NCBI GenBank assembly: GCA_963666285.1 | Contig: OY762711.1 | DNA from: Sedimentisphaerales bacterium | GTDB lineage: Bacteria; Planctomycetota; Phycisphaerae; Sedimentisphaerales; SM23-30 | DNA: 64,000 nt | Direction: 5' to 3' (one strand) | In this document: positions 1 to 64,000 of the stretch, piece by piece | Layout of the letters: every line of letters begins with the position of its first letter | Position numbering within the stretch: the first letter of the stretch is position 1 | The notes under the pieces: generated by a model | Told to the model about the DNA's origin: nothing | Seen by the model: only the letters and a program-made list of their open reading frames with translations | The model's database searches: none | Position numbers and translations under genes: made by a program

Positions 1-1
1 G

Positions 2-400
2 GGTAAAACAGGTAAAGTATTAGCCGTTTCTACCTTATGGACAATTACAAAAAAACTTTTAAAACAATACCTGAAAGACAAAAAAGATAAAAGCCCGTAT
101 GTATTTATTTCAAGACTTGGAATACCACATAGCCCCAAAGGTATAACTACTGCATTTGACAAGACTATTAGAAAAAACGCCAAAGTTTCAAAGGATGTTA
201 AGTTCAACCACCTACGAGACACATTTGCTACTTTGGCACAAGATGCAGGCTTTTCTATCGAACAAATCAACCTCGTGTTAGGACACAAAAACAAAGGAAT
301 GAACGACCGATACGCTGCTCGCCAAGCAAAACAACTAACAAGTAAAATATGCAATTCAGTAGAAGATGAGTTCTTTTCTTCAAACAAAATAAAAAAATAA
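2..400 (+). CDS. Tyrosine recombinase/integrase, C-terminal part (5' truncated by window)
   Basis: Frame 2 translates ...FNHLRDTFATLAQDAGFSIEQINLVLGHKNKGMNDRYAARQ...; HxxR, LGH and catalytic Y motifs; not in ORF track. Confidence 0.9.
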   Translation, partial: GKTGKVLAVSTLWTITKKLLKQYLKDKKDKSPYVFISRLGIPHSPKGITTAFDKTIRKNAKVSKDVKFNHLRDTFATLAQDAGFSIEQINLVLGHKNKGMNDRYAARQAKQLTSKICNSVEDEFFSSNKIKK

Positions 401-590
401 CCACTATATTTTAATTATTGAATAAATAATGCTGTAAGTAAAAGTCAGTTTGAGTCTGACGCAGAATTGACGCAGGGAATGACCTATATCGATTATTCTA
501 TTACTGGTGGCAGTGATGCTCCACGTAGTGGCATAAGTTGTTTCCTGTTGTTTGATAACTACAATGTAATTTATCAATATTAAATTAAAG

Positions 591-1151
591 TTACTTTATG
601 GCACATTCAATGATATAATTGGGAAAATCGTGAATTGCTTCATCTAACATCTCACCTAACTGAAATATTCTTTTCATTTTGTCGGAACTAAGTTCACTTA
701 ATTTAATTATTGAATATCTATTTAATATATTATTAGGGCTGCTATGAGAATATTCGACCAATATTCCACAATCAATATCAGTATTTGGCAAAGTAAATAA
801 TCTAACTTTACCGAAAGGTTTACTATTAAGTTTAACCTGATTTATACTCTCTTGTTTTGCCTTTGATGGTGCAGGTATTGTAACTTTTGTTCCTCCAGAT
901 TCAATACTATTACCAACTTCATAATTTGAATTAGCTGGGATGAACTTCGACTCAGAACCGCCAATAATCTCACAAAAGAATAGCCGATTTTCATAAAAAC
1001 CTAAATCGTTCAATTGCTTACCTACTTCATCTTCTTCCATTCCTTTTATCAAAACCAGTTGTTTTTTTTCATTGATTTCTAATCTACTATCATTGTCAGA
1101 CATGCAACCAGATATATTAATTAAAGCAAATAATAATATAAAGAATCTCAT
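591..1151 (-). CDS. Lipoprotein, candidate immunity protein for upstream RHS toxin
   Basis: Signal peptide with ISG-C lipobox; directly downstream of RHS-core gene. Confidence 0.55.
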   Translation of the reverse strand: MRFFILLFALINISGCMSDNDSRLEINEKKQLVLIKGMEEDEVGKQLNDLGFYENRLFFCEIIGGSESKFIPANSNYEVGNSIESGGTKVTIPAPSKAKQESINQVKLNSKPFGKVRLFTLPNTDIDCGILVEYSHSSPNNILNRYSIIKLSELSSDKMKRIFQLGEMLDEAIHDFPNYIIECAIK

Positions 1152-1179
1152 ATCGTCCTTTCATTATCATATTATGAAA

Positions 1180-2121
1180 TTAGTATTGTAAATAAGGTTT
1201 AGCATCACCCCAATCCTCATCTCCTACCCAATTTGGCGAACATTTTAAACCAAGATATTTACCATTATTATCATACATAAATTGACACCCCTCACCTTTA
1301 TTATTAATATAAAAATTGGGAGTATATGGGTGTTCACTATCTGAAAATACACCAGGACCAAACCCATGCCACGGGTCAAGCCTAAGAGAACATTCTCCCT
1401 CCGGCTCATTTATGCTTCCGACTGAAACGGTTACCCAGTTATGGATTACTGCAATTGGTTCATCAATTTGAGTTGTTCTTGAAGTCCCAGAACGGAGAGA
1501 TTTAAAGCAATTGAAATCTTTCTGTAGTGGAGCTAATGCATTATAAGTATGTGTTCTCCAGTGGTAACACATCCAACCACAATGGCTGTCACCATAAGTT
1601 TGTCCTGCCGTTGATGGTCCTGTTCCTTCAGGAACTTGTGAACGATAATACGAGTTCTCGTTTTCAGCCATTTGGTTCCACATAGCAACATAAGCCCGAG
1701 CTATCTGCATTGCCTCACTTTCACATTTTGGCTTTGTGCATCCTTCTCCGGCATTACATACACAGCTATCCTTACAAGCTGACTTTAATTTATTGTATAC
1801 ATTGCTTACTTGTGGGCTTATTTGTGGACCAATAAATTGTGGTTCATTTTGGGTAAAAGGATTATTCCACCAGCTATCAGGAATGATAGGATCTGGATTT
1901 GGAAAGACTGTAGGATTAGCATTCCCTGCAAATGATGTAAGTCCCATAGGGTCTGAATGTGAAATCGGATTTCCTTTAACATATTCATACATATTCATAC
2001 CATCAGCATATCCAATAGGGTCCTGCTGCTGAAATCTACCTGTTTTAGGGTTGTAAACACCAAATAGATAACTGTTTAAGATAACCGATATTAGAAAAAC
2101 TATAAGAATTGTATTTTTCAT
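1180..2121 (-). CDS. Short RHS repeat-associated core protein with signal peptide and Cys-rich C-terminal toxin-like tip
   Basis: YNPKTGRFQQQDPIGYADGMNMYEYVKGNPISHSDPMGL matches the RHS core end motif PxxxxDPxG. Confidence 0.85.
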   Translation of the reverse strand: MKNTILIVFLISVILNSYLFGVYNPKTGRFQQQDPIGYADGMNMYEYVKGNPISHSDPMGLTSFAGNANPTVFPNPDPIIPDSWWNNPFTQNEPQFIGPQISPQVSNVYNKLKSACKDSCVCNAGEGCTKPKCESEAMQIARAYVAMWNQMAENENSYYRSQVPEGTGPSTAGQTYGDSHCGWMCYHWRTHTYNALAPLQKDFNCFKSLRSGTSRTTQIDEPIAVIHNWVTVSVGSINEPEGECSLRLDPWHGFGPGVFSDSEHPYTPNFYINNKGEGCQFMYDNNGKYLGLKCSPNWVGDEDWGDAKPYLQY

Positions 2122-2150
2122 AACATACCTCTCAAAATCATAATGTATAA

Positions 2151-3131
2151 CTATTTTCGTAATTCTGGCTTGTATTTAAATATTTCTTCACGTGCAATAA
2201 CAAATATACATTTTTGTCTATTTAGAGTTGGCATTAGATTGTTGGCATAAGCAAACATTATTTGTGCTTCGTTTTTATTACCAGTATCCGCCAAAAGGTG
2301 TCCACGAGTCTCCAGGAACAAGGCTAATTCATCCTTGGGGGTTAGAGATTTCAAGTAATGATTATCTTTTATTTCTGCCTCAGATACTCTTGCTGGAAAT
2401 GATTTATAATAGCTATCAGGGTGACTATCACACCCACCTCGGCAACAAGCTTCAAAGTTGATAACTTCTTTTCCATCGTCCCAACGAAAGAATACGTGTT
2501 CTCTGGTAGTAACAAGTTTCAAAGGATAGCCAAGTCTTCGACCAACAGCCACGCAGGTTATTGGGATAGATACACAGCCACCTTCTTTTTTACCTGTTAG
2601 GCAACCGTGAATAAAGTGGTCCTTTGAGTCAAGAAAGTCTCGACTTTTCATTATGTCCAGATTGTAATTAACACCGATAGTATTCTTTAAGAATAATATC
2701 ATATTAACAATTTTATATAAAATGACTGAATTATCATACTTAGCCGAATATTGTGAGAAGTATGGAAGCCTTTTTTCCATATCAATTCTGGCTTGTTCTG
2801 CCCAATCATCAAGGATACTCATACATTGATCTATGTTAAGATTCTCTGAACCTTGCAGACCTTGAGCACAAATCAGATTAACTTTGGCTATGTCAATATT
2901 AGCCAATTGGTCTTCTGAGAGTAAAATAAGGTCAGAAACAGAAGATGGGTTCTTTATTGATGAATTATCTTCATTGGGCTGATTATCTGAAGCAATGGAA
3001 ATAGCATATAAAGCTGTTGCAAATCCAGCAGTTACGATAAAAGCTATCAATAATCTTGAAAATGTTTCCTTCTGACCAGCATTTTCAGTTGGATTTTCTT
3101 TTTGTTTATTTTTATTCCCAGTAGGTTTCAT
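2151..3131 (-). CDS. Transglutaminase-like (SirB1-type) membrane-anchored protein
   Basis: GGCVSIP...VGRRLGYPLKLVTTREHVFFRW motif (Cys/His), N-terminal TM helix. Confidence 0.7.
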   Translation of the reverse strand: MKPTGNKNKQKENPTENAGQKETFSRLLIAFIVTAGFATALYAISIASDNQPNEDNSSIKNPSSVSDLILLSEDQLANIDIAKVNLICAQGLQGSENLNIDQCMSILDDWAEQARIDMEKRLPYFSQYSAKYDNSVILYKIVNMILFLKNTIGVNYNLDIMKSRDFLDSKDHFIHGCLTGKKEGGCVSIPITCVAVGRRLGYPLKLVTTREHVFFRWDDGKEVINFEACCRGGCDSHPDSYYKSFPARVSEAEIKDNHYLKSLTPKDELALFLETRGHLLADTGNKNEAQIMFAYANNLMPTLNRQKCIFVIAREEIFKYKPELRK

Positions 3132-3906
3132 CTAAATACTATAAAAATCTCAATTACCTATGCTTATTATTGTATTTCAAAAAAACGCTATAAAAACAGG
3201 AAAATAAAAGAATTAGGAAAGGTTCTTTCCCTAATATTGCAATCCCTATTTTCATAAAGCAATACTAGTTTATCCCTATATAGATGTCAATATATTTCAC
3301 CACTTTTTTCAGGTAAAATCAGGATAATTTGCCTATTTTAGACAAAGCTTAACCTGTTCTGCTATTTTTATTATTTTCCAGTCTCCCAGTGGCCCAGTCG
3401 AACAAGTCGAAATTGAGCCTCTCTATTGTGGTTGGATACCTTATGCCTGATAAACAGGGTATGGGGTATAGGGGGAGCCAGAATAACTTTTTTCTAAGTC
3501 ACAATTATTTTATTTTTTTCAGTTTCAAAACTATCTTACTCAAGAAAAATCCATCGATACCTACCCAAATCAGAATAAATATTTTTCTGAAAATGATAAT
3601 AATAATATTTATTATTTTTCAAAACATAGATTTAAAGGTTTTTAAAGGTTTTAGAGCCAATATGCCCTTATATGGGCAATAACGGGCTTTTATGTCCTGA
3701 AAAATTATATCTGCCATATGTCTTGGGCAGTTATGCCCAAAATTGCCATAGTGAAATGGCATCTATGGCATATATTGCCACAGGGAAAACAGGTGCCCAA
3801 TCCAACCTATAGAGGATAAGGTCAGATTATGCCCATTATTGGGCTATAAATGAGGCTATTTATAATTGAATAGGTGCCCTGATGGACTGTAGTTGGAATA
3901 GGCACC

Positions 3907-4500
3907 TTAGGCAGATAGTTGCTTGGTCTGTTTCAGGGCAGTATAGACGGTCTGCCTGGAGCAATTCAAGTGACGGGCTATGCCACTGACTGACATACCT
4001 TGGCTCTTGAGGGATATAATCTCATCATAATTGTATTGTGGCACAGAGCCACCAAGTAGGACACCTTTTTGCCTTGCCCTTTGAAGACCACGGACGATGT
4101 TCTCCCTGATATTCTGCCGTTCCATTTCGGCAATACCTAATAAGAGGCTCATTATCATCCTGCCCACTGCCCCTGACAGGTCAAAGTTTTGGGCAATAGC
4201 AATGACCCTGATGTCCTGTTCGAGCCAATCGACCAACAGGTTGATACCGTCCTTGAGACTACGGGACAAACGGTCCAATTTCCATACGACTACAGTATCG
4301 ACCCTGCCCCTGAATATATCATTTTGAAGTTTTTTCAATGATGGACGGTCGAGATTACTACCTGTCTGCCTGTCTTCATAGACCTTGTAATTGGTTATGC
4401 CGTGGTTACGGCAATACTCAAGAATAGAAGCCTCCTGACTGTCCAAACCTGAACCTTGTTTTAGTGTGCTGACCCTGACATATATGGCTGTATATTTCAT
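3907..4500 (-). CDS. Serine recombinase (resolvase/invertase) with C-terminal HTH
   Basis: YVRVST, VVVWKLDRLSRS, C-terminal IARHLNCSRQTVY. Confidence 0.95.
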   Translation of the reverse strand: MKYTAIYVRVSTLKQGSGLDSQEASILEYCRNHGITNYKVYEDRQTGSNLDRPSLKKLQNDIFRGRVDTVVVWKLDRLSRSLKDGINLLVDWLEQDIRVIAIAQNFDLSGAVGRMIMSLLLGIAEMERQNIRENIVRGLQRARQKGVLLGGSVPQYNYDEIISLKSQGMSVSGIARHLNCSRQTVYTALKQTKQLSA

Positions 4501-4772
4501 TCAGTTGGCTCCTTCCTGCCTGATGACTCTATGCAATATTCTATGTGGCTCTGAATTATACTTGGCATCTGATACCAATTTATAACTTGTTCATTATTGA
4601 ATGAGCCTTGTTCAAAGTCGGCATCATCAATGCCGAAATACTGTCCCCAATGACTGAAACCATTTGGACAGTCAGGATTGCTACTCAATAATAAACAGGT
4701 TCCATCATAGAAATAAATGGTATATCTATCTTGAACATTATTTTTTGATTTGGTTATTGCTCTGATAATCAT
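4497..4772 (-). CDS. Hypothetical protein
   Basis: ORF overlapping the resolvase start by 4 nt, operon-like. Confidence 0.6.
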   Translation of the reverse strand: MIIRAITKSKNNVQDRYTIYFYDGTCLLLSSNPDCPNGFSHWGQYFGIDDADFEQGSFNNEQVINWYQMPSIIQSHIEYCIESSGRKEPTE

Positions 4773-4784
4773 TGATAATTCTTT

Positions 4785-5543
4785 CTAAAATGGTATTTCA
4801 TCATTATATATGTTGTTATTGTGTTCTTCTATCCTGATTGCCTTTTTGACAAGGCTTGTGGTCAGGTTATTTGTTTGTTCTGATTTGAGTATTGTCAGAC
4901 AGGTTTTAACTGTTTGAATGACACTCCTGATGCCTGTTTTATCTGAAATTATATGGCTTACTATGTTTTGCTTATATTCTATTCCGCAGAAATTTAAATA
5001 TTGCCTGACAACCTTGTCATAATAGTCTTGTGAGTGAGGCTTCAGGTAGATTGTATTATTAGTTGCTTTGGCAATTGGCTCTGATACGTGATTGATATGG
5101 TATGCTGTTAAAATTATTATACCATTGCAATGAATGATAGTTGGCTCTCTGCCCCTGAAGAAATGTGGGCAGGCTCCAAGGGACAGATACTTCCAAAGGT
5201 TTGCCTCACCAATCTTTTTGTTACGGTCCAAATCTTCGATGATGTGTGCCGTATATGGCATACTATAGTCAAAGAAATTAAACGATTGAGTCCCACATTC
5301 AAGGTGGTGATACTTACATATCCTGATGTCAGTTGAGTTGATGCTATTGGCAAAGCATTGAGCTACAAAATCTTTACCGGCGCCGATTAGTAGTAGGGAA
5401 GGCAACCTATCGGTAGAGCCATTGTTAATGGCATTGGCTATACTTTTAAGTTGCTCTATCCCTATACAATCAGTTTGTGGCAGAGTCCAAAGATTGCTAT
5501 GTGCCATATACAGGCTATGGTCTTTGTTTATTTGTTCTGCCAT
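4785..5543 (-). CDS. Degenerate AAA+/RuvB-like protein with acidic DEIPF C-terminal tail
   Basis: LPSLLLIGAGK resembles a shortened Walker A region; ends IYNDEIPF. Confidence 0.45.
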   Translation of the reverse strand: MAEQINKDHSLYMAHSNLWTLPQTDCIGIEQLKSIANAINNGSTDRLPSLLLIGAGKDFVAQCFANSINSTDIRICKYHHLECGTQSFNFFDYSMPYTAHIIEDLDRNKKIGEANLWKYLSLGACPHFFRGREPTIIHCNGIIILTAYHINHVSEPIAKATNNTIYLKPHSQDYYDKVVRQYLNFCGIEYKQNIVSHIISDKTGIRSVIQTVKTCLTILKSEQTNNLTTSLVKKAIRIEEHNNNIYNDEIPF

Positions 5544-5552
5544 ATAGACTTG

Positions 5553-5693
5553 TTAAACCTCAAAGGCTGCCGTGATTTTGGCATCAGGATGCCTCATCTT
5601 AATTATTTGCCGTGCCTTGTGTATGCTATCAGCACATACAACTTCCTGAAACGGCTTGCCATCTACAATATAATGCACTTCAAAACTTTTCAT
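5553..5693 (-). CDS. Small hypothetical protein (46 aa, MKSFEVHYIVDGKPFQEVVCADSIHKARQIIKMRHPDAKITAAFEV)
   Basis: Manually translated; GGAG RBS upstream; fills the gap between co-oriented island genes; below ORF-track cutoff. Confidence 0.6.
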   Translation of the reverse strand: MKSFEVHYIVDGKPFQEVVCADSIHKARQIIKMRHPDAKITAAFEV

Positions 5694-5713
5694 TTTAATT
5701 ACATCTCCAAAAA

Positions 5714-5911
5714 TTATGCTGTTAATTTTATAACTGAATTACCTTGGATCCTTGGCAACTTATACTCTTGATAATAGTTATATAAGGCTATGGCATATAA
5801 TGACTCTTGCTCTTGACTATTTAAATTCTTGGCAAGGTTGCCATTGAATATGGCATTATTATCTTTATTTATTTGTCTTTCATACCATTGAATTGTCTTT
5901 GTTTTCGCCAT
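5714..5911 (-). CDS. Hypothetical protein
   Basis: ORF with GAGG RBS in the island operon. Confidence 0.55.
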   Translation of the reverse strand: MAKTKTIQWYERQINKDNNAIFNGNLAKNLNSQEQESLYAIALYNYYQEYKLPRIQGNSVIKLTA

Positions 5912-6030
5912 TTTTGAGCCTCATTTTATTGTGTTTTTATCTTCGCCTGAAAAAATGTTCTACTCTGGTTAATAGCAATAAAAAAGACAGTTGACTAAAT
6001 GAAGAACTAACTGCCTCGGAGATGTATATG

Positions 6031-6552
6031 CTACTGATTAAAGACATTCAATATCTTTACCTTGGCACGATAATGCCGTTTTTTAACAGCATCTATTGAT
6101 ATGTTCAACTCTGTTGCTATTTCTTTGTAATTCATCCCTGACCGATGAGAAACAAACGCCATGTGTTCCTTGGATGTCAGATTTGCCTTCATAATAATTT
6201 CAACTACTTCAGCCATACAGATATCGAAGCAAAAATGTTTATCAGATTTTTCAGTCATTTCTTTTAAATAAACAGATTGTTTAATTTGACCATCTAACCA
6301 TTCACTTAGAATATCTTTCAACTTGTTGTTGAGCACTTTGTATGAGTAGGATTGTGGGTATTCGACCTTCTTACCTTGCTTGAAATTACGTTCAACTACA
6401 GACAGAAACCTGACCTTCAGTTCAGACTTTATATCATTTTTATCTGTATCTGTTAAATAATATTTTTGGATACTGTCATAAAACTGATTTGATATGAAAC
6501 TCTTGTAATAACCATAATACTTTAAATATTCCCACTTCAATTTATCACTCAA
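6031..6552 (-). CDS. ECF-type sigma factor-like protein (sigma-70 region 4)
   Basis: GMNYKEIATELNISIDAVKKRHYRAK region-4 HTH. Confidence 0.75.
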   Translation of the reverse strand: MSDKLKWEYLKYYGYYKSFISNQFYDSIQKYYLTDTDKNDIKSELKVRFLSVVERNFKQGKKVEYPQSYSYKVLNNKLKDILSEWLDGQIKQSVYLKEMTEKSDKHFCFDICMAEVVEIIMKANLTSKEHMAFVSHRSGMNYKEIATELNISIDAVKKRHYRAKVKILNVFNQ

Positions 6553-7548
6553 TTTACATCAACTCCACACCTGAAATCTGTTGCTATTCAGGTTCCATAC
6601 TAACCATTGTTACAGTGTAAGTATAACAAAATGTTTTTCACTTTTCAACGAAAATCGCCTATTTTAACATTTTCGGGAAAGATAATACCTGTGACCTGTG
6701 GATCCTGTCAAGCCTTGTTAGGCTAATTGAAATGAATTATCATTGTATATAAACATTGAAAGAAAAAATAAAAGATAAGGTATGCTATCGCCGCTGTCGA
6801 AGACAGTGGGGGTCAATTTTCGATTTGCTTTAGCAAATTGAAAGTTGCAGTTAAGTCAGTAGCCTTGTTATCTACCTATTTTCATTTTTTCACAGAAGAA
6901 GAATATTAGGTATGTCAGTTATTCCTGTTATACCTGTAAAGTCTAAATGGCAGGCATTTAGACCACACCACACTTCGTGTCGTGTGTTATTTTTATTGTT
7001 TTTTTAATCTTTTCAGGTTTTCAGTCCCTAAGGTTCCTTAGTAACTATCAATAGTTATTATATATAGACCCCAAAAGGGTCAAAATCGGGACATATAATT
7101 TTAATTATTTCTGAAAAATATTTGATTGTTGATAGTGATGGGCAAGTGTGGCAGAATGCCACACAGCCCTTGGTCTCTTATAGGGACAGGTTTAAATTCT
7201 CTTCATATTGAGCCAGGACTGTCTGTATCCCCAGAGGGCGCATAGCACCTGTAAAAGAAATAGGATTATCCGGGAGCAATCTCGTGGCTCCGGTGGTAAG
7301 TTGAAAGATAGAGCCAACACTTGCAATGTAAAATTGCTTTACATCACCTACAATAATAAGGCTCAACATAGTAAAAAGCCTCATAAACTTTCCTTGTATA
7401 AAGAAGATAGATAGGCTATCATTATTGAAATAATAAATGCAATGTCTATGAGGATAATTGATTAAAAACATTAGCACATTCACATAGCACATTGCCAAAT
7501 ATTGAAAATATAACTTTTTATTTAATAAATAGTTATAAAATGTCGGAT

Positions 7549-7576
7549 TGGGTTCGATTCCCATTCGCCTCCGCCA
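7549..7576 (+). tRNA. selC: 3' fragment of tRNA-Sec (att site duplication; not an intact tRNA)
   Basis: TGGG-TTCGATT-CCCATTCGCCTCC-GCCA: 13 nt between T-loop and G73, i.e. 8/5 acceptor/T arm of bacterial tRNA-Sec; no tRNA 5' half upstream. Confidence 0.8.
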
Positions 7577-7605
7577 TTTTTTAATTTGGAAACCGTAAAT
7601 AAAAA

Positions 7606-7869
7606 ATGAACAAGAAATTAAGACAAATAATAACTTCAATCCTGCTTGTTATTGGTCTGGCATTGCTGGTATATGGACAATTTGTAAAATCCTATACCGT
7701 TCTTAGTAAAGAAGGCGATGCGACTTCTGCCGATCCTGAAACAATGATAGTCAAGGATGTCACCATCCATGGTGTTGACCGTAACGCGGAAGGCGAGTTA
7801 TTTAGAACTTACTCGACTAAGGAAGGAGCAGCTCCGCCCCCGGATGACTGCCCTACCTGAGGCAGCTAA
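7606..7869 (+). CDS. Membrane-anchored small protein, predicted selenoprotein with C-terminal CPT-U-GS (CxxU)
   Basis: N-terminal TM helix; TGA 7858-7860 follows CPT and is followed by GGC AGC TAA; SECIS-like fold at 7864-7893. Confidence 0.65.
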
Positions 7870-7893
7870 CAGGAGGCTGTGGTGTCCATGGCT
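7864..7893 (+). promoter_or_regulatory. Candidate SECIS element for TGA 7858
   Basis: AGCTA-aca-GGA-g-GC-[TGTG]-GT-g-TCC-a-TGGCT fold; loop begins 17 nt after UGA with G in second position. Confidence 0.45.
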
Positions 7894-8709
7894 AAAGAAA
7901 GCAAGCTACACAACTTTGCTCTAAAACTTATCCCTCACCGACTTTGGGTCCAAACAGCATTTCTGCTGGTCTGGCTCGACCCGCTGGCATTGCGTATGCA
8001 CACAGCCTGTGCACCTGTGTTCCATTGTTATGCATGTCCGCTGGCAACTTTTGCCTGCCCGGTTGGCGTTATTGCACAATTTACCGCATTACACCTTTTC
8101 CCTTTCCTTGCTATAGGTCTGATACTTAGCCTGGGCGCCTTGCTCGGCTCGATTATCTGCGGATGGATGTGCCCGTTTGGTTTACTGCAGGATCTGGCGG
8201 CAAAAATTCCAATACCACGTTTCAAAATCCCGCAATGGATGGGCTATGGTCGATATATCGTATTGCTGGGTACAGTCATTCTTATCCCTTATATATGGGG
8301 AAGCGAACATAGTCTTTTTATATGTAGAGTATGCCCAATCGGAGCAATAGAAGGTGCAGGTCCTGATATTGTAACAGCTGCTGCAAATGGTTCAGAAATT
8401 GTATGGCCAAACGCCTTAAAGATGACAATTACAATCGTAGTAGTAGTCGCCATGTTTGTTTCGATAAGGCCCTGGTGCCGCGTATTATGCCCGTTGGGAG
8501 CAATATTTGGATTTATGAATCGATTCTCACTGTTCTCAATGAACCTGAAAGAGTCAAACTGCACTCAATGCGGCCACTGTCATACACTATGCACCTACGG
8601 TGTTGAGCCGGAAAAAGACTCCAACAGCGACAATTGCATACGATGTCTGGAATGTACCAAATGCAAGCCGGGAGCTCTTCAATCAGGTCACATTTTTGAG
8701 AAAGAATAG
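7879..8709 (+). CDS. Membrane 4Fe-4S binding protein (NapH/MauN/RdxA-like polyferredoxin)
   Basis: CYACPLATFACP, CGWMCPFG, CRVLCPLG, CTQCGHCHTLC, CIRCLEC motifs with TM helices. Confidence 0.9.
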   Translation: MVSMAKESKLHNFALKLIPHRLWVQTAFLLVWLDPLALRMHTACAPVFHCYACPLATFACPVGVIAQFTALHLFPFLAIGLILSLGALLGSIICGWMCPFGLLQDLAAKIPIPRFKIPQWMGYGRYIVLLGTVILIPYIWGSEHSLFICRVCPIGAIEGAGPDIVTAAANGSEIVWPNALKMTITIVVVVAMFVSIRPWCRVLCPLGAIFGFMNRFSLFSMNLKESNCTQCGHCHTLCTYGVEPEKDSNSDNCIRCLECTKCKPGALQSGHIFEKE

Positions 8710-8714
8710 ATCTC

Positions 8715-9848
8715 TTACCCTGTTGATTCTTCTGAGATTTGACTAATTGTGTCTAATACTGCTTCAGAATTGAGATTATCAGAATATCTAAACAATTCCA
8801 TGAACCTACAGTTCCAGAACTTGTTATTTATCAAAAATATCACAAACGGCAAACATAAAACAAAACAGGCAAAACCAAATATTAGTGCCATAAGCAATAC
8901 CTGCCAGATATAATCATCAATTTGCTGACTATTAGCCATTGCCTGTATAACAAATGCGGAAACGACAAATATTCCGGAAATTAAAATCATATTAACAAAT
9001 GTCAAGATGACGAACTTTATTGGCCTGAAACGCCTGCGACACATCCACCTGGTAACTATTATTCCCGACAAAACAACTCCGAATGCAATTAAGTAGACAA
9101 TAAATAGCTCTGCTTCCATGTCCCCGAAGCTCATTATTTCAAGTACGCCGAATGCGATAAATATAATAACAGTCAGGATAAAAACCAAAAAGCGATGCAC
9201 TTTTGCCAGCTTCTCAGACAATAGCCAACAGAAAACAAAACTGATAACTGTTGAGTTAACAATAATGTCAAAATATGTTCCAGATTGGCCAAGAGATACT
9301 ATTTTCAGGTATATCCACCATATCGCCAGCGCTATAACCATTGGCATAAGCAGCCATAAAGCTTTTCCTGTACGGTTTTCCTTGAGCAATATAAATCCAA
9401 CTGCAATAATCAACCACTTTACCATCCCAAGCAAAGCACTAAACGGACTGATATACACCTCAACCGGCCGGCCTTTAACTGGTCCCCAATCACCAATATT
9501 GTTACTTACCACAATTTGAATATTACCAAAAACATACCCAGGTATTCGCCACGAATACGAACTTAAGCCTCCTCAACCATACTCAAATTTACCGGTACCT
9601 AATTTTAAATTCCCTTTATATATTTCAAACGTTGGCTTCTGCCCTCTTTCAAACAGCCCTGAATTTTCATGAGCTTTTCCTAAGGTATCAAGAAGTTTAT
9701 ATTCCAGGGTAATATAACAGCCATTAATTCCAACCTCAACTGTATTATCCAAAGGCTTGCCAGGACTATCATCCGCAAGTAAACCAAAATTGATAGAAGA
9801 AATAAACAGAATAATAAATATAAATATTTTTTTCATAATCAAACACAC
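8715..9848 (-). CDS. Predicted selenoprotein: exported EYG-U-GG domain fused to a multi-TM domain (joins ORFs 9573..9848 and 8715..9512)
   Basis: TGA 9575-9573 is followed by 20 open codons GGLSSYSWRIPGYVFGNIQI in frame with the downstream ORF; SECIS hairpin 9542-9558; likely ATG start at 9836. Confidence 0.8.
9542..9558 (-). promoter_or_regulatory. SECIS upper stem-loop
   Basis: GTATTCG-[TGG]-CGAATAC perfect 7-bp stem starting 14 nt after UGA. Confidence 0.75.
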
Positions 9849-9858
9849 ATAAATTAAT

Positions 9859-11184
9859 TTATTTCAATTGATCTTCCAACTCGTCAATCGTAAAACCTTC
9901 TGCAGTAACCTTCAATTCAGAATCTGCTAATATCAGCCATGGTAAGCCTTTCAAACCAAGTTTGAATTTAGCATCATCCAGCTCTTTATTCAAAATGCAA
10001 GATTCAAATGGAACAGAATTATCTGATAACCATTTATCAATTTCCTCCTGGTCAATTTGTCCGTTATGTACCAGCACAGTATGAATACCCTTTGTTTCAA
10101 GTATTTCTTTTTTACCTGCCAGCTGTTTAATAAAATAACGGCTTGGTCTCTGTTGTATATCCCAGAAAAAGAGCAAAACAGGCTTGCCTGCTTCCAGGTT
10201 GGTTATGCCGTATTTAGTCATATCAGGCAAATTCTTACCGAGCAAAGAAGAAGGCTGTCTAGGCACAAAGCCTCCGTAAGACGGTTGTTCACTAACTACA
10301 AGAACAACATCCTCGGCACCACCTTCAGTTTCTATGTGGTTGTATAAATGCCTGCCATTACTTTGATAGTTAGCCTGAATATTCGCCCTGCCTGAACAAA
10401 CAGCTTCAAAAGTAAATTTCCCTTCTTCATCTGTTTGTTTGCCTTCATTTGGCTGGCCGCTGCCGTAGAGATAAACATTAACATTAGATATGCCTTTTCC
10501 ATCTTCGTCAACAACCTGACCGGATATTTTCATATCAGCAATACGTAAAATAGTATTATCCAGCTGAATAACCCTGCCTATTATACCTGGATCTGCCTCA
10601 CAGCTTATGTTGCCTGAACCATATCCTTTGACACTACTAATATTAATACTGTACCTATGAGATTCCGGTAAACATGATACAGCAAACTCACCGTTGGCAT
10701 CTGATTTGATTTTTGACTCGGTACGTTCAAAGCTGCACCCCCAACTATTGGACATAAGTGACAATGAAACTCTCGCACCTTCAAGTGGTTCGCTTTTTTC
10801 GTTAACAACTTTACCTTTTACAGAAAATCCTTTTGCCAGTGTGATGTCTGCAACTTTACTATCTACTGTAATTGAAGTTGAACCTGCCAGATTGTTACCA
10901 ATATCTCTGGCAATAACATACATCTCATCTTGCACCCAGCTATAATTACTGGGCTTCCAGTTTATTATATATTTACCATCTGCATCCGTTGTCACACTTC
11001 CCGGCACATAATAGTTCGGCATAAGATAAACAGCTGCTCCTTCAACCGGGCTGCCATCGGCATCTCTAACTATTCCAATTAGTTGAGAAGGAGCATTACG
11101 CTGCATTTCTCTGACCATTGGAGTCGCCTGATCAGCCAGTTCCATCCCTAACGACGATAACAAGATTAAAAATAACCTTAACAT
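9859..11184 (-). CDS. Secreted protein with carboxypeptidase regulatory-like (beta-sandwich) repeats and a C-terminal redoxin-like domain lacking CxxC
   Basis: Repeated GxVxDxxGxPVEGAxV units; GKPVLLFFWDIQQRPSR and GLPWLIL thioredoxin-fold pattern. Confidence 0.75.
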   Translation of the reverse strand: MLRLFLILLSSLGMELADQATPMVREMQRNAPSQLIGIVRDADGSPVEGAAVYLMPNYYVPGSVTTDADGKYIINWKPSNYSWVQDEMYVIARDIGNNLAGSTSITVDSKVADITLAKGFSVKGKVVNEKSEPLEGARVSLSLMSNSWGCSFERTESKIKSDANGEFAVSCLPESHRYSINISSVKGYGSGNISCEADPGIIGRVIQLDNTILRIADMKISGQVVDEDGKGISNVNVYLYGSGQPNEGKQTDEEGKFTFEAVCSGRANIQANYQSNGRHLYNHIETEGGAEDVVLVVSEQPSYGGFVPRQPSSLLGKNLPDMTKYGITNLEAGKPVLLFFWDIQQRPSRYFIKQLAGKKEILETKGIHTVLVHNGQIDQEEIDKWLSDNSVPFESCILNKELDDAKFKLGLKGLPWLILADSELKVTAEGFTIDELEDQLK

Positions 11185-11205
11185 AATAAATCCTTATCTT
11201 AAAAT

Positions 11206-11231
11206 AGCCCGGATCAATAATAATCCGGGCT
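11206..11231 (-). terminator. Intergenic hairpin (terminator or stabiliser)
   Basis: AGCCCGGAT...ATCCGGGCT 9-bp inverted repeat with A/T flanks. Confidence 0.55.
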
Positions 11232-11245
11232 TTATTAGAATGATT

Positions 11246-14140
11246 TTATTTCTTTTTACGTGTTGAAGAAACAACCGCAACAACAACCATAACTACAAAT
11301 ATAACTATTACAGCACTCAAGTTGAACTTCCTCTCCTGCCCGGCTTCGGGTTGAGATTCTGACTGTTCAGCCTGAATCGCTTCTTCGGCGGCCTCTTCGG
11401 CTACTTCTTGCACAGATTCGCCTTCTTCAACAAAACTTACATTCTCCAGCTTAACTTCATCCTGTTCAGCTGCGACAATCTTATTTTCCTTGAAAAGCGA
11501 TTCAACTTGTTCGGCACTTAAGGCATAGCCAAAAATATAAGCTTCATCGATAAGTCCCTTAAAGTTCCTCATTGTACGGCTATGATCAATTTTACCAAGA
11601 ACGAAATGTACCGGATCATCAAATTGCTTTTCGACATTATTAACAAAGCCTGCCAGCTGGCCATCAATATACAGATAATTACAACTACCGGAATTAACTA
11701 TAACTATATGGTGCCAGTTATTATCTGTATAGATTCCATTACCATTAATTGAATTACCACCTTCGTTACCAAAAGGTTTTCTATGAAGATATCTAATCCG
11801 ATCTTTGTAGATTTCCAGCAAAATACCGTGATTACCATGGCCGGTTGCTGCAACTATATCCATCGCTTCATCTGTACCACCATTCTTAATCCATACAGAA
11901 ATCGAATAATCTTTCGATATAGTTAACGGATCAGTAATATCAACATAATCATCCTTACCATCAAGCTGCAACGCTCCGCCAAACCGGCCTTTACCAGGAA
12001 GCCATTCAGGCTCCCCATTAAGAGTTCCATTAAACGAATTATTTTGATCTAACGCTACCGAACCACTCACTTCATCAAGAGACCAATGAGCAAGCTGGTC
12101 GCCTTTCGTCTCAAATGACCATACCGGGCCAACTGTTGTTTTTCCGGATTGGCTTACTTCATCAACACACCAGAAATAGATGGCATTAGGAATAAGTCCG
12201 CTGAAAGTCAGTTCAGGTTTCCCTTTAATGCTGCCTAGCAGCTCCATATTCTGTTTTGTATTGCCAAAATATATTTTATGTATAACTGAATCTTCACCTG
12301 CAGTCCATAATACCTTCATTTTTCGCTGAGAAGCGACATTTGCCCCATCCCAAGGCTCCGGATTACAGGCATTTGCCCCAAGCTCTTTATAAAATCGAAC
12401 TTCACTAATCCCTATTTGACCACTCTTATGCCAACTGGATGGATTATCAAAACGAACTTTTTGAGCGTCTACTGGATCTAACTTAACTACAACGGGCGAA
12501 TCATAATCGAAAGTACCCTCAGCCTTGTCAAATACAATATCCTGCTTAACAGATTTCCAACCTTCTTTTTCAGTCCACACGGAAACATCAGCCTTTGCAA
12601 TACCATAATCGACATAACCTGGCTTATTATAATTCCAGACGACTATAGAAGTAAGTTTCTGTGGTTCAGTAAAATCAAAAACAATACCTTCACTATATCT
12701 TTCGACATTTGACAGCCACATAGCTTCAGTGTCAGTATTATGCTCTATCAGATTATCTTGATCTACATCCAGAAGACCGCTGCCATCAATTACAGCATTC
12801 ATCCCTTTAGCTACAACGCCGGTAACCATCTCGCCATATACAGTTCTTTTACGGTTTTCAGGTTTTAATGTATAAATTTTTCCCCTTATATCAAAAGGAG
12901 AATCAATAACAGCTTCAGCAATAAATGGTCGTGCAACATTCTTAGGCTCTCGCCACGAGAGCGAACAAGTGCCACCTCAACCATATTCCAGACTAAAAGT
13001 CTGGTCATAGGTCCGATCCCTGTTGTATATCCTGACCTTTGGAGCATCAGGTCTGCTGCCCGATTTTGTCAAGCTTACAGACTCTCCATTATTACCTGAT
13101 AATTGGTGTCTGAAGTAATAACTACCATTTCCATAACTCACCGATAGGTTTGAAAATACATTTTCGCCTACATTCGATTTGGCAACAGCTCCCCGGCTAA
13201 TCTCAAATTCGTTGCTATTGGAATACCAGGTGGCTCCCATCTCCCAGTTTTTACCGGAATCATCTTTTGCTGTTTTCTGCCAGGAACGAACTCGATATTT
13301 ACCAACAGGTAAACTGATTTGGCCATCTTTTATATTGTCTCGTTTGAACAAACCATTCTGGCCGCAGCATACGATTGAATCGACATTAACCGGTACTTCC
13401 AGCTTACTGTATGCAACGTCATCTGCCGAAGTCAATTCGACAAATGCTCCGTCTTTTGAAACTTGCAGGTTATATAGTTTATTTTCATATTCAATATAAT
13501 TACCAACAAAAGTTTCATGCTTGGTTATGACATCACCTATAATTATTCTGTCACTGTCAAATGTTTCAGAAATATCATTAAATGTGCCATTCAGATTATA
13601 GTCAACTAGCGTAATTTTTGTTTTAACACCAGCTATATCAACAGTCCCTTCATACCAGCACCCAATCTGGGCATACAAACGCTCGTAATCTGCTCTGTAG
13701 GAATAATAATAAAAATTAATATGATATGTAACGATCCCATCATCTGTATCAAACAGCACAGGAATTCCGTTGAAGTTTACACGGTATTCATCTCTACGCT
13801 CACCCTGATATTTTTCATTTTCAGAAATAGAGCCGTCCCCATTAGAATCAAAATACATTAGATCGTATTTGCCATATTTCTTCTGACGATCCAGTATTAT
13901 CTGCCTTGATTTCTTCCCGGCCATCTCATGCTTCCAAACGGCATACCTTACATCATCTGTATTTAGTTTTGGTACTGTCATTTCTGACGGTTTTTCCTTT
14001 GAAAGCTCGATATTTTTTGTGTTCCCACCTATGATTTCTCTGGCCGTATCGGAACTGCAATATCGCAACCATTGAGGTGCAGAAAAAACTGTCGCAGTAA
14101 TTGAAAAAATAACCAATAAAAATAATGCCTTGATTTTCAC
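11246..14140 (-). CDS. Predicted 964-aa selenoprotein: signal peptide, EYG-U-GGTC domain, discoidin-like, LamG domains, C-terminal TM anchor (joins ORFs 12977..14140 and 11246..12829)
   Basis: TGA 12979-12977 is followed by 49 open codons GGTCSLSWREPKNV...YGE into the downstream ORF; SECIS hairpin 12946-12962; LamG motifs (GGALQLDGKDDYV, WHHIV, FKGLIDE). Confidence 0.82.
12946..12962 (-). promoter_or_regulatory. SECIS upper stem-loop
   Basis: GCTCTCG-[TGG]-CGAGAGC perfect 7-bp stem starting 14 nt after UGA; covaries with 9542-9558. Confidence 0.78.
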
Positions 14141-14615
14141 ATCAAACCACCTTCCTAATTATAGAAGCACTCAAATACTTCTGAACCTAAATAACTATTT
14201 TGCATTTATTGTATCAATTAACATTATTTATGCAAACCCTATTATTTTAATAGCTTACATAAATTCATCGCCAATTCCTTTCCATTTTATCAATATTCTA
14301 TATATACCAATAACAGTTGAAAATACCCGTTCGACCATGGTATAAATGATTAAATTATCATTACTTACCTCCCGAGCAATCGGACATAATCATACACAGC
14401 GTGTATACTATTTGACGTACTATAATCAAAAATGTTACAACTTTTTTTGCAAAAATATGAAAAATATACTACATAACTATTTTATATCTTTTCACTTAAG
14501 CAAAATAACTGTTTATTAGCTTTAACACCACTACCTACCCTATCAACAAAAATATTATATTATTCCAAAAAAATTCTTTTGACTGCCTGCTTTATTGTGA
14601 TATTATTTAAAAAAG

Positions 14616-14668
14616 TCAGGCAATTTGCCTGATATTATTTTGCCTGCATCTAAGGCAACTTGCCTTAG
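14616..14668. promoter_or_regulatory. Two palindromic operators (AGGCAA-N-TTGCCT) upstream of blaI-like gene
   Basis: TCAGGCAATTTGCCTGA 14616-14632 and CTAAGGCAACTTGCCTTAG 14650-14668, just downstream of TTGACT-N16-TATTAT (14579-14606). Confidence 0.6.
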
Positions 14669-14700
14669 AGTTATCAAAGCCAAAAAAATGGATATTATTA

Positions 14701-15081
14701 ATGAAAAACGATGCTAATCAAAACGTATCAGAAACTGAATTGACAATATTAAATGTATTATGGAACAGTCAGGAAGCCAGTATCAGAGATATAACTCATA
14801 ATATCTACGGCAACACTGATACCAGCAACTATAATACGGTTCAAAGCCTGATCAATCGACTGGAAAATAAGGGTTTTGTAGGCCGGGATAGAAGTGGTTT
14901 CGCCCATAAGTTCTTTGCACAAATAAAAAGGCAGGACTTTATTAACCGCCAGCTAACCGAAATAGCAGACAAAGTATGCGGAGGATCCTTTATGCCGCTT
15001 TTAACCAATCTTGTTAATAAAGCAGAGTTTACTGAAGACCAAAGAAACCAGCTTAAAAGGCTGATTGATCAAATAGACTAA
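14701..15081 (+). CDS. BlaI/MecI/CopY family transcriptional repressor
   Basis: SETELTILNVLW...TVQSLINRLENKGFV...CGGSFMPLL. Confidence 0.92.
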   Translation: MKNDANQNVSETELTILNVLWNSQEASIRDITHNIYGNTDTSNYNTVQSLINRLENKGFVGRDRSGFAHKFFAQIKRQDFINRQLTEIADKVCGGSFMPLLTNLVNKAEFTEDQRNQLKRLIDQID

Positions 15082-15106
15082 AATAACTCGCATTGAGAAC
15101 AATACA

Positions 15107-16846
15107 ATGGAAACTTTATTATATACGGCATTATCAAACACAATAATAGTAGCGATTATCGTATTATCAAATCTACTACTAACTCGAGTAATTAAAAATA
15201 AGCAGATTTTAGCAATACTATGGCTGGTTGCATTGGCCAAACTGTTAACCCCAGCCCTTTTCAACCTTCCAATAATCACCCTGCCAATAAACCAGGCTAA
15301 TGACCAGATACAGTTCAATATAGCATCAATACAACCAACTGACTTCGATAATGACAAATTGAATACGGGGTACAAAACCTCTATAACGCCATTAATGTTA
15401 GAAAAAACTCCACTGGATGATGCGATTAAACTTGATTGGCACACTATTCTCATTTCAATCTGGCTTGGAGGAGGTATTATTTTTATCTCATACAATTGTT
15501 ATAAAATATTTAATACTATTAACCTATTAAGAAAAGCTAACAAGCCGCCTCATTTCATTAAACAGGAGGCAGAAAAAATCGCTGACACACTTGGCCTGAA
15601 ATCTGCACCAAGGATTTTAATGTTAAACAAGCCTATTTCACCTTGCGTATGGGGACTCGGCAAAAAACCGACAATTATACTACCTACAGGCTTCTTCTTT
15701 AGCCTCTCTCGCAAGGATCAGGATTTAATATTAACTCATGAGATGGCACATATCAAACGCTATGATCATTTAATAAGATTCATCGAGTTTTTGGCATTAT
15801 CAATATACTGGTGGAATCCAATTGCCTGGTTGATATGTTTTAATGTCAGACAAAGCTCAGAAATTTGCTGTGATAACTATGTATTAAAATTATTTCCTCA
15901 GCAAGCCAAAACTTACGCGCGGGTTTTGGTACAGACAGTGGAATATATAGCTAATCGGCCGGTCTTTGCCTTTAGCAGCGGACTGACCAGGGAACCTTTT
16001 ATAAACAGGAGAATTAAAATGCTCAATAAAAATCAAACGGATAGATATTCAATAGCATCCTTATTATTTATTTTTGCTCTCGTTCTTACTCTGCCATTTT
16101 CTGTTTCAATAGCCACAGCCGAAGACACAAATATTGATGAGCTTAAAGAAAAAGTACTAAATTCACTGGAAGGCCAGGATGAAAAAGTACTGCAATCGAT
16201 AGAAATGGCATTTAATGAATACCAGAAAGAAGCAGTACAGGAAATACCCAATAATACAGATGCCGATAAAAGCCAACCAGACAATGAACAGCCTAAAGAG
16301 ACTGGAACAAAAGAACTTACTAAATCACTCTATAAGTCTATTAAAAAGCGGCTAATGTCTGGAAAAGATATTAATAATGGTAGTAACGAAACAAAAAATG
16401 ATGCAGCTGACAGCAAAAATGTCCAAACATTCAAAATCGGAAATTCTACAATTACTATAGCAACTGATTCTGATTGGTTAAATATAGCACAGCACCACAT
16501 CAATCAAATAGACAAAAGTAAATTGGAAAATCTAAAAAATGAAATAAATGAAAAACTGCAAAATAACTTCAAAAAGCTTAACAAGGAAATGGCTAATTTA
16601 ATAGATATTGACTTTGACGAGATAAGATTTAACTCGGAAAAGCAAAGAGAAATCTTAGAAAATGCTATAAAGTTAAAAGAACTTATTACCAGCGGAAATC
16701 TCAAAGAAAAAATATTCCAGGAAAAAGATGAAGTTATCACAGAACTTCATACAAAAATGGCTGATCTGGAAGAAAAGTACCAGCAACTTAAAAACGACCT
16801 GTATGGCCTCGACCAAAATATAAATAAGAAAATAGAGAAAGAATAA
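15107..16846 (+). CDS. M56 family (BlaR1-like) metallopeptidase sensor with coiled-coil C-terminus
   Basis: HEMAHIKRYD, YWWNPIAW, SEICCD; adjacent to BlaI. Confidence 0.92.
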   Translation: METLLYTALSNTIIVAIIVLSNLLLTRVIKNKQILAILWLVALAKLLTPALFNLPIITLPINQANDQIQFNIASIQPTDFDNDKLNTGYKTSITPLMLEKTPLDDAIKLDWHTILISIWLGGGIIFISYNCYKIFNTINLLRKANKPPHFIKQEAEKIADTLGLKSAPRILMLNKPISPCVWGLGKKPTIILPTGFFFSLSRKDQDLILTHEMAHIKRYDHLIRFIEFLALSIYWWNPIAWLICFNVRQSSEICCDNYVLKLFPQQAKTYARVLVQTVEYIANRPVFAFSSGLTREPFINRRIKMLNKNQTDRYSIASLLFIFALVLTLPFSVSIATAEDTNIDELKEKVLNSLEGQDEKVLQSIEMAFNEYQKEAVQEIPNNTDADKSQPDNEQPKETGTKELTKSLYKSIKKRLMSGKDINNGSNETKNDAADSKNVQTFKIGNSTITIATDSDWLNIAQHHINQIDKSKLENLKNEINEKLQNNFKKLNKEMANLIDIDFDEIRFNSEKQREILENAIKLKELITSGNLKEKIFQEKDEVITELHTKMADLEEKYQQLKNDLYGLDQNINKKIEKE

Positions 16847-16900
16847 TCACATATTTTCGATATAGATTGTTAAATTAGATAAAGCTGGAACAAAAAAATA

Positions 16901-16925
16901 CGGGGGTGTATAGTCAACACCCCCG
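16901..16925. terminator. Hairpin terminator between convergent genes
   Basis: CGGGGGTGT...ACACCCCCG inverted repeat preceded by an A-run. Confidence 0.55.
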
Positions 16926-16966
16926 CTCTATGTATAATTTTTTGCGAGAAATCCAATATATTTACA

Positions 16967-17161
16967 CTAATCCGCCATCTTGTCTTTTTTCTTCAACTTT
17001 TTAGATTTACATAAGTTACCTTTGTCATTACTTACCCTAGCACATTTCTCGCAAAAAAACTTCGCGTCTTCTGTTTGGGCAATAAATTTCTTTTTCTGCG
17101 AACTTGATACGCCTTTACCAAATTCAGAGCACATCTTTTTGGCCATATATTTCATCCTCAC
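16967..17161 (-). CDS. Small basic Cys-rich protein (probable metal binding)
   Basis: MAKKMC...KFFCEKCARVSNDKGNLCK pattern. Confidence 0.6.
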   Translation of the reverse strand: MRMKYMAKKMCSEFGKGVSSSQKKKFIAQTEDAKFFCEKCARVSNDKGNLCKSKKLKKKDKMAD

Positions 17162-17252
17162 GATTTTAACTAGTTATTACATTTAAATTATAACCACTGT
17201 TTATGGTTTAAGGCAAATAACACAAAGATTTTTATCATAATTATAAGAACAT

Positions 17253-17762
17253 TTGCGTATAAAAGCCGTTATTAGAGGAGTAAAGTCTACTGTTGACATT
17301 TATCGTTACTATATATATCATTATAGATTACAAATGAGTAGCCAAAATACACAAACCCAACCTGTTAAACCACTTAAATCAATACCAATGATTTTTATCG
17401 GTATAATCGCCTGGCTGATCCCCGGGGCCGGTCATTGGATGCTGGGCAAAAAAAACAGGGCAATCGTAATATTCGTTAGCATCATAATACTATTTTTCAC
17501 TGGTATTTATATCGGAGGAAATTCTCTGGTAAATGTAACCTATGCGAAGTTATGGTATATAGCCCAAATTTTTACCGGACTGCCATGTTTAATTATGACC
17601 AGCAAAGAGCAACTCGGTTTTGGTAAAGGTATTGACCTGGGCCAGCTCTATACCAGTTGTGCCGGCTTGCTCAACCTAATGTGTGTTATTGATGCCATTA
17701 TTCCTCCTGAAAGTGGTACTAATAAAAATAAGGCCAAAGAAGTAAAGGAGAAACTGGTATAA
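17253..17762 (+). CDS. Membrane protein (DUF6677-like); true start probably the internal MSSQN
   Basis: AWLIPGAGHW...G.LY...AGLLNL motif. Confidence 0.65.
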   Translation: MRIKAVIRGVKSTVDIYRYYIYHYRLQMSSQNTQTQPVKPLKSIPMIFIGIIAWLIPGAGHWMLGKKNRAIVIFVSIIILFFTGIYIGGNSLVNVTYAKLWYIAQIFTGLPCLIMTSKEQLGFGKGIDLGQLYTSCAGLLNLMCVIDAIIPPESGTNKNKAKEVKEKLV

Positions 17763-18016
17763 TGCCCTTTATTTTTGCTTCTATCCTGGCTTTTTCGCAA
17801 TATCCTATAGCTATCCCAACTACCCCTGCTTCACTGTTATGGGCATTACCCGTATCCCTTGGAATAGCAGCAGTTTATAAAGCAGTAAAACTTGAAGAGT
17901 TTACCTGGCCTTTGTTTGTCCGCGAAGTATCTCTGCTGTTTGTAACTATTATTGGCGCACTAATAGCCACAGCTCTATGCCTGTTAATCCTTGCACGTTT
18001 TGTAGGTTTGCTGTAA
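17762..18016 (+). CDS. Small membrane protein
   Basis: LPVSLGIAAVYKAVK plus TM helices; translationally coupled to the previous gene. Confidence 0.7.
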   Translation: MPFIFASILAFSQYPIAIPTTPASLLWALPVSLGIAAVYKAVKLEEFTWPLFVREVSLLFVTIIGALIATALCLLILARFVGLL

Positions 18017-18437
18017 AAAAATAAGGCTTTTTTTACGGTTAAACCTTTAAATGACAAACAGCTCAAAAAACATAAACTACTGCAAAAGAGAGCTTTAAAT
18101 CACCATATCCATCCCGGCCAAGCCAAAACCCCATACACCTAAAACTCTATTTTACTTGAATTAAAAGTTATAGGACTCTATAATGAATATGCGCGATAGC
18201 TGGATAAAAAGTCGTATTCGGCTCCAAAAGATGCTCTCGATAAGTATCTGAAAGATTGATTTTCGTATTTAGATTCTGATTGAGTGTAATCATGGTTATT
18301 TTCCTATCGATGCAAAGTTCTATATTAAGTGCAATTAATATTCGTTTTTGGCCAGATATATATATGTCTGGACGGGCTGTGCTTGGGCCCGGTTTGTGTT
18401 CTAATGAGTCTGTATTAACAGACAGGATGGTTTGTTT

Positions 18438-18731
18438 ATGTCCAGGAATATTTATGTGGGCAACCTTAGTTATGGTTTGTCAGAAGAAGAATTAGGTAAT
18501 GTATTTTCAGAGTTTGGAGATGTGGCAAGTACAAAGATCATAGTCGACAAGGATACAGGTCGCAGTAAAGGTTACGGATTTGTAGAAATGGGAACAGAAG
18601 AGCAGGCCCAATCTGCAATTACCGCAATGGATGGTAGAGATATTGATGGCCGAAGCGCCAAAGTAAGTCTGGCCCGCCCAAGACAGGAACGTCCTCAAGG
18701 CAGCCGCAATTTCAGTAGAAACCGAAACTAA
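18438..18731 (+). CDS. RNA-binding protein (single RRM)
   Basis: IYVGNLSY (RNP2), KGYGFVEM (RNP1). Confidence 0.95.
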   Translation: MSRNIYVGNLSYGLSEEELGNVFSEFGDVASTKIIVDKDTGRSKGYGFVEMGTEEQAQSAITAMDGRDIDGRSAKVSLARPRQERPQGSRNFSRNRN

Positions 18732-18812
18732 AAAAACAGTCGAACTCAAATGCTAGTCAATGATATTTAAATAGCAATTGAATATACGACAAAAATGTAA
18801 AAAGTATTCTAC

Positions 18813-18850
18813 AAAAAAAGCTGAGAATCGTTAAACGACTCTCAGCTTTT
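18813..18850. terminator. Bidirectional rho-independent terminator
   Basis: AAAAGCTGAGA...TCTCAGCTTTT between convergent genes. Confidence 0.7.
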
Positions 18851-18875
18851 AATTTTTAACAAATCAGATAAATTC

Positions 18876-19625
18876 TTAGAATTCCAGGCCAACGCTTACG
18901 CCGCCATATAGATAGTCTTCATAAGAATCTTCGATAGCTGACTGATAAACGATGAAAGGAGAAACACTTGCACCAGAAACTTCTAAGCCACTCAGAGACA
19001 CGCCAAAATCAGCATGAGTCCAATCAGAACCAGCATAGAACATATCATTATTGTAGCCAGTACCAGCTGAGAAGCTCAGAGAATAAGTGTCATCAATAGC
19101 AACATCTTTGCTGATGCTGATGCTATGATACTGCATTTTATCATTATCAACATCGTCATCTACAAAATCACCATAACCTGTATAGTAGCTCAGGCAAATA
19201 TCCCAAGGCAACAAGTTAGGCATATCAGCAGAAACACCAACTTCCCATACATCCCAAGTAGAATTGGCTTTAGGGAAATCATAATAAATGAAATTAGCAC
19301 CAAGATCAACCTGAGTAGCACCTTCACCAACTGTTGTGCCCCAGCTCAATGTGTAATCAAGCTCAGTAGCATCTTCAGAGCCAGAACCCATAGGGAAAGA
19401 ACCCCAAACATTCAAGCCAAGACCACTGTCACCAAATAATGCCATGTCAACGCTAGGCTGCCATGCACCATGAGATCCAAATAAGTTTTGGCCTCTCCAT
19501 ACATACCTACTTGTGTAGTCAACAGACGCACCAGTAACTTTAACAGGTTGAGCATTAACAACGCTTACCATCAGTGCCGCAACTACGCCCACCATTACAG
19601 ATTTCATCAATTTGCTCTTCAACAT
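18876..19625 (-). CDS. TorF-like outer-membrane beta-barrel/porin
   Basis: Signal peptide, SRYVWRG, ELDY motifs, C-terminal aromatic residue. Confidence 0.75.
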   Translation of the reverse strand: MLKSKLMKSVMVGVVAALMVSVVNAQPVKVTGASVDYTSRYVWRGQNLFGSHGAWQPSVDMALFGDSGLGLNVWGSFPMGSGSEDATELDYTLSWGTTVGEGATQVDLGANFIYYDFPKANSTWDVWEVGVSADMPNLLPWDICLSYYTGYGDFVDDDVDNDKMQYHSISISKDVAIDDTYSLSFSAGTGYNNDMFYAGSDWTHADFGVSLSGLEVSGASVSPFIVYQSAIEDSYEDYLYGGVSVGLEF

Positions 19626-19739
19626 CTTACCTTTTCCTTTCGGACAAAAAAAGATCCAATAAAAAAATAACTCTAAAACAACATATTATATTGATATCAG
19701 CACTGATAACAGCATCAGGCCATTTCGTATTATAATTTT

Positions 19740-19755
19740 AGCAAGTATTATGCCA
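19740..19755 (-). promoter_or_regulatory. Sigma-54 promoter for the porin gene
   Basis: TGGCAT-AATAC-TTGCT on the minus strand matches the -24/-12 consensus. Confidence 0.65.
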
Positions 19756-20163
19756 CTAACTATAAAAATCGACAAAAACGTTATAAAACATAAATTTTAA
19801 TAACAATAATGCGTACAAAACAAGTTTTAAAACATATTGCCCCACCGATTAACCTTTCAAAAGTGTTACATAAGGTTAACCTTTTTTACAATATTGTAAC
19901 TAAGCACAATAGCATTCTCATTTACTCACCCTAAGCTTTACCTTAATTATAAGGCAGTAAACATATAATATAGTGAGAAAAACCAAATTGGCAAGAATAT
20001 ATCTGAATAAAAACTATCTTAAAATGCATTAAAATAAAGCAGATATATTACTAACACAACCATCACATAACAACATAGTTTTTTTTAATACAACAACTTA
20101 CACACATCAGTCGTCATCAATATTTAATAAAATATCACTGTTTTTAAGATATTAAACTAAACA

Positions 20164-20616
20164 TTATACAGCGATTTTCAAAACTATTTTTCTAACAGTA
20201 CCATCGCTACCAATAGAACAACCAGGCTTATGACAATCCTGAGGGAAATATATTACAAACTCGCCTTCAGCCAGAATAATCCTGCTGTAATCGCATATGG
20301 TGCCATAAAATGCCAGATCTTTCTCAGCATCGTACTCTTTTTCAATAACAAGGTTCTTAGTATCAAGAGGTGTTATCCCATGCATTTCTGAGCCGGAAAG
20401 CATAATCTGCACATCAATATATTTCCTGTGAGATTCAAATAGCTTCTCATTTTCCGGACCAGTTTGATAGCTCTCTACATTGGCAAATATCTTGTCGCCG
20501 TCGATGTGATATCTGCCATCAGCATCAGAGAATGCTTTGGCAAAATCAACTGCCCTGGCAATATCACTATCAGAACCAACATAAACACCAATATTTTCTA
20601 ATTTATCGTATATCAT
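20164..20616 (-). CDS. YhcH/YjgK/YiaL family protein
   Basis: FESHRKYIDVQ, YFPQDCHKP motifs. Confidence 0.9.
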   Translation of the reverse strand: MIYDKLENIGVYVGSDSDIARAVDFAKAFSDADGRYHIDGDKIFANVESYQTGPENEKLFESHRKYIDVQIMLSGSEMHGITPLDTKNLVIEKEYDAEKDLAFYGTICDYSRIILAEGEFVIYFPQDCHKPGCSIGSDGTVRKIVLKIAV

Positions 20617-20790
20617 TTAATTTATCAAACTGACCAATGGCCGATTTGGCGGGTTCCAGGTATTAGTTTTTAATAAAAAAGTAAGGATTGCACACAACCG
20701 GGACAACCATCTCATCTTAAAGTATTGTTTTATAAGACATTACAGAAAGAGTTAATTTCTTTCAGTCGTATTGAATAATAACAATAAATA

Positions 20791-21783
20791 CTATTCAGAT
20801 CCGGCATTACCCATCCTGAAAGCAGTAGCGATAGCCAAGAAAACAAATAACAGGTCTAACGGCCCTAAAGTTTCAATCACACCCTGAGTTGCCACCCCTG
20901 ATAGTTCTTCTTTCATTTGAGAATTAAACCAGTCAACTACTTTCTGGCATGCAGTGCGTTTATCCCAAGAGCTGCCCAGAGTTAAAGCTTTAGAATGTAA
21001 CTCTTTAATTTCCGGGGAAATAGAGGCAATATCTAAAGCATCATAATATGCATTATCATGCTCAAGCTGCTGTAATTCAGAAATTTCACCATTATTTGCC
21101 ATTTCAAAAACAGCAGCAAAAGCCAGGCAATCTTGATTCATCTCGATTAAATCAGCAGCATTTTCTACAGTAATAGTGGTATTTTCATTCAAAATCCAGG
21201 TAACAGCGATATATTTACCGGCAAATATGCCGACTACAGCCAATACCGCAGCAATTACGCCAGTAAAATTATTTAAGCTGGCTCCGCTGAGAGTAAATCC
21301 TAAACCGGTAAGGAACCCAACGCCAATGGCAATCCAGCCAATTTCATAACCAGTAATTTTGACAACTAATGCCCAGAGGAAAGCACCCACAAGAGCACCG
21401 CCAGCACCAAGAGCAATAGCAAGAGGCAATTTAGCGGCATCAACGGCTATTTCGCCAACAGCCGATTTGCCAGGCTTTTTCTTTTTAGGAGTTTCGTGCC
21501 ATTGGCTATCGTCAATGTCCTGCTCTTTATCCTGCAGTCGAGATTCACGTAATGCCTGGTTCTGTTCATAGTCAGCAGCACCCTGTGATTCCATCATCTC
21601 TAAATCGGATTTGAGGTCGGAAAAAATGTTAGCTTCGTCAGCCGACTGTTCGGGTGCCGGCGGCTCCGGAACCACAAGAGCAGTCTCACAAGATGGGCAT
21701 TTCACTCTTTTAGAAGCATATTCTACAGGAACTTTCAATTTTTTTTCACAATTTTCGCAGCTAAACCGTATCATACCTAACAC
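20791..21783 (-). CDS. Zinc-ribbon membrane protein
   Basis: N-terminal CENC...CPSC; several TM helices. Confidence 0.7.
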   Translation of the reverse strand: MLGMIRFSCENCEKKLKVPVEYASKRVKCPSCETALVVPEPPAPEQSADEANIFSDLKSDLEMMESQGAADYEQNQALRESRLQDKEQDIDDSQWHETPKKKKPGKSAVGEIAVDAAKLPLAIALGAGGALVGAFLWALVVKITGYEIGWIAIGVGFLTGLGFTLSGASLNNFTGVIAAVLAVVGIFAGKYIAVTWILNENTTITVENAADLIEMNQDCLAFAAVFEMANNGEISELQQLEHDNAYYDALDIASISPEIKELHSKALTLGSSWDKRTACQKVVDWFNSQMKEELSGVATQGVIETLGPLDLLFVFLAIATAFRMGNAGSE

Positions 21784-22329
21784 CTATTCATACAATCAGT
21801 TAACAATATTTTCAATTTACATAGATCCCATTTCCGCCCAAAAAATAACATCTAACGATGATATAAAACCAACAAAAATGGTAATAACCCTTAACGATAA
21901 AATTATGAGTATATATTCTGACCTGAAATAGCGAAATAGTCAAGAAAAAATTGTCAACGAAACAAGGCAACAAAGTATAGCCAATTGAGATTGGAATGTT
22001 GAATGACCGTTCATTCTGAACGGACAGGCCCCTAAAAAAACTTAAATATTCAATTATTCAAAGAGCGAAATTTATGTTATAGACGAAGTTTTCGTCGTTG
22101 TTAAGTTTTATAGAGAGCTGATTTTTGTTGGTTCGCTTTTTTATTAGCTCTCTACTATCGGATGGTATGTCGAAAGTGCGCTGATTTTTGTGGCGGGATG
22201 GTTGGTGTGGACGATTGTAAGGTGTTTGTAGCAAGCGGGATAAAATTTTTGGGAATTATAGATTTTCGCGATTTGGTTGATGTAAAAACGCGGTGATTTA
22301 TTTTTTGAAAAAATCAAGAGAAGAATTGC

Positions 22330-23080
22330 GGTGTCGCTTCGCGACGGCTAATTAATGGGGGACGGAGGGAGTGCGGCATATATACGGGGCAGCGCGGCGG
22401 GTGGACGGCGGTGAAAAGGTAAACGGATTTGAACGGCGGCGAATTGCGGGCTGCGGGTAGTATACGGCGGAACGTTGAATGGGTGCGGCGGTATACGGAC
22501 GGAAACGAAGCGGAGAAGCGGAAAACGGTTCTGAAGTATAAAGGACAAAGTATAAAAAATCAAGAGAGCTTGTCAGCAGCGAGTTGCCAGCGACCAGCAA
22601 CCAGCGGTCAGTGAAGAGGAAATACGTGCTACGCGAACGACCGAAGGTCGTTAGAGAGTAGAACAGGTGAGCAGTAGAACAGGCAATCAGCAGCGAGCTA
22701 TCAGCGGCCAGCGGTCAGTATATTAACTTCGTGCTACGCACTCTGGCACATCATTGGAGAAGTCCAATGATGTGAAGGAATCGCCTAGCGGCGATACTAT
22801 TTTTATGTGTTGAAGCGAAAGTGAAGGCGGTTTGCGAAGTTGATCGGGCGGTTTGCGGAGGTAGTGCGGCGGGAAGGGAATTATGCGGATATTATCGTAA
22901 GTTGTTATTTTTGGATTGTGGGCAGACCAGATGCCGCGAAGCGGCATCAAAGTGTAAAAGGTGTTCGCCTAGCGGCTCACAACTTATTTTAAAGCTTACT
23001 CATATGAAAAGATCATGCCAAAATTGCGGTACCTGAAGGATGAGAAGAGTTAGAAGAAAGAAGCGAGAAGAGAGAGTTTA
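22330..23080. repeat. Non-coding low-complexity tract of degenerate 7-8-mer repeats and REP-like palindromes
   Basis: cagcgac/cagcaac/cagcggt runs twice, GATGCCGCGAAGCGGCATC 22930-22948, TCGCCTAGCGGC at 22781 and 22965, 12-bp stem 22747-22774. Confidence 0.6.
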
Positions 23081-23136
23081 AAACCGATTCGTTCAGGACA
23101 TGGGTAACGGTTATCTAACTTCGCTATATATTAACA

Positions 23137-24120
23137 CTATTTGCTTTGCTTGAATAGCCAGTCACGAACAGCTGACAGTTTGTAGGCGTAGTCGAAAGAG
23201 TACATGTGTTCACCACCGGGGCCATGGCTGCCTTCAGGAATTACGGTGCCCCTGGTAAACTTAATGAAATTTATGGTATGCCCCTGACTGAGAAGCGTCT
23301 GCACATATTTATCCTGTTCTTGTGGAGAAATCTTAGCGGAAAATTCAGTTGAGCCAAACTTTACACCATTTTCTGTCAGCATCTTGGCCAGCTCATTCAT
23401 GCCAATAGATGCCTTTGGGTCAGCGGCAGACACAATATAGAAGAACTTCATATCCACGAGCGGTTCCAGGACATTGACATCCCATTGACTTCCGACATAA
23501 ATTGAAGCGGCAAAGAGGCCGGGATAGTTAGCGTTAAAATAAAATGAGATCATCCCACCCATTGACTGGCCTGTAGTGTAGAGCCTGTTAATATCAATAT
23601 TATATTGGGATACAACAAAGTGGAGCAGCCGAAAAGCAACTGAAACTTCATCACTTACCTGCCAGTTGTCGTTGGTTGCTCTTTCCGGACCGGCAAAGGA
23701 AGGAGCGAGCACAAAACAGGGATTCTGAGCCTGGCTTTCATCTGTCGCCCATATTATGGCACCATAACCCTGCTTGAGCGGTGCATCGTAGACTTTGCCT
23801 GCTGTGCTTGCGTCAGCCATAAAAAGTACAAGGGGATAACTTTTGGTTTTGTCATAGTCTTTGGGAATGAATAAATTGTAAGTCATTGTTCTTCCAGTAA
23901 CTTTATCTTCAAATTGAAATTTTTTAAACCTGGGAGCAATTTTTTCTCTCAGCAGCAGAAGTTCCTTATCATAACTTTTGTCTGCTCCACCATATGTCCT
24001 GTCCCATGAGCTATCCTGGTCTGGACGAGTGCGCTGCTCTGCCTGGTTTGTATTAGTATTTGAAGCAAAAGATGTTAGAACGAAAGAAAAAAAGACTATC
24101 CAGAAAAATAAGACTTTCAT
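23137..24120 (-). CDS. Secreted alpha/beta hydrolase (esterase/peptidase-like)
   Basis: Signal peptide, YPLVLFM, TGQSMGG nucleophile elbow. Confidence 0.85.
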   Translation of the reverse strand: MKVLFFWIVFFSFVLTSFASNTNTNQAEQRTRPDQDSSWDRTYGGADKSYDKELLLLREKIAPRFKKFQFEDKVTGRTMTYNLFIPKDYDKTKSYPLVLFMADASTAGKVYDAPLKQGYGAIIWATDESQAQNPCFVLAPSFAGPERATNDNWQVSDEVSVAFRLLHFVVSQYNIDINRLYTTGQSMGGMISFYFNANYPGLFAASIYVGSQWDVNVLEPLVDMKFFYIVSAADPKASIGMNELAKMLTENGVKFGSTEFSAKISPQEQDKYVQTLLSQGHTINFIKFTRGTVIPEGSHGPGGEHMYSFDYAYKLSAVRDWLFKQSK

Positions 24121-24310
24121 AATAAGCTCCTTAGAAGATCAAGTTTTCCATTATTTAATCGTATTTAACCCTATGGGGCAGGTTATATCAATATAAAAAT
24201 GATGAGAAGAGAAAAAGTGTATGCATCCCTATAACCAGTCTCTGGTTTTTTGGGATGTAATCAGTATAATAATCGATATGCAGCATAATGATTATTGAAG
24301 GAGTCCGGCT

Positions 24311-25621
24311 ATGTTTAGAATATTAGTTATTACTATTTTAATCACCATGCCGCTAATTTCAGCGGAATCGGATATTGGCCAAACAAGTCCTGAATTACGC
24401 CATAGAGTGATAGTCTCGACCGACATCGGCGGAACAGATTATGACGATTTCCAGTCTATGGTGCATTACCTGCTCTATAGCGATATATTTGATACGGAAG
24501 GGATAATATCATCGCCAATCGGCGGTCCGGGCCGCAAATCAGACATACTAAAGGTAATTGACGTTTATGAAAAAGATTATGGCAATCTAAAATCATGGTC
24601 ATCGAGCTACCCTGGGCCACAGCAATTACGCGATATGTCCAAACAGGGAGCTATTGACCGGGCCGGACTGAAAGGTTTTGATACGCCTACCGAGGGTTCG
24701 CAATGGATTATCAAATGCGCGAAACGCCAAGACCCCAGACCACTCTGGGTACTAGTCTGGGGCGGCCTGGAAGATGTGGCACAAGCCCTGCATGACGAAC
24801 CTGCAATAGAGTCGAAACTAAGAGTATATTTCATCGGCGGACCAAATAAAAAATGGTCCACAACAGCCTATGACTATATATCCCGAAACCATCGGTCATT
24901 ATGGATAATTGAAGCGAATTCCACCTATCGCGGCTGGTTTACCGGCGGTGACCAAGAGGGGCAATGGAATAATGACAGTTTTCCACAACAACACATTGCC
25001 GACTGCGGAGCATTGGGCGAGTTCTTCGTGAAAGGGATCAGTTTCAAATCTCAAATCCGCAGCACAATAAAAATGGGTGATACCCCATCAGTTGTATATT
25101 TGCTCGGTAAAAGTCCAGAAGATCCGTCCAGCCAATCCTGGGGCGGCAGTTTTGTGCGGGCATGGGACAGACCACGCTATACATTTGAACATTTACCCAC
25201 TGTCGATGACACAGTAGAAACATTTGCTATTATTGAAATAATACGCAGAATAAATTGTGATACGACACCAGATTCAAAATCATACCTGATAATAGACAAA
25301 CAGCGATTTGAAGGTTTTGTCGATATGTCGGGAAACCGGCATTTTATTTTTTCGCCCAAGACTGCTAAAAAGTGGAATTATACTATTGAAAGTACTGTGC
25401 CTGAGCTGAACAATCAGAAAGGCAGTTTCACTTCATACCGGCCTAATCCAGAGCAAGCGAACCATCCATCAGGCCAATATGAAAACTGGTGGACCGACAA
25501 TCCGGACCCCGCTTTTGCAGAAGGAGTACACCAGGGAGCCAAAACCATTAGCCGCTGGCGGAAAGAATTTCTCAGCGACTTTGCCCAGAGGATGCAGCGC
25601 TGTAAAAAACTAAAACAATAA
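24311..25621 (+). CDS. DUF1593 / nucleoside hydrolase-like domain protein
   Basis: RVIVSTDIGGTDYDDFQSMVHYLLY, MGDTPS motifs. Confidence 0.8.
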   Translation: MFRILVITILITMPLISAESDIGQTSPELRHRVIVSTDIGGTDYDDFQSMVHYLLYSDIFDTEGIISSPIGGPGRKSDILKVIDVYEKDYGNLKSWSSSYPGPQQLRDMSKQGAIDRAGLKGFDTPTEGSQWIIKCAKRQDPRPLWVLVWGGLEDVAQALHDEPAIESKLRVYFIGGPNKKWSTTAYDYISRNHRSLWIIEANSTYRGWFTGGDQEGQWNNDSFPQQHIADCGALGEFFVKGISFKSQIRSTIKMGDTPSVVYLLGKSPEDPSSQSWGGSFVRAWDRPRYTFEHLPTVDDTVETFAIIEIIRRINCDTTPDSKSYLIIDKQRFEGFVDMSGNRHFIFSPKTAKKWNYTIESTVPELNNQKGSFTSYRPNPEQANHPSGQYENWWTDNPDPAFAEGVHQGAKTISRWRKEFLSDFAQRMQRCKKLKQ

Positions 25622-25664
25622 CAAAAGGCTGGTATCCGTTCTTGCAATCAATATAATAAAGGTC

Positions 25665-26072
25665 ATGAATTTTCATAACAGACAACCTGTAAAGGCGAAG
25701 TTAAACCTGACGCCGATGATAGATGTTGTGTTTCTGCTGATAATCTTTTTTATGGTGGTATCGCAGTACAGCAGCCAGGAGCGGTCTATGCTGGAGCTGC
25801 CGAAGGCGGATGATGCCGAGCAAATCCAGAGTACGGCCCAGCAGCAGTCGATAATAGTGAATATCGAGGCGGACGGTCGGATTATGATCGGTGAAATCGA
25901 GTATGATATCAATGGGCTGGGTGAGCTGCTGAGCGGTCATGGAGAGGACAAGATAACGATCCGATCCGACAGGCAGTGTCAATGGCAGATGGTCCGCCCA
26001 GTATTTGATACATGCCGAAAGGCGGGGATATCTACACCTAATATTGCAGTAGTAAAAGAGAGTGACAATTAA
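25665..26072 (+). CDS. exbD: Biopolymer transporter ExbD/TolR
   Basis: LTPMIDVVFLLIIFFMV. Confidence 0.88.
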   Translation: MNFHNRQPVKAKLNLTPMIDVVFLLIIFFMVVSQYSSQERSMLELPKADDAEQIQSTAQQQSIIVNIEADGRIMIGEIEYDINGLGELLSGHGEDKITIRSDRQCQWQMVRPVFDTCRKAGISTPNIAVVKESDN

Positions 26073-26163
26073 TAACTCAAACTGACAGATGGTCAGTTTA
26101 AGAGAGATAAGGGAACAGTACCGGCATCGCTCGTTACTGATCTAAGTTAGCTATCAAAGAGGT

Positions 26164-26670
26164 TTGATAATGAAATTGGTTACAGAAAGACTGGTATTGC
26201 TGCCCTGCTCGCTGGAGATGTTAAAAAGCCTGGTTGACGATAGGATCAATCTTGGTCAGATAGCAGGTGTGCAAGTGCCGGAAAGTTGGCCAATGGAAGA
26301 TTTGCAGGACGCCGCACCATTTTTTATAGATATATTGGTCAAGTATCCGGAGATGGAAGGTAGGCTCAACTGGCTTATTGTAGAAAAATCCCAAAATATG
26401 CTGATAGGCAGTATCGGTTTCAAAGGAAAACCCAGTGAAAACGGCGAAACAGAGATAGGATTTGGGCTTGACAGTTCGTACTGGCGAAAAGGATATGCGA
26501 CAGAAGCGGCAAAAGAACTGATCGGCTGGGCATTTTTACAGGATGATATCCAAAAGATCACCGCTGAATGTGATTTTGACAATACCGCATCGAAAAGAGT
26601 GCTTGAAAAAGTTGGGATGTGTAATATTGCAGAACGAGATAATATGCTATACTGGGAACTTTGCAGGTAG
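26164..26670 (+). CDS. GNAT N-acetyltransferase (RimJ/RimL-like)
   Basis: EIGFGLDSSYWRKGYATEA, NTASKRVLEKVGM. Confidence 0.9.
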   Translation: MIMKLVTERLVLLPCSLEMLKSLVDDRINLGQIAGVQVPESWPMEDLQDAAPFFIDILVKYPEMEGRLNWLIVEKSQNMLIGSIGFKGKPSENGETEIGFGLDSSYWRKGYATEAAKELIGWAFLQDDIQKITAECDFDNTASKRVLEKVGMCNIAERDNMLYWELCR

Positions 26671-26801
26671 CAGCTTTAGCAAAAATATAGTTCAATTGTA
26701 AATGATATCTTTGTGGCTAGAGAAGAGTGGTTAACCGAAGCTGGCCAATGGGCAATTTCAGAGGTTTAGAAGATTTAAGGTTCAGAAATTAGGGTATTTG
26801 G

Positions 26802-26891
26802 CGAGCTATTTCTCGAATAGTATAATTCAAAGTGTTGCAGGAAATCCATTTTAGGTGATTTTTGCAATTTATAAGCAGCGAAAGATAACTA
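26802..26891. repeat. Right-half remnant of MITE family B
   Basis: CGAGCTATTTCTCGAA...GCGAAAGATAACTA similar to 57386-57478. Confidence 0.55.
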
Positions 26892-26921
26892 TGATAGTAG
26901 AATGAATAATAGCAATATACT

Positions 26922-27053
26922 GTAACCGTTCACACGGTTACAGTAATAAGATATAAGTAAAAAGAAATAAGTTAAGGTATCGCTTATCGTGACCTATTTT
27001 AAAGCTTCGCAAACACAGAATCTGACGCAAATAACGCACCTGTGAATGCTTAC
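26922..27053 (+). mobile_element. MITE family A, copy 1 (132 bp)
   Basis: TIR GTAACCGTTCACA / TGTGAATGCTTAC (11/13); 8-bp flanks AATATACT / AATATATT; near-identical to 31581-31712. Confidence 0.75.
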
Positions 27054-27079
27054 AATATATTAAATATGATGGTGGAACA

Positions 27080-28891
27080 ATGATTAATTATGAGCAATTA
27101 GCAGAACAGGCTGATATAGCATATAATGAAGATTCAGAAAACGAAAAAGCAATAGAACTATATCAGCAGGCACTAGCAGCACTTCCCGCAGAGGAAAAAA
27201 AACTGGAAGCAAAATATTCTAACGGGCTGGCACTAGCGTATCATGAGACTCGAGAGTTCGATAAAGCCGAAGAGCTTTTTAAGCACTCCATATCAATAAT
27301 AAAAGAGCTGCATGGTGAGCTCCACGAAGACCTTGCTATTGATTACGGAAACCTGGGGCTACTCTATCAAGATATGTACCGCTTTGAAGAGGCAGAGGAG
27401 TTTCTAACAAAAGCAATTGAAATAGATGAAAAACTTTTGGGGCCGGACGATCCTGAATTAACTTTACGGCTAAGTTACTTAGGAAATCTGTATCATGAAC
27501 TATGTCAATACGAAGATGCAGAGAAGCTATACCAACGATCGCTTAAAATTGATGAAGCTCACTATGGCACACAACACATTGAGGTAGCAACAGACCTGTT
27601 CAACCTGGCTTCCGTATATGATGACATGAGCCTTTATGATAAAGCTATAGAGTATTATAAAAAAGCAATAGTCATAAAAGAAAAAGAATATGGAGCAGAT
27701 GCGCCAGAAGTTGCCAGCACACTAAACGCCCTTTCGGTATCTTATAACAAAACATGCAATTATGATGAAGCTGAGAAATTATTATTACGTTCAATAAGCA
27801 ACGGTGAAAAGAATCTTGGAGAAAATCACCCTGACCTTGCAATTCGGCTAGATAACCTGGCACTACAATACACAAAAAGAGAGCGATATGAAGAAGCCGA
27901 ACCGCTAGTTAAACGAGCATTGAAAATATTTGAAGATAACTTCGGGGCTGTCCATCCTGATGTTGGCATAGCTCTCAACAACCTTGCCCTGCTATACAAT
28001 AATACAGGCAGAATCGAAGAGGCAGAAGAACTTTACAAGCGATGCACCAGAATTAGAGAGCAGATATACGGTAAAGATAATCCAAATATAATTAGTTCGA
28101 TATCAAACCTGGCAACTCTATACGAAGAAGAAGGCCGCTTCGATGAAGCATTTAAACTATATTCAAGATCTTTAGAAATTAATATTTCACATTACGGTGA
28201 AGTTAGCCATGAAGCTGCATCCGGCTATAATGACATTGGGCAAATGTGGTCAGCAGCTGAGCAATATGATAAAGCGGAAGATATGTATACAAAGGCTATG
28301 GACATATTTAAGGCTGTTCACGGGGAAGATTCTATTGATTATGCCGCTCAACTATACAATCTTGCCGAAGTGTGTAGCGAGACTAAACGATTTGAAGAGT
28401 CGGTAAAATACCTTGAACGTGCAATTGAGATAGATAAAGCATATTATGGCGAAGAACACCTGGAAATTGCCAAAGACTATGAATTATTGGCCGCCACTTA
28501 TAATCGCACAGAAAAATACGCAAAGGCAGAAAAGTTTATGGTTCAGGCATTGGAAATACGAAAGAAATGCCTAAAGGAAAATGACGAAGAAATTGCCCGC
28601 ACTCTTAATAATTTAGCTGCTATATATAACAATCTCGATCATCTTGCTGATTCTATAGTAACATCAGAACAGGCTGTAATAATTTTAATAAATAACTCAA
28701 GAGAAACCGGCAAAGTAAATCCGCACTTAAAAGACGCAGCCGAGTATCTATTGATAGACCTGATAACCAGTAAAATACCAGAGGAAGAAAGCCGCAAAAG
28801 AGTGATAGATATCGCACCTGAGCTACTCAGTGACATTGTCGAAAATATTGACCTTAGTAAAATAATCACTAAAGACGCGTACTTGAATTGA
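27080..28891 (+). CDS. Tetratricopeptide repeat protein (42-aa, kinesin-light-chain-like repeats)
   Basis: Repeated HPDxAxxLxNLAxLY...A..L units. Confidence 0.92.
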   Translation: MINYEQLAEQADIAYNEDSENEKAIELYQQALAALPAEEKKLEAKYSNGLALAYHETREFDKAEELFKHSISIIKELHGELHEDLAIDYGNLGLLYQDMYRFEEAEEFLTKAIEIDEKLLGPDDPELTLRLSYLGNLYHELCQYEDAEKLYQRSLKIDEAHYGTQHIEVATDLFNLASVYDDMSLYDKAIEYYKKAIVIKEKEYGADAPEVASTLNALSVSYNKTCNYDEAEKLLLRSISNGEKNLGENHPDLAIRLDNLALQYTKRERYEEAEPLVKRALKIFEDNFGAVHPDVGIALNNLALLYNNTGRIEEAEELYKRCTRIREQIYGKDNPNIISSISNLATLYEEEGRFDEAFKLYSRSLEINISHYGEVSHEAASGYNDIGQMWSAAEQYDKAEDMYTKAMDIFKAVHGEDSIDYAAQLYNLAEVCSETKRFEESVKYLERAIEIDKAYYGEEHLEIAKDYELLAATYNRTEKYAKAEKFMVQALEIRKKCLKENDEEIARTLNNLAAIYNNLDHLADSIVTSEQAVIILINNSRETGKVNPHLKDAAEYLLIDLITSKIPEEESRKRVIDIAPELLSDIVENIDLSKIITKDAYLN

Positions 28892-29706
28892 AGAGCTTTA
28901 TGCTAACAGAAAAGACAGTTGAGCATGATAATTGCGTGCTGCATTATTGGTGCGGTGGTGATGCGGATGGTCCGGCGGTGGTATTTACCCATGGTATGAC
29001 GATGAGTCATGAGATGTGGCAGTATAACTACCAGGCAGTGGTCGATGCGGGATACCGGGTGATAGGCTGGGATATGCGTGGGCATGGCAAGTCTCGTCCA
29101 ATGGGCGATTATATAACTGTCCCGCGAGCGGCAGATGATATACTTGCGATAATGGATAACGAGCAGATCGGCCAGGCGGTGCTGGCAGGTCATTCGATGG
29201 GCGGGATGGTGAGCCAGGAGTTTGCGTTTCGATACCCGGATCGGGTAAAGGCGGTGTTTATCCTGGGCAGTTTGAATATCACCAGGAAACAGCCAGGGTT
29301 TGTATATATGCTGCGGCCGGCAGCAACGGTGTTTTTCTGGTTGTGTCCGCTGCCGCTATTAAATGCGTTTGCAAAACTGTTTGCCGGTAAGAAAAGGCAG
29401 ACTCGGGAGCTGGCGAGAAAGATATGCAAGGTAGTTACGAAAGAAGATTTCAAGAAGATATGGAAAGCAGTGATCAGCTGCGATCATTATGAGCCGGGGT
29501 ATAAGCCGAAGATGCCGTTTATGATAACTCGCGGCAGCGGCGATCACTGGATAGGAGCGGGGTTGATACGGCTACAGTCGAAAAAGTGGGCGAAGCAGTT
29601 CGGCTGCGGGCATGCTGTAATCCCGAAAGCCGGTCATAACGCGTGCAGTGATAATGCGGATGTGTTTGATGAGATGCTTATAGAATTTCTGAAAACTAAT
29701 GCCTGA
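28888..29706 (+). CDS. Alpha/beta hydrolase
   Basis: FTHG, WDMRGHGKS, GHSMGG, AGHN. Confidence 0.92.
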   Translation: MKSFMLTEKTVEHDNCVLHYWCGGDADGPAVVFTHGMTMSHEMWQYNYQAVVDAGYRVIGWDMRGHGKSRPMGDYITVPRAADDILAIMDNEQIGQAVLAGHSMGGMVSQEFAFRYPDRVKAVFILGSLNITRKQPGFVYMLRPAATVFFWLCPLPLLNAFAKLFAGKKRQTRELARKICKVVTKEDFKKIWKAVISCDHYEPGYKPKMPFMITRGSGDHWIGAGLIRLQSKKWAKQFGCGHAVIPKAGHNACSDNADVFDEMLIEFLKTNA

Positions 29707-29770
29707 TTGTTTTGCAGAACTACTGATAAATTCAGATAGACGCAGATAATGACATGAAAGAAGGAATGGT

Positions 29771-30268
29771 ATGAAGAAGAAAAAGTCATGGCAGGATAAG
29801 CTGAACGATAGTAAGGGACTGCCGAAAGTTGATAAGATAGATGCTAAAATGAGTAAGAGATGGGGAACGGGTACGTTTGTTATCCCGGCACCGATCGAAG
29901 TTGACGAGATAATGCGGAAGGTGCCGAAGGGTAAGCTGATAACGATAAATGAGATACGGGAGATATTAGCGGCCAGGCATAAAGCGACGATAAGCTGCCC
30001 GATTACGACGGGGATATTTTCGTGGATAGCTGCGCATGCCGCAGATGAGCAGGAAAACGAAGGTAAGAAACGGGTTACGCCATACTGGCGTACATTGAAA
30101 ACCGGCGGGATATTGAACGAGAAATACCCGGGCGGACTAGAGAATCTGAAGCAACGATTGGAAGCGGAAGGTCATAAGGTGATACGAAAAGGGAAGAGTA
30201 AGCACTTTATGGTGGAGGAATTTGAGAAAAAAGTAGTGAATGCGAGTAATAAGCAATGGTATCGCTAA
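29771..30268 (+). CDS. MGMT/alkyltransferase-like (ATL) DNA-binding protein
   Basis: VPKGKLIT, PYWR, QRLEAEG; lacks the PCHR catalytic Cys. Confidence 0.75.
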   Translation: MKKKKSWQDKLNDSKGLPKVDKIDAKMSKRWGTGTFVIPAPIEVDEIMRKVPKGKLITINEIREILAARHKATISCPITTGIFSWIAAHAADEQENEGKKRVTPYWRTLKTGGILNEKYPGGLENLKQRLEAEGHKVIRKGKSKHFMVEEFEKKVVNASNKQWYR

Positions 30269-30351
30269 CGCGACGTTAATTTAAACGGCTTCGCCGAATA
30301 TGCCGAGCCCCTGATTAATCTGGATAAGATTCCGCTTGGCGTTTCCAGGTT

Positions 30352-31326
30352 TTACTTTTCGCAGGTGAACATGGCGCGGATTGGTGAGGGCAGTCCTTCA
30401 ATGGTTTTGGTCTGAGTTTTGGGGTCCAGACATTTATCGAGCGATTCGAAGGTCATCCATTCTGTGCTGCGCTGCTCCTGGGTGGAGGTATGTGCGATAT
30501 CTACGCATTGGATATTTTTCAGGCCGGCTTCGCTGAGCCATTGTTCGATAAGCGGGACGCTAGGCAGGTTATGGACATTTCGCATGCGACAGTAACGATC
30601 TTCAGGAACGAGCATTTCCGGTTTATCGGATTCGATTATGAGGGTTTCGAGTACGAGCTGGCCGCCGGGCTTGATCAGGTCACGCAGGTCGGTGATATGC
30701 TGCTGCGGGTCGCGGCGATGATAGAGCAGCCCCATGGAGAAAACAGTATCGAAATGCTGACCGGTGCCGGTGACGTCTTCGATAGTAAGCGGCAGAACAG
30801 CAGCTATGCTAGAGGCGATGTATTTGTTCAAGGCCTGGAACTGCATAACGTAGACAAGGGTCGGCTCAAGGCCTACGACTGCGGCGGCTCGTTCGCCGAG
30901 CATACGAAGGACATGATAGCCGCTACCGCAACCGACGTCGAGAACAACCTTGCCGGCGAGCGGTTTGAGGTGCGGTTTGATGCGGTCCCATTTCCAGTCG
31001 CTGCGCCATTCGGTATCGATATCTATGCCGAAGACCTGGAACGGTCCTTTGCGCCATGGATGGAGCTGCATGAGGGTATGGCGAAGCTCGTCCTGCTCGG
31101 TTTTGGTGATATTGGCTGGTGTGCCTATGATCACAGTAGGCGAGTCGAGCTTGACCATGGTCGGCAGCAGATCGGGCATGGCATCGATAGCGGCCTGCCA
31201 GCGGTCGTAATCGCCGTGGTTAAGATTTTTGAGTGCTGTTTTGACATGCTGGTCGAGCTGCATTGCGAGCGGGCCTTTGCCAAGCGAGGTCAGGGACATA
31301 TATATATCGCTAAAGTCTAATTTCAT
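30352..31326 (-). CDS. cmoB: tRNA U34 carboxymethyltransferase CmoB
   Basis: PWRKGPF, IDTEWRSDWKWDR, VLDVGCGSGYH, FSMGLLYHRR. Confidence 0.95.
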   Translation of the reverse strand: MKLDFSDIYMSLTSLGKGPLAMQLDQHVKTALKNLNHGDYDRWQAAIDAMPDLLPTMVKLDSPTVIIGTPANITKTEQDELRHTLMQLHPWRKGPFQVFGIDIDTEWRSDWKWDRIKPHLKPLAGKVVLDVGCGSGYHVLRMLGERAAAVVGLEPTLVYVMQFQALNKYIASSIAAVLPLTIEDVTGTGQHFDTVFSMGLLYHRRDPQQHITDLRDLIKPGGQLVLETLIIESDKPEMLVPEDRYCRMRNVHNLPSVPLIEQWLSEAGLKNIQCVDIAHTSTQEQRSTEWMTFESLDKCLDPKTQTKTIEGLPSPIRAMFTCEK

Positions 31327-31400
31327 AGTACGCTTTCGTACTTTTGGCTGTTCTACCGTATCTGCAAAGGTCAGAACAGGGCCTTAAAATTTGAAAAAAC
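31326..31400. repeat. Left-half remnant of MITE family B
   Basis: TAGTACGCTTTCGTA...GCAAAGGTCAGAACAGGGCCTT similar to 57294-57352. Confidence 0.55.
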
Positions 31401-31580
31401 TAATTTTATCACTGGCTTATGGCTTGTTCGCAAAGGCAGTAATTAACAAAGTTAACTAACAGGCCCTTATCGGCTATATACATAACCCATAAGGAGAACG
31501 TAAGTTAACGGAAGGTTATTGTAACTTAGATAATACAAATTGTCAAAAGTGATATATGAAAAGAAACATTTAAGATAATG

Positions 31581-31712
31581 GTAACCGTTCACACGGTTAC
31601 AGTAATAAGATATAAGTAAAAAGAAATAAGCTAAGGTGTCGCTTATCGCGAAAAATTTAAAAGCTCCGCAAACACAGAATCTGACGCAAATAACGCACCT
31701 GTGAATGCTTAC
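31581..31712 (+). mobile_element. MITE family A, copy 2 (132 bp)
   Basis: Same TIRs; 8-bp flanks AGATAATG / AGATAATA. Confidence 0.75.
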
Positions 31713-31949
31713 AGATAATATATGCCAACTTTAATAGAAACCAGGTTTGTGGTGCTCGTATCATGCTTGCATTTTGTTTGAAGATGATTCAATATGCAGA
31801 AAAGGAAGTGGTTCAGGGCTTGATCCTCTTTGAATAAGTATGAAAGTTAGCTTGAATGCCAGGGTAATATTTGATATGATAATAGTCTGTTAAAACTTTA
31901 TATATCATATAGTTAAAAATAGATCGTTTATACCGGTTAGTTATATTTT

Positions 31950-33338
31950 ATGATTTTTACCGACCTGGAATTTCTGTACTTTTATGTTGGTCTGTTTGTC
32001 CTGTACTGGGCAATACGGAACAAGACCGCCCAAAATGTACTGCTGCTGATCGGCAGTTACGTATTTTACGGCTGGGTGCATCCGTGGTTCTGCCTGCTGA
32101 TAGCCGGTTCGACGGTAACGGATTTTGTCTGCGGGCTGAAGATAAAAAGCAGCAGTCATCATAAGAGGTGGCTGGTGATCAGCCTGGTAGTGAACCTTGG
32201 ATTGCTGGGTGTATTCAAATATTTTAACTTCTTTATCGATAATGTTTACGAGCTGCTGGCCGGTGTGGGGATTCATGCCAATAGGATGACGCTTCGGATA
32301 TTTCTGCCGGTAGGGATATCGTTTTATACCTTTCAGACGCTAAGCTATACAATAGATATTTATAAAGGCAAGCTGGGGCCGAGGAAGAGCTTTTTGGATT
32401 TTTCGGTTTTTGTTGCGTTCTTTCCACAGCTGGTGGCCGGGCCGATTGAAAGAGCGTCGAGACTGCTGCCGCAGGTAGAGAGCAGGCGACGGTTCAATCC
32501 GGAACAGTTTATGGAGGCGTGGCCGCTGCTGATTTTCGGGTATTTCAAGAAGCTGGTGATCGCGGATAATATCTCGATCTATGTAGATAAGATATTTATG
32601 CTGGAGAGCCCTACCCTGCTGCTATTGATAGCGGGAACACTGGGATTTGCGTTGCAGATATTCGCGGATTTTTCGGCATATACCGATATTGCCAGGGCAT
32701 GTTCGAAAATGCTTGGTTTTGAGCTAATGGAGAATTTCAAGTCGCCGTACCTGGCGATCTCACCGTCGGATTTCTGGCGAAGGTGGCACATATCGCTGTC
32801 GTCATGGATAAGGGATTACCTGTATATCCCGCTGGGCGGTTCGAGGGTTGCCGGTAACTTGAAGTTTTTTTACGTGGTAATGACGACGATGACGCTGGCG
32901 GGCCTGTGGCATGGAGCATCATGGCATTTTGTAATATGGGGGATGTATCATGGTCTGCTGCTGTTTTGTTATCATAAGCTTGGATTCGGCGGGAAATGGG
33001 AGCCGAAGAAGCTGTATACCAGGATAGCGGCATGGGCGATAATGTTCGGCTTTACCAATATCGGCTGGCTGCTGTTCAGGACGCCGAATATGGCGTGGCT
33101 GGCGAAGGCAGTTTCAAATGGCGGCGGGCTGAGACCGGATGATTTTTCGATGCTGGCGAGTATCGAGATACTGGCGATGGCGGGCTTTTTCTGGATGTGG
33201 ACGGCGGTAATGTATTCGATGAAAAGCGGGCCAAAATGGCATAAGCCGCTGCATGCGGTGGTATATGGAATTTTGCTGGTAATGTGTATTATATTCTACC
33301 GTCAGCAAGGAGGAGATTTTATATATTTCCAGTTTTAA
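31950..33338 (+). CDS. MBOAT family O-acyltransferase (AlgI/DltB-like)
   Basis: LPVGISFYTFQ, FFPQLVAGPI, DFWRRWHISLS, GLWHGA. Confidence 0.95.
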   Translation: MIFTDLEFLYFYVGLFVLYWAIRNKTAQNVLLLIGSYVFYGWVHPWFCLLIAGSTVTDFVCGLKIKSSSHHKRWLVISLVVNLGLLGVFKYFNFFIDNVYELLAGVGIHANRMTLRIFLPVGISFYTFQTLSYTIDIYKGKLGPRKSFLDFSVFVAFFPQLVAGPIERASRLLPQVESRRRFNPEQFMEAWPLLIFGYFKKLVIADNISIYVDKIFMLESPTLLLLIAGTLGFALQIFADFSAYTDIARACSKMLGFELMENFKSPYLAISPSDFWRRWHISLSSWIRDYLYIPLGGSRVAGNLKFFYVVMTTMTLAGLWHGASWHFVIWGMYHGLLLFCYHKLGFGGKWEPKKLYTRIAAWAIMFGFTNIGWLLFRTPNMAWLAKAVSNGGGLRPDDFSMLASIEILAMAGFFWMWTAVMYSMKSGPKWHKPLHAVVYGILLVMCIIFYRQQGGDFIYFQF

Positions 33339-33351
33339 GGAAAAGGTATTT

Positions 33352-34434
33352 GTGAATTTTTCGCCTTATGGCGAGCTAAATCTTATGGAAAAGAACGGCA
33401 CAATAAGAAAACTGGCATACTGCGTGATGATGACTTCAATCACGTTAGGAGTGGTAGCTATTGCGCTGTTGACATATAAACCGGAAGCTGAATTTCATTC
33501 AGCAGCTTACAGTAAGTCAGACTACCTGGAAAAGATGAAGACCAGTTTGAACTCTGCCAAGCCGGAAGTACTGTTTGTCGGTAATTCGATGCTGGAATGC
33601 GGATTGAATGACAGGCTGTTTTCGCGGCTGACCGGAACAAGGACGATCAAGATGTTTCGGGGCGGATCGGCATCGGCGGTATGGTATCTGTATTTCAAAA
33701 ATATAATCACAAAAATCGAGAATAAGCCAGAGAAAGTGGTACTGTATTTTCGCGATACAATGCTGACTAAGCCTGAATTCCGAACGAAAGAGCAATACCT
33801 TGACTATATCAAGATGCTGACGACAGATGAGGAGCCGGAATTGGAGCTGGTATTGTATAACAACGGCATGTCGATGTCAGACAGTTTTATGCTGCAATAT
33901 TTTCCGTTTGTTTATGAACGGGCAAAGACAAGAGATAAGCTGTCAAACTTGATCCGGGGCAGCTCGATAGAGGCGACAACTCTTTATAGTGCGGGGTATG
34001 CGGACCTGGCACTGAAAAAGACCTTTGAAGAGAGCAATATGGATGAGAGCCTAGTAACAGCGGTCCAGCTGGAAGCGGAGAAGGAGATTGGAAAAGTAAC
34101 GGATGATTTTGAGGTTCTGCTGGAAAGGTCTTTTTTGCCTTACATTATCGAGCTGGTAAAAGAAGCTGATATCGAGTTGATAATGGTAAGGGTAAGGAAG
34201 CGAGTGTATGCAGAAGGACAGCCTGAGCCGCAATATATGAAAGATTATATTGCAGGTTTAAAAAACTACCTGGAGAGCAATAATGTAAGGCTGCTGGACT
34301 ATACCCACTGTAAAGAAATAGATGCTTCCCTGTTTGAAAACGGCGACCATTTATCGAAACAGAAAGGGAAAGATACCTTCACCATAATCCTGGCGAATGA
34401 TTTCAATAAGATATATAAAGCCAAGGGAAAATAA
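33352..34434 (+). CDS. SGNH/DltD-like periplasmic partner of MBOAT
   Basis: FVGNS block I and NGDHL (DxxH-like) motif; N-terminal TM; adjacent to MBOAT. Confidence 0.65.
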   Translation: MNFSPYGELNLMEKNGTIRKLAYCVMMTSITLGVVAIALLTYKPEAEFHSAAYSKSDYLEKMKTSLNSAKPEVLFVGNSMLECGLNDRLFSRLTGTRTIKMFRGGSASAVWYLYFKNIITKIENKPEKVVLYFRDTMLTKPEFRTKEQYLDYIKMLTTDEEPELELVLYNNGMSMSDSFMLQYFPFVYERAKTRDKLSNLIRGSSIEATTLYSAGYADLALKKTFEESNMDESLVTAVQLEAEKEIGKVTDDFEVLLERSFLPYIIELVKEADIELIMVRVRKRVYAEGQPEPQYMKDYIAGLKNYLESNNVRLLDYTHCKEIDASLFENGDHLSKQKGKDTFTIILANDFNKIYKAKGK

Positions 34435-34637
34435 AAAACAATTAATCAAGCCGGGCAATGGTCTGCTTGAAAGGCATAAGATAAGGTACCTGGTCCACCT
34501 GTGGCGGATCTTCTACGTAAGAGGCAAAAACAGAAAGCCCCTTTCAGGCGTTCACCAAAGCTACTTATTAACCAGACTACTTGAAAAACGAAAAAGTTAA
34601 CTACTGGAAAGTGTCGATATAGATGCTATAATCCAGT

Positions 34638-35693
34638 ATGACAACATTTATAAATAATTTATGGGAAATAACGACCGAGCTGGCACCATGGCTGCTGTTT
34701 GGCCTGATATTAGCCGGGATACTACATATTTTGCTGCCAAGCAGTTTTGTCCGTAAACACCTTGGCCATGGCGGGATAGGTTCGATAATAAAGGCTGTAG
34801 CGATAGGTGTACCTATGCCGTTATGTTCGTGCGGAGTAATTCCTACTGCGATCGGATTGAAAAAAGACGGAGCTTCGGATGGCCCGGCAGTAGGTTTCCT
34901 GATCAGTACGCCGCAGACCGGACTTGACTCGATATTTGTCTCAGCGGGATTTCTGGGCTGGCCATTTGCGATATTCAAGGTATTGTCAGCTTTTGTTACC
35001 GGACTGATCGGCGGACTGCTGGTAAGTTTTTTTGATAAGCCAAAGGAACAAGATGAAATTGTAGAATCATGCGGCGGAGGATGCTGCAGCGAGGGCCACC
35101 AGGAAAATGTAAAGGAAGAAGTCAGTCCTAAAATCGAAAAGGAGAAATCCAAATTTTCCGAGATGTTGAGGTTTTCGCTGATGCTGCTGAGCGGTATATA
35201 TGTGTGGCTGGTAGTTGGCGTAATTTTGGCGGCGATAATAACAACCGCCCTGCCGGAAGGCAAACTAAGCGAATACGGCTGGACCAGCGGTATAACAGGC
35301 ATGCTGACAATGCTTGCGATCTCACTGCCGATGTATATCTGTGCGACAAGTTCTGTGCCACTGGCGGCATCGCTGGTAATGGCGGGTATGCCTACGGGTT
35401 CGGCACTGGTACTGCTGATGGCAGGTCCGGCAACGAATATAGCGACAATCGGAGCGATAGCTAAGGCGTTCGGCAAAAGAGTAACGACGATATACGTTCT
35501 GACAGTTGCCGTGATGAGCGTTTTGCTGGGTCTAGGTTTTGAAAAGGTAATCCAGGTGAGTAACGAACATATGGGGCATCACCATACACTGCCAGACTGG
35601 ATCAAGACAGGATCAGCGATTGTTCTTATCACCCTGCTAATATGGTTTGCGATAAAAGATTTAATATCACGAACTACCCGACAAAAGTTTTAA
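34638..35693 (+). CDS. DUF318/ArsP-type permease (SO_0444-like Cu/Zn efflux)
   Basis: PLCSCGVIP, FLISTPQTG, PMYICA, GPATN; Cys/His-rich loops. Confidence 0.85.
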   Translation: MTTFINNLWEITTELAPWLLFGLILAGILHILLPSSFVRKHLGHGGIGSIIKAVAIGVPMPLCSCGVIPTAIGLKKDGASDGPAVGFLISTPQTGLDSIFVSAGFLGWPFAIFKVLSAFVTGLIGGLLVSFFDKPKEQDEIVESCGGGCCSEGHQENVKEEVSPKIEKEKSKFSEMLRFSLMLLSGIYVWLVVGVILAAIITTALPEGKLSEYGWTSGITGMLTMLAISLPMYICATSSVPLAASLVMAGMPTGSALVLLMAGPATNIATIGAIAKAFGKRVTTIYVLTVAVMSVLLGLGFEKVIQVSNEHMGHHHTLPDWIKTGSAIVLITLLIWFAIKDLISRTTRQKF

Positions 35694-35880
35694 ATAAATA
35701 ACAGATGACCAGAGGTTAGTAAACAGGGATTTTGATTCTATAGTCTGAAATTATTTGTTGAAGCAACCCAAAGTTTTCAAGAACAGCTGAAAATTCAATA
35801 ATGTAGTGGCTACATTTTGGTCACACTTAAAAACAAAAAAAGCTGCTTTATATAAACACTGACTACACAAAGCTTTGCAA

Positions 35881-35954
35881 TACGCCCGACAGGAGTCGAA
35901 CCTGTAACCCTCGGTTTCGAAGACCGATGCTCTATCCAATTGAGCTACGAGCGC
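35881..35954 (-). tRNA. tRNA-Arg(TCG)
   Basis: GCGCTCGTAGCTCAATTGGATAGAGCATCGGTC-TTCGAA-ACCGAGGGTTACAGGTTCGACTCCTGTCGGGCGTA cloverleaf. Confidence 0.95.
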
Positions 35955-35974
35955 TAAAATTTAAAATGAAAAAA

Positions 35975-36045
35975 AGCGGGTGATCGGAATCGAACCGACA
36001 TGACCAGCTTGGAAGGCTGGGGCTTTGCCATTAAGCTACACCCGC
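35975..36045 (-). tRNA. tRNA-Gly(TCC)
   Basis: GCGGGTGTAGCTTAATGGCAAAGCCCCAGCC-TTCCAA-GCTGGTCATGTCGGTTCGATTCCGATCACCCGCT cloverleaf. Confidence 0.95.
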
Positions 36046-36065
36046 AAAATTGCGATAGACGAGGA

Positions 36066-36094
36066 ATTTTAATGGCATTTTAACTTCATGTCAA
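36066..36094 (-). promoter_or_regulatory. Sigma-70 promoter of the tRNA pair
   Basis: TTGACA-N17-TAAAAT on the minus strand. Confidence 0.75.
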
Positions 36095-36172
36095 GAAAAA
36101 ATTTCATGTAAAATAACTGCCCCAAAAAACTTAAATACAGCAATTTCAGCAGATTACGTTAAAATCAAACCG

Positions 36173-38158
36173 CTAATTTGTGGTATTTTGGAGCCATTGG
36201 TCGACCAGCACAGTCAGGTCGTCGATATTAATGGAGCAATCGCAGGTGAGATCAATATCGCAAACATCGTCATTTTGCCAGTTAAAAGCCAGCACGGAGA
36301 AATCATCGAGGTCGATTTGGCCATTTGAGCTAAAATCGCCATTAAGGGCATATTCATTGAAAACCTGGAGAATCTCGTCGGCATTAAGGGCCCTACTATA
36401 CACTTTAATTTCGTCAATTACTCCATTAAATAAATGCCACATACTACCCTGCCAACTAAAAGCACCTAATGTCGCATTACTTAGCATTGAGGTATTGATC
36501 GAAGCATTATTATTAGAAAAAGAATTTACTTGTTTGCCATTATGATAAAATATAATATCTTTAACACTCGGATTTCCACTATTATTAAGAACAACTGCAA
36601 CATGATGCCATTGTCCGTCATTAACAGTAGTTTCAGAATTTATTGAGCCTCCCCAAATACCAACCCCAAAGGTTCCATCAGAATTAATGCGAAACATCCA
36701 TTTTTCTCCATTTAGTTCATTTCCCCAAGCAGTTATCACAGAAGGTTGGCTTGTACTAGTTTTTATCCAGGCCATACAAGTTCTACTGGATTTACCAGAA
36801 ATTCCTTTAAAATTATTTATTTCGACATAATCATCGTTACCATCAAAATTCAAGCCACCACACTGCTTACCTTTCGTCCATCCATCCTCCTGCATATTGT
36901 AAATGGTACCATCAAAACCTAAATCACCATGGTCGGCAATAACATCCCCACTGCCTTCGTTAAGCTTCCAGTATCCAACCGGTTCAGAAATCGGCTCAAT
37001 AATCATGGAACTGAGTATATCGTTCCATCCAGCATCAACCAGACAATCAACATCCTGCCGAAGAACTATTGAATTACCTTCAAAATTGTCAGCATCAAAT
37101 AAGGTAACCTTAAAACCAGGGCAAATAGCAAGCGAAGAAGCATCATTATCTTTACCACCAGCAGCAATAATATCTGCGGTAGTATATGCCCCTATTCCCA
37201 TCTCTGCGGACCAGCCATCATATAAAGGGCAATGCTGGTAAAGAGTAACAACAGTCTGTTCGGTAATGTCAATACTTAATGCGTTGTTAATAGCAGCGGC
37301 ATAATCAGCAACCGGATAAGTATTTTGGTAATTTAGCATATCGTCAAAGAGCCACATAAATCCACCAGCAATATTGTAAGAGTTATTCCAAGAGGTCATC
37401 TGGCTTTGAACTCCAGAAGGATTTTGGCCATTTGAATAACACCACAAGCCAGGAGTTACGTGAAGACCACCGAAGTAATTGTTCCAGGTTCCAGGACTAT
37501 TATAAGCACCACCTGCATAGCACTGGAGGTCAATACGGTCTATAGCGCCGGGCCTCTGTGCATTAGTCTGGCTAAAAACATCACTCCAGTAACTGGAGCG
37601 AGTGTAGGGACAAAGCGTAACCTTGAAACCAAGATCGTACAGCATAACAGCAAAGGCGACAGAAGAATCCACATCGTATGTAACTTCGTCGTCATAGCTG
37701 ATACCATCAATTGCCGGAATAGTGTCTTTGAGCACCTTGAAGTTTTTATAAAGGGTACTATCCGGACCAGTTCCTTCTGCAGCGATAAGATTTTTAATAT
37801 TTTCAAAGGCGCCGGACCCCCAGGCACCAATAGCAATTTCTATACGGCGAACAGAGGTTTGACCTTCTTTGAAGGCATGAACCTGGGCCGGCCAGTCCGG
37901 ATCACCAACATAAACACCATTATCAACAAGTTTTGGTTCATTATAAACAAGGTCACCATCAGAATGAACATGTATGGTCCAAAGCATAACAGTAGTAAAA
38001 CCAGAATTGCGAATAGTATCCAAATGCTCAGCAGCATTGCTATAAAACGGACCGCCGCCATAAATAATAGATTCTTTAGCCTGGACAGAAGTTAAGGTAA
38101 AAAGTAACACTATTAAATAAACGGGGATAATTTGAGTACAACTACTTTTTTTTCTCAT
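36173..38158 (-). CDS. Secreted GH18-like glycoside hydrolase with beta/gamma-crystallin-like, LamG and dockerin-like domains
   Basis: IDGISYDDE variant of DxxDxDxE, LQCYAGG; NDASSL..GFKVTLF crystallin-like motif; LamG; GDFSSNGQIDLDDF. Confidence 0.7.
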   Translation of the reverse strand: MRKKSSCTQIIPVYLIVLLFTLTSVQAKESIIYGGGPFYSNAAEHLDTIRNSGFTTVMLWTIHVHSDGDLVYNEPKLVDNGVYVGDPDWPAQVHAFKEGQTSVRRIEIAIGAWGSGAFENIKNLIAAEGTGPDSTLYKNFKVLKDTIPAIDGISYDDEVTYDVDSSVAFAVMLYDLGFKVTLCPYTRSSYWSDVFSQTNAQRPGAIDRIDLQCYAGGAYNSPGTWNNYFGGLHVTPGLWCYSNGQNPSGVQSQMTSWNNSYNIAGGFMWLFDDMLNYQNTYPVADYAAAINNALSIDITEQTVVTLYQHCPLYDGWSAEMGIGAYTTADIIAAGGKDNDASSLAICPGFKVTLFDADNFEGNSIVLRQDVDCLVDAGWNDILSSMIIEPISEPVGYWKLNEGSGDVIADHGDLGFDGTIYNMQEDGWTKGKQCGGLNFDGNDDYVEINNFKGISGKSSRTCMAWIKTSTSQPSVITAWGNELNGEKWMFRINSDGTFGVGIWGGSINSETTVNDGQWHHVAVVLNNSGNPSVKDIIFYHNGKQVNSFSNNNASINTSMLSNATLGAFSWQGSMWHLFNGVIDEIKVYSRALNADEILQVFNEYALNGDFSSNGQIDLDDFSVLAFNWQNDDVCDIDLTCDCSINIDDLTVLVDQWLQNTTN

Positions 38159-38596
38159 GTTTTTTCCTTTGCTTCCTGATGCACAATCTCATTATCTATG
38201 AGCTTGTTAATCAAGACATTAACAATACATAATTCTTCTGGGAAACCTCCAACCTGTTTAATTAGAGGCAGTAAGCCTACTCCATGTTTTATCGGCTCTA
38301 AAGGTAAGCAAATCTAGGAGTTATAGACTAAATAGTATCAAAAATCACATTATACGGTCAAGAGAATTCAATATAATCGTTAAAAGATATATTTAAGCAG
38401 AAATGACTGAATAAAAGGTAGGCCCAGGAGGTGCGATAAATAAAAAAGGCAGTCATACGCCAGACTGCCATTTAGGAAAAATTATGAAGATTCTGGTTCA
38501 GGAACCTATGCGAGCTCAAATCTGCTATGTTGGGAGCCGGCAAATTCAATTCATAATTTTGTATTTTCAATTCGCAAGAAAGCGAATGGACACCTA

Positions 38597-39169
38597 TTAC
38601 TTTTTCATACTAAAGAGAGATTGACTCTTCAAAATCGTTTTTTGCTCGGGGAAAGCATGGAAGGCATAAATATGCAGCTCTTCCCAATGTGCTTCATAAT
38701 CAATAAAAGAAAACGGAGCAAGACTATTGTTAGATACTTCCTGCTGAAACGGAACATAAATTCCTCTTTTCCGAGCAATACGAACCAAGTCCAGATGAGT
38801 TTTGCGATAAACACTATCGCTCATTTTCTCTGACAGGAAGCTCATCATATAAATAAACCTCTGGTCACCCCACTTGCACTGATATTTTCTATTACCTTTG
38901 AAAGGCATCCTGCGAACAAGACCACGTGCAGGAAGCATCTGATCGTGGTTAGAGACAGTTTCACACAGGCTATGGCCGTCATTATGAACACTTACAACAT
39001 GATTACACCCGGTAATCCATATGTTTACTTCATAATCACCCTGAAAGAACCTCTGTCCCCTGCAAATATCAAATAACTCCGGGTGCAGCGGCCTGCGAAA
39101 GATATTGAAATCAACAGTATCAACCATCTGATACTGTGCAGTTCTATAAGAATTTATTTTCTCATCCAT
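38597..39169 (-). CDS. DUF2617-like protein
   Basis: RPLHPELF, HAFPE motifs. Confidence 0.6.
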   Translation of the reverse strand: MDEKINSYRTAQYQMVDTVDFNIFRRPLHPELFDICRGQRFFQGDYEVNIWITGCNHVVSVHNDGHSLCETVSNHDQMLPARGLVRRMPFKGNRKYQCKWGDQRFIYMMSFLSEKMSDSVYRKTHLDLVRIARKRGIYVPFQQEVSNNSLAPFSFIDYEAHWEELHIYAFHAFPEQKTILKSQSLFSMKK

Positions 39170-39575
39170 AATTTTAGTACAAAACTCAAAAAAAATAACA
39201 AGTTAATATATATAATTTATAAGGACTGTAGCAGTTTTTCTGTCCATTACTTATATATTAATTATAACCATCAGTTACAGCTCCATCAAGCACAAAAACT
39301 GCGATAACAATACTAATAACAAGGATTTACATTTATCGGACGTTAACGTGTTTCATTAGTAATTTCAGGCAAAATAATCATAAGTCCATAACTTACAGGA
39401 AATTCTGCCAATAGAAGCAGAATTCCAACTGGTCCGATAATTTTAAAATAAGATAATTATCGGGCTTTAAAAAAAAACGATTTTTTTTATAATTTTATCT
39501 TAAAGGCCAAGAAACGCCTTAGGCCGCAGGTCGAAATTTGGAGATATTACCATACTCAAGGAAGGATCCGCATAT

Positions 39576-42500
39576 ATGGTAAAGAGAGCAATAACACTAT
39601 TAAGCATTCTGCTTATTCCAGCGCAAGTCCTTTATTCGGAAGTATTTGAGCTAAATCCCGGCGACAAGATCCAGACAGCAGTAGATGCCGCAACTGATGG
39701 CGATACAATAATATTGAACCCAGGATCATATACCGGCACAGGTAACTACAATATAGCCATCAAAGGTAAAACACTTACAATCACTACCCCTAACCCACAA
39801 TCAACCAGCCAGTATACAATTATCAGTGCCGGTGGATCAAGCGGTTCGAGAATATTCAAAATAAACCAGGATGAGGATTCCGAAGATACAAACGTTACCC
39901 TGGAAGGTTTGTACCTGTCAGATGCCACGATTCATGCCGTGATATGCGAGGGACTAGACGGAACCAGACCAGAACTCACCATGAGATATTGCAATGTCAG
40001 CAACAGCGGCAACAGTAATATGACCGGTGGAATTGTAGTAAGAAATAGCGGTACTGTAACCCTAAGCGGATGCGCAATAGAAAATAACGAAACCGGCCGC
40101 CTGGCAGCAGGCATATACGCTGAAAACTGCGAGCAGCTAGAAGTAGTAAAAACAGTTATCAGAAATAATACCTGCACTACAAGCGGCTCAATAGGAGGTG
40201 GAATATACATATATAACAGTACGGCCTATTTTGACTACTGTTTTATATACGGAAACTCGACCATAGCACAAGGCGGAGCAGTCTATATAGACAATTCCGG
40301 TTCCAGCGATCTTGAAATAGCTTTTTATAATTGTGTAATAAGCGGCAATTCAGCGAATAGCGGTGGTGGAATATACTCATATGACGTAGCGAATCCTCAA
40401 TTCATTAATTGCATATTTTATGGTAACAAAAATTATGGGCTGGTCTGTAAAAAGAGTAATAGTGAGACATTGACAGCTGAATTAAAAAACTCAATTATAT
40501 GGGCAAACGAAACAGGTCAAATCTATTCTCCCTTGGTTGATATTGACGTATCATATTGCTTTGTTGAAGACGGATACGAAGACGGACGCCACATTTTTAC
40601 AGAAGACCCAGATTTCAAAGAAGTTGGAGAATGGAACGACGATGGTGATACCTGGACCGACCCTTTCGACAGCAGCAACTCTGCATGGCGGCTGAACTTC
40701 ACCTCACCATGTATTGACAGCGGTGACCCAAACTACCTACCGCTTAGCCCGGAAAGCAAGGATATCGACGGAGACGACAGGTTTATCGGCTTTACCGTTG
40801 ACCCCGGCATAGATGAATACAGTGACACAGACACCGGCAAAGTATATAACTCAACCCAGGATAACTGGTATGGCACAATCGAAGAAGCGATGGCCATGGC
40901 ATATGGCGGAGATGAATTACTACTGTCACCAGGGCTATATAACGAATATATCATACTTACATCTGAACTGAACGGTATCACAATATCTGGCTTCAAGCCG
41001 TATAATGACGACTTCAGACAGGGTACTATTATCGACGGCAGCGGTTATAATGAGCCTGTCATACAGCTATTCGAACAGAGTATTGGTGCTGACACTACAA
41101 TAACCGGACTAACAATAAAAGGTGGAATCGGGTTGTCCGATGCATTGCCAGGCGGTTCAGCCGGCGGTGGGATATACTGCAAATACGCATCTCCTACTAT
41201 CAGCCATTGTCGTATCGAGGAAAACTCAGCTGACATTGGAGGAGGAATAGCAGTAATCCAGGCATCTCCTCGGATAACAGGCTGCATCGTAATAAATAAT
41301 ACTTGCGAGGTAAATGGCTCGGGCATAGCTGTAATAAACAATAGCAGCCCCCAAATATCCAACTGTGCTATTAACGAAAACGTCTCCGGTGTTTACGGAG
41401 ATGTCATAACAGGCGGTCTATATTTCGATGAAACATCATACCCGGAAGATAATATAATAAGAAACTGTCTTTTCCGAGAGAACCAGCCACATGGCCTTTA
41501 TTACGAGAACATAGCAGACCTGGAAATTAACAGTACCATCTTTGACAAAAACACTGACCCAAACTTTGTAGTCGACCTGTTTGCAACAAACGACAATATT
41601 ACACTAAATTATTGTGATTTCGTAAACGGCTGGGATGGTCCCGGAATAGAAAATACAGATAGAACAGTAACATTTAATTCAGACTATAAGCCGGAAGTAT
41701 CATACCACATCGATGATTTCATCAACTCTGGCGACCCGGAATATGAACCCGGAGATGACGTTGTTGACATTGACGGCAATCAAAGGAAACTGCATTGCCG
41801 GATCGATATCGGCCCGTATGAAATTGTAGATATTGTTCAATATAACAGAAAAAATGCTGTTATTTATGACAATGATATATATTGCACTATCCAGGAAGCA
41901 ATTGATGAGGCAGAGCCAGACTCGTATATCTCATTATCAAAAGGAATCTATAAAGAAAATGTAATAATTGACAAGGAGGGAATCACCCTTAAAGGAAGTG
42001 CAGTCAGTACTCCTGAAGATATTGAGGAGATTGTAATCGACGGCAGTTATAAGACAATACCAGACCTGACAGACGTTTCAGACCCGAATGATCCAAACTA
42101 CCAAGGCGCAGCCATAACTCTTGCTTACGGACAAGCAAGCGATACGTTATTGCAGTTTATCACCCTTAAGGGCGGCTGGGGCAGTCTTGACAGCAACGGC
42201 AAGCTAAACGGCGGCGGTATAAGCTCTCAGAATAATGACAACATAAGAATTGAAAACTGTGTAATTAAAAACAGCACAGCTGACAATGGCGGAGGAATAT
42301 ACATAAAAGGCAGTGACATGCTACTAATCCTTGAAAACCTTATTTATGGCAACAGTGCAACCGAAAACGGCGGCGGCATAAATATTGTTGACTGTGAAGA
42401 AAGCTACATAGCTAACTGCCAAATAACAAAAAACCAAAGCGATACAGCTTCAGCTTTTTATTCAAGCGAAAGTAAAACATCTATCGATTTCTGTACAATT

Positions 42501-44345
42501 GCTGACAATACAGCAACCAGTGAAGCATTAATTTTGACAGAAAACCCGCTAGAAGATACAGCTATATCCAATAGCATAATCTACAATAACAGTCCGCAGG
42601 ACTTGAAGTCTTCTGGAAACGAATACGATATTATCGCAGAATACTGCTGTATTCCTGGTTATTTAAATGGAAAGAATAATATCAGTGATAATCCTCTATT
42701 CCTCGATACAGAAAATAATAATTATCAATTGAGTGCATATTCTCCATGTGTAAATGCCGCATACCCGGCACCAGAAGAATACCCTTACACAGAAACTTAT
42801 GAAATGTATTATTATAAAAACACACTGCAGGATACAGGTGAGACAAGAATAGCACAAGCCGGAGAAGTGGGTGCCAATGCTCATTATAATCCCAATTACG
42901 ATATGGGTGCTTATGAGGTGCTTGACCTGACAGAAACCCTGGACCATGATATAACACCAGTGGCATTGTATTATGTAATTGACACCACCGAAGAATTCCA
43001 GGGTAATTTCAGCACAATAAGCGATGCTATTAATTCTGCTTCCCATTTTTATTACAATATAATAGAACTGGAACCCGGATTATACGACGAACAGGTGAGG
43101 ATATCGGTTTCCGGAATAACTATCCGCAGTAAAATGGAATCAAAACATCTGGCCATGCCGCTTACTATTATCAAAGCTGAAGATGATGGTGACCCTGCAA
43201 TTATTCTTGATTCCGGACAAGCATGGGATGTAACACTGGAAGGAATGACTATTGTCGGCGGCGGCGGCGATAAGATCAGTTCAGATCCAAACAGCCCTAC
43301 CGGCGGCGGTGGAATTTATAGCATTGATAATTCCGGACTAAACCTGAAATGGTGCACTATCGCACATAATACCGCAGATCTGGGCGGTGGAATAATGTTG
43401 AAATATTGTGACAGCATCAACATGGAACACTGCCTTATCAATAGTAATACAGCAAGCCGCAGACGCGGCGGCGGCATATACCTGGAAAACTGCTTTGATA
43501 TAGATATGAACTACTGCACGATAACATCCAATACGAGCAGCACCGGCGAAGACACTGACACTGACTATACCCAGACAGGCGGCATATATCTTGAAGGGAC
43601 ATATTCAAATGTTAATATAAAGAATAGTATAATATGGAGCAACACCCCTACCAACGTCAACAAACTGGGCCAGGATGACAGCGACATAACGTATGCAAAC
43701 TGTGTTATCCCGGATGCAGAAGGAACAGATATAATAGAGACTAATCCATATTTCGGTAATGCCAGTATTAAGGAATTTCATTTGCGATCACCCGCAGGAA
43801 GATATATGACCTGGTACCGACAATGGACAAAAGATGCAAATACCAACGTCAATAAAAGTCCGGCTATAGATGCTGCGGATGGGACAAGCGAAGAACTGGC
43901 GACTGAATTATTCCCGGCAGGAGCAAACACCAACATTGGAGTTTACGGAGCAAGCCCGGAAGCCTCACTAAGCTACAAACAAGACGTTACTGATTTTGAC
44001 ATTGCTGACATAAACGGTGACTATATTATTGATTATATCGACCTGATTGCCCTTAGTGAAAACTGGCTAAACGTAGACTGTTTCACTAATATAGACAGGG
44101 ATAATGACTGCCTGGTGAGCATGACAGACCTTATCCAGATTGCGGCAAACTGGCAGACAGCAGATGAATTTGGCCAGGCCAATATAAATAATGATGAAGC
44201 TGTAGATATTTCAGACTTTGCTATTCTAACGGAAAACTGGCATAGTTCCGAGACTAACAATACTGCGGACCGTAATCAGGACGGAATTGTTGACCTGACA
44301 GACCTGGAAATAGTAGTCAGTCAATGGCTGGCAACCCAGGAATAA
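39576..44345 (+). CDS. Large secreted right-handed beta-helix repeat protein with C-terminal dockerin/EF-hand-like repeats
   Basis: Four IQxAID-type modules with GGGIY/NxA repeats, SPCIDxG, terminal DINGDxxID...W repeats. Confidence 0.85.
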   Translation: MVKRAITLLSILLIPAQVLYSEVFELNPGDKIQTAVDAATDGDTIILNPGSYTGTGNYNIAIKGKTLTITTPNPQSTSQYTIISAGGSSGSRIFKINQDEDSEDTNVTLEGLYLSDATIHAVICEGLDGTRPELTMRYCNVSNSGNSNMTGGIVVRNSGTVTLSGCAIENNETGRLAAGIYAENCEQLEVVKTVIRNNTCTTSGSIGGGIYIYNSTAYFDYCFIYGNSTIAQGGAVYIDNSGSSDLEIAFYNCVISGNSANSGGGIYSYDVANPQFINCIFYGNKNYGLVCKKSNSETLTAELKNSIIWANETGQIYSPLVDIDVSYCFVEDGYEDGRHIFTEDPDFKEVGEWNDDGDTWTDPFDSSNSAWRLNFTSPCIDSGDPNYLPLSPESKDIDGDDRFIGFTVDPGIDEYSDTDTGKVYNSTQDNWYGTIEEAMAMAYGGDELLLSPGLYNEYIILTSELNGITISGFKPYNDDFRQGTIIDGSGYNEPVIQLFEQSIGADTTITGLTIKGGIGLSDALPGGSAGGGIYCKYASPTISHCRIEENSADIGGGIAVIQASPRITGCIVINNTCEVNGSGIAVINNSSPQISNCAINENVSGVYGDVITGGLYFDETSYPEDNIIRNCLFRENQPHGLYYENIADLEINSTIFDKNTDPNFVVDLFATNDNITLNYCDFVNGWDGPGIENTDRTVTFNSDYKPEVSYHIDDFINSGDPEYEPGDDVVDIDGNQRKLHCRIDIGPYEIVDIVQYNRKNAVIYDNDIYCTIQEAIDEAEPDSYISLSKGIYKENVIIDKEGITLKGSAVSTPEDIEEIVIDGSYKTIPDLTDVSDPNDPNYQGAAITLAYGQASDTLLQFITLKGGWGSLDSNGKLNGGGISSQNNDNIRIENCVIKNSTADNGGGIYIKGSDMLLILENLIYGNSATENGGGINIVDCEESYIANCQITKNQSDTASAFYSSESKTSIDFCTIADNTATSEALILTENPLEDTAISNSIIYNNSPQDLKSSGNEYDIIAEYCCIPGYLNGKNNISDNPLFLDTENNNYQLSAYSPCVNAAYPAPEEYPYTETYEMYYYKNTLQDTGETRIAQAGEVGANAHYNPNYDMGAYEVLDLTETLDHDITPVALYYVIDTTEEFQGNFSTISDAINSASHFYYNIIELEPGLYDEQVRISVSGITIRSKMESKHLAMPLTIIKAEDDGDPAIILDSGQAWDVTLEGMTIVGGGGDKISSDPNSPTGGGGIYSIDNSGLNLKWCTIAHNTADLGGGIMLKYCDSINMEHCLINSNTASRRRGGGIYLENCFDIDMNYCTITSNTSSTGEDTDTDYTQTGGIYLEGTYSNVNIKNSIIWSNTPTNVNKLGQDDSDITYANCVIPDAEGTDIIETNPYFGNASIKEFHLRSPAGRYMTWYRQWTKDANTNVNKSPAIDAADGTSEELATELFPAGANTNIGVYGASPEASLSYKQDVTDFDIADINGDYIIDYIDLIALSENWLNVDCFTNIDRDNDCLVSMTDLIQIAANWQTADEFGQANINNDEAVDISDFAILTENWHSSETNNTADRNQDGIVDLTDLEIVVSQWLATQE

Positions 44346-44434
44346 GTAAAAACAAAGTCGTGAACCGAACTAACACATAACAGAAAACAATTAATAAGAA
44401 CAAAAATAGCGGCTACATTGCCATCCCGACTAAT

Positions 44435-45619
44435 ATGAATTTTGACATAACAAACGAAATATTTATAACCTGTGGAATCGGACTAAGTAAATACCTTGAA
44501 GGTGAGCTTGATTCCCTGGGATTTGACATATTAAAAGAAACCGGTACCGGCGTTACAGTTGAAGGTACACTATACGATGCAATGCTTCTTAATTTGTATC
44601 TTCGTTCGGCACTAAACGTATTTTACCTGCTGGACGAGTTTGAGTGTAACGGCTGCGAACAGCTGTATCGAATAACAAAAGAGCTGCCCTGGGAAAATAT
44701 TATACCAGCCAACAGCTATTTTTCCGTTACCAGCCGGGTAGACCACAAATCTGTAAAGAATACAATGTATCCGAACCTTAAGATCAAGGATGCAGTTGTA
44801 GATCGGATATTTGACAGGCTAAGCGAGCGGCCAAATTCCGGTCCGGACCGCCATAAGGTAGTGTTATATTTATTCTGGAAAGATAATATTGCCTCACTAT
44901 ACCTTAACACCTCCGGCAAGAAAATATCTGATCGCGGCTACCGGCGGATCCCTCATAAAGCGCCGCTGCGAGAAAACCTAGCATGGGCAATGATAAAAGA
45001 ATCCGGCTATGACGGCAGTGTACCATTTGTTGCCCCGATGTGTGGAAGTGGTACATTAGCAATTGAAGCTGCGTTAATAGCTTCCGGGCGTATACCGGGG
45101 CTTCTTAGAGATAATTATAGTTTTATGCACTATAAGGATTTTGACAATGAACACTGGCAGAATATGAGACTGAAGGCGAAAAAAGCCGGCAGTAAAAACA
45201 AACCGGCACCAATTATCGCAACCGATATAGATCCACTGGCGGTAGAAGCAGCCCAAAAGAATGCGATGACAGCCGGAGTAGAGCAATATATCGAGTTTAA
45301 GACCTGTGATTTTGCCGAAACTTCGATGCCTGAACAGCCGGGCATAATCATGCTGAACCCTGAATACGGTAAACGACTGGGCGATATCAAAAAGCTGGAA
45401 CCAGAGTATAAGCGTTTGGGCGATTTTTTCAAATCCAACTGTCCCGGCTATATGGGCTATATTTTTACCGGCAACCCACAACTGGCTAAGAAAGTTGGGC
45501 TAAAGACCAAACGTAAGATCCCATTTTTTAATGCAGATATGGAATGCCGACTGCTGGAATATGAGCTGTATTCTGGAACGCGAAAAACTACTCTTCAGGA
45601 TGCATCCGATGAACAATAA
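44435..45619 (+). CDS. THUMP-domain rRNA methyltransferase (RlmL-like)
   Basis: RGYR, APLRENLA, PMCGSGTLAIEAA, NPEYG. Confidence 0.9.
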   Translation: MNFDITNEIFITCGIGLSKYLEGELDSLGFDILKETGTGVTVEGTLYDAMLLNLYLRSALNVFYLLDEFECNGCEQLYRITKELPWENIIPANSYFSVTSRVDHKSVKNTMYPNLKIKDAVVDRIFDRLSERPNSGPDRHKVVLYLFWKDNIASLYLNTSGKKISDRGYRRIPHKAPLRENLAWAMIKESGYDGSVPFVAPMCGSGTLAIEAALIASGRIPGLLRDNYSFMHYKDFDNEHWQNMRLKAKKAGSKNKPAPIIATDIDPLAVEAAQKNAMTAGVEQYIEFKTCDFAETSMPEQPGIIMLNPEYGKRLGDIKKLEPEYKRLGDFFKSNCPGYMGYIFTGNPQLAKKVGLKTKRKIPFFNADMECRLLEYELYSGTRKTTLQDASDEQ

Positions 45620-45645
45620 TTGATACGATTATCAATACCGATTTT

Positions 45646-46425
45646 TTACAATTTATATGATATGCCGGTAAAAATTGAAAGGGAATGATCATCATCAACC
45701 AGCGGGCTATCAGAGATTTCATCAGCCATAAACGTTATTCCAACGGCATTAAACCATGACCATCTATCGTTAATTTTATAGTTCAGGCTGGCTCCTAATA
45801 GATAATTAAAACCGCCGCCGGCGTTATATGCCGGGCGACCAGAGCGAGCTTCATCATTTCTTACCCCGAAATAATAATCGTTTAGATTTTCACTTCTCCA
45901 GCTTGCACCCGCTGTCAGGTTTAAGGATAGATTTTCATTATTGAATATCGCAGGTATGCGTTCAGATATACTCAAGCTCAGTTCATAACCATCATGCTCG
46001 GACATAACATCTGTCATCGCATCGAAACTAACAGCATATTTACCCATGAAACTATATTCAGCTAATATTCCCGCCTCTAATGTCGGACGCCTTGGATCCA
46101 TACCATCATAATAGTCACTCTCATCATCATCGATATATTCCAGCCTGCCACCGATCTGAGCAGCAAGTTTGAAACCTTCCCGGCTTCCAATCAGCCATTT
46201 ACCAGCAGTTAAACCTTTCAGATAATAGTCTTCCGACAAATATACGACATTGGGTACAGGAATAACCCTGGTATCTTCATCCTTATAGACAGAATCAGAA
46301 AATACCGCACCTGCGCCAATGGCAAAATAAGGCAAATCATTATTTTTTGATTCGGCTTCATCCTGCGCAATCCCGTGTGATGAACAAACACAAACCATAA
46401 CAGCTATTAAAATTTTATTTATCAT
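45646..46425 (-). CDS. MipA/OmpV family outer-membrane protein
   Basis: DYYFGV, ISDSPLV, terminal YKL. Confidence 0.88.
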   Translation of the reverse strand: MINKILIAVMVCVCSSHGIAQDEAESKNNDLPYFAIGAGAVFSDSVYKDEDTRVIPVPNVVYLSEDYYLKGLTAGKWLIGSREGFKLAAQIGGRLEYIDDDESDYYDGMDPRRPTLEAGILAEYSFMGKYAVSFDAMTDVMSEHDGYELSLSISERIPAIFNNENLSLNLTAGASWRSENLNDYYFGVRNDEARSGRPAYNAGGGFNYLLGASLNYKINDRWSWFNAVGITFMADEISDSPLVDDDHSLSIFTGISYKL

Positions 46426-46452
46426 ATTCTACACACTCCAATATAAATTATG

Positions 46453-47169
46453 CTATTTACTCTTAAATTTCGCATCTTCAGATAGTTCACCAAGATCTTT
46501 TAACGCGTTAAATGCAGCAAGCTGCTCAGCCTCTTTTTTACTTGGCCCCCAGGCAGAATCAAATCTTCTGCGGTCGATGATAACCCCAACCTCGAAACAT
46601 TTGCTATGGTCAGGGCCTTTCTCATCAAGAATCTCATAATAAGGAGTTGAGCCAAACATTCGCTGGGAATACTGCTGCAGCATGCTCTTGTAGTTGTCCT
46701 GCGGCTTGCGGGCGTCAGCATTGTCCAGCAGATCGCCCATACATTTGATAATAAACTTTCGGCTGCTCTCGTAGCCACCATCAAGATAAATTGCACCAAT
46801 CACCGATTCAAAAGCTCCCGCGGAACAGGACATTGGCAAAGTCCGCTGACTGGTCATCCCCTTGCCCATAACCATATAGTCGGTAAGATTTATATCCTGG
46901 GCCACTCTCGCACAAGTTCGGCGTGAGACAAGCATACTCTTTACCTTGGTAAGTTCACCCTCGAGATATTCTGGAAATCGGTTGAACAACTCTTCGCAAA
47001 CCGTTACACCCAGTATCGCATCACCAAGGAATTCTAGTCTTTCATTACTATCTAGCCGCCTATCGGAAGCAGATGCATGACGCAATGCTTTTTCCAATAG
47101 TGAAACATCTTTGAATTGATAATCAATAACCTCTTGAAACAGGTCTATTTTATTTGTTTCAGTATCCAT
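46453..47169 (-). CDS. rnc: Ribonuclease III (start likely MDTET at 47169)
   Basis: NERLEFLGDAIL signature; C-terminal dsRBD. Confidence 0.97.
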   Translation of the reverse strand: MDTETNKIDLFQEVIDYQFKDVSLLEKALRHASASDRRLDSNERLEFLGDAILGVTVCEELFNRFPEYLEGELTKVKSMLVSRRTCARVAQDINLTDYMVMGKGMTSQRTLPMSCSAGAFESVIGAIYLDGGYESSRKFIIKCMGDLLDNADARKPQDNYKSMLQQYSQRMFGSTPYYEILDEKGPDHSKCFEVGVIIDRRRFDSAWGPSKKEAEQLAAFNALKDLGELSEDAKFKSK

Positions 47170-47782
47170 TATTTCTAACTCCGGATTCTGACTCTTGACC
47201 TGTAACGGAAAAGGCCTGGAATAGCCCCTTGGCATAATAAAAATTATACCCAGGCCTGTTGCGTTAAAAGTCGTTCGTCATATGCAAAAAACTCACTGGC
47301 GGTCAAGCCAATATTATCAACAAAATATTACTAACATAGCAAAGCTTTGTCAATCTTTTTGAACTATTCACTATTTTCGGCAAAAAACACTGCCCAACTT
47401 TCACATAAAACTACTAAAGTGCAAAAAGCGAGATAACCATTTATTTTACAAACAGTTAAGTAAATACCGAGCTTACAAAAATGTCAATATAAAGCTATTA
47501 TCAACTTAGGAGCAAATACCAAAAATGATAAAAACGGGAACATTTACAGCTAATATCGGTCTAATAGAATCATACAATAAAATCCATATCAGCAAAAACA
47601 TTATCAGCTATATAGCTCAAACTAATCAATGGGAACCTGAATGGACTTTGGCACCAGATTACACTAAAGTGACGGCTGGCAACTATATTTGAATAAAAAA
47701 CAATTGATACCTCAGGTTTATACTGATAGAATAATTTTGTGTTTATGATTCTTATTTTAATTTTGGCTTCGAGAAAACTAAT

Positions 47783-49021
47783 ATGAAAAGACTGTTAACA
47801 ATTGCATTATTATTACTAACGTTTTTTGAGGCAGGTTCTCTATCTGCAGCCCTTCCGGAGGGAAAAATCAATCTGCAAGTTCTTTATGTTGGTTTGCCCG
47901 ATACTGACCGTACCAAAAGCTTCAAATCTCTACTGGAAGAGCATTTCACCAAAGTAGCTATTGCCGATTATAACACATTCCAGGAAAGCCAGACGGCAGG
48001 TGCAGATGTGGTTATCCTGGACAAAGACGGTGTAGAGTGGAAAGAGCTGAACATATCATTATCTGACGAATACAGTAAGCCTACTATAACAATCGGCACT
48101 CCGGGTGCTTTCTGGTGTCACCATAAAAACCTTAAAATAAGGTATATGTGAAACTGTTTAAGAGATGCGGCTCATGTTGAGTCGCTTGAGCATGCTGTTT
48201 TTAACCAGCCATATAAAATTAAATTTGAATGGGAAACTGTCAACACCCCGGAATCTTATAAGAAACACAAGCCGGACAATGTAACGCTGGGCGAAAAGAT
48301 GAAAATCTGGCAGATTCAGGATTCCGGGAAAGGTGCCGGCAGCGGCGGAACCGTATCATATGCAATTGAACCGGGAATAGACAGCATAGATGCCGAGCAG
48401 ATAATGTATGGATATGCACCGGGCAAGGCATATACTGCAACCGCTATCCTACGACATGGCAATTTCCTGCAATGGGGATACAGCTGCGAACCGGCTAGAA
48501 TGACCGAATCCGGGAGACGGCTGTTTATTAACTGTATTGTATATATTGCTAATTTTAACGGTAAGAAACCTTTTGTTACCAACCAATGCCAATCTCCGGA
48601 TAAAGTAATAACTTATATTGGATATCGAATAACAGGCAATCGCAGTCTGGATGTATATTGCCCAAAGGAAATGATTGATAAGTTTTCGCCCTCTGAACTG
48701 ATAAAAGAATACAAAAACAATAAAAGCATGTTCTATAAAGACGAAAACAACCTCTACTGTATTGATTATGAGCTTAAAGAACTTGGCTTTCCGAGCAATA
48801 GCGAAATTAACAATCTGGATATTTTTATCGACATGCTAAAAGACAATGAAAAAGCACAAACCGGGAAAAAAATGCTGCAGCGATATACCGGCAAAGAGTT
48901 TGATACATATAAAGACGCAAAAGAATGGCTCGACACAAACCGGGAATACCTGTTGTTTATACCAAGGTGTAATTATAAATTTGTTGTGCTGCCGGACAAA
49001 GTGGAAAAACTGCTAAAATAA
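47783..49021 (+). CDS. Predicted 412-aa secreted selenoprotein with YM-U-NCL (UxC) motif (joins ORFs 47783..48151 and 48299..49021)
   Basis: TGA 48149-48151 is followed by 49 open codons NCLRDAAHVESLEHAVFNQPY... in frame; SECIS hairpin 48167-48185. Confidence 0.8.
48155..48192 (+). promoter_or_regulatory. SECIS element
   Basis: GCGGCTCA-[TGT]-TGAGTCGC 8-bp upper stem 15 nt after UGA; lower stem TGTTTAA/TTGAGCA. Confidence 0.72.
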
Positions 49022-49047
49022 GTTAATTATAAAAGGGGATTGCAGTT

Positions 49048-49692
49048 ATGGGATATATAATAGTAATAATAATTACAATAGTGTTAAGTATCGTGGTAAT
49101 GTCTGGATGCAAGAAAGATGATGAACATACTAACACTAAACCATACAATTCCCAGACAGTGGAACCAGTCAGAATCAAAGACATTGAGATTACTAGAGAG
49201 AAAATATCAAAAAAATTAGCAAATCTTAAGGCACCGTTAAAAAGAGAACAAATAATAACCGCCATGTGCTATGCAGTAGCAGCACCTCCTAAAACAGCTG
49301 AATATATCTGCCCTGAATGCGGCTATAAAACTCAATATTCCTATGATGCGAGCGAATCTAATACCGGTAACCGTTATAACACTATCACAACAATTGCCTG
49401 GGAAATTGATACTTGCCGCAGGTATATTGAGATGATTAATCAAACCGAAATATCACTTGACGAATCGCAGTTTTGTTCACACTGTTCGCCAGAAATAAAT
49501 GAGCCCAAACTGGTTCTGGTAATCGAATATCCCGACCTGAAATATCGTTACGAGAATATACAATCAGCAGACCTTGAGCTGATATTAGACTTTTTAACCG
49601 GCAAAGAACTTGATGATGAAAACCAGCCAATATATGACAAGAAAAAACATTTGAGTGAATTATTAGGTATTGAACCAGAGGGGAAAAAATGA
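49048..49692 (+). CDS. Lipoprotein with AMCY motif and split CxxC/CxxC (paralogue 1)
   Basis: MSG-C lipobox; TAMCY...EYICPECG...LDESQFCSHCSP. Confidence 0.75.
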   Translation: MGYIIVIIITIVLSIVVMSGCKKDDEHTNTKPYNSQTVEPVRIKDIEITREKISKKLANLKAPLKREQIITAMCYAVAAPPKTAEYICPECGYKTQYSYDASESNTGNRYNTITTIAWEIDTCRRYIEMINQTEISLDESQFCSHCSPEINEPKLVLVIEYPDLKYRYENIQSADLELILDFLTGKELDDENQPIYDKKKHLSELLGIEPEGKK

Positions 49693-50447
49693 TTTATATA
49701 ATCGGTTTTATCGCTACTGTTTTTTTGAGCATAATAATATTTTCCGGATGTAAAACTAATACAAACCCCAATACCCATCGCAATAGGGATACAAACACCA
49801 CATTAGCTAAACCAGAAAATAACAATTCTTTCACAATAATAGAAATAGCAAAAAAACTTAAAAATCTTAAAGAACCTTCTGAATACCGAGAAACAAGATC
49901 TGCTATGTGTTACTACACAGCAGGTCCACCAACTGCTTCTGAATATATTTGTCCTACCTGTGGCAACAAAACATTATATACCTTAGAAGATTATCAAGAT
50001 AGAATCAATTCTTCTCTTGCTATCGATAATAATTTAACTCTATATAACATCACCACAATGATTGGAGGAGAAATTGCATCTTGTCATCGCTATATTGAAA
50101 TAATCAGCAAACCAGAGATATCATTAGATGAATCTCAATTTTGTTTACATTGTTCCCCTGGAACAGTAACTCCTCAACTGGTACTAGTAATCAAATACTC
50201 CCAAAAAGAACATCGTTATGCCGGAGTAACCAGTGAAGATTTCAATCTTCTTTCTAAGTTTTTTGAAGGTAGTGAATTATATTATGAAGACTGCCATGTG
50301 TTGGATTGTAAAAAACATTTGGCGAAATTATTAGGCGTCGATCTTTTATTGTTATCAGAAGAAAGAGAGTTGCAAAGCCAGAATTCTACTATCGAAGATT
50401 TCAATAAGCACTTAAATGAAATGTTAAAATTCAAGGAAACAGAATAG
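49689..50447 (+). CDS. Lipoprotein with AMCY motif and split CxxC/CxxC (paralogue 2)
   Basis: FSG-C lipobox; SAMCY...EYICPTCG...LDESQFCLHCSP. Confidence 0.75.
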   Translation: MIYIIGFIATVFLSIIIFSGCKTNTNPNTHRNRDTNTTLAKPENNNSFTIIEIAKKLKNLKEPSEYRETRSAMCYYTAGPPTASEYICPTCGNKTLYTLEDYQDRINSSLAIDNNLTLYNITTMIGGEIASCHRYIEIISKPEISLDESQFCLHCSPGTVTPQLVLVIKYSQKEHRYAGVTSEDFNLLSKFFEGSELYYEDCHVLDCKKHLAKLLGVDLLLLSEERELQSQNSTIEDFNKHLNEMLKFKETE

Positions 50448-50450
50448 ATA

Positions 50451-51545
50451 ATGAATAGTTCCAGGCGTTTAGCGAAATCGTTTTTACCGTCAGCTGCGGT
50501 ACTGGAGCTGACATATAAATGTAATCATAATTGTCTTTTTTGCAGTTGTCCGTGGCTGGACGATAAGAATGATTTTGACATTCGTGAAGAGCTTAACCTT
50601 AATCAGTGGAAAGAAATAATTGACAAGTCATGCGACATGGGAATAACCAGTTTTTCATTTACCGGCGGTGATCCACTAATGAAAGATTGCGTAATTGAAA
50701 TTATAGAATATACTGCCAATAAAGAAGTTGAATACATCAAATCAGAAAATGGCATTCTTACCACTTCACACGCCAAGCCTAATATGTATCTAATTACAAA
50801 CGGCAAAGCTATGACAGATGAAATACTTGATCTATGTTTGAAACATAATATGGATATCGGCATGTCACTTCCAGGTTTAGAAAGTTTTAAGACTCATACC
50901 GGGGGGGATGTCGATACTATACTAAACTGGTTCAAAAAAGCCAACCAGAAAGGTGTCACTACCACAGTTGGCATAACAGTAACGGCATTAAATATAGATG
51001 AACTGTTCGAAACAATATCAACAGCATTTATTGCCGGGGCCGATCGCCTGCTGCTTAACAGATTTCTTCCAGGTGGAAGAGGTATAAAACATGCAGATAA
51101 ATTATCAATTACAGCCGACCAGATCGTCCAAATGCTGGATACCGCAGAAGAGGTATTAAAACTTGCCAATCGATATGGAAGCGTAGGGACAGAGCTGCCA
51201 AAATGTATTATAGGCGAAAAAGAATATAAAAGATTAGAAGTTGGAACGACATGTGCTGCCGCTCGCGGTTTTTTTGTTATCGACCCATCAGGATATATTC
51301 GCAACTGTAATCATTCTCCTATTCGACTGCAGCATTATACTAATATTAACGATACCAAACTAGACCCCTATTGGAAATTTTTTACTACAAGAAAATATCT
51401 GCCAAAGAGCTGCCTGGGATGTAAATATATGCATTGCTGTGATGGAGGATGCCGGGAAGCTGCCCATATAATAGGCGGAAATATCGATTCATTAGACCCG
51501 GTATTAATCGTCAAAGACGGTAAAACCCAACCATACTGGCAATAA
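50451..51545 (+). CDS. Radical SAM/SPASM domain enzyme
   Basis: CNHNCLFC, FTGGDP, SPASM CAAA...IDPSGYIRNC...CLGC...CDGGC. Confidence 0.93.
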   Translation: MNSSRRLAKSFLPSAAVLELTYKCNHNCLFCSCPWLDDKNDFDIREELNLNQWKEIIDKSCDMGITSFSFTGGDPLMKDCVIEIIEYTANKEVEYIKSENGILTTSHAKPNMYLITNGKAMTDEILDLCLKHNMDIGMSLPGLESFKTHTGGDVDTILNWFKKANQKGVTTTVGITVTALNIDELFETISTAFIAGADRLLLNRFLPGGRGIKHADKLSITADQIVQMLDTAEEVLKLANRYGSVGTELPKCIIGEKEYKRLEVGTTCAAARGFFVIDPSGYIRNCNHSPIRLQHYTNINDTKLDPYWKFFTTRKYLPKSCLGCKYMHCCDGGCREAAHIIGGNIDSLDPVLIVKDGKTQPYWQ

Positions 51546-51591
51546 TTGGACAAAACTAACACCAACAATAAAGACAGACTTCCGCAAATCA

Positions 51592-53862
51592 TCAGATCAG
51601 ATTTCTACGACGGCGGATGACCCATTCGAAAGTAAGAATAACCAGAAATGCGATAAGGAAGATATAGCGGTCTTCTATGAGAGCAACCTCAGTAGTAACG
51701 GCTTTCTGGAGAACCTTGTCGCTGATAAGCATAATCAGCTTATCGATCTCCGCTTCTTTATAGTATGCCCCGCCGCTGCGGTTGGCCAGATCATTCAAGA
51801 AGGCATGGTCAACAGCAAGATCTGCACCTTCGTTCAGTATCCGGCCAACAGAAAGTGATTTTTCATACCGTTCGAGAACGGTATCATCTTTTTCGGCAAG
51901 CTGAGTTTTGGGCAATACGGCACTCAACTCAAAAATATAATCGCCCGGCTTTGTGAGATCGAATCCTAAGCTATACTGCCTGGAATCGGCAGTTCCTGCC
52001 GGAACAATATCCACCTTTTGCAGCTCGCCTCCGAAACTGACCTGACCACGCAAATGGAGCGAACCCGGCTGATAGTTACCGGCAACAGTAACAACGGCCT
52101 CTGCCCGTTCACCTGGATTATAATATTCCTTATCCCATCTAACCGAAAGAATCCGGCCGGCACCTTCTTTGCCGGTAAGAGCACGAACACTCTGACGCCA
52201 GAGCAGGCCAAAACAATATCGCATATTTTCATTCTGGCGGGTCCACTTCCAAAATGTATTGGTCATAATCGCCATGACTTGGCCCTGACCAAAACGGTTG
52301 ATAGCTACAAGCGGCACTTTTTTTTCTGAAACAGATACACTCATCAGTTCAGTAGCAGCCGGTTTCAGCCGACCGGTTAAATTAGCACTTTCTACATTCA
52401 CAGTCTGCTCTCGCTGCAGGCGATCAACTACACCGCTCATTATAGAATGGGTCTGAGCATAACCCGGAATGCTGACAGGGAACCGACCGCGTAAAAAAGT
52501 ACCTTCTGCCTTGGGGCCAACCCGAAACGGGAACAGCTCGGTAAGTTCAGAGCCGGAGTAGCTACCGGCATCAAAGGAATCCGGACCGCCCAGGAAAATA
52601 ACCGCACCACCAGCCGACACATAATCCTTAATCGCTCTAACTGCTGAGATCGACCAGCTATCGGCAGAGATTGATCCGATAATAATACAGTTGTATAATT
52701 GGAGGTTGGCAAGCTCAGTAGGAAAACCACTTTCCAGAAATGTATCGCTGGTATTCCGCTGGCCCTGGATGACGAACTGACTTTCACCGCCGCTTATGCC
52801 GAGACGGAACAAAGCAGTAAGTGATATTGACGGATCGTCACTGAGTTCACGACGTACGGCACGAAATTCCCAGCCGACCTCATGGGCGTAGAACAGCACA
52901 TTGATCTCTTTATGCTCAACCTCAACGGTGAACTCGCGAATATTATTGAGCAGGGTAAGCTCTCTAACACCGCTGTTTAAGCGAATGCGAAACCGCCGGA
53001 CACCTACACTGTCATTATCGGCGATAGAATATTTCTCACGTTCACGCCCACCGCTTAGATTGATAAGACGGCGTTCCTTGATAAACCATTTTTCGCCATC
53101 ATATTCTTCCAGCAGCAGTTCAGTTTTGCCAAAATCACTTAATGAGCCAGCACCAACAGCGAACATATCGACTGTTATCTCAAAGTTGCTGCCCTTCTCG
53201 ATAGTTGCCGGGCAATCAACATCGTCAATTGCGGCATCCGGCATATCTGGCATTTCACTGCCAACACCAACGATGTACATTGGCGAGTCCGGCATAACAA
53301 CACTGTCAACGACCTCATCACCACCATCAGTGAGCATAATGAAAGCATCTGCAACAGTAGCGGAATCGTTGCTGCACAGTTCAATGAGAACCTGACCAAT
53401 ATCGGTATTTCTTACCGCTTGCCCATGAATAATATCAGCAGCACTACTATCAAGCAGAGTATCAGTGAAAATGTAACGGTCATAGTCAGCATACTCCTTA
53501 ACAGCATCGATGATTTTTTCGCCAAGCCCTTCCGCCCTTCTGAGCCTGGGCAACTCACCGGAATCTGTAACATCCATTGATGATGAAACATCAGTCAATA
53601 GAACAATGCGGGTAGGATTCTCCGGTCGTCTGATAGTAAGCCAGAGCGGGTCAAACAGGGCAAATAGCAAACATAAACCGCCAAGCACCCGTAAGATCAG
53701 AAATATAATTGAAGAGTTCTGTTCAAATCTTTGACGCAGCCTCTGCCAATATAGCCAGCAGAATAAACCTGCCAAAGCAAGAATCAGCATAACCAATGCC
53801 GGGTTATACTCTCGCCAGTGAAGCATGGCAAGCAGATTAATGTTTTCGGTAGATACCTTCAT
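51592..53862 (-). CDS. Membrane protein with vWA and GATase1-like domains
   Basis: DVSSSM MIDAS, LTDG, GGAVIFLGGPDSF, terminal EWVIRRR. Confidence 0.8.
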   Translation of the reverse strand: MKVSTENINLLAMLHWREYNPALVMLILALAGLFCWLYWQRLRQRFEQNSSIIFLILRVLGGLCLLFALFDPLWLTIRRPENPTRIVLLTDVSSSMDVTDSGELPRLRRAEGLGEKIIDAVKEYADYDRYIFTDTLLDSSAADIIHGQAVRNTDIGQVLIELCSNDSATVADAFIMLTDGGDEVVDSVVMPDSPMYIVGVGSEMPDMPDAAIDDVDCPATIEKGSNFEITVDMFAVGAGSLSDFGKTELLLEEYDGEKWFIKERRLINLSGGREREKYSIADNDSVGVRRFRIRLNSGVRELTLLNNIREFTVEVEHKEINVLFYAHEVGWEFRAVRRELSDDPSISLTALFRLGISGGESQFVIQGQRNTSDTFLESGFPTELANLQLYNCIIIGSISADSWSISAVRAIKDYVSAGGAVIFLGGPDSFDAGSYSGSELTELFPFRVGPKAEGTFLRGRFPVSIPGYAQTHSIMSGVVDRLQREQTVNVESANLTGRLKPAATELMSVSVSEKKVPLVAINRFGQGQVMAIMTNTFWKWTRQNENMRYCFGLLWRQSVRALTGKEGAGRILSVRWDKEYYNPGERAEAVVTVAGNYQPGSLHLRGQVSFGGELQKVDIVPAGTADSRQYSLGFDLTKPGDYIFELSAVLPKTQLAEKDDTVLERYEKSLSVGRILNEGADLAVDHAFLNDLANRSGGAYYKEAEIDKLIMLISDKVLQKAVTTEVALIEDRYIFLIAFLVILTFEWVIRRRRNLI

Positions 53863-53877
53863 ATTAAGTATGACCTA

Positions 53878-54726
53878 TCATTCCATCTTATCCAACTGTG
53901 CCAGGAAGAAATCTCTTCCCCATAGTTCCAGTGAAGGCTGCTCAGCAACTCTTACAAATCGGCGGACATCATCAGCGGTCTTTTGCCAGTCCATCGACTC
54001 GATCTTTTGGGCCAGTTCTGTAAAACACCAATCATTATCAACTTCCAAATTCTGTCCCTTCCATGGCCCCGCCTGGTTAAGGGCTGACGACAAAAATCTA
54101 CAGTTAACTTTGACCTTCTGGCTAGTGTACCATATAAAATCATACCAGTCTCTGCCTTTGATATATTCACGACAAAGCAGTGCATGAACCTTGCCGGCAA
54201 ACAAACTGGGCTTATCCTGAACGATAACAGAAGAAGCAAAAGGAAAGTCCAGGTATTTGATCTCATATTCACTGCCTGACGGCGGATTGGTATCGACCTC
54301 GAACTTAATCCTAATTTTTCCAGGCGGTCCGGTCATGCCGGAATAACCAAGCTGTAAAACTTTACCCAGCGAATCATCCTTAAGAAAAGCTTTCTGTACC
54401 GTTACTCCTGCTTTAGTGCGATCAACTATATCGATCTCATAGCCATAAGCTGCCAGCTCATCTGTCAGTGACTGCAGATGCGGGTTAAGCTCAAAATCAA
54501 CAGCAGGCTCTTTCAATATAAAATCCATATCCTCGGAAAACCTGTTTAAGCCATAGAATATTCTCAGACACGTGCCACCTTGAAATGCCGCATGTTTGAA
54601 AAAATCAGTTCTGCCAAGTGCAGCCAGAGACACTTCCTGGGTAATCTCACGAATCGCCTGCTGCTCTTCAATTTCAGATTTACAATTATATGAGTTTAAC
54701 CTGTCCTGAATAAATTTAACACTCAC
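53878..54726 (-). CDS. Type IV TA toxin, AbiEii nucleotidyltransferase
   Basis: FQGGTCLRIFYGLNRFSEDMDF, KGRDWYD. Confidence 0.92.
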   Translation of the reverse strand: MSVKFIQDRLNSYNCKSEIEEQQAIREITQEVSLAALGRTDFFKHAAFQGGTCLRIFYGLNRFSEDMDFILKEPAVDFELNPHLQSLTDELAAYGYEIDIVDRTKAGVTVQKAFLKDDSLGKVLQLGYSGMTGPPGKIRIKFEVDTNPPSGSEYEIKYLDFPFASSVIVQDKPSLFAGKVHALLCREYIKGRDWYDFIWYTSQKVKVNCRFLSSALNQAGPWKGQNLEVDNDWCFTELAQKIESMDWQKTADDVRRFVRVAEQPSLELWGRDFFLAQLDKME

Positions 54727-55361
54727 AGCTTCAACTCCTTTCTTAATGTTTTTAGAAAGGTTTTTACTCGACTGCTTTTATAATTATTATCAAGAGTTTT
54801 AAAATCTTCTGCTGATAGCTGTTCCAGATATTCAGGCTCGACCCGCAAACTCTCTATTGCAGGGGCGATGCCCTGCCAGCTGCACTTATGCACATATACA
54901 TAATCTGCAAGAGCTTTGAGCGGTGCTGCAACCATAAACAGCTTGCCGTTTTCATCTGTTTTATGATCTACACCGGAATAGAACACCTTCTGCGGCACCC
55001 GACTATAACTGAAACGTCCTAACGGCGTATCGAACTCCTTGCTGAGTTTATAGCATACACTTGTTACAGTATAAACCGCTTCCGGGATCCAACCATGGAA
55101 ACTCAATGCTGATTCCAGACTGATATACGATGGGCCGTAGATATGCTGAGCGACTACATACGGATTTAGCCTTTTTTTCTGCAATGCGTCCGATAAACAA
55201 TACAGCCCCCTGCGAATATTGACAATATCCCCCGCTGCCATTGCTCGTTTGGTCTGGGCATGACGCTGATTATCGCCGCCAGGAGCTAAAATTGCCAGTT
55301 CCGGCACAGAAACCACACCTTCAGGACCAAACTCTACCAGTTTTCTCGTTAATTTATTCAT
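54723..55361 (-). CDS. Type IV TA antitoxin AbiEi
   Basis: IRRGLY, PSYISLESALSFHGWIPE, KALAD. Confidence 0.9.
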   Translation of the reverse strand: MNKLTRKLVEFGPEGVVSVPELAILAPGGDNQRHAQTKRAMAAGDIVNIRRGLYCLSDALQKKRLNPYVVAQHIYGPSYISLESALSFHGWIPEAVYTVTSVCYKLSKEFDTPLGRFSYSRVPQKVFYSGVDHKTDENGKLFMVAAPLKALADYVYVHKCSWQGIAPAIESLRVEPEYLEQLSAEDFKTLDNNYKSSRVKTFLKTLRKELKL

Positions 55362-55392
55362 CTTAGATCGATATTATGCATATTTTCAACAG

Positions 55393-55487
55393 AAACTGTC
55401 ACTTTTCGACAGTTTTTAAACTATAAATCATAATATCGACCAAGTCAAGCTGTTTTCCCAGAAGAAACTGTCGTTTTTCGACAGTTT
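55393..55487 (-). promoter_or_regulatory. abiE promoter flanked by two 23-bp inverted-repeat operators
   Basis: AAACTGTC-N7-GACAGTTT at 55393-55415 and 55465-55487; TTGACT-N17-TATAGT at 55448-55420. Confidence 0.75.
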
Positions 55488-55817
55488 TTCAAAAAATAAA
55501 GATATAATTCATGTAAACATCATATATTTTCCGAACAAATCAAATCGGTTCAGAAAGAATTTGCAGAATTAAAATGAAAACAAAAAAGGCTTCATCAATC
55601 ATTGAAACTCTTGAAAATAATGATTATGTTACTATAAAACAAATAACTGAAGGGTCAAATAAGGATAAAATATATTTTGATATAATGTTCTGGGATTAGA
55701 GAATATCAACATATACTTATTAAAAAAAGGCATCCCAATATAAATCGGGACACCTTGATAATTTATTACAATAACTTGTCAAACTATTGCTGAGCTTATA
55801 CCTAGTTATACCAAGAA

Positions 55818-57269
55818 TCACAAGCTGGCAATATTCGGCTTCCTGGCAGCCAGAACATCATCGAGTCTGCTGACAGGAGTAGTCTTTGGCGTATCAAGAA
55901 CAGCTTGTGGGTTATCCTGAACCTGTTTGGCAATATCAATCATTGCTTCTATAAATTCATCAATAACTTCCTTGCTCTCGGTTTCGGTCGGCTCGATCAT
56001 AAGAGCTTCTTTAACAATCAACGGGAAGTACATTGTCGGAGGATGGAAACCACGGTCGATCAGTGCCTTGGCAACATCCATCGCATGAACGCCATTTGCA
56101 TTCTGGCGGGATGCACTAAAGACACATTCATGCTTACAGGTCTGACCGAAAGGCAGATCGTAATAATCCTTGAGACGCTCCTTGATATAGTTTGCGTTCA
56201 GAACGGCATTTTCGCTGACACGTCGCAGGCCTTTAGCACCAAGGCGGAGGATGTAGGCATAGGCACGAAGTACAATACCGAAGTTTCCGTAGAACGGCGC
56301 AATATACCCGATAGAGTCAGGGAGATCGTATTGCAGGTAAAACGCACCATCTTCATGCTTGCGAACAACGGCAATCGGCAGGAACTGCTCAAGCTTTTCG
56401 CAGACACCGACAGGACCGGCACCAGGACCGCCGCCGCCGTGAGGAGTGGCAAAGGTTTTGTGCAGGTTTAAATGCACAACATCGAACCCGATATCCCCGG
56501 GACGAACTTTACCGACAATAGCGTTAAGGTTAGCACCGTCGTAATAAGCCAGACCGTCAACGCTATGGATAAGGTCGCAAATTTCATTAACGTGCGGGTT
56601 GAACAGTCCGAGAGTATTTGGGCAGGTGAGCATTAGCCCGGCAACCTTGTCGTTAATGGCCTCTTTAAGAAGTTTGAGGTCCATAACGCCGTTTTCGTCG
56701 GAAGGGATAGTCTTTACCTTGTAGCCGGCAATAGAAGCACTGGCAGGATTTGTGCCGTGGGCACTGTCGGGAATAATAATTGTATCTTTGTGAGTATTAC
56801 CCTGCTTACGATGATAGGCTGCTATGATCATTATGCCGGTAAGTTCGCCGTGTGAGCCTGCCATCGGCTGCATAGTGAATGCTTTCATACCGCAAATTTC
56901 ACTAAGCATCTTGTCCATATCGTACAGAACCTGAAGAGCACCCTGGGTAAGAGCACCACCAGACCGCAGCTGAGGTAATAACGGATGTAGATCGGCAAAG
57001 TCCGACATACCGGCGATAACCTCTGTCATCTTGGGGTTATACTTCATAGTACAGCTGCCTAGCGGATAGAAATTGGTATCTACACCAAAGTTCATGCGTG
57101 ACAACGCGGTAAAATGACGAACAACATCGCATTCGCCAAGTTCGGGCAGCTCAGCATCAGCTTTCCTGAGATATTTTTCATCCAAATGCTTGATCGCCTT
57201 TGGTACACCGGTAAGATCAAACCGGGTAGCACGGCGTCCTTCTACACTTTTTTCGAATATAAGTTTCAT
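55818..57269 (-). CDS. gcvPB: Glycine dehydrogenase subunit 2
   Basis: PLGSCTMKYNP, HLNLHKTFATPHGGGGPG, MIEPTETE. Confidence 0.97.
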   Translation of the reverse strand: MKLIFEKSVEGRRATRFDLTGVPKAIKHLDEKYLRKADAELPELGECDVVRHFTALSRMNFGVDTNFYPLGSCTMKYNPKMTEVIAGMSDFADLHPLLPQLRSGGALTQGALQVLYDMDKMLSEICGMKAFTMQPMAGSHGELTGIMIIAAYHRKQGNTHKDTIIIPDSAHGTNPASASIAGYKVKTIPSDENGVMDLKLLKEAINDKVAGLMLTCPNTLGLFNPHVNEICDLIHSVDGLAYYDGANLNAIVGKVRPGDIGFDVVHLNLHKTFATPHGGGGPGAGPVGVCEKLEQFLPIAVVRKHEDGAFYLQYDLPDSIGYIAPFYGNFGIVLRAYAYILRLGAKGLRRVSENAVLNANYIKERLKDYYDLPFGQTCKHECVFSASRQNANGVHAMDVAKALIDRGFHPPTMYFPLIVKEALMIEPTETESKEVIDEFIEAMIDIAKQVQDNPQAVLDTPKTTPVSRLDDVLAARKPNIASL

Positions 57270-57293
57270 CTATTACATTTAACCTTATTATAT

Positions 57294-57478
57294 TAGTGCG
57301 GTTTCGCACATTGACTGTTCAACATTACACGCAAAGGTCGGAACAGGGCCTTGTGAATGAAAACCTTTTCATTTAATTGTATTATCGAGCTATTTCTCGA
57401 AAGTATATTAAATTCAACATGTTGCAAGAAGGCCATTTAAGCCGTTTTTTGCAACTTAAAAATTGCGAAATTAAACTA
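57294..57478. mobile_element. MITE family B, full-length copy (185 bp) between gcvPA and gcvPB
   Basis: Imperfect TIR TAGTGCGGTTTCGCA / TGCGAAATTAAACTA (11/15); halves recur at 31326 and 26802. Confidence 0.6.
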
Positions 57479-57492
57479 TTACTATTTGAATC

Positions 57493-58824
57493 TTAGAGTA
57501 CACTTTCGAGTGCTTCGGCAAGCATGCCGATTTCCTGTTTGGTACGTTTTTCGGTAACGGCTATTAACAAAGTATTATCCATATCTTCATAGTAGCGATA
57601 GAGCGGAAAACCGGCTGCAAATCCGCGTTCGATCAGTTCGCCGGCAACATCAGCGGCATTCCTGGGCAATTCAACAACAAATTCGTTAAAGAACCAGCGG
57701 TTACGAAAACGAGGACTGACACCGGGGACGGCACAGATACGCTCAAAGGCATACGCTGCCTTGTCATAGCAGTTCATCGCCAGCTCCTTGAAGCCATTCT
57801 TACCAACAAGTGACATATATATAGTAGAGGCAAGAGCACAAAGCGATTCGTTCGAGCAGATATTGGAATTTGCCTTTTCTCGTCGAATATGCTGTTCACG
57901 GGCCTGTAAGGTAAGAACGAAACCATCACGCCCTTCACTATCGACAGTACGACCGCAAATACGCCCCGGCATACTGCGAACATATTTCATTTTGGTTGCC
58001 ATGAATCCAAGGTACGGTCCGCCAAAACTGAGAGGAATACCAAGCGACTGACCTTCACCGGTGACAATATCAACATCCATTTCGCCGGGAGTCTTAATCA
58101 AACCAAGTGAAACCGGATAACAAGAACTGACAAGCAAGGCTTTTTTGGCATGAACCGTTTCTGCTATATCAGTAAAATCGTCTATCAGGCCGAAGAAGTT
58201 CGGGTTCTGAACGATAACCGCTGCTGTTTTGTCGTCAAGCTCAGCTTCGATCGCTTCACGAGAAGCACGACCATCTTCATTTTTGACTGTTACCAGTTCA
58301 ATCTGAAGATTGCGGGTATAACTCTCAAGCATAACACGATAGATCGGGTTGACAGTATCATCGAGAATGATTTTGCCGCGTTTGGTAATCCGCATTGCCA
58401 TCATCATCGCTTCGTAAAGAGCGGTACCGCCATCATAGATAGACGCGTTCGACGCTTCCATATTGGTAAGCCGACATATCATTGACTGATATTCATAGAT
58501 AGCCTGCAGAGTACCCTGGCTAAGTTCCGGCTGATACGGGGTATAGGCGGTATAAAACTCACCACGATTCAGACACGCGTTTACCGCAGCGGGTATAAAA
58601 TGGTCATAAAACCCGCCGCCAATAAAACAGGTAAGATGCGAATGGTTTTTATCCGCCAGCTTAGCGAGCTGCTGGGTAATCTGCAGTTCGGACTTAGCCT
58701 TTGGAATATTGACATCTTCAACGAGCAACTCGGCAGGAATATCAGCAAAGAGATCTTCCATCTTGATGCCGAGATAATCCAGCATCTCCTGACGCTGTTT
58801 CTTTGTATTTTGTATATATGGCAT
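57493..58824 (-). CDS. gcvPA: Glycine dehydrogenase subunit 1
   Basis: YTAYTPYQPELSQG, FGGPYLGF, REQHIRREKANSNIC. Confidence 0.97.
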   Translation of the reverse strand: MPYIQNTKKQRQEMLDYLGIKMEDLFADIPAELLVEDVNIPKAKSELQITQQLAKLADKNHSHLTCFIGGGFYDHFIPAAVNACLNRGEFYTAYTPYQPELSQGTLQAIYEYQSMICRLTNMEASNASIYDGGTALYEAMMMAMRITKRGKIILDDTVNPIYRVMLESYTRNLQIELVTVKNEDGRASREAIEAELDDKTAAVIVQNPNFFGLIDDFTDIAETVHAKKALLVSSCYPVSLGLIKTPGEMDVDIVTGEGQSLGIPLSFGGPYLGFMATKMKYVRSMPGRICGRTVDSEGRDGFVLTLQAREQHIRREKANSNICSNESLCALASTIYMSLVGKNGFKELAMNCYDKAAYAFERICAVPGVSPRFRNRWFFNEFVVELPRNAADVAGELIERGFAAGFPLYRYYEDMDNTLLIAVTEKRTKQEIGMLAEALESVL

Positions 58825-58946
58825 ATTGAAATTCAGATATTAGGTTTTAGGTATTTAGTATCAGGATAGATGCTGCTCATGTACCCCAGGTTCTGAGTAA
58901 ACGCAAAGCAAATATCTAACCTATACGTTATAGAATTAAAATCAAA

Positions 58947-59324
58947 TTACAGTGTTTTTAGATAGTCCTGGTATGCTTCATAATCCATCAGATCTTCGCC
59001 GCCACTGTGTACATCAAACTTACAAATCCAGCCTTCACCAAACGGATCATCATTGACCTTTTCCGGATTCTCATCCAGAGATTCATTAACTTCTGTAACT
59101 TTGCCGTTCACAGGTGAGTATATGTCGCTGGCAGCTTTTGAGCTTTCGATAGTAGTCAATTCAACACCGGCTTCAGCTTCGGCACCAATTTCAGGAAGCT
59201 CAACATAAACTATATCGCCAAGTTCGCTGACAGCAAAATCGGTAATACCCATTACTGCTTTCTGATCTTTAATCAAAACCCACTCATGTTCCTTTGAATA
59301 CAGCATCTTCGTCTTATCAAGCAT
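58947..59324 (-). CDS. gcvH: Glycine cleavage H protein
   Basis: KEHEWV, IESSKAASDIYSP lipoyl-Lys motif. Confidence 0.97.
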   Translation of the reverse strand: MLDKTKMLYSKEHEWVLIKDQKAVMGITDFAVSELGDIVYVELPEIGAEAEAGVELTTIESSKAASDIYSPVNGKVTEVNESLDENPEKVNDDPFGEGWICKFDVHSGGEDLMDYEAYQDYLKTL

Positions 59325-59385
59325 AATTAAAAACTCCTTAAAATTATTGAATAATTTGTTCCTAAGTAATTATTATTATAGACTT

Positions 59386-60588
59386 TTAATATTTCATAAA
59401 TCTTTTTGTAGTAACACCAGACAGGTCAGGTTCGTATTTATCACCGACAATACATTTGGCAACACGTCCCTGCTTGATATGCCTATCATTCCGGGCTACA
59501 TAATAGCCCCCCACCACATCGCCTGCCTTGAGTGCACCGACCTGCGCCAGAGCCAGGGCAATCTGTTTGTCTTCTATCTTGACGCTGCTGAGAATTGCTC
59601 CGACACAAATTCCATCTTCGGTAAGTATGCCGTCATTTTCACGAACCGGCCTTACCCCGCGACTTCCGTCAAGTTCGAGACGATAGATTTTCATCTCAAA
59701 ATTTTCCGCTCGTTTACGAAAACCTTCGCAACCAACAAACCATTCTTTATTAAGGTCAACAGCCCAGCCGTAACCAGCCTGGAAAGGAGAAATAGCATGT
59801 TCACCTTCGAGTTCATGACCGTAGAGCGGCAGCCCGGCTTCAATACGCAAGCTGTCGCGAGAGCCAAGCCCGCAAGGCACAGCCCCGGCAGCAATAACAG
59901 CGTCCCAAAGATCGCCACATATATCCGGATGAACCAGAAATTCGTACCCTACCTTTGACCCGGTATAACCCGTACTGCAAACATAAACACTGCCACCTAA
60001 AATATCAATCTTACAAAATTCAAAAGAACCCAGTGACTGGAATTTAGCCTTCTGTTCGGCATCAGAAATAAGTCCGGCGATAATTTTCTGAGAGTCTACC
60101 CCCTGAACGGGCATTACCAGACAACGGTCCGAGCCGCTGACATCAGCCCGAAGATCACGTACTGTCGGCAAAGTATCAAGCCTGCCAGCAAGCAAATCAG
60201 CTGCTTTAGCCAGATGAGCCTGGACATTAGTATCATTTGCAGCATTAACAACCATGAGAAACCGCTCAGAAGATTCACGATATACAATCAGGTCGTCAAT
60301 CGCCCTGCCTTCGGTATCAGGCATAAAAGAATATTGTGCCTGACCGTCAGAAAGATTATTTATATTGTTTGCAGTAAGCAAATTAAGAAATTCTGCCGCT
60401 GTCGGGCCGGTAAAATCCAGAACGCCCATATGAGTGCAGTCAAATATGCCTGCAGAATTGCGAACTGCTTCGTGTTCGGCCTTGATTGAACTATACCAAA
60501 GAGGCATCATATATCCGGCAAAATCCGCCATATTACGGCCACCGGTGAGAGCGATATGTTTTCCGTAAAGCTTTGTCTTTAATGGCAT
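59386..60588 (-). CDS. gcvT: Glycine cleavage aminomethyltransferase T
   Basis: FAGYMMPLWY, FDCTHMG, GLGSRDSLRIEAGLPLYG. Confidence 0.95.
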   Translation of the reverse strand: MPLKTKLYGKHIALTGGRNMADFAGYMMPLWYSSIKAEHEAVRNSAGIFDCTHMGVLDFTGPTAAEFLNLLTANNINNLSDGQAQYSFMPDTEGRAIDDLIVYRESSERFLMVVNAANDTNVQAHLAKAADLLAGRLDTLPTVRDLRADVSGSDRCLVMPVQGVDSQKIIAGLISDAEQKAKFQSLGSFEFCKIDILGGSVYVCSTGYTGSKVGYEFLVHPDICGDLWDAVIAAGAVPCGLGSRDSLRIEAGLPLYGHELEGEHAISPFQAGYGWAVDLNKEWFVGCEGFRKRAENFEMKIYRLELDGSRGVRPVRENDGILTEDGICVGAILSSVKIEDKQIALALAQVGALKAGDVVGGYYVARNDRHIKQGRVAKCIVGDKYEPDLSGVTTKRFMKY

Positions 60589-60639
60589 TATAATTTTCCT
60601 TCTGTCTCACTTAAGATTAAGTATCTCAAGTCTGGGAAT

Positions 60640-60685
60640 AAAAAAAGCACAGTAAACATACTTATGCTAAATATGCTTACTGTGC
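60640..60685 (-). terminator. Riboswitch-controlled intrinsic terminator
   Basis: GCACAGTAAGCATA...TATGTTTACTGTGC followed by a T-run on the minus strand, abutting aptamer 2. Confidence 0.8.
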
Positions 60686-60919
60686 CTCTGTCCTGTGACC
60701 TGAGATATTTTAACCTGTGAAACTAAACCCATCCATAAGGCCCTATTATATAATTACTTATAATCTGGTTCCAGGTTATCCTTCGGTTTCCGCATCCGGC
60801 GAAATCTCCAGAGTACCATCATCATAGAATCCATTTGCCTGAGAGTTTTACAGACAATTGCCTGCTTGCACCTTCGGCGGTCAGCCATACTTTTGTAAAG
60901 CGACTCTCTCTCCTATGAT
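60686..60919 (-). ncRNA. Tandem glycine riboswitch
   Basis: Two aptamers with GGAGA...CCGAAGG...CTCAGG motifs upstream of gcvT. Confidence 0.92.
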
Positions 60920-61140
60920 TCAACTGGCATTACAACAAGTTGTATCTGCGGCTATATTAGCGGAAACATTACGCTTTTTCAAATGAAATGAAAGATTTTG
61001 ACAGTTATTTTAATTCACAGGCATAAAACTAATATAAATGCATATTAATAGGAATAAGCGTAAATCGTTTTTCTGAAACAATTAAAAAGTGATTAATTAA
61101 CTTTAAAACAGAAATAATTTCGGAGCAAGAACAAAGAAAC

Positions 61141-61602
61141 TCAATTACCCGGAATATTAGTGCTGCTAAAGATAATGTTCTGATGGTTCATAGAAAGGAG
61201 TGCATCATAGACATTCATCATATGCTGCCATGATGTTGAGGCGGAATCAATCAGCATAACCGGGTCCTGCTGATTTCTTCTTCGCTGAGCCATAACCCGC
61301 TTAAGAGTATCTGAGAAATCTGAGAAATCATCTTCCTGCTTATCGATAATGACAGCCTGTCCGGCAAAAGCAATCCGGCAATTACCATCATCAAGAGTAC
61401 TGACAAGTATCTGAAAAGGCTCAACTTCACTGATAACCGAACTGGAAGATTCGGCGGGCAACTCTGCCGACATAAAACCTTCCTGCTGGCGAAAGTTGAC
61501 TGTCATAATAAAAAAGATAAGCAGAAGAAAAACAACATCAATCAACGGAACCAGGCGAGCCTGGGAAGAAAAATTAGATTTTCGCGGCTTAAACTTCTTC
61601 AT
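61141..61602 (-). CDS. exbD: Biopolymer transporter ExbD/TolR
   Basis: LVPLIDVVFLLLIFFIM. Confidence 0.85.
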   Translation of the reverse strand: MKKFKPRKSNFSSQARLVPLIDVVFLLLIFFIMTVNFRQQEGFMSAELPAESSSSVISEVEPFQILVSTLDDGNCRIAFAGQAVIIDKQEDDFSDFSDTLKRVMAQRRRNQQDPVMLIDSASTSWQHMMNVYDALLSMNHQNIIFSSTNIPGN

Positions 61603-61680
61603 CTTATTTCCAGGCTAAATAATAAGGCTTCGTTATATAAAATAAGAGTTACAGAATACCAATTTATCTCAACTGCCTTA

Positions 61681-62910
61681 TTACGGATAACAGAAACCCA
61701 TCAAATTATCAAAATGCTCAGAATCAATAGTAGAGTCAAAATCTTCTCTATTCAATTCTGACATATCAACGCCACCAAAGCTTTTAACACGACAGCCCTG
61801 ATCGCAACCCAGAGTCTTAACCTTTTGGATAACATCCGGCGGCATAGGATCGCCAAATTCGTCAAAAGCTTCAACAATTATTGGATTAAACGGTTTCTTA
61901 TCATTATACTTAACCACAACAGCCCATGTGCCTTTCTCCAGAAGAAGTTTGGCACCGATTGGAAACGGCTGAACAATACCGGAAAATACTTTTAGAATAA
62001 CCGGGTCATAAAACCTGCTCATTGATGTATTGAGCATTTCATTAAGTACCAGAGCCGGATGCCTGGCCTGTTTATAAACTTTATCGCAAATAGCCGAACT
62101 ATAAGCATCGGCAACCCTGACAATTTTGGCAAAGATATTTATCTTTTTACCTTCTAGCCCTTCGGGGTACCCTGAACCATCCATATTTTCATGATGAGTC
62201 TTGATCACGAGCTTCACCATAGGATCTACCTGTTCCGGAAGCATATCAGCCCCCTTGAAGGGATGATAACGGACCAGCTCTTTTTCTTCATCGGTAAGAG
62301 GTTCTTTCTTATTATACAGATACGAAATTGGAGTCATACCAATATCGTGCAGAAAAGATGCTAATGCGAGCGGATTCAAATTAAAGGCATTGCTCAAAGA
62401 CTTTGCCGCTGATAATCTTTCACGTTCGCTTTTAATATAATTCTTGATTGTATTGCCAATTAACACACTAAGATAAAACACATTGGCACAATGTTCCTGC
62501 AGATAATCATCCCAGTTTCCAGATTTATCGATAACAGCACAAGCTACAGGATTCGTGAGTATATAATCCATTGTTTCCTGTATAGTAGACTGAAGACCTG
62601 ACACATGGTTTCCATCCAATGTAACACCATCTCGCAACTGTCCGCTTACTTTTGAAGCAAGTTTTGAGATCCTGCTTCGAGCCGCCTGGGAGACTTCATA
62701 GTCAGCAGAGTCGTTGGCAAAATCAACCGCTCCATCAAGCATTGGATCCTTGATATGAACCGAGATATCGGGCATCAGCCTTTTCAAACCTGCAATATCA
62801 CGGTCAGAAATAACTCTATTAAAAGCGAGTAGAACGCTATAATTATTCATAACATTCTTCGCAAGCTGCATTCCCGGCTCAAGTTCTTCTACTTTGAGAA
62901 TAATAGGCAT
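61681..62910 (-). CDS. HD-GYP domain phosphodiesterase
   Basis: LHDIG, HHENMDGSGYP, IVRVADAY. Confidence 0.9.
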   Translation of the reverse strand: MPIILKVEELEPGMQLAKNVMNNYSVLLAFNRVISDRDIAGLKRLMPDISVHIKDPMLDGAVDFANDSADYEVSQAARSRISKLASKVSGQLRDGVTLDGNHVSGLQSTIQETMDYILTNPVACAVIDKSGNWDDYLQEHCANVFYLSVLIGNTIKNYIKSERERLSAAKSLSNAFNLNPLALASFLHDIGMTPISYLYNKKEPLTDEEKELVRYHPFKGADMLPEQVDPMVKLVIKTHHENMDGSGYPEGLEGKKINIFAKIVRVADAYSSAICDKVYKQARHPALVLNEMLNTSMSRFYDPVILKVFSGIVQPFPIGAKLLLEKGTWAVVVKYNDKKPFNPIIVEAFDEFGDPMPPDVIQKVKTLGCDQGCRVKSFGGVDMSELNREDFDSTIDSEHFDNLMGFCYP

Positions 62911-62947
62911 ATAATCACCTGCTTTTAACTTGCTATACTGCCAATCA

Positions 62948-64000
62948 TCAGGTATCTAAGTCAGTATTTTCATTATCATCAAATTCATCATTATTATCAG
63001 TATTTTCAGCATCAAGTTTCTGACGTTCAGACTCTAGTAATTCAGAAACAGTAGGACGGTCAAGCACCTCACCGTTGATAATCATGTGAACTTCATCACC
63101 ATCAATAGTTTCATATTTTTCGAGAGCCTTACACAGTTCTTCTATGGCATCGCGATTATCTTCGATCATCTGCTTAACCTCTCGATAGGCACTATCCATA
63201 ATACCACGAATTTCCTGGTCAATCTCCAAGGCTGTCTGTTCGGAATAATCTCTGGACAACATCATTTCTCCATGAAGTCCTGGCTGATTTGGCATGCCAT
63301 AATGGACAAACCCGAGCTTTTCACTCATTCCCCATTCAGTAACCATTGCCTTGACAAGCGAAGTTGCCTGACGAATATCGCCCTGGGCACCATTGGAAAT
63401 ATCACCACAGAAGACCTCTTCTGCTATTCTACCTCCAAGACATACCTTGATATAATCATCACAATAGGCCTTGTTATAATAATGCCTGTCTTTTTCCGGC
63501 AGAGAGAAAGTAACACCACCCATCTGGCCGCGAGGGATAACACTTACTTTATGGATAGGGTCAGTGTTTTTAAGTAACGCCTGAACAAGAGCATGACCTG
63601 CTTCATGATATGCAGTAATTTTACGCTCTTTCTGATCAACAACTTTGCTGCGATTAGCACGACCCCAGCGTACTTTATCTCTAGCCTCTTCGAGATTAGA
63701 CATTTCGACGGCATCTTTTTCTTCCAAGGTGGCCTGTATTGCGGCCTCATTAATAATAGCTTCCAAATCAGCACCGCTAAACATTGGAGTAGCACGTGCC
63801 AGCCTGTCCAGGTCAACATCAGCAGCCATTTTAATTTTACGGGCGTGAACTTCCAGAATGCCCTTCCTGCCTTTTACATCGGGTAATGAGACATACACCT
63901 GCCGGTCAAAACGTCCCGGCCTGGTAAGAGCATTGTCAAGTACATCGGCACGGTTAGTAGCAGCAATAACAATTACCTGATCGTCAGTGCTAAAACCATC
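62948..64000 (-). CDS. ftsH: ATP-dependent zinc metalloprotease FtsH (5' truncated by window)
   Basis: [30 protein letters not shown]; frame open to window edge. Confidence 0.97.

Follow-up and report, generated by a model that had tools for sequence, protein, structure and literature searches.

A conserved gene cluster around the selenocysteine machinery of Sedimentisphaerales encodes two predicted selenoprotein families and a candidate electron relay to the envelope

The analysis of a 64,000-nucleotide stretch of a Sedimentisphaerales bacterium genome (contig OY762711.1 of assembly GCA_963666285.1; hereafter the window) demonstrated that the genes for proteins A to E are part of a cluster conserved around the planctomycete selenocysteine (Sec) machinery, and that two of the protein families encoded there are missing from the catalogues checked. 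The in-frame UGA codons of both families are very likely read as Sec, as judged from the sequence. It is tentatively proposed, at slightly less than even confidence, that these genes form the envelope half of the Sec cluster and would provide a dedicated electron line from the cytoplasm to exported Sec-containing domains. The selenoprotein neighbourhood described by the original prediction is real and larger than it was drawn, whereas its tRNA position, its replacement of DsbD/CcdA and its control by BlaI/M56 did not hold. The features of the window are as follows:

7549-7580, plus strand: 32-bp sequence duplicated from the 3' end of selC; forms the right att site of an island of 8.65 kb and is no tRNA gene
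7606-7869, plus strand: protein A, predicted selenoprotein of 87 aa that spans the membrane once and belongs to no known family, ending C-P-T-U-G-S-stop (TGA 7858-7860)
7872-7887, plus strand: weak hairpin 3' of the protein A TGA, candidate SECIS
7879-8709, plus strand: protein B, NapH/MauN-like membrane polyferredoxin (PF12801; 2x[4Fe-4S])
8715-9836, minus strand: protein C, signal or anchor, GUGG domain (U88) and about seven hydrophobic segments (TGA 9573-9575)
9542-9558, minus strand: SECIS-like hairpin in the gene for C, with a TGG loop on a stem of 7 bp
9859-11184, minus strand: protein D, three CarboxypepD_reg repeats and a thioredoxin-like fold
11246-14140, minus strand: protein E, signal peptide, all-beta module, GUGG domain (U388, C392), F5/8, LamG and C-terminal anchor (TGA 12977-12979)
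12946-12962, minus strand: SECIS-like hairpin in the gene for E, with a TGG loop on a stem of 7 bp
14618-14665, no strand: pair of palindromes (AGGCAA-N-TTGCCT) at the promoter of blaI
14701-16846, plus strand: BlaI (14701-15081) and M56 peptidase (15107-16846) pair, divergent from E
47783-49021, plus strand: further predicted exported selenoprotein (Y-M-U-N-C; TGA 48149), hairpin downstream

This arrangement agrees with the original prediction, in which a CxxU membrane-anchored protein (A, with a single, N-terminal hydrophobic segment and a gene ending C-P-T-TGA-G-S-TAA) was followed by a membrane polyferredoxin (B), and a convergent operon of two 'EYG-U' proteins (E and C) flanked a Cys-less redoxin-like protein (D), with the BlaI/M56 genes diverging from it. 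The signal peptides or membrane anchors expected on all three predicted selenoproteins were also recovered, as hydrophobic N-termini in A, C and E.

Both 'EYG-U' genes share a domain of about 110 residues with the motif Y/F-G-U-G-G-x-C, here called the GUGG domain, which is predicted to be FN3/Ig-like. It was identified in 67 of the 251 genomes of the order and in 41 of 281 genomes of the phylum, with up to ten copies each, and its profile matches 1,972 clusters (50% identity) at E 0.001. Seven intact genes are present in the source genome, the third of which adjoins selA outside the window, as in most mapped relatives. The domain is commonly C-terminal, the protein ending about 42 residues after U, and is carried on adhesin-like scaffolds (FN3, LamG, F5/8). 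A Cys at U+4 is found in 73 of 77 TGA members, whereas protein C, with the motif U-G-G-L-S, is devoid of this resolving residue. In a predicted model (pLDDT 91), U would lie in a loop between two strands, the loop being exposed and of lower confidence, and the folds matched were FN3/Ig sandwiches of a generic kind, the best at Z 9.3 with an rmsd of 2.8 over 90 aligned residues, with no redox protein among them; the N-terminal 300 residues of E were barely covered by this fold search. The DsbD N-domain was absent among the 50 VIA matches listed, kinship being still conceivable. Foldseek with residues 21-430 of E returned nothing at E 0.001, and a PDB sequence search with the GUGG profile nothing under E 0.035. 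A search of the ESM Atlas with a Cys-form homolog gave a best value of 0.89, which is a lead only. When 57 members were scanned against Pfam and NCBIfam r20, weak matches alone were obtained (best E 0.0002, FlgD_ig), and neither the GUGG family nor protein A figures in the 119-family selenoprotein catalogue of 2026. The OS_HP2 selenoprotein (NF041425) was considered as an identity for the GUGG family and rejected, since 4 of the 57 members matched at E 0.045 or worse, and the matches to its model in five genomes lie elsewhere than the GUGG loci and under the cut-off.

Regarding the reading of UGA, 149 of the 150 GUGG matches listed for the order (281 in all) carry one TGA, and no ATG restart occurs within the following 12 codons (0/77). 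A SECIS-like hairpin with G in the loop is found 16-37 nt downstream, as evaluated with the hairpin consensus of PMC13188914. Over 66 sites, pairing was observed in 96.8% of cells against 80.3 +/- 1.0 after shuffling and at most 55% in slid controls, and 74 double changes were counted against 21.7 in shuffled data; here as elsewhere, related genomes are not independent of one another. The Ser codon is TCG in 59/59 against a 20% background. Of the 20 TGA sites scored in the phylum search, 6 are devoid of the TGG hairpin. The selA-negative genomes G075, G093 and G149 have Cys forms that lack the hairpin, and further Cys forms occur in G327 and G431, also selA-negative. Among 67 database homologs running through the site, just 16 have Cys in this column and, therefore, the Sec/Cys residue is often lost. 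A genome-wide hairpin screen used a rule derived from the GUGG family itself and is not independent evidence, and a dicodon screen for read-through frames recovered five of the seven GUGG genes, so that, since C, E and the Y-M-U-N-C gene were missed, it does not deliver a full selenoproteome.

The same codons could be true stops followed by separate small genes or remnants, the outcome that had been named as refuting the original prediction. In fact, 83 of the best 150 database representatives end just before U, all 120 database homologs of protein A end at CxT, and TGA forms exist in three genomes without a selA match (G247, 87% complete, and G250, 90% complete, both assembled as one contig, as well as G318). 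However, the codon that is always TGA, the missing restart codon, the similarity continuing through the site, the covarying hairpin and the Cys aligned with U in selA-negative genomes render this explanation hardly credible. For protein A alone it is less well countered than for the GUGG domain. The TGA of A is conserved in a redox motif in 29/29 loci, with a second stop shortly after (U-x-x-stop in 28, U-stop in one), and no Cys form was found among these loci or the 120 proteins. The TGG of its hairpin lies 21-23 nt after the TGA in all 29 homologs and overlaps the likely start codon of B, and the hairpin is weak and variable (-2 to -6 kcal/mol). None of the 24 members of protein A scanned against Pfam and NCBIfam r20 gave a match over cut-off.

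The gene for protein A directly precedes that for B in 29/29 loci. Protein B matches the PF12801 domain, scores below TIGR02163 (55.4 against a curated cut-off of 213 bits), and contains CxxCPx5CP and CxxCP loops, two CxxxCP sites and a C-terminal 2x[4Fe-4S] portion, with all 18 Cys invariant among 56 homologs. In the NapH/CcoG/MauN family, electrons pass from the C-terminal 2x[4Fe-4S] via the CxxxCP sites to Cys-rich loops on the other face, and it is from this family knowledge that the topology and electron direction of B are presumed. In protein D, a conserved D-x-x-Q-R-P-S-R stands where CxxC would be, Q-R-P-S occupying the CxxC/CxxU site in 16/16 distinct sequences of a motif search, and the scan that revealed hydrophobic N-termini in A, C and E detected none in D. 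Protein D is predicted to be a redox-inert adaptor.

Additionally, the cluster extends beyond the window. The genes selA, selB, selC and selD all adjoin it; selAB, selD and the third GUGG gene lie outside, along with a methyltransferase/double-cubane reductase block in relatives. Across the 251 genomes of the order, the GUGG domain and selA occur together in 56, the domain alone in 11, selA alone in one and neither in 183; all 59 B orthologs sit in domain-positive genomes. The double-cubane reductase (NF040772) is present in 47, 46 of them domain-positive, usually between selA and selD, so that domain, polyferredoxin, selA and double-cubane reductase show almost one shared profile across the order. 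The 29 A-B loci include selC in 20, selD in 13 and convergent C/D/E-type genes in 22. The co-occurrence and neighbourhood check proposed earlier therefore came out in favour of the system, the genes co-localising with each other and with selA, selC and selD across families; because, in addition, the UGAs behave as Sec codons, neither objection raised with the original prediction applies. The Y-M-U-N-C protein, a TGA-bearing homolog of which lies inside the sel cluster of one genome (G257), is possibly part of the same system. A literature search on Sec in Sedimentisphaerales, or on the sequence motifs, retrieved no relevant paper. At 7549, where the tRNA-Sec 3' end had been placed, 32 bp from the 3' end of selC are repeated exactly: neither ARAGORN nor Rfam detected a tRNA-Sec in the window, and the actual gene lies at G000:C1:4446794-4446890, 8,686 bp upstream of the copy and separated from it by an 8,654-bp island of 35% GC with an integrase and a resolvase.

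As for regulation and the relation to DsbD, the original prediction in full proposed that the system possibly replaces DsbD/CcdA and is switched on by a BlaR1-type BlaI/M56 sensor, as the position of this pair, divergent from E in the source genome, might suggest. However, tblastn in 177 fetched loci revealed no BlaI/M56 beyond the source genome's own locus, and the pair is absent from the maps of nine relatives. Its palindromes stand 35-85 bp in front of blaI, at a distance of about 480 bp from E, and are likely auto-operators of BlaI, outside the Sec system; five other M56 matches occur in the genome. The pair was judged an incidental neighbour, found in the source genome only. In turn, DsbD_TM is retained in 249 of the 251 genomes of the order, with three matches in the source genome, and consequently the system is no stand-in for DsbD/CcdA. 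The complete model is, thus, highly improbable.

The preferred reading, a dedicated electron line, builds on the gene content, the conserved TGA, the covarying hairpin, the Cys forms in selA-negative genomes and the linkage to selABCD, and a trans-membrane relay would fit the anatomy of the proteins. A redox role is suggested by the two-chalcogen motifs in A and the GUGG domain, the 18 invariant Cys of B, the clostridial CD1871A/TlpA neighbourhood and the predicted position of U in a loop between strands. SelB would recognise the TGG-loop hairpin and insert Sec into protein A and every GUGG domain. Electrons would enter protein B through the C-terminal 2x[4Fe-4S] portion and, by way of the CxxxCP sites, reach its Cys-rich loops across the membrane, from which A, anchored beside B, could carry them further with the CxxU at its C-terminus. 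In the FN3-like domain, the U-G-G-x-C loop would then be reduced and act on envelope substrates chosen by the fused domains, while the Cys-less thioredoxin fold of D may dock partners without catalysis. Such a relay would run beside DsbD, not in its place, and not under BlaI/M56 control. Against it stand protein C without a resolving Cys, protein A without a Cys homolog, the generic FN3/Ig fold matches and the DsbD already present, beside which the need for a second line is not obvious. A wider version, rather doubtful, is that the Fe-S conduit and CxxU shuttle, with an ATP-driven double-cubane feed, power a portable FN3-fold Sec module that each genome carries on as many as ten surface proteins, and that this, not formate dehydrogenase, is the reason why the order keeps its Sec machinery.

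The same proteins might instead handle soft metals or organometallic compounds, U-G-G-x-C and CxxU binding surface metal, B reducing it as CcoG does copper (CcoG/FixG being named as a Cu reductase), and the double-cubane reductase and methyltransferase processing the compound inside, in an SAO-like manner. The distribution of NF040772 and its place between selA and selD would suit this proposal, as would the vicinal C-C in Cys forms of genus g27 and the ABC transporter before selD, which gives best or second-best scores to SAO subunits, all below cut-off (SaoX 45/300, SaoP 142/295 and SaoA 236/360 bits). Double-cubane proteins were tied to SAO by Haft and Gwadz (10.1101/2022.07.06.499078), but that preprint shows a double-cubane link with SelD in general; moreover, the double-cubane reductase found no match in 15 of the 59 genomes that contain B, and inspection of the locus maps as a whole, rather than family by family, showed no SaoB, SaoC, SaoL or SaoT gene. 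Metal handling is unlikely. Selenium scavenging, in which exported Sec/Cys loops catch selenite or selenide while A-B, together with the double-cubane block, carry out its reduction and supply SelD, is less likely still: A-B directly follows selD-selC in the short loci counted above, a GUGG gene adjoins selA, and the source genome has a Cys-type SelD and no molybdopterin oxidoreductase match, but requiring Sec to obtain selenium is circular, Cys forms remain in selA-less genomes, and up to ten paralogs on varied scaffolds suggest many substrates. A structural role, in which the Sec of surface proteins would serve for a covalent link or for a selenenyl-sulfide that stabilises them, A-B only maturing it, would accord with the frequently terminal position of the domain on adhesin-like scaffolds; the exposed, lower-confidence loop predicted around U and the retention of costly Sec across the phylum make it improbable.

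Whatever the function, two, perhaps three, predicted selenoprotein families are added to the catalogue of 119. The GUGG family is large, exported, modular and not thioredoxin-fold, and more than half of its best database matches stop short at UGA. With seven intact genes in a genome that has a Cys-type SelD and is devoid of molybdopterin oxidoreductase matches, it offers a candidate reason for these planctomycetes keeping selABCD. Its short, strongly covarying hairpin is usable for probing SECIS rules, and A-B represents a tractable model for the uncharacterised pairs of small CXXC protein and polyferredoxin of anaerobes.

Among known systems, the NapH/MauN/NosR/CcoG polyferredoxins share with B the PF12801 domain, two CxxxCP sites and the C-terminal 2x[4Fe-4S], whereas B scores under the TIGR02163 cut-off, has extra invariant Cys loops and lacks a nap, mau or nos context. 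The DsbD N-domain is Ig-like, and the logic proposed here resembles that of DsbD/CcdA (a membrane conduit, a small carrier and a beta-sandwich domain with a two-chalcogen loop), with the differences that the conduit would be Fe-S instead of thiol, that Sec is used, that there is no sequence match and that DsbD coexists. The UXX-star motif, reportedly defined by Haft and Tolstoy in 2025, is echoed by the U-X-X-stop end of A in 28/29 loci, but no A member matches the models NF041114, NF041211 and NF041212 at E up to 1. These UXX-star selenoproteins are listed in Table 1 of PMC13188914. The SAO operon likewise gathers several selenoproteins in one anaerobe locus, with a double-cubane reductase and activase adjacent, and an SsuA/TauA-type ABC transporter is also present in the source genome; its selenoprotein families are others, the SaoX, SaoP and SaoA scores are below cut-off, and Planctomycetes are never mentioned in the preprint of Haft and Gwadz. 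The nearest parallel in gene order is found in Clostridia, where a B homolog (35% identity, E 1e-33) follows the CXXC membrane protein CD1871A near a TlpA reductase; no paper on CD1871A was found in a literature search. Like A, CD1871A is small, crosses the membrane once, has a two-chalcogen motif at its C-terminus and is encoded directly before the polyferredoxin, but A is twice as long, carries CxxU, and shows no significant similarity to it (E 0.16) and no NCBIfam match. Membership of A in the CD1871A family was thus rejected, the two being alike in position and anatomy only. A thioredoxin-fold gene lies near both pairs, that of the present cluster, D, being without CxxC.

The arrangement of genes in the original prediction was borne out, with the following features recognized:

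7606-7869, + strand: A, small membrane protein with terminus C-P-T-TGA-G-S-TAA
7879-8709, + strand: B, NapH-like polyferredoxin
9836-8715, - strand: C, GUGG-domain protein, single in-frame TGA, within E-Y-G-U-G-G
11184-9859, - strand: D, thioredoxin-like fold protein between E and C
14140-11246, - strand: E, GUGG-domain protein, single in-frame TGA, within E-Y-G-U-G-G
14701-16846: BlaI and M56 pair, divergent from E-D-C

The tRNA-Sec gene claimed inside the window is not found there: 7549-7580 is a 32-bp exact duplicate of the selC 3' end rather than a tRNA gene, and selC itself lies at C1:4446794-4446890 of this genome (G000). Between selC and its copy stands an island of 8,654 bp with 35% GC (G000:C1:4446895-4455548; window 1-7548 plus the preceding 1.1 kb), which splits selD-selC from A-B. 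Besides a tyrosine integrase and a resolvase, the island encodes a sigma-70 region 4 protein and ORFs that resemble an RHS core (1180-2121) and a transglutaminase. Upstream are found selD and an ABC transporter; a third GUGG gene (F-G-U-G-G), selA and selB lie there too, in divergent orientation. With the island removed, the order selD-selC-A-B matches that of relatives.

The GUGG domain, a module of about 110 residues (Y/F-G-U-G-G-x-C, U being predicted Sec), was searched with a profile built from three G000 paralogs and was detected in 67 of the 251 order genomes, with at most 10 matches per genome; 149 of the 150 matches listed, of 281 in total, contain exactly one TGA. G000 harbors seven intact copies and a broken one, and among named loci the sources are MAGs of Sedimentisphaerales, Phycisphaerae and other planctomycetes. 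No ATG restart occurs within 12 codons past the TGA at any of 77 sites, and the fourth residue past U is Cys in 73 of them, protein C, which has Ser there, being an exception. Beginning 15 nt past the TGA there is a hairpin with a stem of 7 bp and TGG in its loop. Covariation was assessed at 66 of 80 sites, after setting aside 7 near-duplicates, 3 Cys forms and 4 sites whose register diverged or that had indels: 96.8% of cells were paired versus 80.3 +/- 1.0 after shuffling and at most 55% in slid registers, and double changes numbered 74 versus 21.7, counts that the kinship of relatives inflates. The stem Ser codon is TCG in 59/59 cases versus 553/2,712 in the remainder of these ORFs, and the stem Arg codon is CGA in 57/68 versus 251/2,221. 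Under a stem rule derived from the family itself, 11 of 5,605 TGA-ended ORFs in G000 scored at least 7, eight of them family copies; the TGG hairpin was absent at 6 of the 20 TGA sites scored from the search of 281 Planctomycetota genomes. At E 0.001 the profile reaches 1,972 database clusters, and among the best 150, 83 end immediately ahead of U, while the site holds Cys in 16 and another residue or a gap in 51. Judged from these sequence features, GUGG is very likely a selenoprotein domain.

selA was found in 213 of the 281 Planctomycetota genomes versus only 57 of the 251 in this order. Domain and selA occur together in 56 order genomes, the domain alone in 11, selA alone in one and neither in 183. 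Five of the 11 were examined, the remaining six being assembled in 240-840 contigs. Three (G075, G093 and G149) have TGC in place of TGA and no hairpin, while G247 and G250 keep the TGA, which counts against the Sec reading unless their incomplete assemblies (87% and 90%) miss selA. That the UGAs are true stops is hardly credible. In the phylum, where the domain occurs in 41/281 genomes, co-occurrence is a weak test because selA is so frequent; two of three selA-negative carriers have the Cys form. PF00384 had no match in G000 or in two of four relatives searched, and its matches in the other two contain no internal stop. The G000 SelD motif is C-G-S-K.

Sec in A is likely, less firmly than in the GUGG domain. 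Its motif C-[PA]-T-TGA occurs in 29 distinct loci, where a stop comes two residues later in 28 and at once in the other; the 120 database homologs listed, of 297, all end at CxT, and no Cys form was seen in either set. The hairpin past this TGA is weak and variable, with an invariant TGG at 21-23 nt that overlaps the likely start of B. This candidate SECIS (window 7872-7887) spans the ribosome-binding region and start codon of B and may thus link translation of B to Sec read-through.

Orthologs of B (>50% identity, two more distant matches set aside) occur in 59 of the 251 genomes, every one domain-positive, and in the best 29 loci (1.5-kb flanks) A lies upstream in all, selC in 20 and selD in 13, and past B a gene of the C, D or E type stands in convergent orientation in 22. 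The co-occurrence and co-localisation expected in related genomes were observed. In a genome that lacks the domain, a distant homolog of B (39% identity; G082:C84:35933-38068) adjoins a DsbD_TM gene. Maps of nine relatives contain selB, selA and GUGG genes; the order of the convergent C, E and D varies among them. In most of them selD-selC-A-B is preceded by a block of a methyltransferase, a double-cubane reductase (NF040772, over cut-off), two more dehydratase-family genes and an activase. In G000 this block lies elsewhere (C1:379444-384708), behind the broken GUGG copy, which retains its hairpin (L133, G000:C1:379222-384708); in relatives it stands between selA and selD. NF040772 was detected in 47/251 genomes, 46 of them domain-positive, and a SelD/double-cubane link is already published (10.1101/2022.07.06.499078).

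The model of E residues 21-430 is all-beta (mean pLDDT 91), with U in a loop joining two strands and Cys starting the next strand; its last 100 residues resemble FN3/Ig sandwiches (best Z 9.3, rmsd 2.8, 90 aligned), and Foldseek with residues 21-430 returned no match at E 0.001. D has Q-R-P-S at the position of the redoxin CxxC, and 18 Cys of B are invariant among homologs. The reading tentatively favoured is a dedicated reducing line from the cytoplasm to surface Sec proteins, whose steps beyond gene content and recoding signals we infer. Cytoplasmic electrons would enter the clusters of B, whose topology we take to be that of the NapH/CcoG family, move through to the Cys loops on its outer side, be handed on to the CxxU of A and reach the U-G-G-x-C loops of the surface proteins, with D perhaps an inert dock.

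Among the alternatives, metal or organometal handling has some chance of being correct, selenium scavenging a small one, and a structural role appears quite improbable. The relay had also been proposed as a stand-in for DsbD/CcdA under BlaI/M56 control, which is very improbable, since DsbD_TM occurs in 249/251 order genomes and the BlaI/M56 pair was seen only at the G000 locus among 177 fetched (most of them short, so that the evidence comes mainly from the nine long maps), with BlaI palindromes at its own promoter.

Other candidate selenoproteins were observed. An exported Y-M-U-N-C protein with a strong hairpin (window 47783-49021, +), followed by two small Cys-rich proteins and a radical SAM/SPASM gene, matches no NCBIfam family; a homolog was found in one of five genomes searched, G257 (Y-L-U-S-C, same hairpin), inside the sel cluster and without Pfam or NCBIfam family. 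An FG-GAP repeat protein (L128:2754-4166, -; G000:C1:5547769) has an in-frame TGA in P-Y-G-U-C-I-G-F and a downstream hairpin. A deiodinase-like gene adjoining the cluster, split into two in-line frames (L013:13702-15450, fused to a multiheme cytochrome c; L011:6797-7582), is likely a further selenoprotein. Locus L001 encodes a Cys-type SelD (15147-16778) whose N-terminal extension is rich in Cys (C-V-C-D-P-K-Q-P-C-P-C) and whose C-terminal CMD/AhpD domain contains CxxC; the gene is preceded by an SsuA/TauA-type ABC transporter (12184-15153), possibly a selenium or metal importer. The transporter's scores to SAO subunits lie below cut-off, and its binding protein, with H-P-C-C-C, has a homolog in the G035 cluster. 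The SO_0444 Cu/Zn efflux transporter (window 34638-35693, +; over cut-off, TGA-free) and the glycine riboswitch preceding glycine cleavage genes (window 60817-60923, -) are ordinary.

Neither the GUGG domain nor A matches a family in Pfam or NCBIfam r20, and literature searches found no description of either. Both motifs are absent from the 119-family table of PMC13188914, and the NCBIfam models of its G-U-x-G entries did not match. The portions covered of PMC12013277, PMC13326102 and PMC1976440 contain nothing on either family, and Planctomycetes go unmentioned in those of the first two. The closest annotated plasmid homolog of B is preceded by a CD1871A CXXC membrane protein, with a TlpA gene near, an anatomy equal to that of A-B, although A shares no significant sequence similarity with CD1871A. 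Operons of selenoproteins are an established type of system, as are relays of reductant across membranes; the one proposed here would be built from families uncatalogued in the sources covered.

Follow-up and report, generated by a model that had tools for sequence, protein, structure and literature searches.

Two read-through genes at the locus

The 64-kb window, that is, the whole stretch of DNA analysed, encodes two proteins whose reading frames are each interrupted by one in-frame TGA (Table 1). Both TGAs are preceded by EYG codons, and the frames continue as GGTCSLSWR (gene 1) and GGLSSYSWR (gene 2), with 49 and 20 open codons, respectively, up to the next listed start and no further stop in either read-through product. 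The sequence-only reading had joined these split ORFs into two genes passing through 'EYG-TGA', and both frames indeed stay open past the TGA. It had also claimed a shared domain of about 100 aa. Alignment of the two domains spans the TGA (E 8e-7, 43% over 40 aa), confirming a common domain, hereafter Sec-Ig, of ~110 aa. Gene 1 consists of a signal peptide, a ~300-aa beta-rich family region, the Sec-Ig domain with the putative selenocysteine (Sec, U388), F5/8-type and LamG-3 domains and a C-terminal membrane anchor. Gene 2 comprises a signal peptide, Sec-Ig (U-GGL-S) and about six predicted membrane helices; its alternative start, ATG 9836, is the start of the database fragment. Three of three sequencing runs agree letter for letter over this stretch, all from a single study that may be the assembly's own source; the sequencing runs listed as containing it include no RNA run.

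Table 1. Features of the selenoprotein locus, in window coordinates
Feature	Position	Strand	Remarks
32-bp direct repeat of the tRNA-Sec 3' end	7549..7580	+	Right end of ~8.7-kb element integrated in selC
Candidate selenoprotein (CPTU)	7606..7869	+	87 aa; N-terminal membrane helix; C-terminus C-P-T-U-G-S; TGA 7858-7860
Hairpin of the CPTU candidate gene	~7875-7893	+	
NapH/Fer4_5-type membrane polyferredoxin	7879..8709	+	Recurrent neighbour, 9/72 loci
Selenoprotein 2 gene	8715..9848	-	377 aa from GTG 9848
bSECIS hairpin, gene 2	9542..9558	-	7 bp, UGG loop
Gene 2 in-frame TGA, read as Sec	9573..9575	-	
Exported protein, carboxypeptidase-regulatory-like repeats and C-terminal thioredoxin-like domain without CxxC	9859..11184	-	Recurrent neighbour of both selenoprotein genes
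Selenoprotein 1 gene	11246..14140	-	964 aa; domains given in text
Gene 1 Sec-Ig beta-sandwich domain	12851..13162	-	Model residues 307-410
bSECIS hairpin, gene 1	12946..12962	-	7 bp, UGG loop, 21 nt UGA-to-loop
Gene 1 in-frame TGA, read as Sec (U388)	12977..12979	-	

The genome holds the Sec machinery: selA, selB and selD score above curated cut-offs, tRNA-Sec is present, and selA, selB, selD and selC sit 1-10 kb before the window. The element integrated in selC separates the window genes from selD-selC, and genes 1 and 2 are part of a selenium island split by it.

SECIS hairpins

In both genes a hairpin with a 7-bp stem and a TGG loop starts exactly 14 nt past the TGA, and the two stems differ by three base pairs changed on both sides. 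The covariation first seen in this pair extends across the family, with two-sided changes at all 7 stem pairs in 55 copies chosen independently of the DNA pattern. The codons that pair to build the stem also covary at the amino-acid level (Tyr/Val, Leu/Glu, Tyr/Ile and Phe/Glu). Since a hairpin scan of the 248,289 TGA triplets in the genome gives only 24 matches, among them all 7 family copies and one relic, the hairpin and TGA pattern in the window exceeds chance. Furthermore, a six-pair hairpin is found in 183 of the 202 TGA copies compared to none of 12 non-TGA homologues, and in 180 of 193 in-register copies compared to 10.4 expected after synonymous recoding. Against a bSECIS threshold of -7.5 kcal/mol, the gene 1 hairpin has an energy of -9.4 kcal/mol over 17 nt and -11.9 over 42 nt. 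The gene 2 hairpin is weak alone (-4.9 kcal/mol over 17 nt), and its 42-nt minimum-energy fold (-7.2 kcal/mol) is a structure other than the hairpin; over 57 nt the energy is -9.5 kcal/mol. No Rfam family matched the hairpins. Both genes resemble bSECIS selenoproteins (PMC13188914) in the in-frame UGA, the presence of SelA/B/C/D, the existence of Cys homologues and a hairpin at 21 nt from UGA whose second loop base is G.

The Sec-Ig family

The domain is characterized by the motif [YF]G-U-GG-x-C-x-[YF]-S-W-R within ~110 aa. The two genes had been read as a pair of paralogues; both are real, but they belong to a larger set, with 7 intact copies in the source genome, all with TGA and the same hairpin, and ~200 in the fetched loci. 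TGA occupies the Sec position in 131 of 134 GTDB motif matches in which this codon was left open, in 202 of 214 HMM hits (the remainder being sense codons) and, as one TGA per match, in 99 of 113 HMM matches from 401 genomes of the phylum, although these counts overstate independence because the genomes are related. TAA or TAG was found neither among the motif matches nor in the phylum set, so that homologues use TGA rather than another stop codon here. Three pattern matches without a domain hit (L106, L108 and L112) were left out. Cys stands at U+4 in 191 of the 202 TGA copies; thus, of the two variants proposed for the window, U-GGT-C and U-GGL-S, both are present, but the Ser of gene 2 is exceptional. 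selA is found in 49 of 50 TGA-bearing genomes compared to 288 of 401 overall, and three of the four genomes with only non-TGA copies have no selA match. One genome (G063) has TGA copies yet no selA match; it is 90% complete and in 410 contigs.

In the family alignment, similarity runs through U, so that homology continues past the TGA and completes one fold. Database homologues mostly end at YG or FG (43 of 48), and a search for longer, read-through database proteins yielded one Glu-form protein, which is weak evidence. Cys homologues do exist (L034, L035 and P0134, the last being the Cys orthologue of gene 1). However, among 36 non-Sec homologues that keep [YF]G, Cys is present in only 8, with G, R, L, W and S equally common, and the fold therefore persists without a chalcogen. 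Among 151 Sec ORFs, 90 have more than 330 aa upstream of the domain, 108 end within ~60 aa of U, and 43 have a long C-terminal part that depends on read-through. In most members the Sec domain is preceded by the beta-rich N-terminal region of ~300 aa, so that the unit often amounts to a protein of ~430 aa. The earlier picture of a modular exported domain attached to LamG and membrane proteins thus holds as to export, but the tails are optional and the N-terminal region is common to most members.

Domain structure and relation to known systems

The predicted domain model (pLDDT 92-94) is an Ig/macroglobulin-like beta-sandwich with U in a glycine-rich hairpin loop; U is internal, with at least 40 residues of the fold after it. 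Judging by their N-termini (signal peptide, lipobox-like or membrane helix), all 7 copies look exported. Foldseek found no match for either model at E<=0.001. Fold matches are generic, with best Z of 8.6 and 8.4, and weak Foldseek rows include SoxZ-type chains and CopC. Only a single fold-search row, to TPP II at Z 6.8, concerned the ~300-aa N-terminal region, which this search thus barely sampled. Searching solved structures with the domain sequence gave nothing meaningful, and in ESM Atlas a natural Cys homologue matched nothing but unnamed clusters under 0.9. Homologues of the Cys form carry a fused thioredoxin-fold domain in which Cys-rich motifs occur (P0025 and P0036 by Pfam, and similar sequences), and the Sec-Ig fold also occurs in fusions with BlaR1-type and kinase proteins.

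Neither Pfam nor NCBIfam gave a curated match for the domain. Among 148 members, NCBIfam offered no fitting model (lowest E 0.013 overall and 0.034 for OS_HP2), full-length proteins matched no catalogued selenoprotein family above its cut-off, and NF049953, NF041425 and NF040886 have no match at the domain loci. None of the 119 prokaryotic selenoprotein families in a 2026 list has the motif, and the accessible literature holds no description of Sec-Ig, the families of Haft and Tolstoy 2025 (mSystems e0141724) being compared via a review table and NCBIfam. The suggestion that the window proteins belong to no classical selenoprotein family is therefore upheld in the NCBIfam models and this list, and Sec-Ig is apparently a large, uncatalogued family of planctomycete and related bacterial cell-surface proteins.

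Sec-Ig departs from known bacterial selenoproteins in that its motif is U-x3-C, not UxxC/CxxU, and its fold a beta-sandwich, not a thioredoxin fold; it lies outside the 119 listed families and occurs as up to 9 exported paralogues per genome. The all-beta model and the U-x3-C motif rule out a thioredoxin-fold selenoprotein. Macroglobulin MG2/MG1 domains (PF01835) are similar in fold (Z 8.4, rmsd 2.2 over 78 residues to E. coli alpha-2-macroglobulin), and PF01835 (MG2) matches 22 of 148 members weakly (best E about 4.9e-4), but MG domains are structural and have no Sec loop, and Sec-Ig proteins are not macroglobulins. Short Gly-flanked Sec motifs are shared with OS_HP2/DUF1573 ('UGC') and deep-Sep ('DG', GUxG), whose HMMs (NF041425, NF049953) nevertheless do not match the domain copies. 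SoxY, with its motif GGCGG, is similar in the Gly-rich surroundings of the reactive residue. However, the SoxY Cys is on a swinging arm (PMC11237559), whereas in Sec-Ig the hairpin that holds U is internal, with ~40 aa of the domain still to follow, and the terminal arm of a SoxY carrier is lacking.

MccSep/ExtKL (NF040886; bioRxiv 10.1101/2025.11.18.688581) is likewise periplasmic, with Sec in a G-U loop off a C-terminal Ig-like beta-sandwich; in MccSep, Cys is a poor substitute for Sec, and Sec-Ig seldom occurs in a Cys form. The motifs differ (YG-U-GG-x-C in Sec-Ig, DG-U-P in MccSep), as does the partner Cys, which is in the same loop in Sec-Ig but on a haem in MccSep. Membership in MccSep/ExtKL, which has five haem motifs, is ruled out by the absence of CxxCH from all 161 domain-bearing ORFs. 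nDsbD (PMC3137068) is broadly comparable in having an Ig-like fold, two nearby chalcogen residues and thioredoxin-fold partners, as in the Cys-form fusions. It differs in spacing (C103-C109 versus i,i+4), in Sec, in the DsbD membrane domain, for which no counterpart was identified with Sec-Ig, and in sequence, Sec-Ig having no detectable similarity to solved structures. nDsbD is absent among the listed structure-search matches, which does not exclude nDsbD likeness.

Genomic context

After removal of four duplicate loci, 72 Sec-Ig loci were compared, and selA, selB or selD lies within 5 kb in 22 of them. Of the 7 copies in the source genome, one ends 25 bp before selA and 4 map outside the selenium island. 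In most loci that show both genes, the domain gene and selA are divergent, and translational coupling to selA was set aside for that reason. Besides the polyferredoxin, recurrent neighbours include an ABC system of NitT/TauT type with a distant resemblance to SaoX, two families resembling outer-membrane barrels, a double-cubane reductase cluster (12/72 loci), a SAM methyltransferase (12/72) and MtaA/CmuA methyltransferases. Methyltransferases among the neighbours include an ArsM-like one (weak NCBIfam hits) and corrinoid ones. CxxC is absent from the adjacent thioredoxin-like domain in six of six homologues with the domain fully visible. The CPTU protein is found in 9 of the 401 genomes, 8 of which have a Sec-Ig domain.

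Proposed function and alternatives

Genes 1 and 2 almost certainly encode selenoproteins, as judged from sequence, in which UGA is recoded via a standard bSECIS and Sec is placed in a ~110-aa exported or membrane-anchored beta-sandwich. We infer that this domain is an extracytoplasmic redox module, and for the whole explanation, recoding together with a U-x3-C redox or chalcogen-attacking module, we estimate a probability of roughly 0.5. The selenolate in the glycine-flanked hairpin loop would attack an S-S, S-Se or Se-O bond, the substrate being a protein disulfide, polysulfide or selenium oxyanion, and Cys at U+4 would resolve the adduct as a selenenylsulfide. The module may be re-reduced from the membrane, plausibly via the NapH-like polyferredoxin and the small CPTU protein, and the many paralogues would share one warhead but differ in what anchors it (a lipoprotein, a single helix, a polytopic membrane domain or a LamG stalk). 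There are precedents in MccSep, which uses a G-U loop projecting from an Ig-like domain to attack polysulfide or selenite (bioRxiv 10.1101/2025.11.18.688581), and in nDsbD, an Ig-fold thiol oxidoreductase (PMC3137068). The redox reading is favoured by the prevalent U+4 Cys, the thioredoxin-fold fusions of Cys forms, the NapH-like neighbour and the co-occurrence of CPTU. Pointing the other way are the Ser of gene 2 in place of a resolving Cys, the neighbouring thioredoxin-like domain without CxxC, domain ORFs without haem motifs, unlike MccSep, the persistence of the fold without a chalcogen and on BlaR1-type and kinase proteins, and the generic fold matches. A broader scheme, which we consider doubtful, is an undescribed selenium island of anaerobic PVC bacteria with at least two new selenoprotein families, Sec-Ig and CPTU, forming a transmembrane selenol relay. 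It would run from the NapH-like ferredoxin to CPTU and on to Sec-Ig domains on cell-surface scaffolds; the relay would reduce or capture extracellular selenium or sulfur species and feed outer-membrane channels, the ABC importer, double-cubane reductases and methyltransferases.

Alternatively, TGA could be a true stop, a sequencing artefact or a codon reassigned to Trp or Gly. The weak gene 2 hairpin and sequencing support from one study leave some room for this, but it is barely credible given the exclusive use of TGA, stem covariation and selA co-occurrence; moreover, a true stop would cut a single fold in two. Reassignment is further opposed by TGA terminating 449 of the 2,572 open frames of at least 300 codons in the genome and by the only TCA-anticodon tRNA being tRNA-Sec. 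It is also quite improbable that read-through serves mainly as a selenium-dependent translational switch deciding completion of the domain and of the C-terminal anchor or membrane part, with Sec chemistry secondary. Indeed, 32 of the 36 non-Sec homologues (G, R, L, W and S, including Cys) are one base change from TGA, and the read-through-dependent C-terminal parts fit such a switch. However, in the 108 of 151 Sec ORFs that end shortly after U nothing but the domain itself is gated, and Cys(+4) and the flanking glycines are conserved, as expected of an active site.

Sec-Ig might instead acquire or carry selenium, its Gly-flanked Sec covalently capturing selenium or sulfane sulfur outside the cytoplasmic membrane, SoxY-like, and passing it on to the outer-membrane barrel and ABC importer encoded alongside, which supply SelD. 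Linkage to sel genes, including the copy next to selA, fits this supply role equally well, and it is consistent with the SaoX-like ABC system, barrel-like families, double-cubane cluster and methyltransferases nearby, with the tracking of SelD by double-cubane proteins (bioRxiv 10.1101/2022.07.06.499078) and with SoxZ-type chains among the weak Foldseek rows. Nevertheless, we regard it as unlikely: up to 9 Sec-containing paralogues would be a costly means of gaining selenium, selenoprotein genes often cluster together anyway (PMC13188914), most copies in the genome are away from the island, and the internal motif lacks a terminal swinging arm. Binding or transfer of a metal or metalloid (Hg, As, Cu or organometallic), in which U and C(+4) would act as soft ligands in the way suggested for the SAO system, seems rather improbable. 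The conserved U...C pair on an exported Ig-like fold, CopC among the weak Foldseek rows and the ArsM-like and corrinoid methyltransferases and double-cubane enzymes nearby, as near SAO loci, suit such a role, but the domain alignment shows no conserved His, Met or additional Cys ligand, no efflux pump or MerB-like cluster is among the 40 most frequent neighbour clusters, and the fusion of Cys forms to a thioredoxin fold speaks for thiol chemistry.

Implications

Sec-Ig adds a new combination of motif and fold to the prokaryotic selenoproteome. About 200 genes in a limited sample are mis-annotated as two hypothetical ORFs each, with most database homologues stopping at UGA. The family shows that Planctomycetota and other phyla, unnamed in a 2026 paper on a selenoprotein database, make heavy use of Sec at their cell surfaces. 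The Sec-Ig SECIS varies unusually little and drives amino-acid changes in pairs, providing a clean test case for SelB recognition. The Sec-Ig neighbours offer a testable handle on selenium acquisition by anaerobes and on the role of double-cubane enzymes. If the selenol relay is real, it would supply a pathway for the SelD-linked double-cubane enzymes, and Sec-Ig would rank with the most expanded selenoprotein domains of bacteria.

Recoded genes and the SECIS hairpin

The sequence-only reading had described two minus-strand genes, each broken at a TGA, and both ORF pairs are present as described; when TGA is read as Sec, each pair joins into a single protein, selenoprotein 1 (signal peptide, Sec-Ig and LamG) and selenoprotein 2 (Sec-Ig and membrane helices). 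The domain that they were proposed to share, here called Sec-Ig (motif [YF]G-U-GG-x-C), is confirmed by an alignment that spans the TGA (E 8e-7). The stretch is identical, with zero differing letters, in three public sequencing runs from one study, which may themselves be the origin of the assembly.

Features of the window and of the adjoining selC element
Feature	Coordinates	Strand	Remark
Selenoprotein 1, 964 aa	14140-12977 + 12829-11246	-	joined when TGA is read as Sec
Selenoprotein 2, 377 aa	9848-9573 + 9512-8715	-	joined when TGA is read as Sec
Small membrane protein gene (CPTU gene)	7606-7869	+	product ends C-P-T-U-G-S; candidate second new selenoprotein family
32-bp copy of tRNA-Sec 3' end	7549-7580	+	marks element inserted in selC
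Element of ~8.7 kb, 35% GC, integrated in tRNA-Sec (selC) 3' end	window 1-7580; G000 C1:4446890-4455580		splits the selenium island

In both genes, a 7-bp stem closed by TGG lies 14 nt past the TGA, and at three of its pairs both bases differ from one copy to the other, as the same reading had claimed; the copy-2 hairpin is energetically marginal. All six stem pairs are intact in 183 of 202 TGA copies versus 0 of 12 sense-codon homologues, and in 180 of the 193 in-register copies versus 10.4 expected under random synonymous recoding. The proposed covariation holds in 55 copies not selected by DNA pattern, where 89% of cells pair and two-sided changes occur at all 7 pairs, against 25-55% pairing in slid controls. 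RNAalifold recovers the same stem, and the geometry agrees with the bacterial SECIS model of PMC13188914. The stem dictates codon pairs, namely TAC/GTA (Tyr/Val), CTC/GAG (Leu/Glu), TAT/ATA (Tyr/Ile) and TTC/GAA (Phe/Glu). A Pro codon follows whose third base falls outside the stem and varies freely.

Sec machinery and copies in the genome

The Sec machinery on which recoding depends was found in the genome: selA, selB and two selD genes score above curated cut-offs, and tRNA-Sec is present, with selC 1.1 kb and selA 7-8 kb ahead of the window. A profile search of the genome yielded seven intact Sec-Ig copies, all with TGA and identical hairpin geometry, one of which ends 25 bp ahead of selA. 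At the N-terminus, lipoprotein-like signals were recognised by eye in four of them; the remainder have a signal peptide (two copies) or a membrane helix (one copy). When the whole genome was scanned for the hairpin after any TGA, 248,289 triplets gave 24 matches: the seven copies, one frameshifted relic and 16 others that fail the open-frame filter. The relic (G000 C1:379222, +, on the contig under study) retains its hairpin and lies just ahead of the methyltransferase and double-cubane cluster, where other genomes carry an intact copy. The second SelD (C1:1953363), away from the island, has an in-frame TGA. The SelD of the island (L016:11147-12778, +) has a catalytic-site Cys; its N-terminus is extended by a Cys-rich stretch, and a CMD/AhpD domain forms its C-terminal part.

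Distribution and codon use at the Sec position

Among 401 genomes evenly drawn from the phylum, the refined profile matches 54 (the first profile, 41). The codon test proposed for homologues gave a single TGA in 99 of 113 profile matches and TAA or TAG in none. selA is present in 49 of the 50 genomes with a TGA copy versus 288 of 401 overall, counts that are not independent trials because the genomes are related. Four genomes have only non-TGA copies; three of these lack a selA match, and two of the three have Cys. A nucleotide search pattern that accepts any triplet at the Sec position matches at least 129 stretches, with TGA in 131 of 134 distinct matches among those listed; the three others fall at loci without a domain match. 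For the first 80 loci among the matches listed, the hosts with a name are metagenome-assembled Planctomycetota (Phycisphaerae, Sedimentisphaerales, Pirellulales), Verrucomicrobiota, Kiritimatiellia, Sumerlaeota/BRC1, Hydrogenedentota, Riflebacteria and Acidobacteriota. Judging by its nearest SelA and SelB matches, the window itself probably comes from a Sedimentisphaerales-like planctomycete. Protein-database homologues, labelled unnamed or hypothetical, stop at YG or FG in 43 of 48 cases. In 36 non-Sec homologues, the U position holds Cys (8), Gly (8), Arg (6), Leu (4), Trp (3) or Ser (3), among other residues; 32 of them are one base change away from TGA, and this codon neighbourhood suggests that Sec is ancestral.

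Structure and architecture

The AlphaFold2 model of the domain (148 sequences, TGA as Cys) is an all-beta sandwich (pLDDT 92) that carries U at the tip of a hairpin. A model of mature residues 1-410 of gene 1 (pLDDT 94) places the same domain at 307-410, with U within a five-residue loop. Fold searches returned generic Ig, fibronectin-III and macroglobulin matches, among them E. coli alpha-2-macroglobulin (Z 8.4, rmsd 2.2 over 78 residues), in accord with weak MG2 matches in 22 of 148 members. Most members share a beta-rich N-terminal region of ~300 aa with DxNxxG-type motifs, and Cys occupies U+4 in 191 of 202 copies.

One group of Cys forms carries a fused thioredoxin-fold domain (P0025, P0036, P0042, P0054, P0083 and P0091), with an unusual C-x-C-x-x-C motif in all except P0091. 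In P0078 and P0107, the domain lacks Sec and forms part of a BlaR1 M56 fusion protein and of a Ser/Thr kinase fusion, which suggests its reuse as an extracytoplasmic sensor domain.

Selenium island and CPTU gene

Within 5 kb of flank at most, 72 distinct loci have selA, selB or selD near Sec-Ig genes in 22 cases, a double-cubane reductase cluster in 12, a SAM methyltransferase in 12, a NapH-like ferredoxin in nine and an outer-membrane barrel-like gene in seven. Two barrel-like families (L053:2384-3427, L183:10637-11527 and homologues) recur between Sec-Ig and methyltransferase/ABC genes; neither Pfam nor NCBIfam matches the first family, and the other matches PF13557 weakly. The trio of selenoprotein 1, a carboxypeptidase-repeat/thioredoxin-like protein and selenoprotein 2 recurs, in varying order, in L194, L052, L064, L067, L101 and L124. 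Since the CPTU gene immediately follows selC in L183, L121 and L071, the genes of the window belong to one selenium island, split off by the selC element, which carries a tyrosine-recombinase-like integrase and RHS-like ORFs (motifs read by eye). A BlaI-type repressor and BlaR1/M56 pair (14701-16846, +), divergent from the selenoprotein operon, could be its regulator.

CPTU proteins would end in CPT-U followed by 1-3 residues, and they have no NCBIfam match. The gene has TGA at this place in 13 copies (fetched loci and window), and in most of these a hairpin follows after 20-25 nt. In the window, as at several further loci, a NapH-like ferredoxin gene comes directly after the CPTU gene. Eight of nine sampled genomes with CPTU also have Sec-Ig.

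Possible function and novelty

Recoding, SECIS, fold, export signals and linkage are established computationally. For the chemistry, we infer with a probability of about 0.5 a putative extracytoplasmic U-x3-C redox module, whose reduction would be restored from the membrane side. The closest functional precedent is MccSep, where polysulfide or selenite is attacked by a G-U loop that projects from an Ig-like domain, and where a Cys variant loses most activity (bioRxiv 10.1101/2025.11.18.688581). In nDsbD, an Ig fold passes disulfides on to thioredoxin folds (PMC3137068). Against a redox role, copy 2 lacks Cys at U+4, CxxC is absent from the thioredoxin-like domain encoded next to it, and no haem motif occurs in the domain-bearing ORFs.

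Capture of selenium for an importer and SelD is an unlikely alternative, and metal or metalloid binding by analogy with the SAO system would be less likely still. A translation switch gated by selenium seems improbable, and a true stop at the TGA, set against the hairpin and codon counts, highly improbable.

No NCBIfam model (June 2026) matches the 148 members, targeted tests of families with the nearest motifs gave no match, and Table 1 of PMC13188914 holds 119 families and no Sec-Ig-type motif, in line with the earlier statement that no classical selenoprotein family fits. The literature covered, to which most subscription journals do not belong, yielded no description, and an earlier mention is possible. 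Sec-Ig is a real selenoprotein family that uses standard bacterial recoding and, apparently, an undescribed one.
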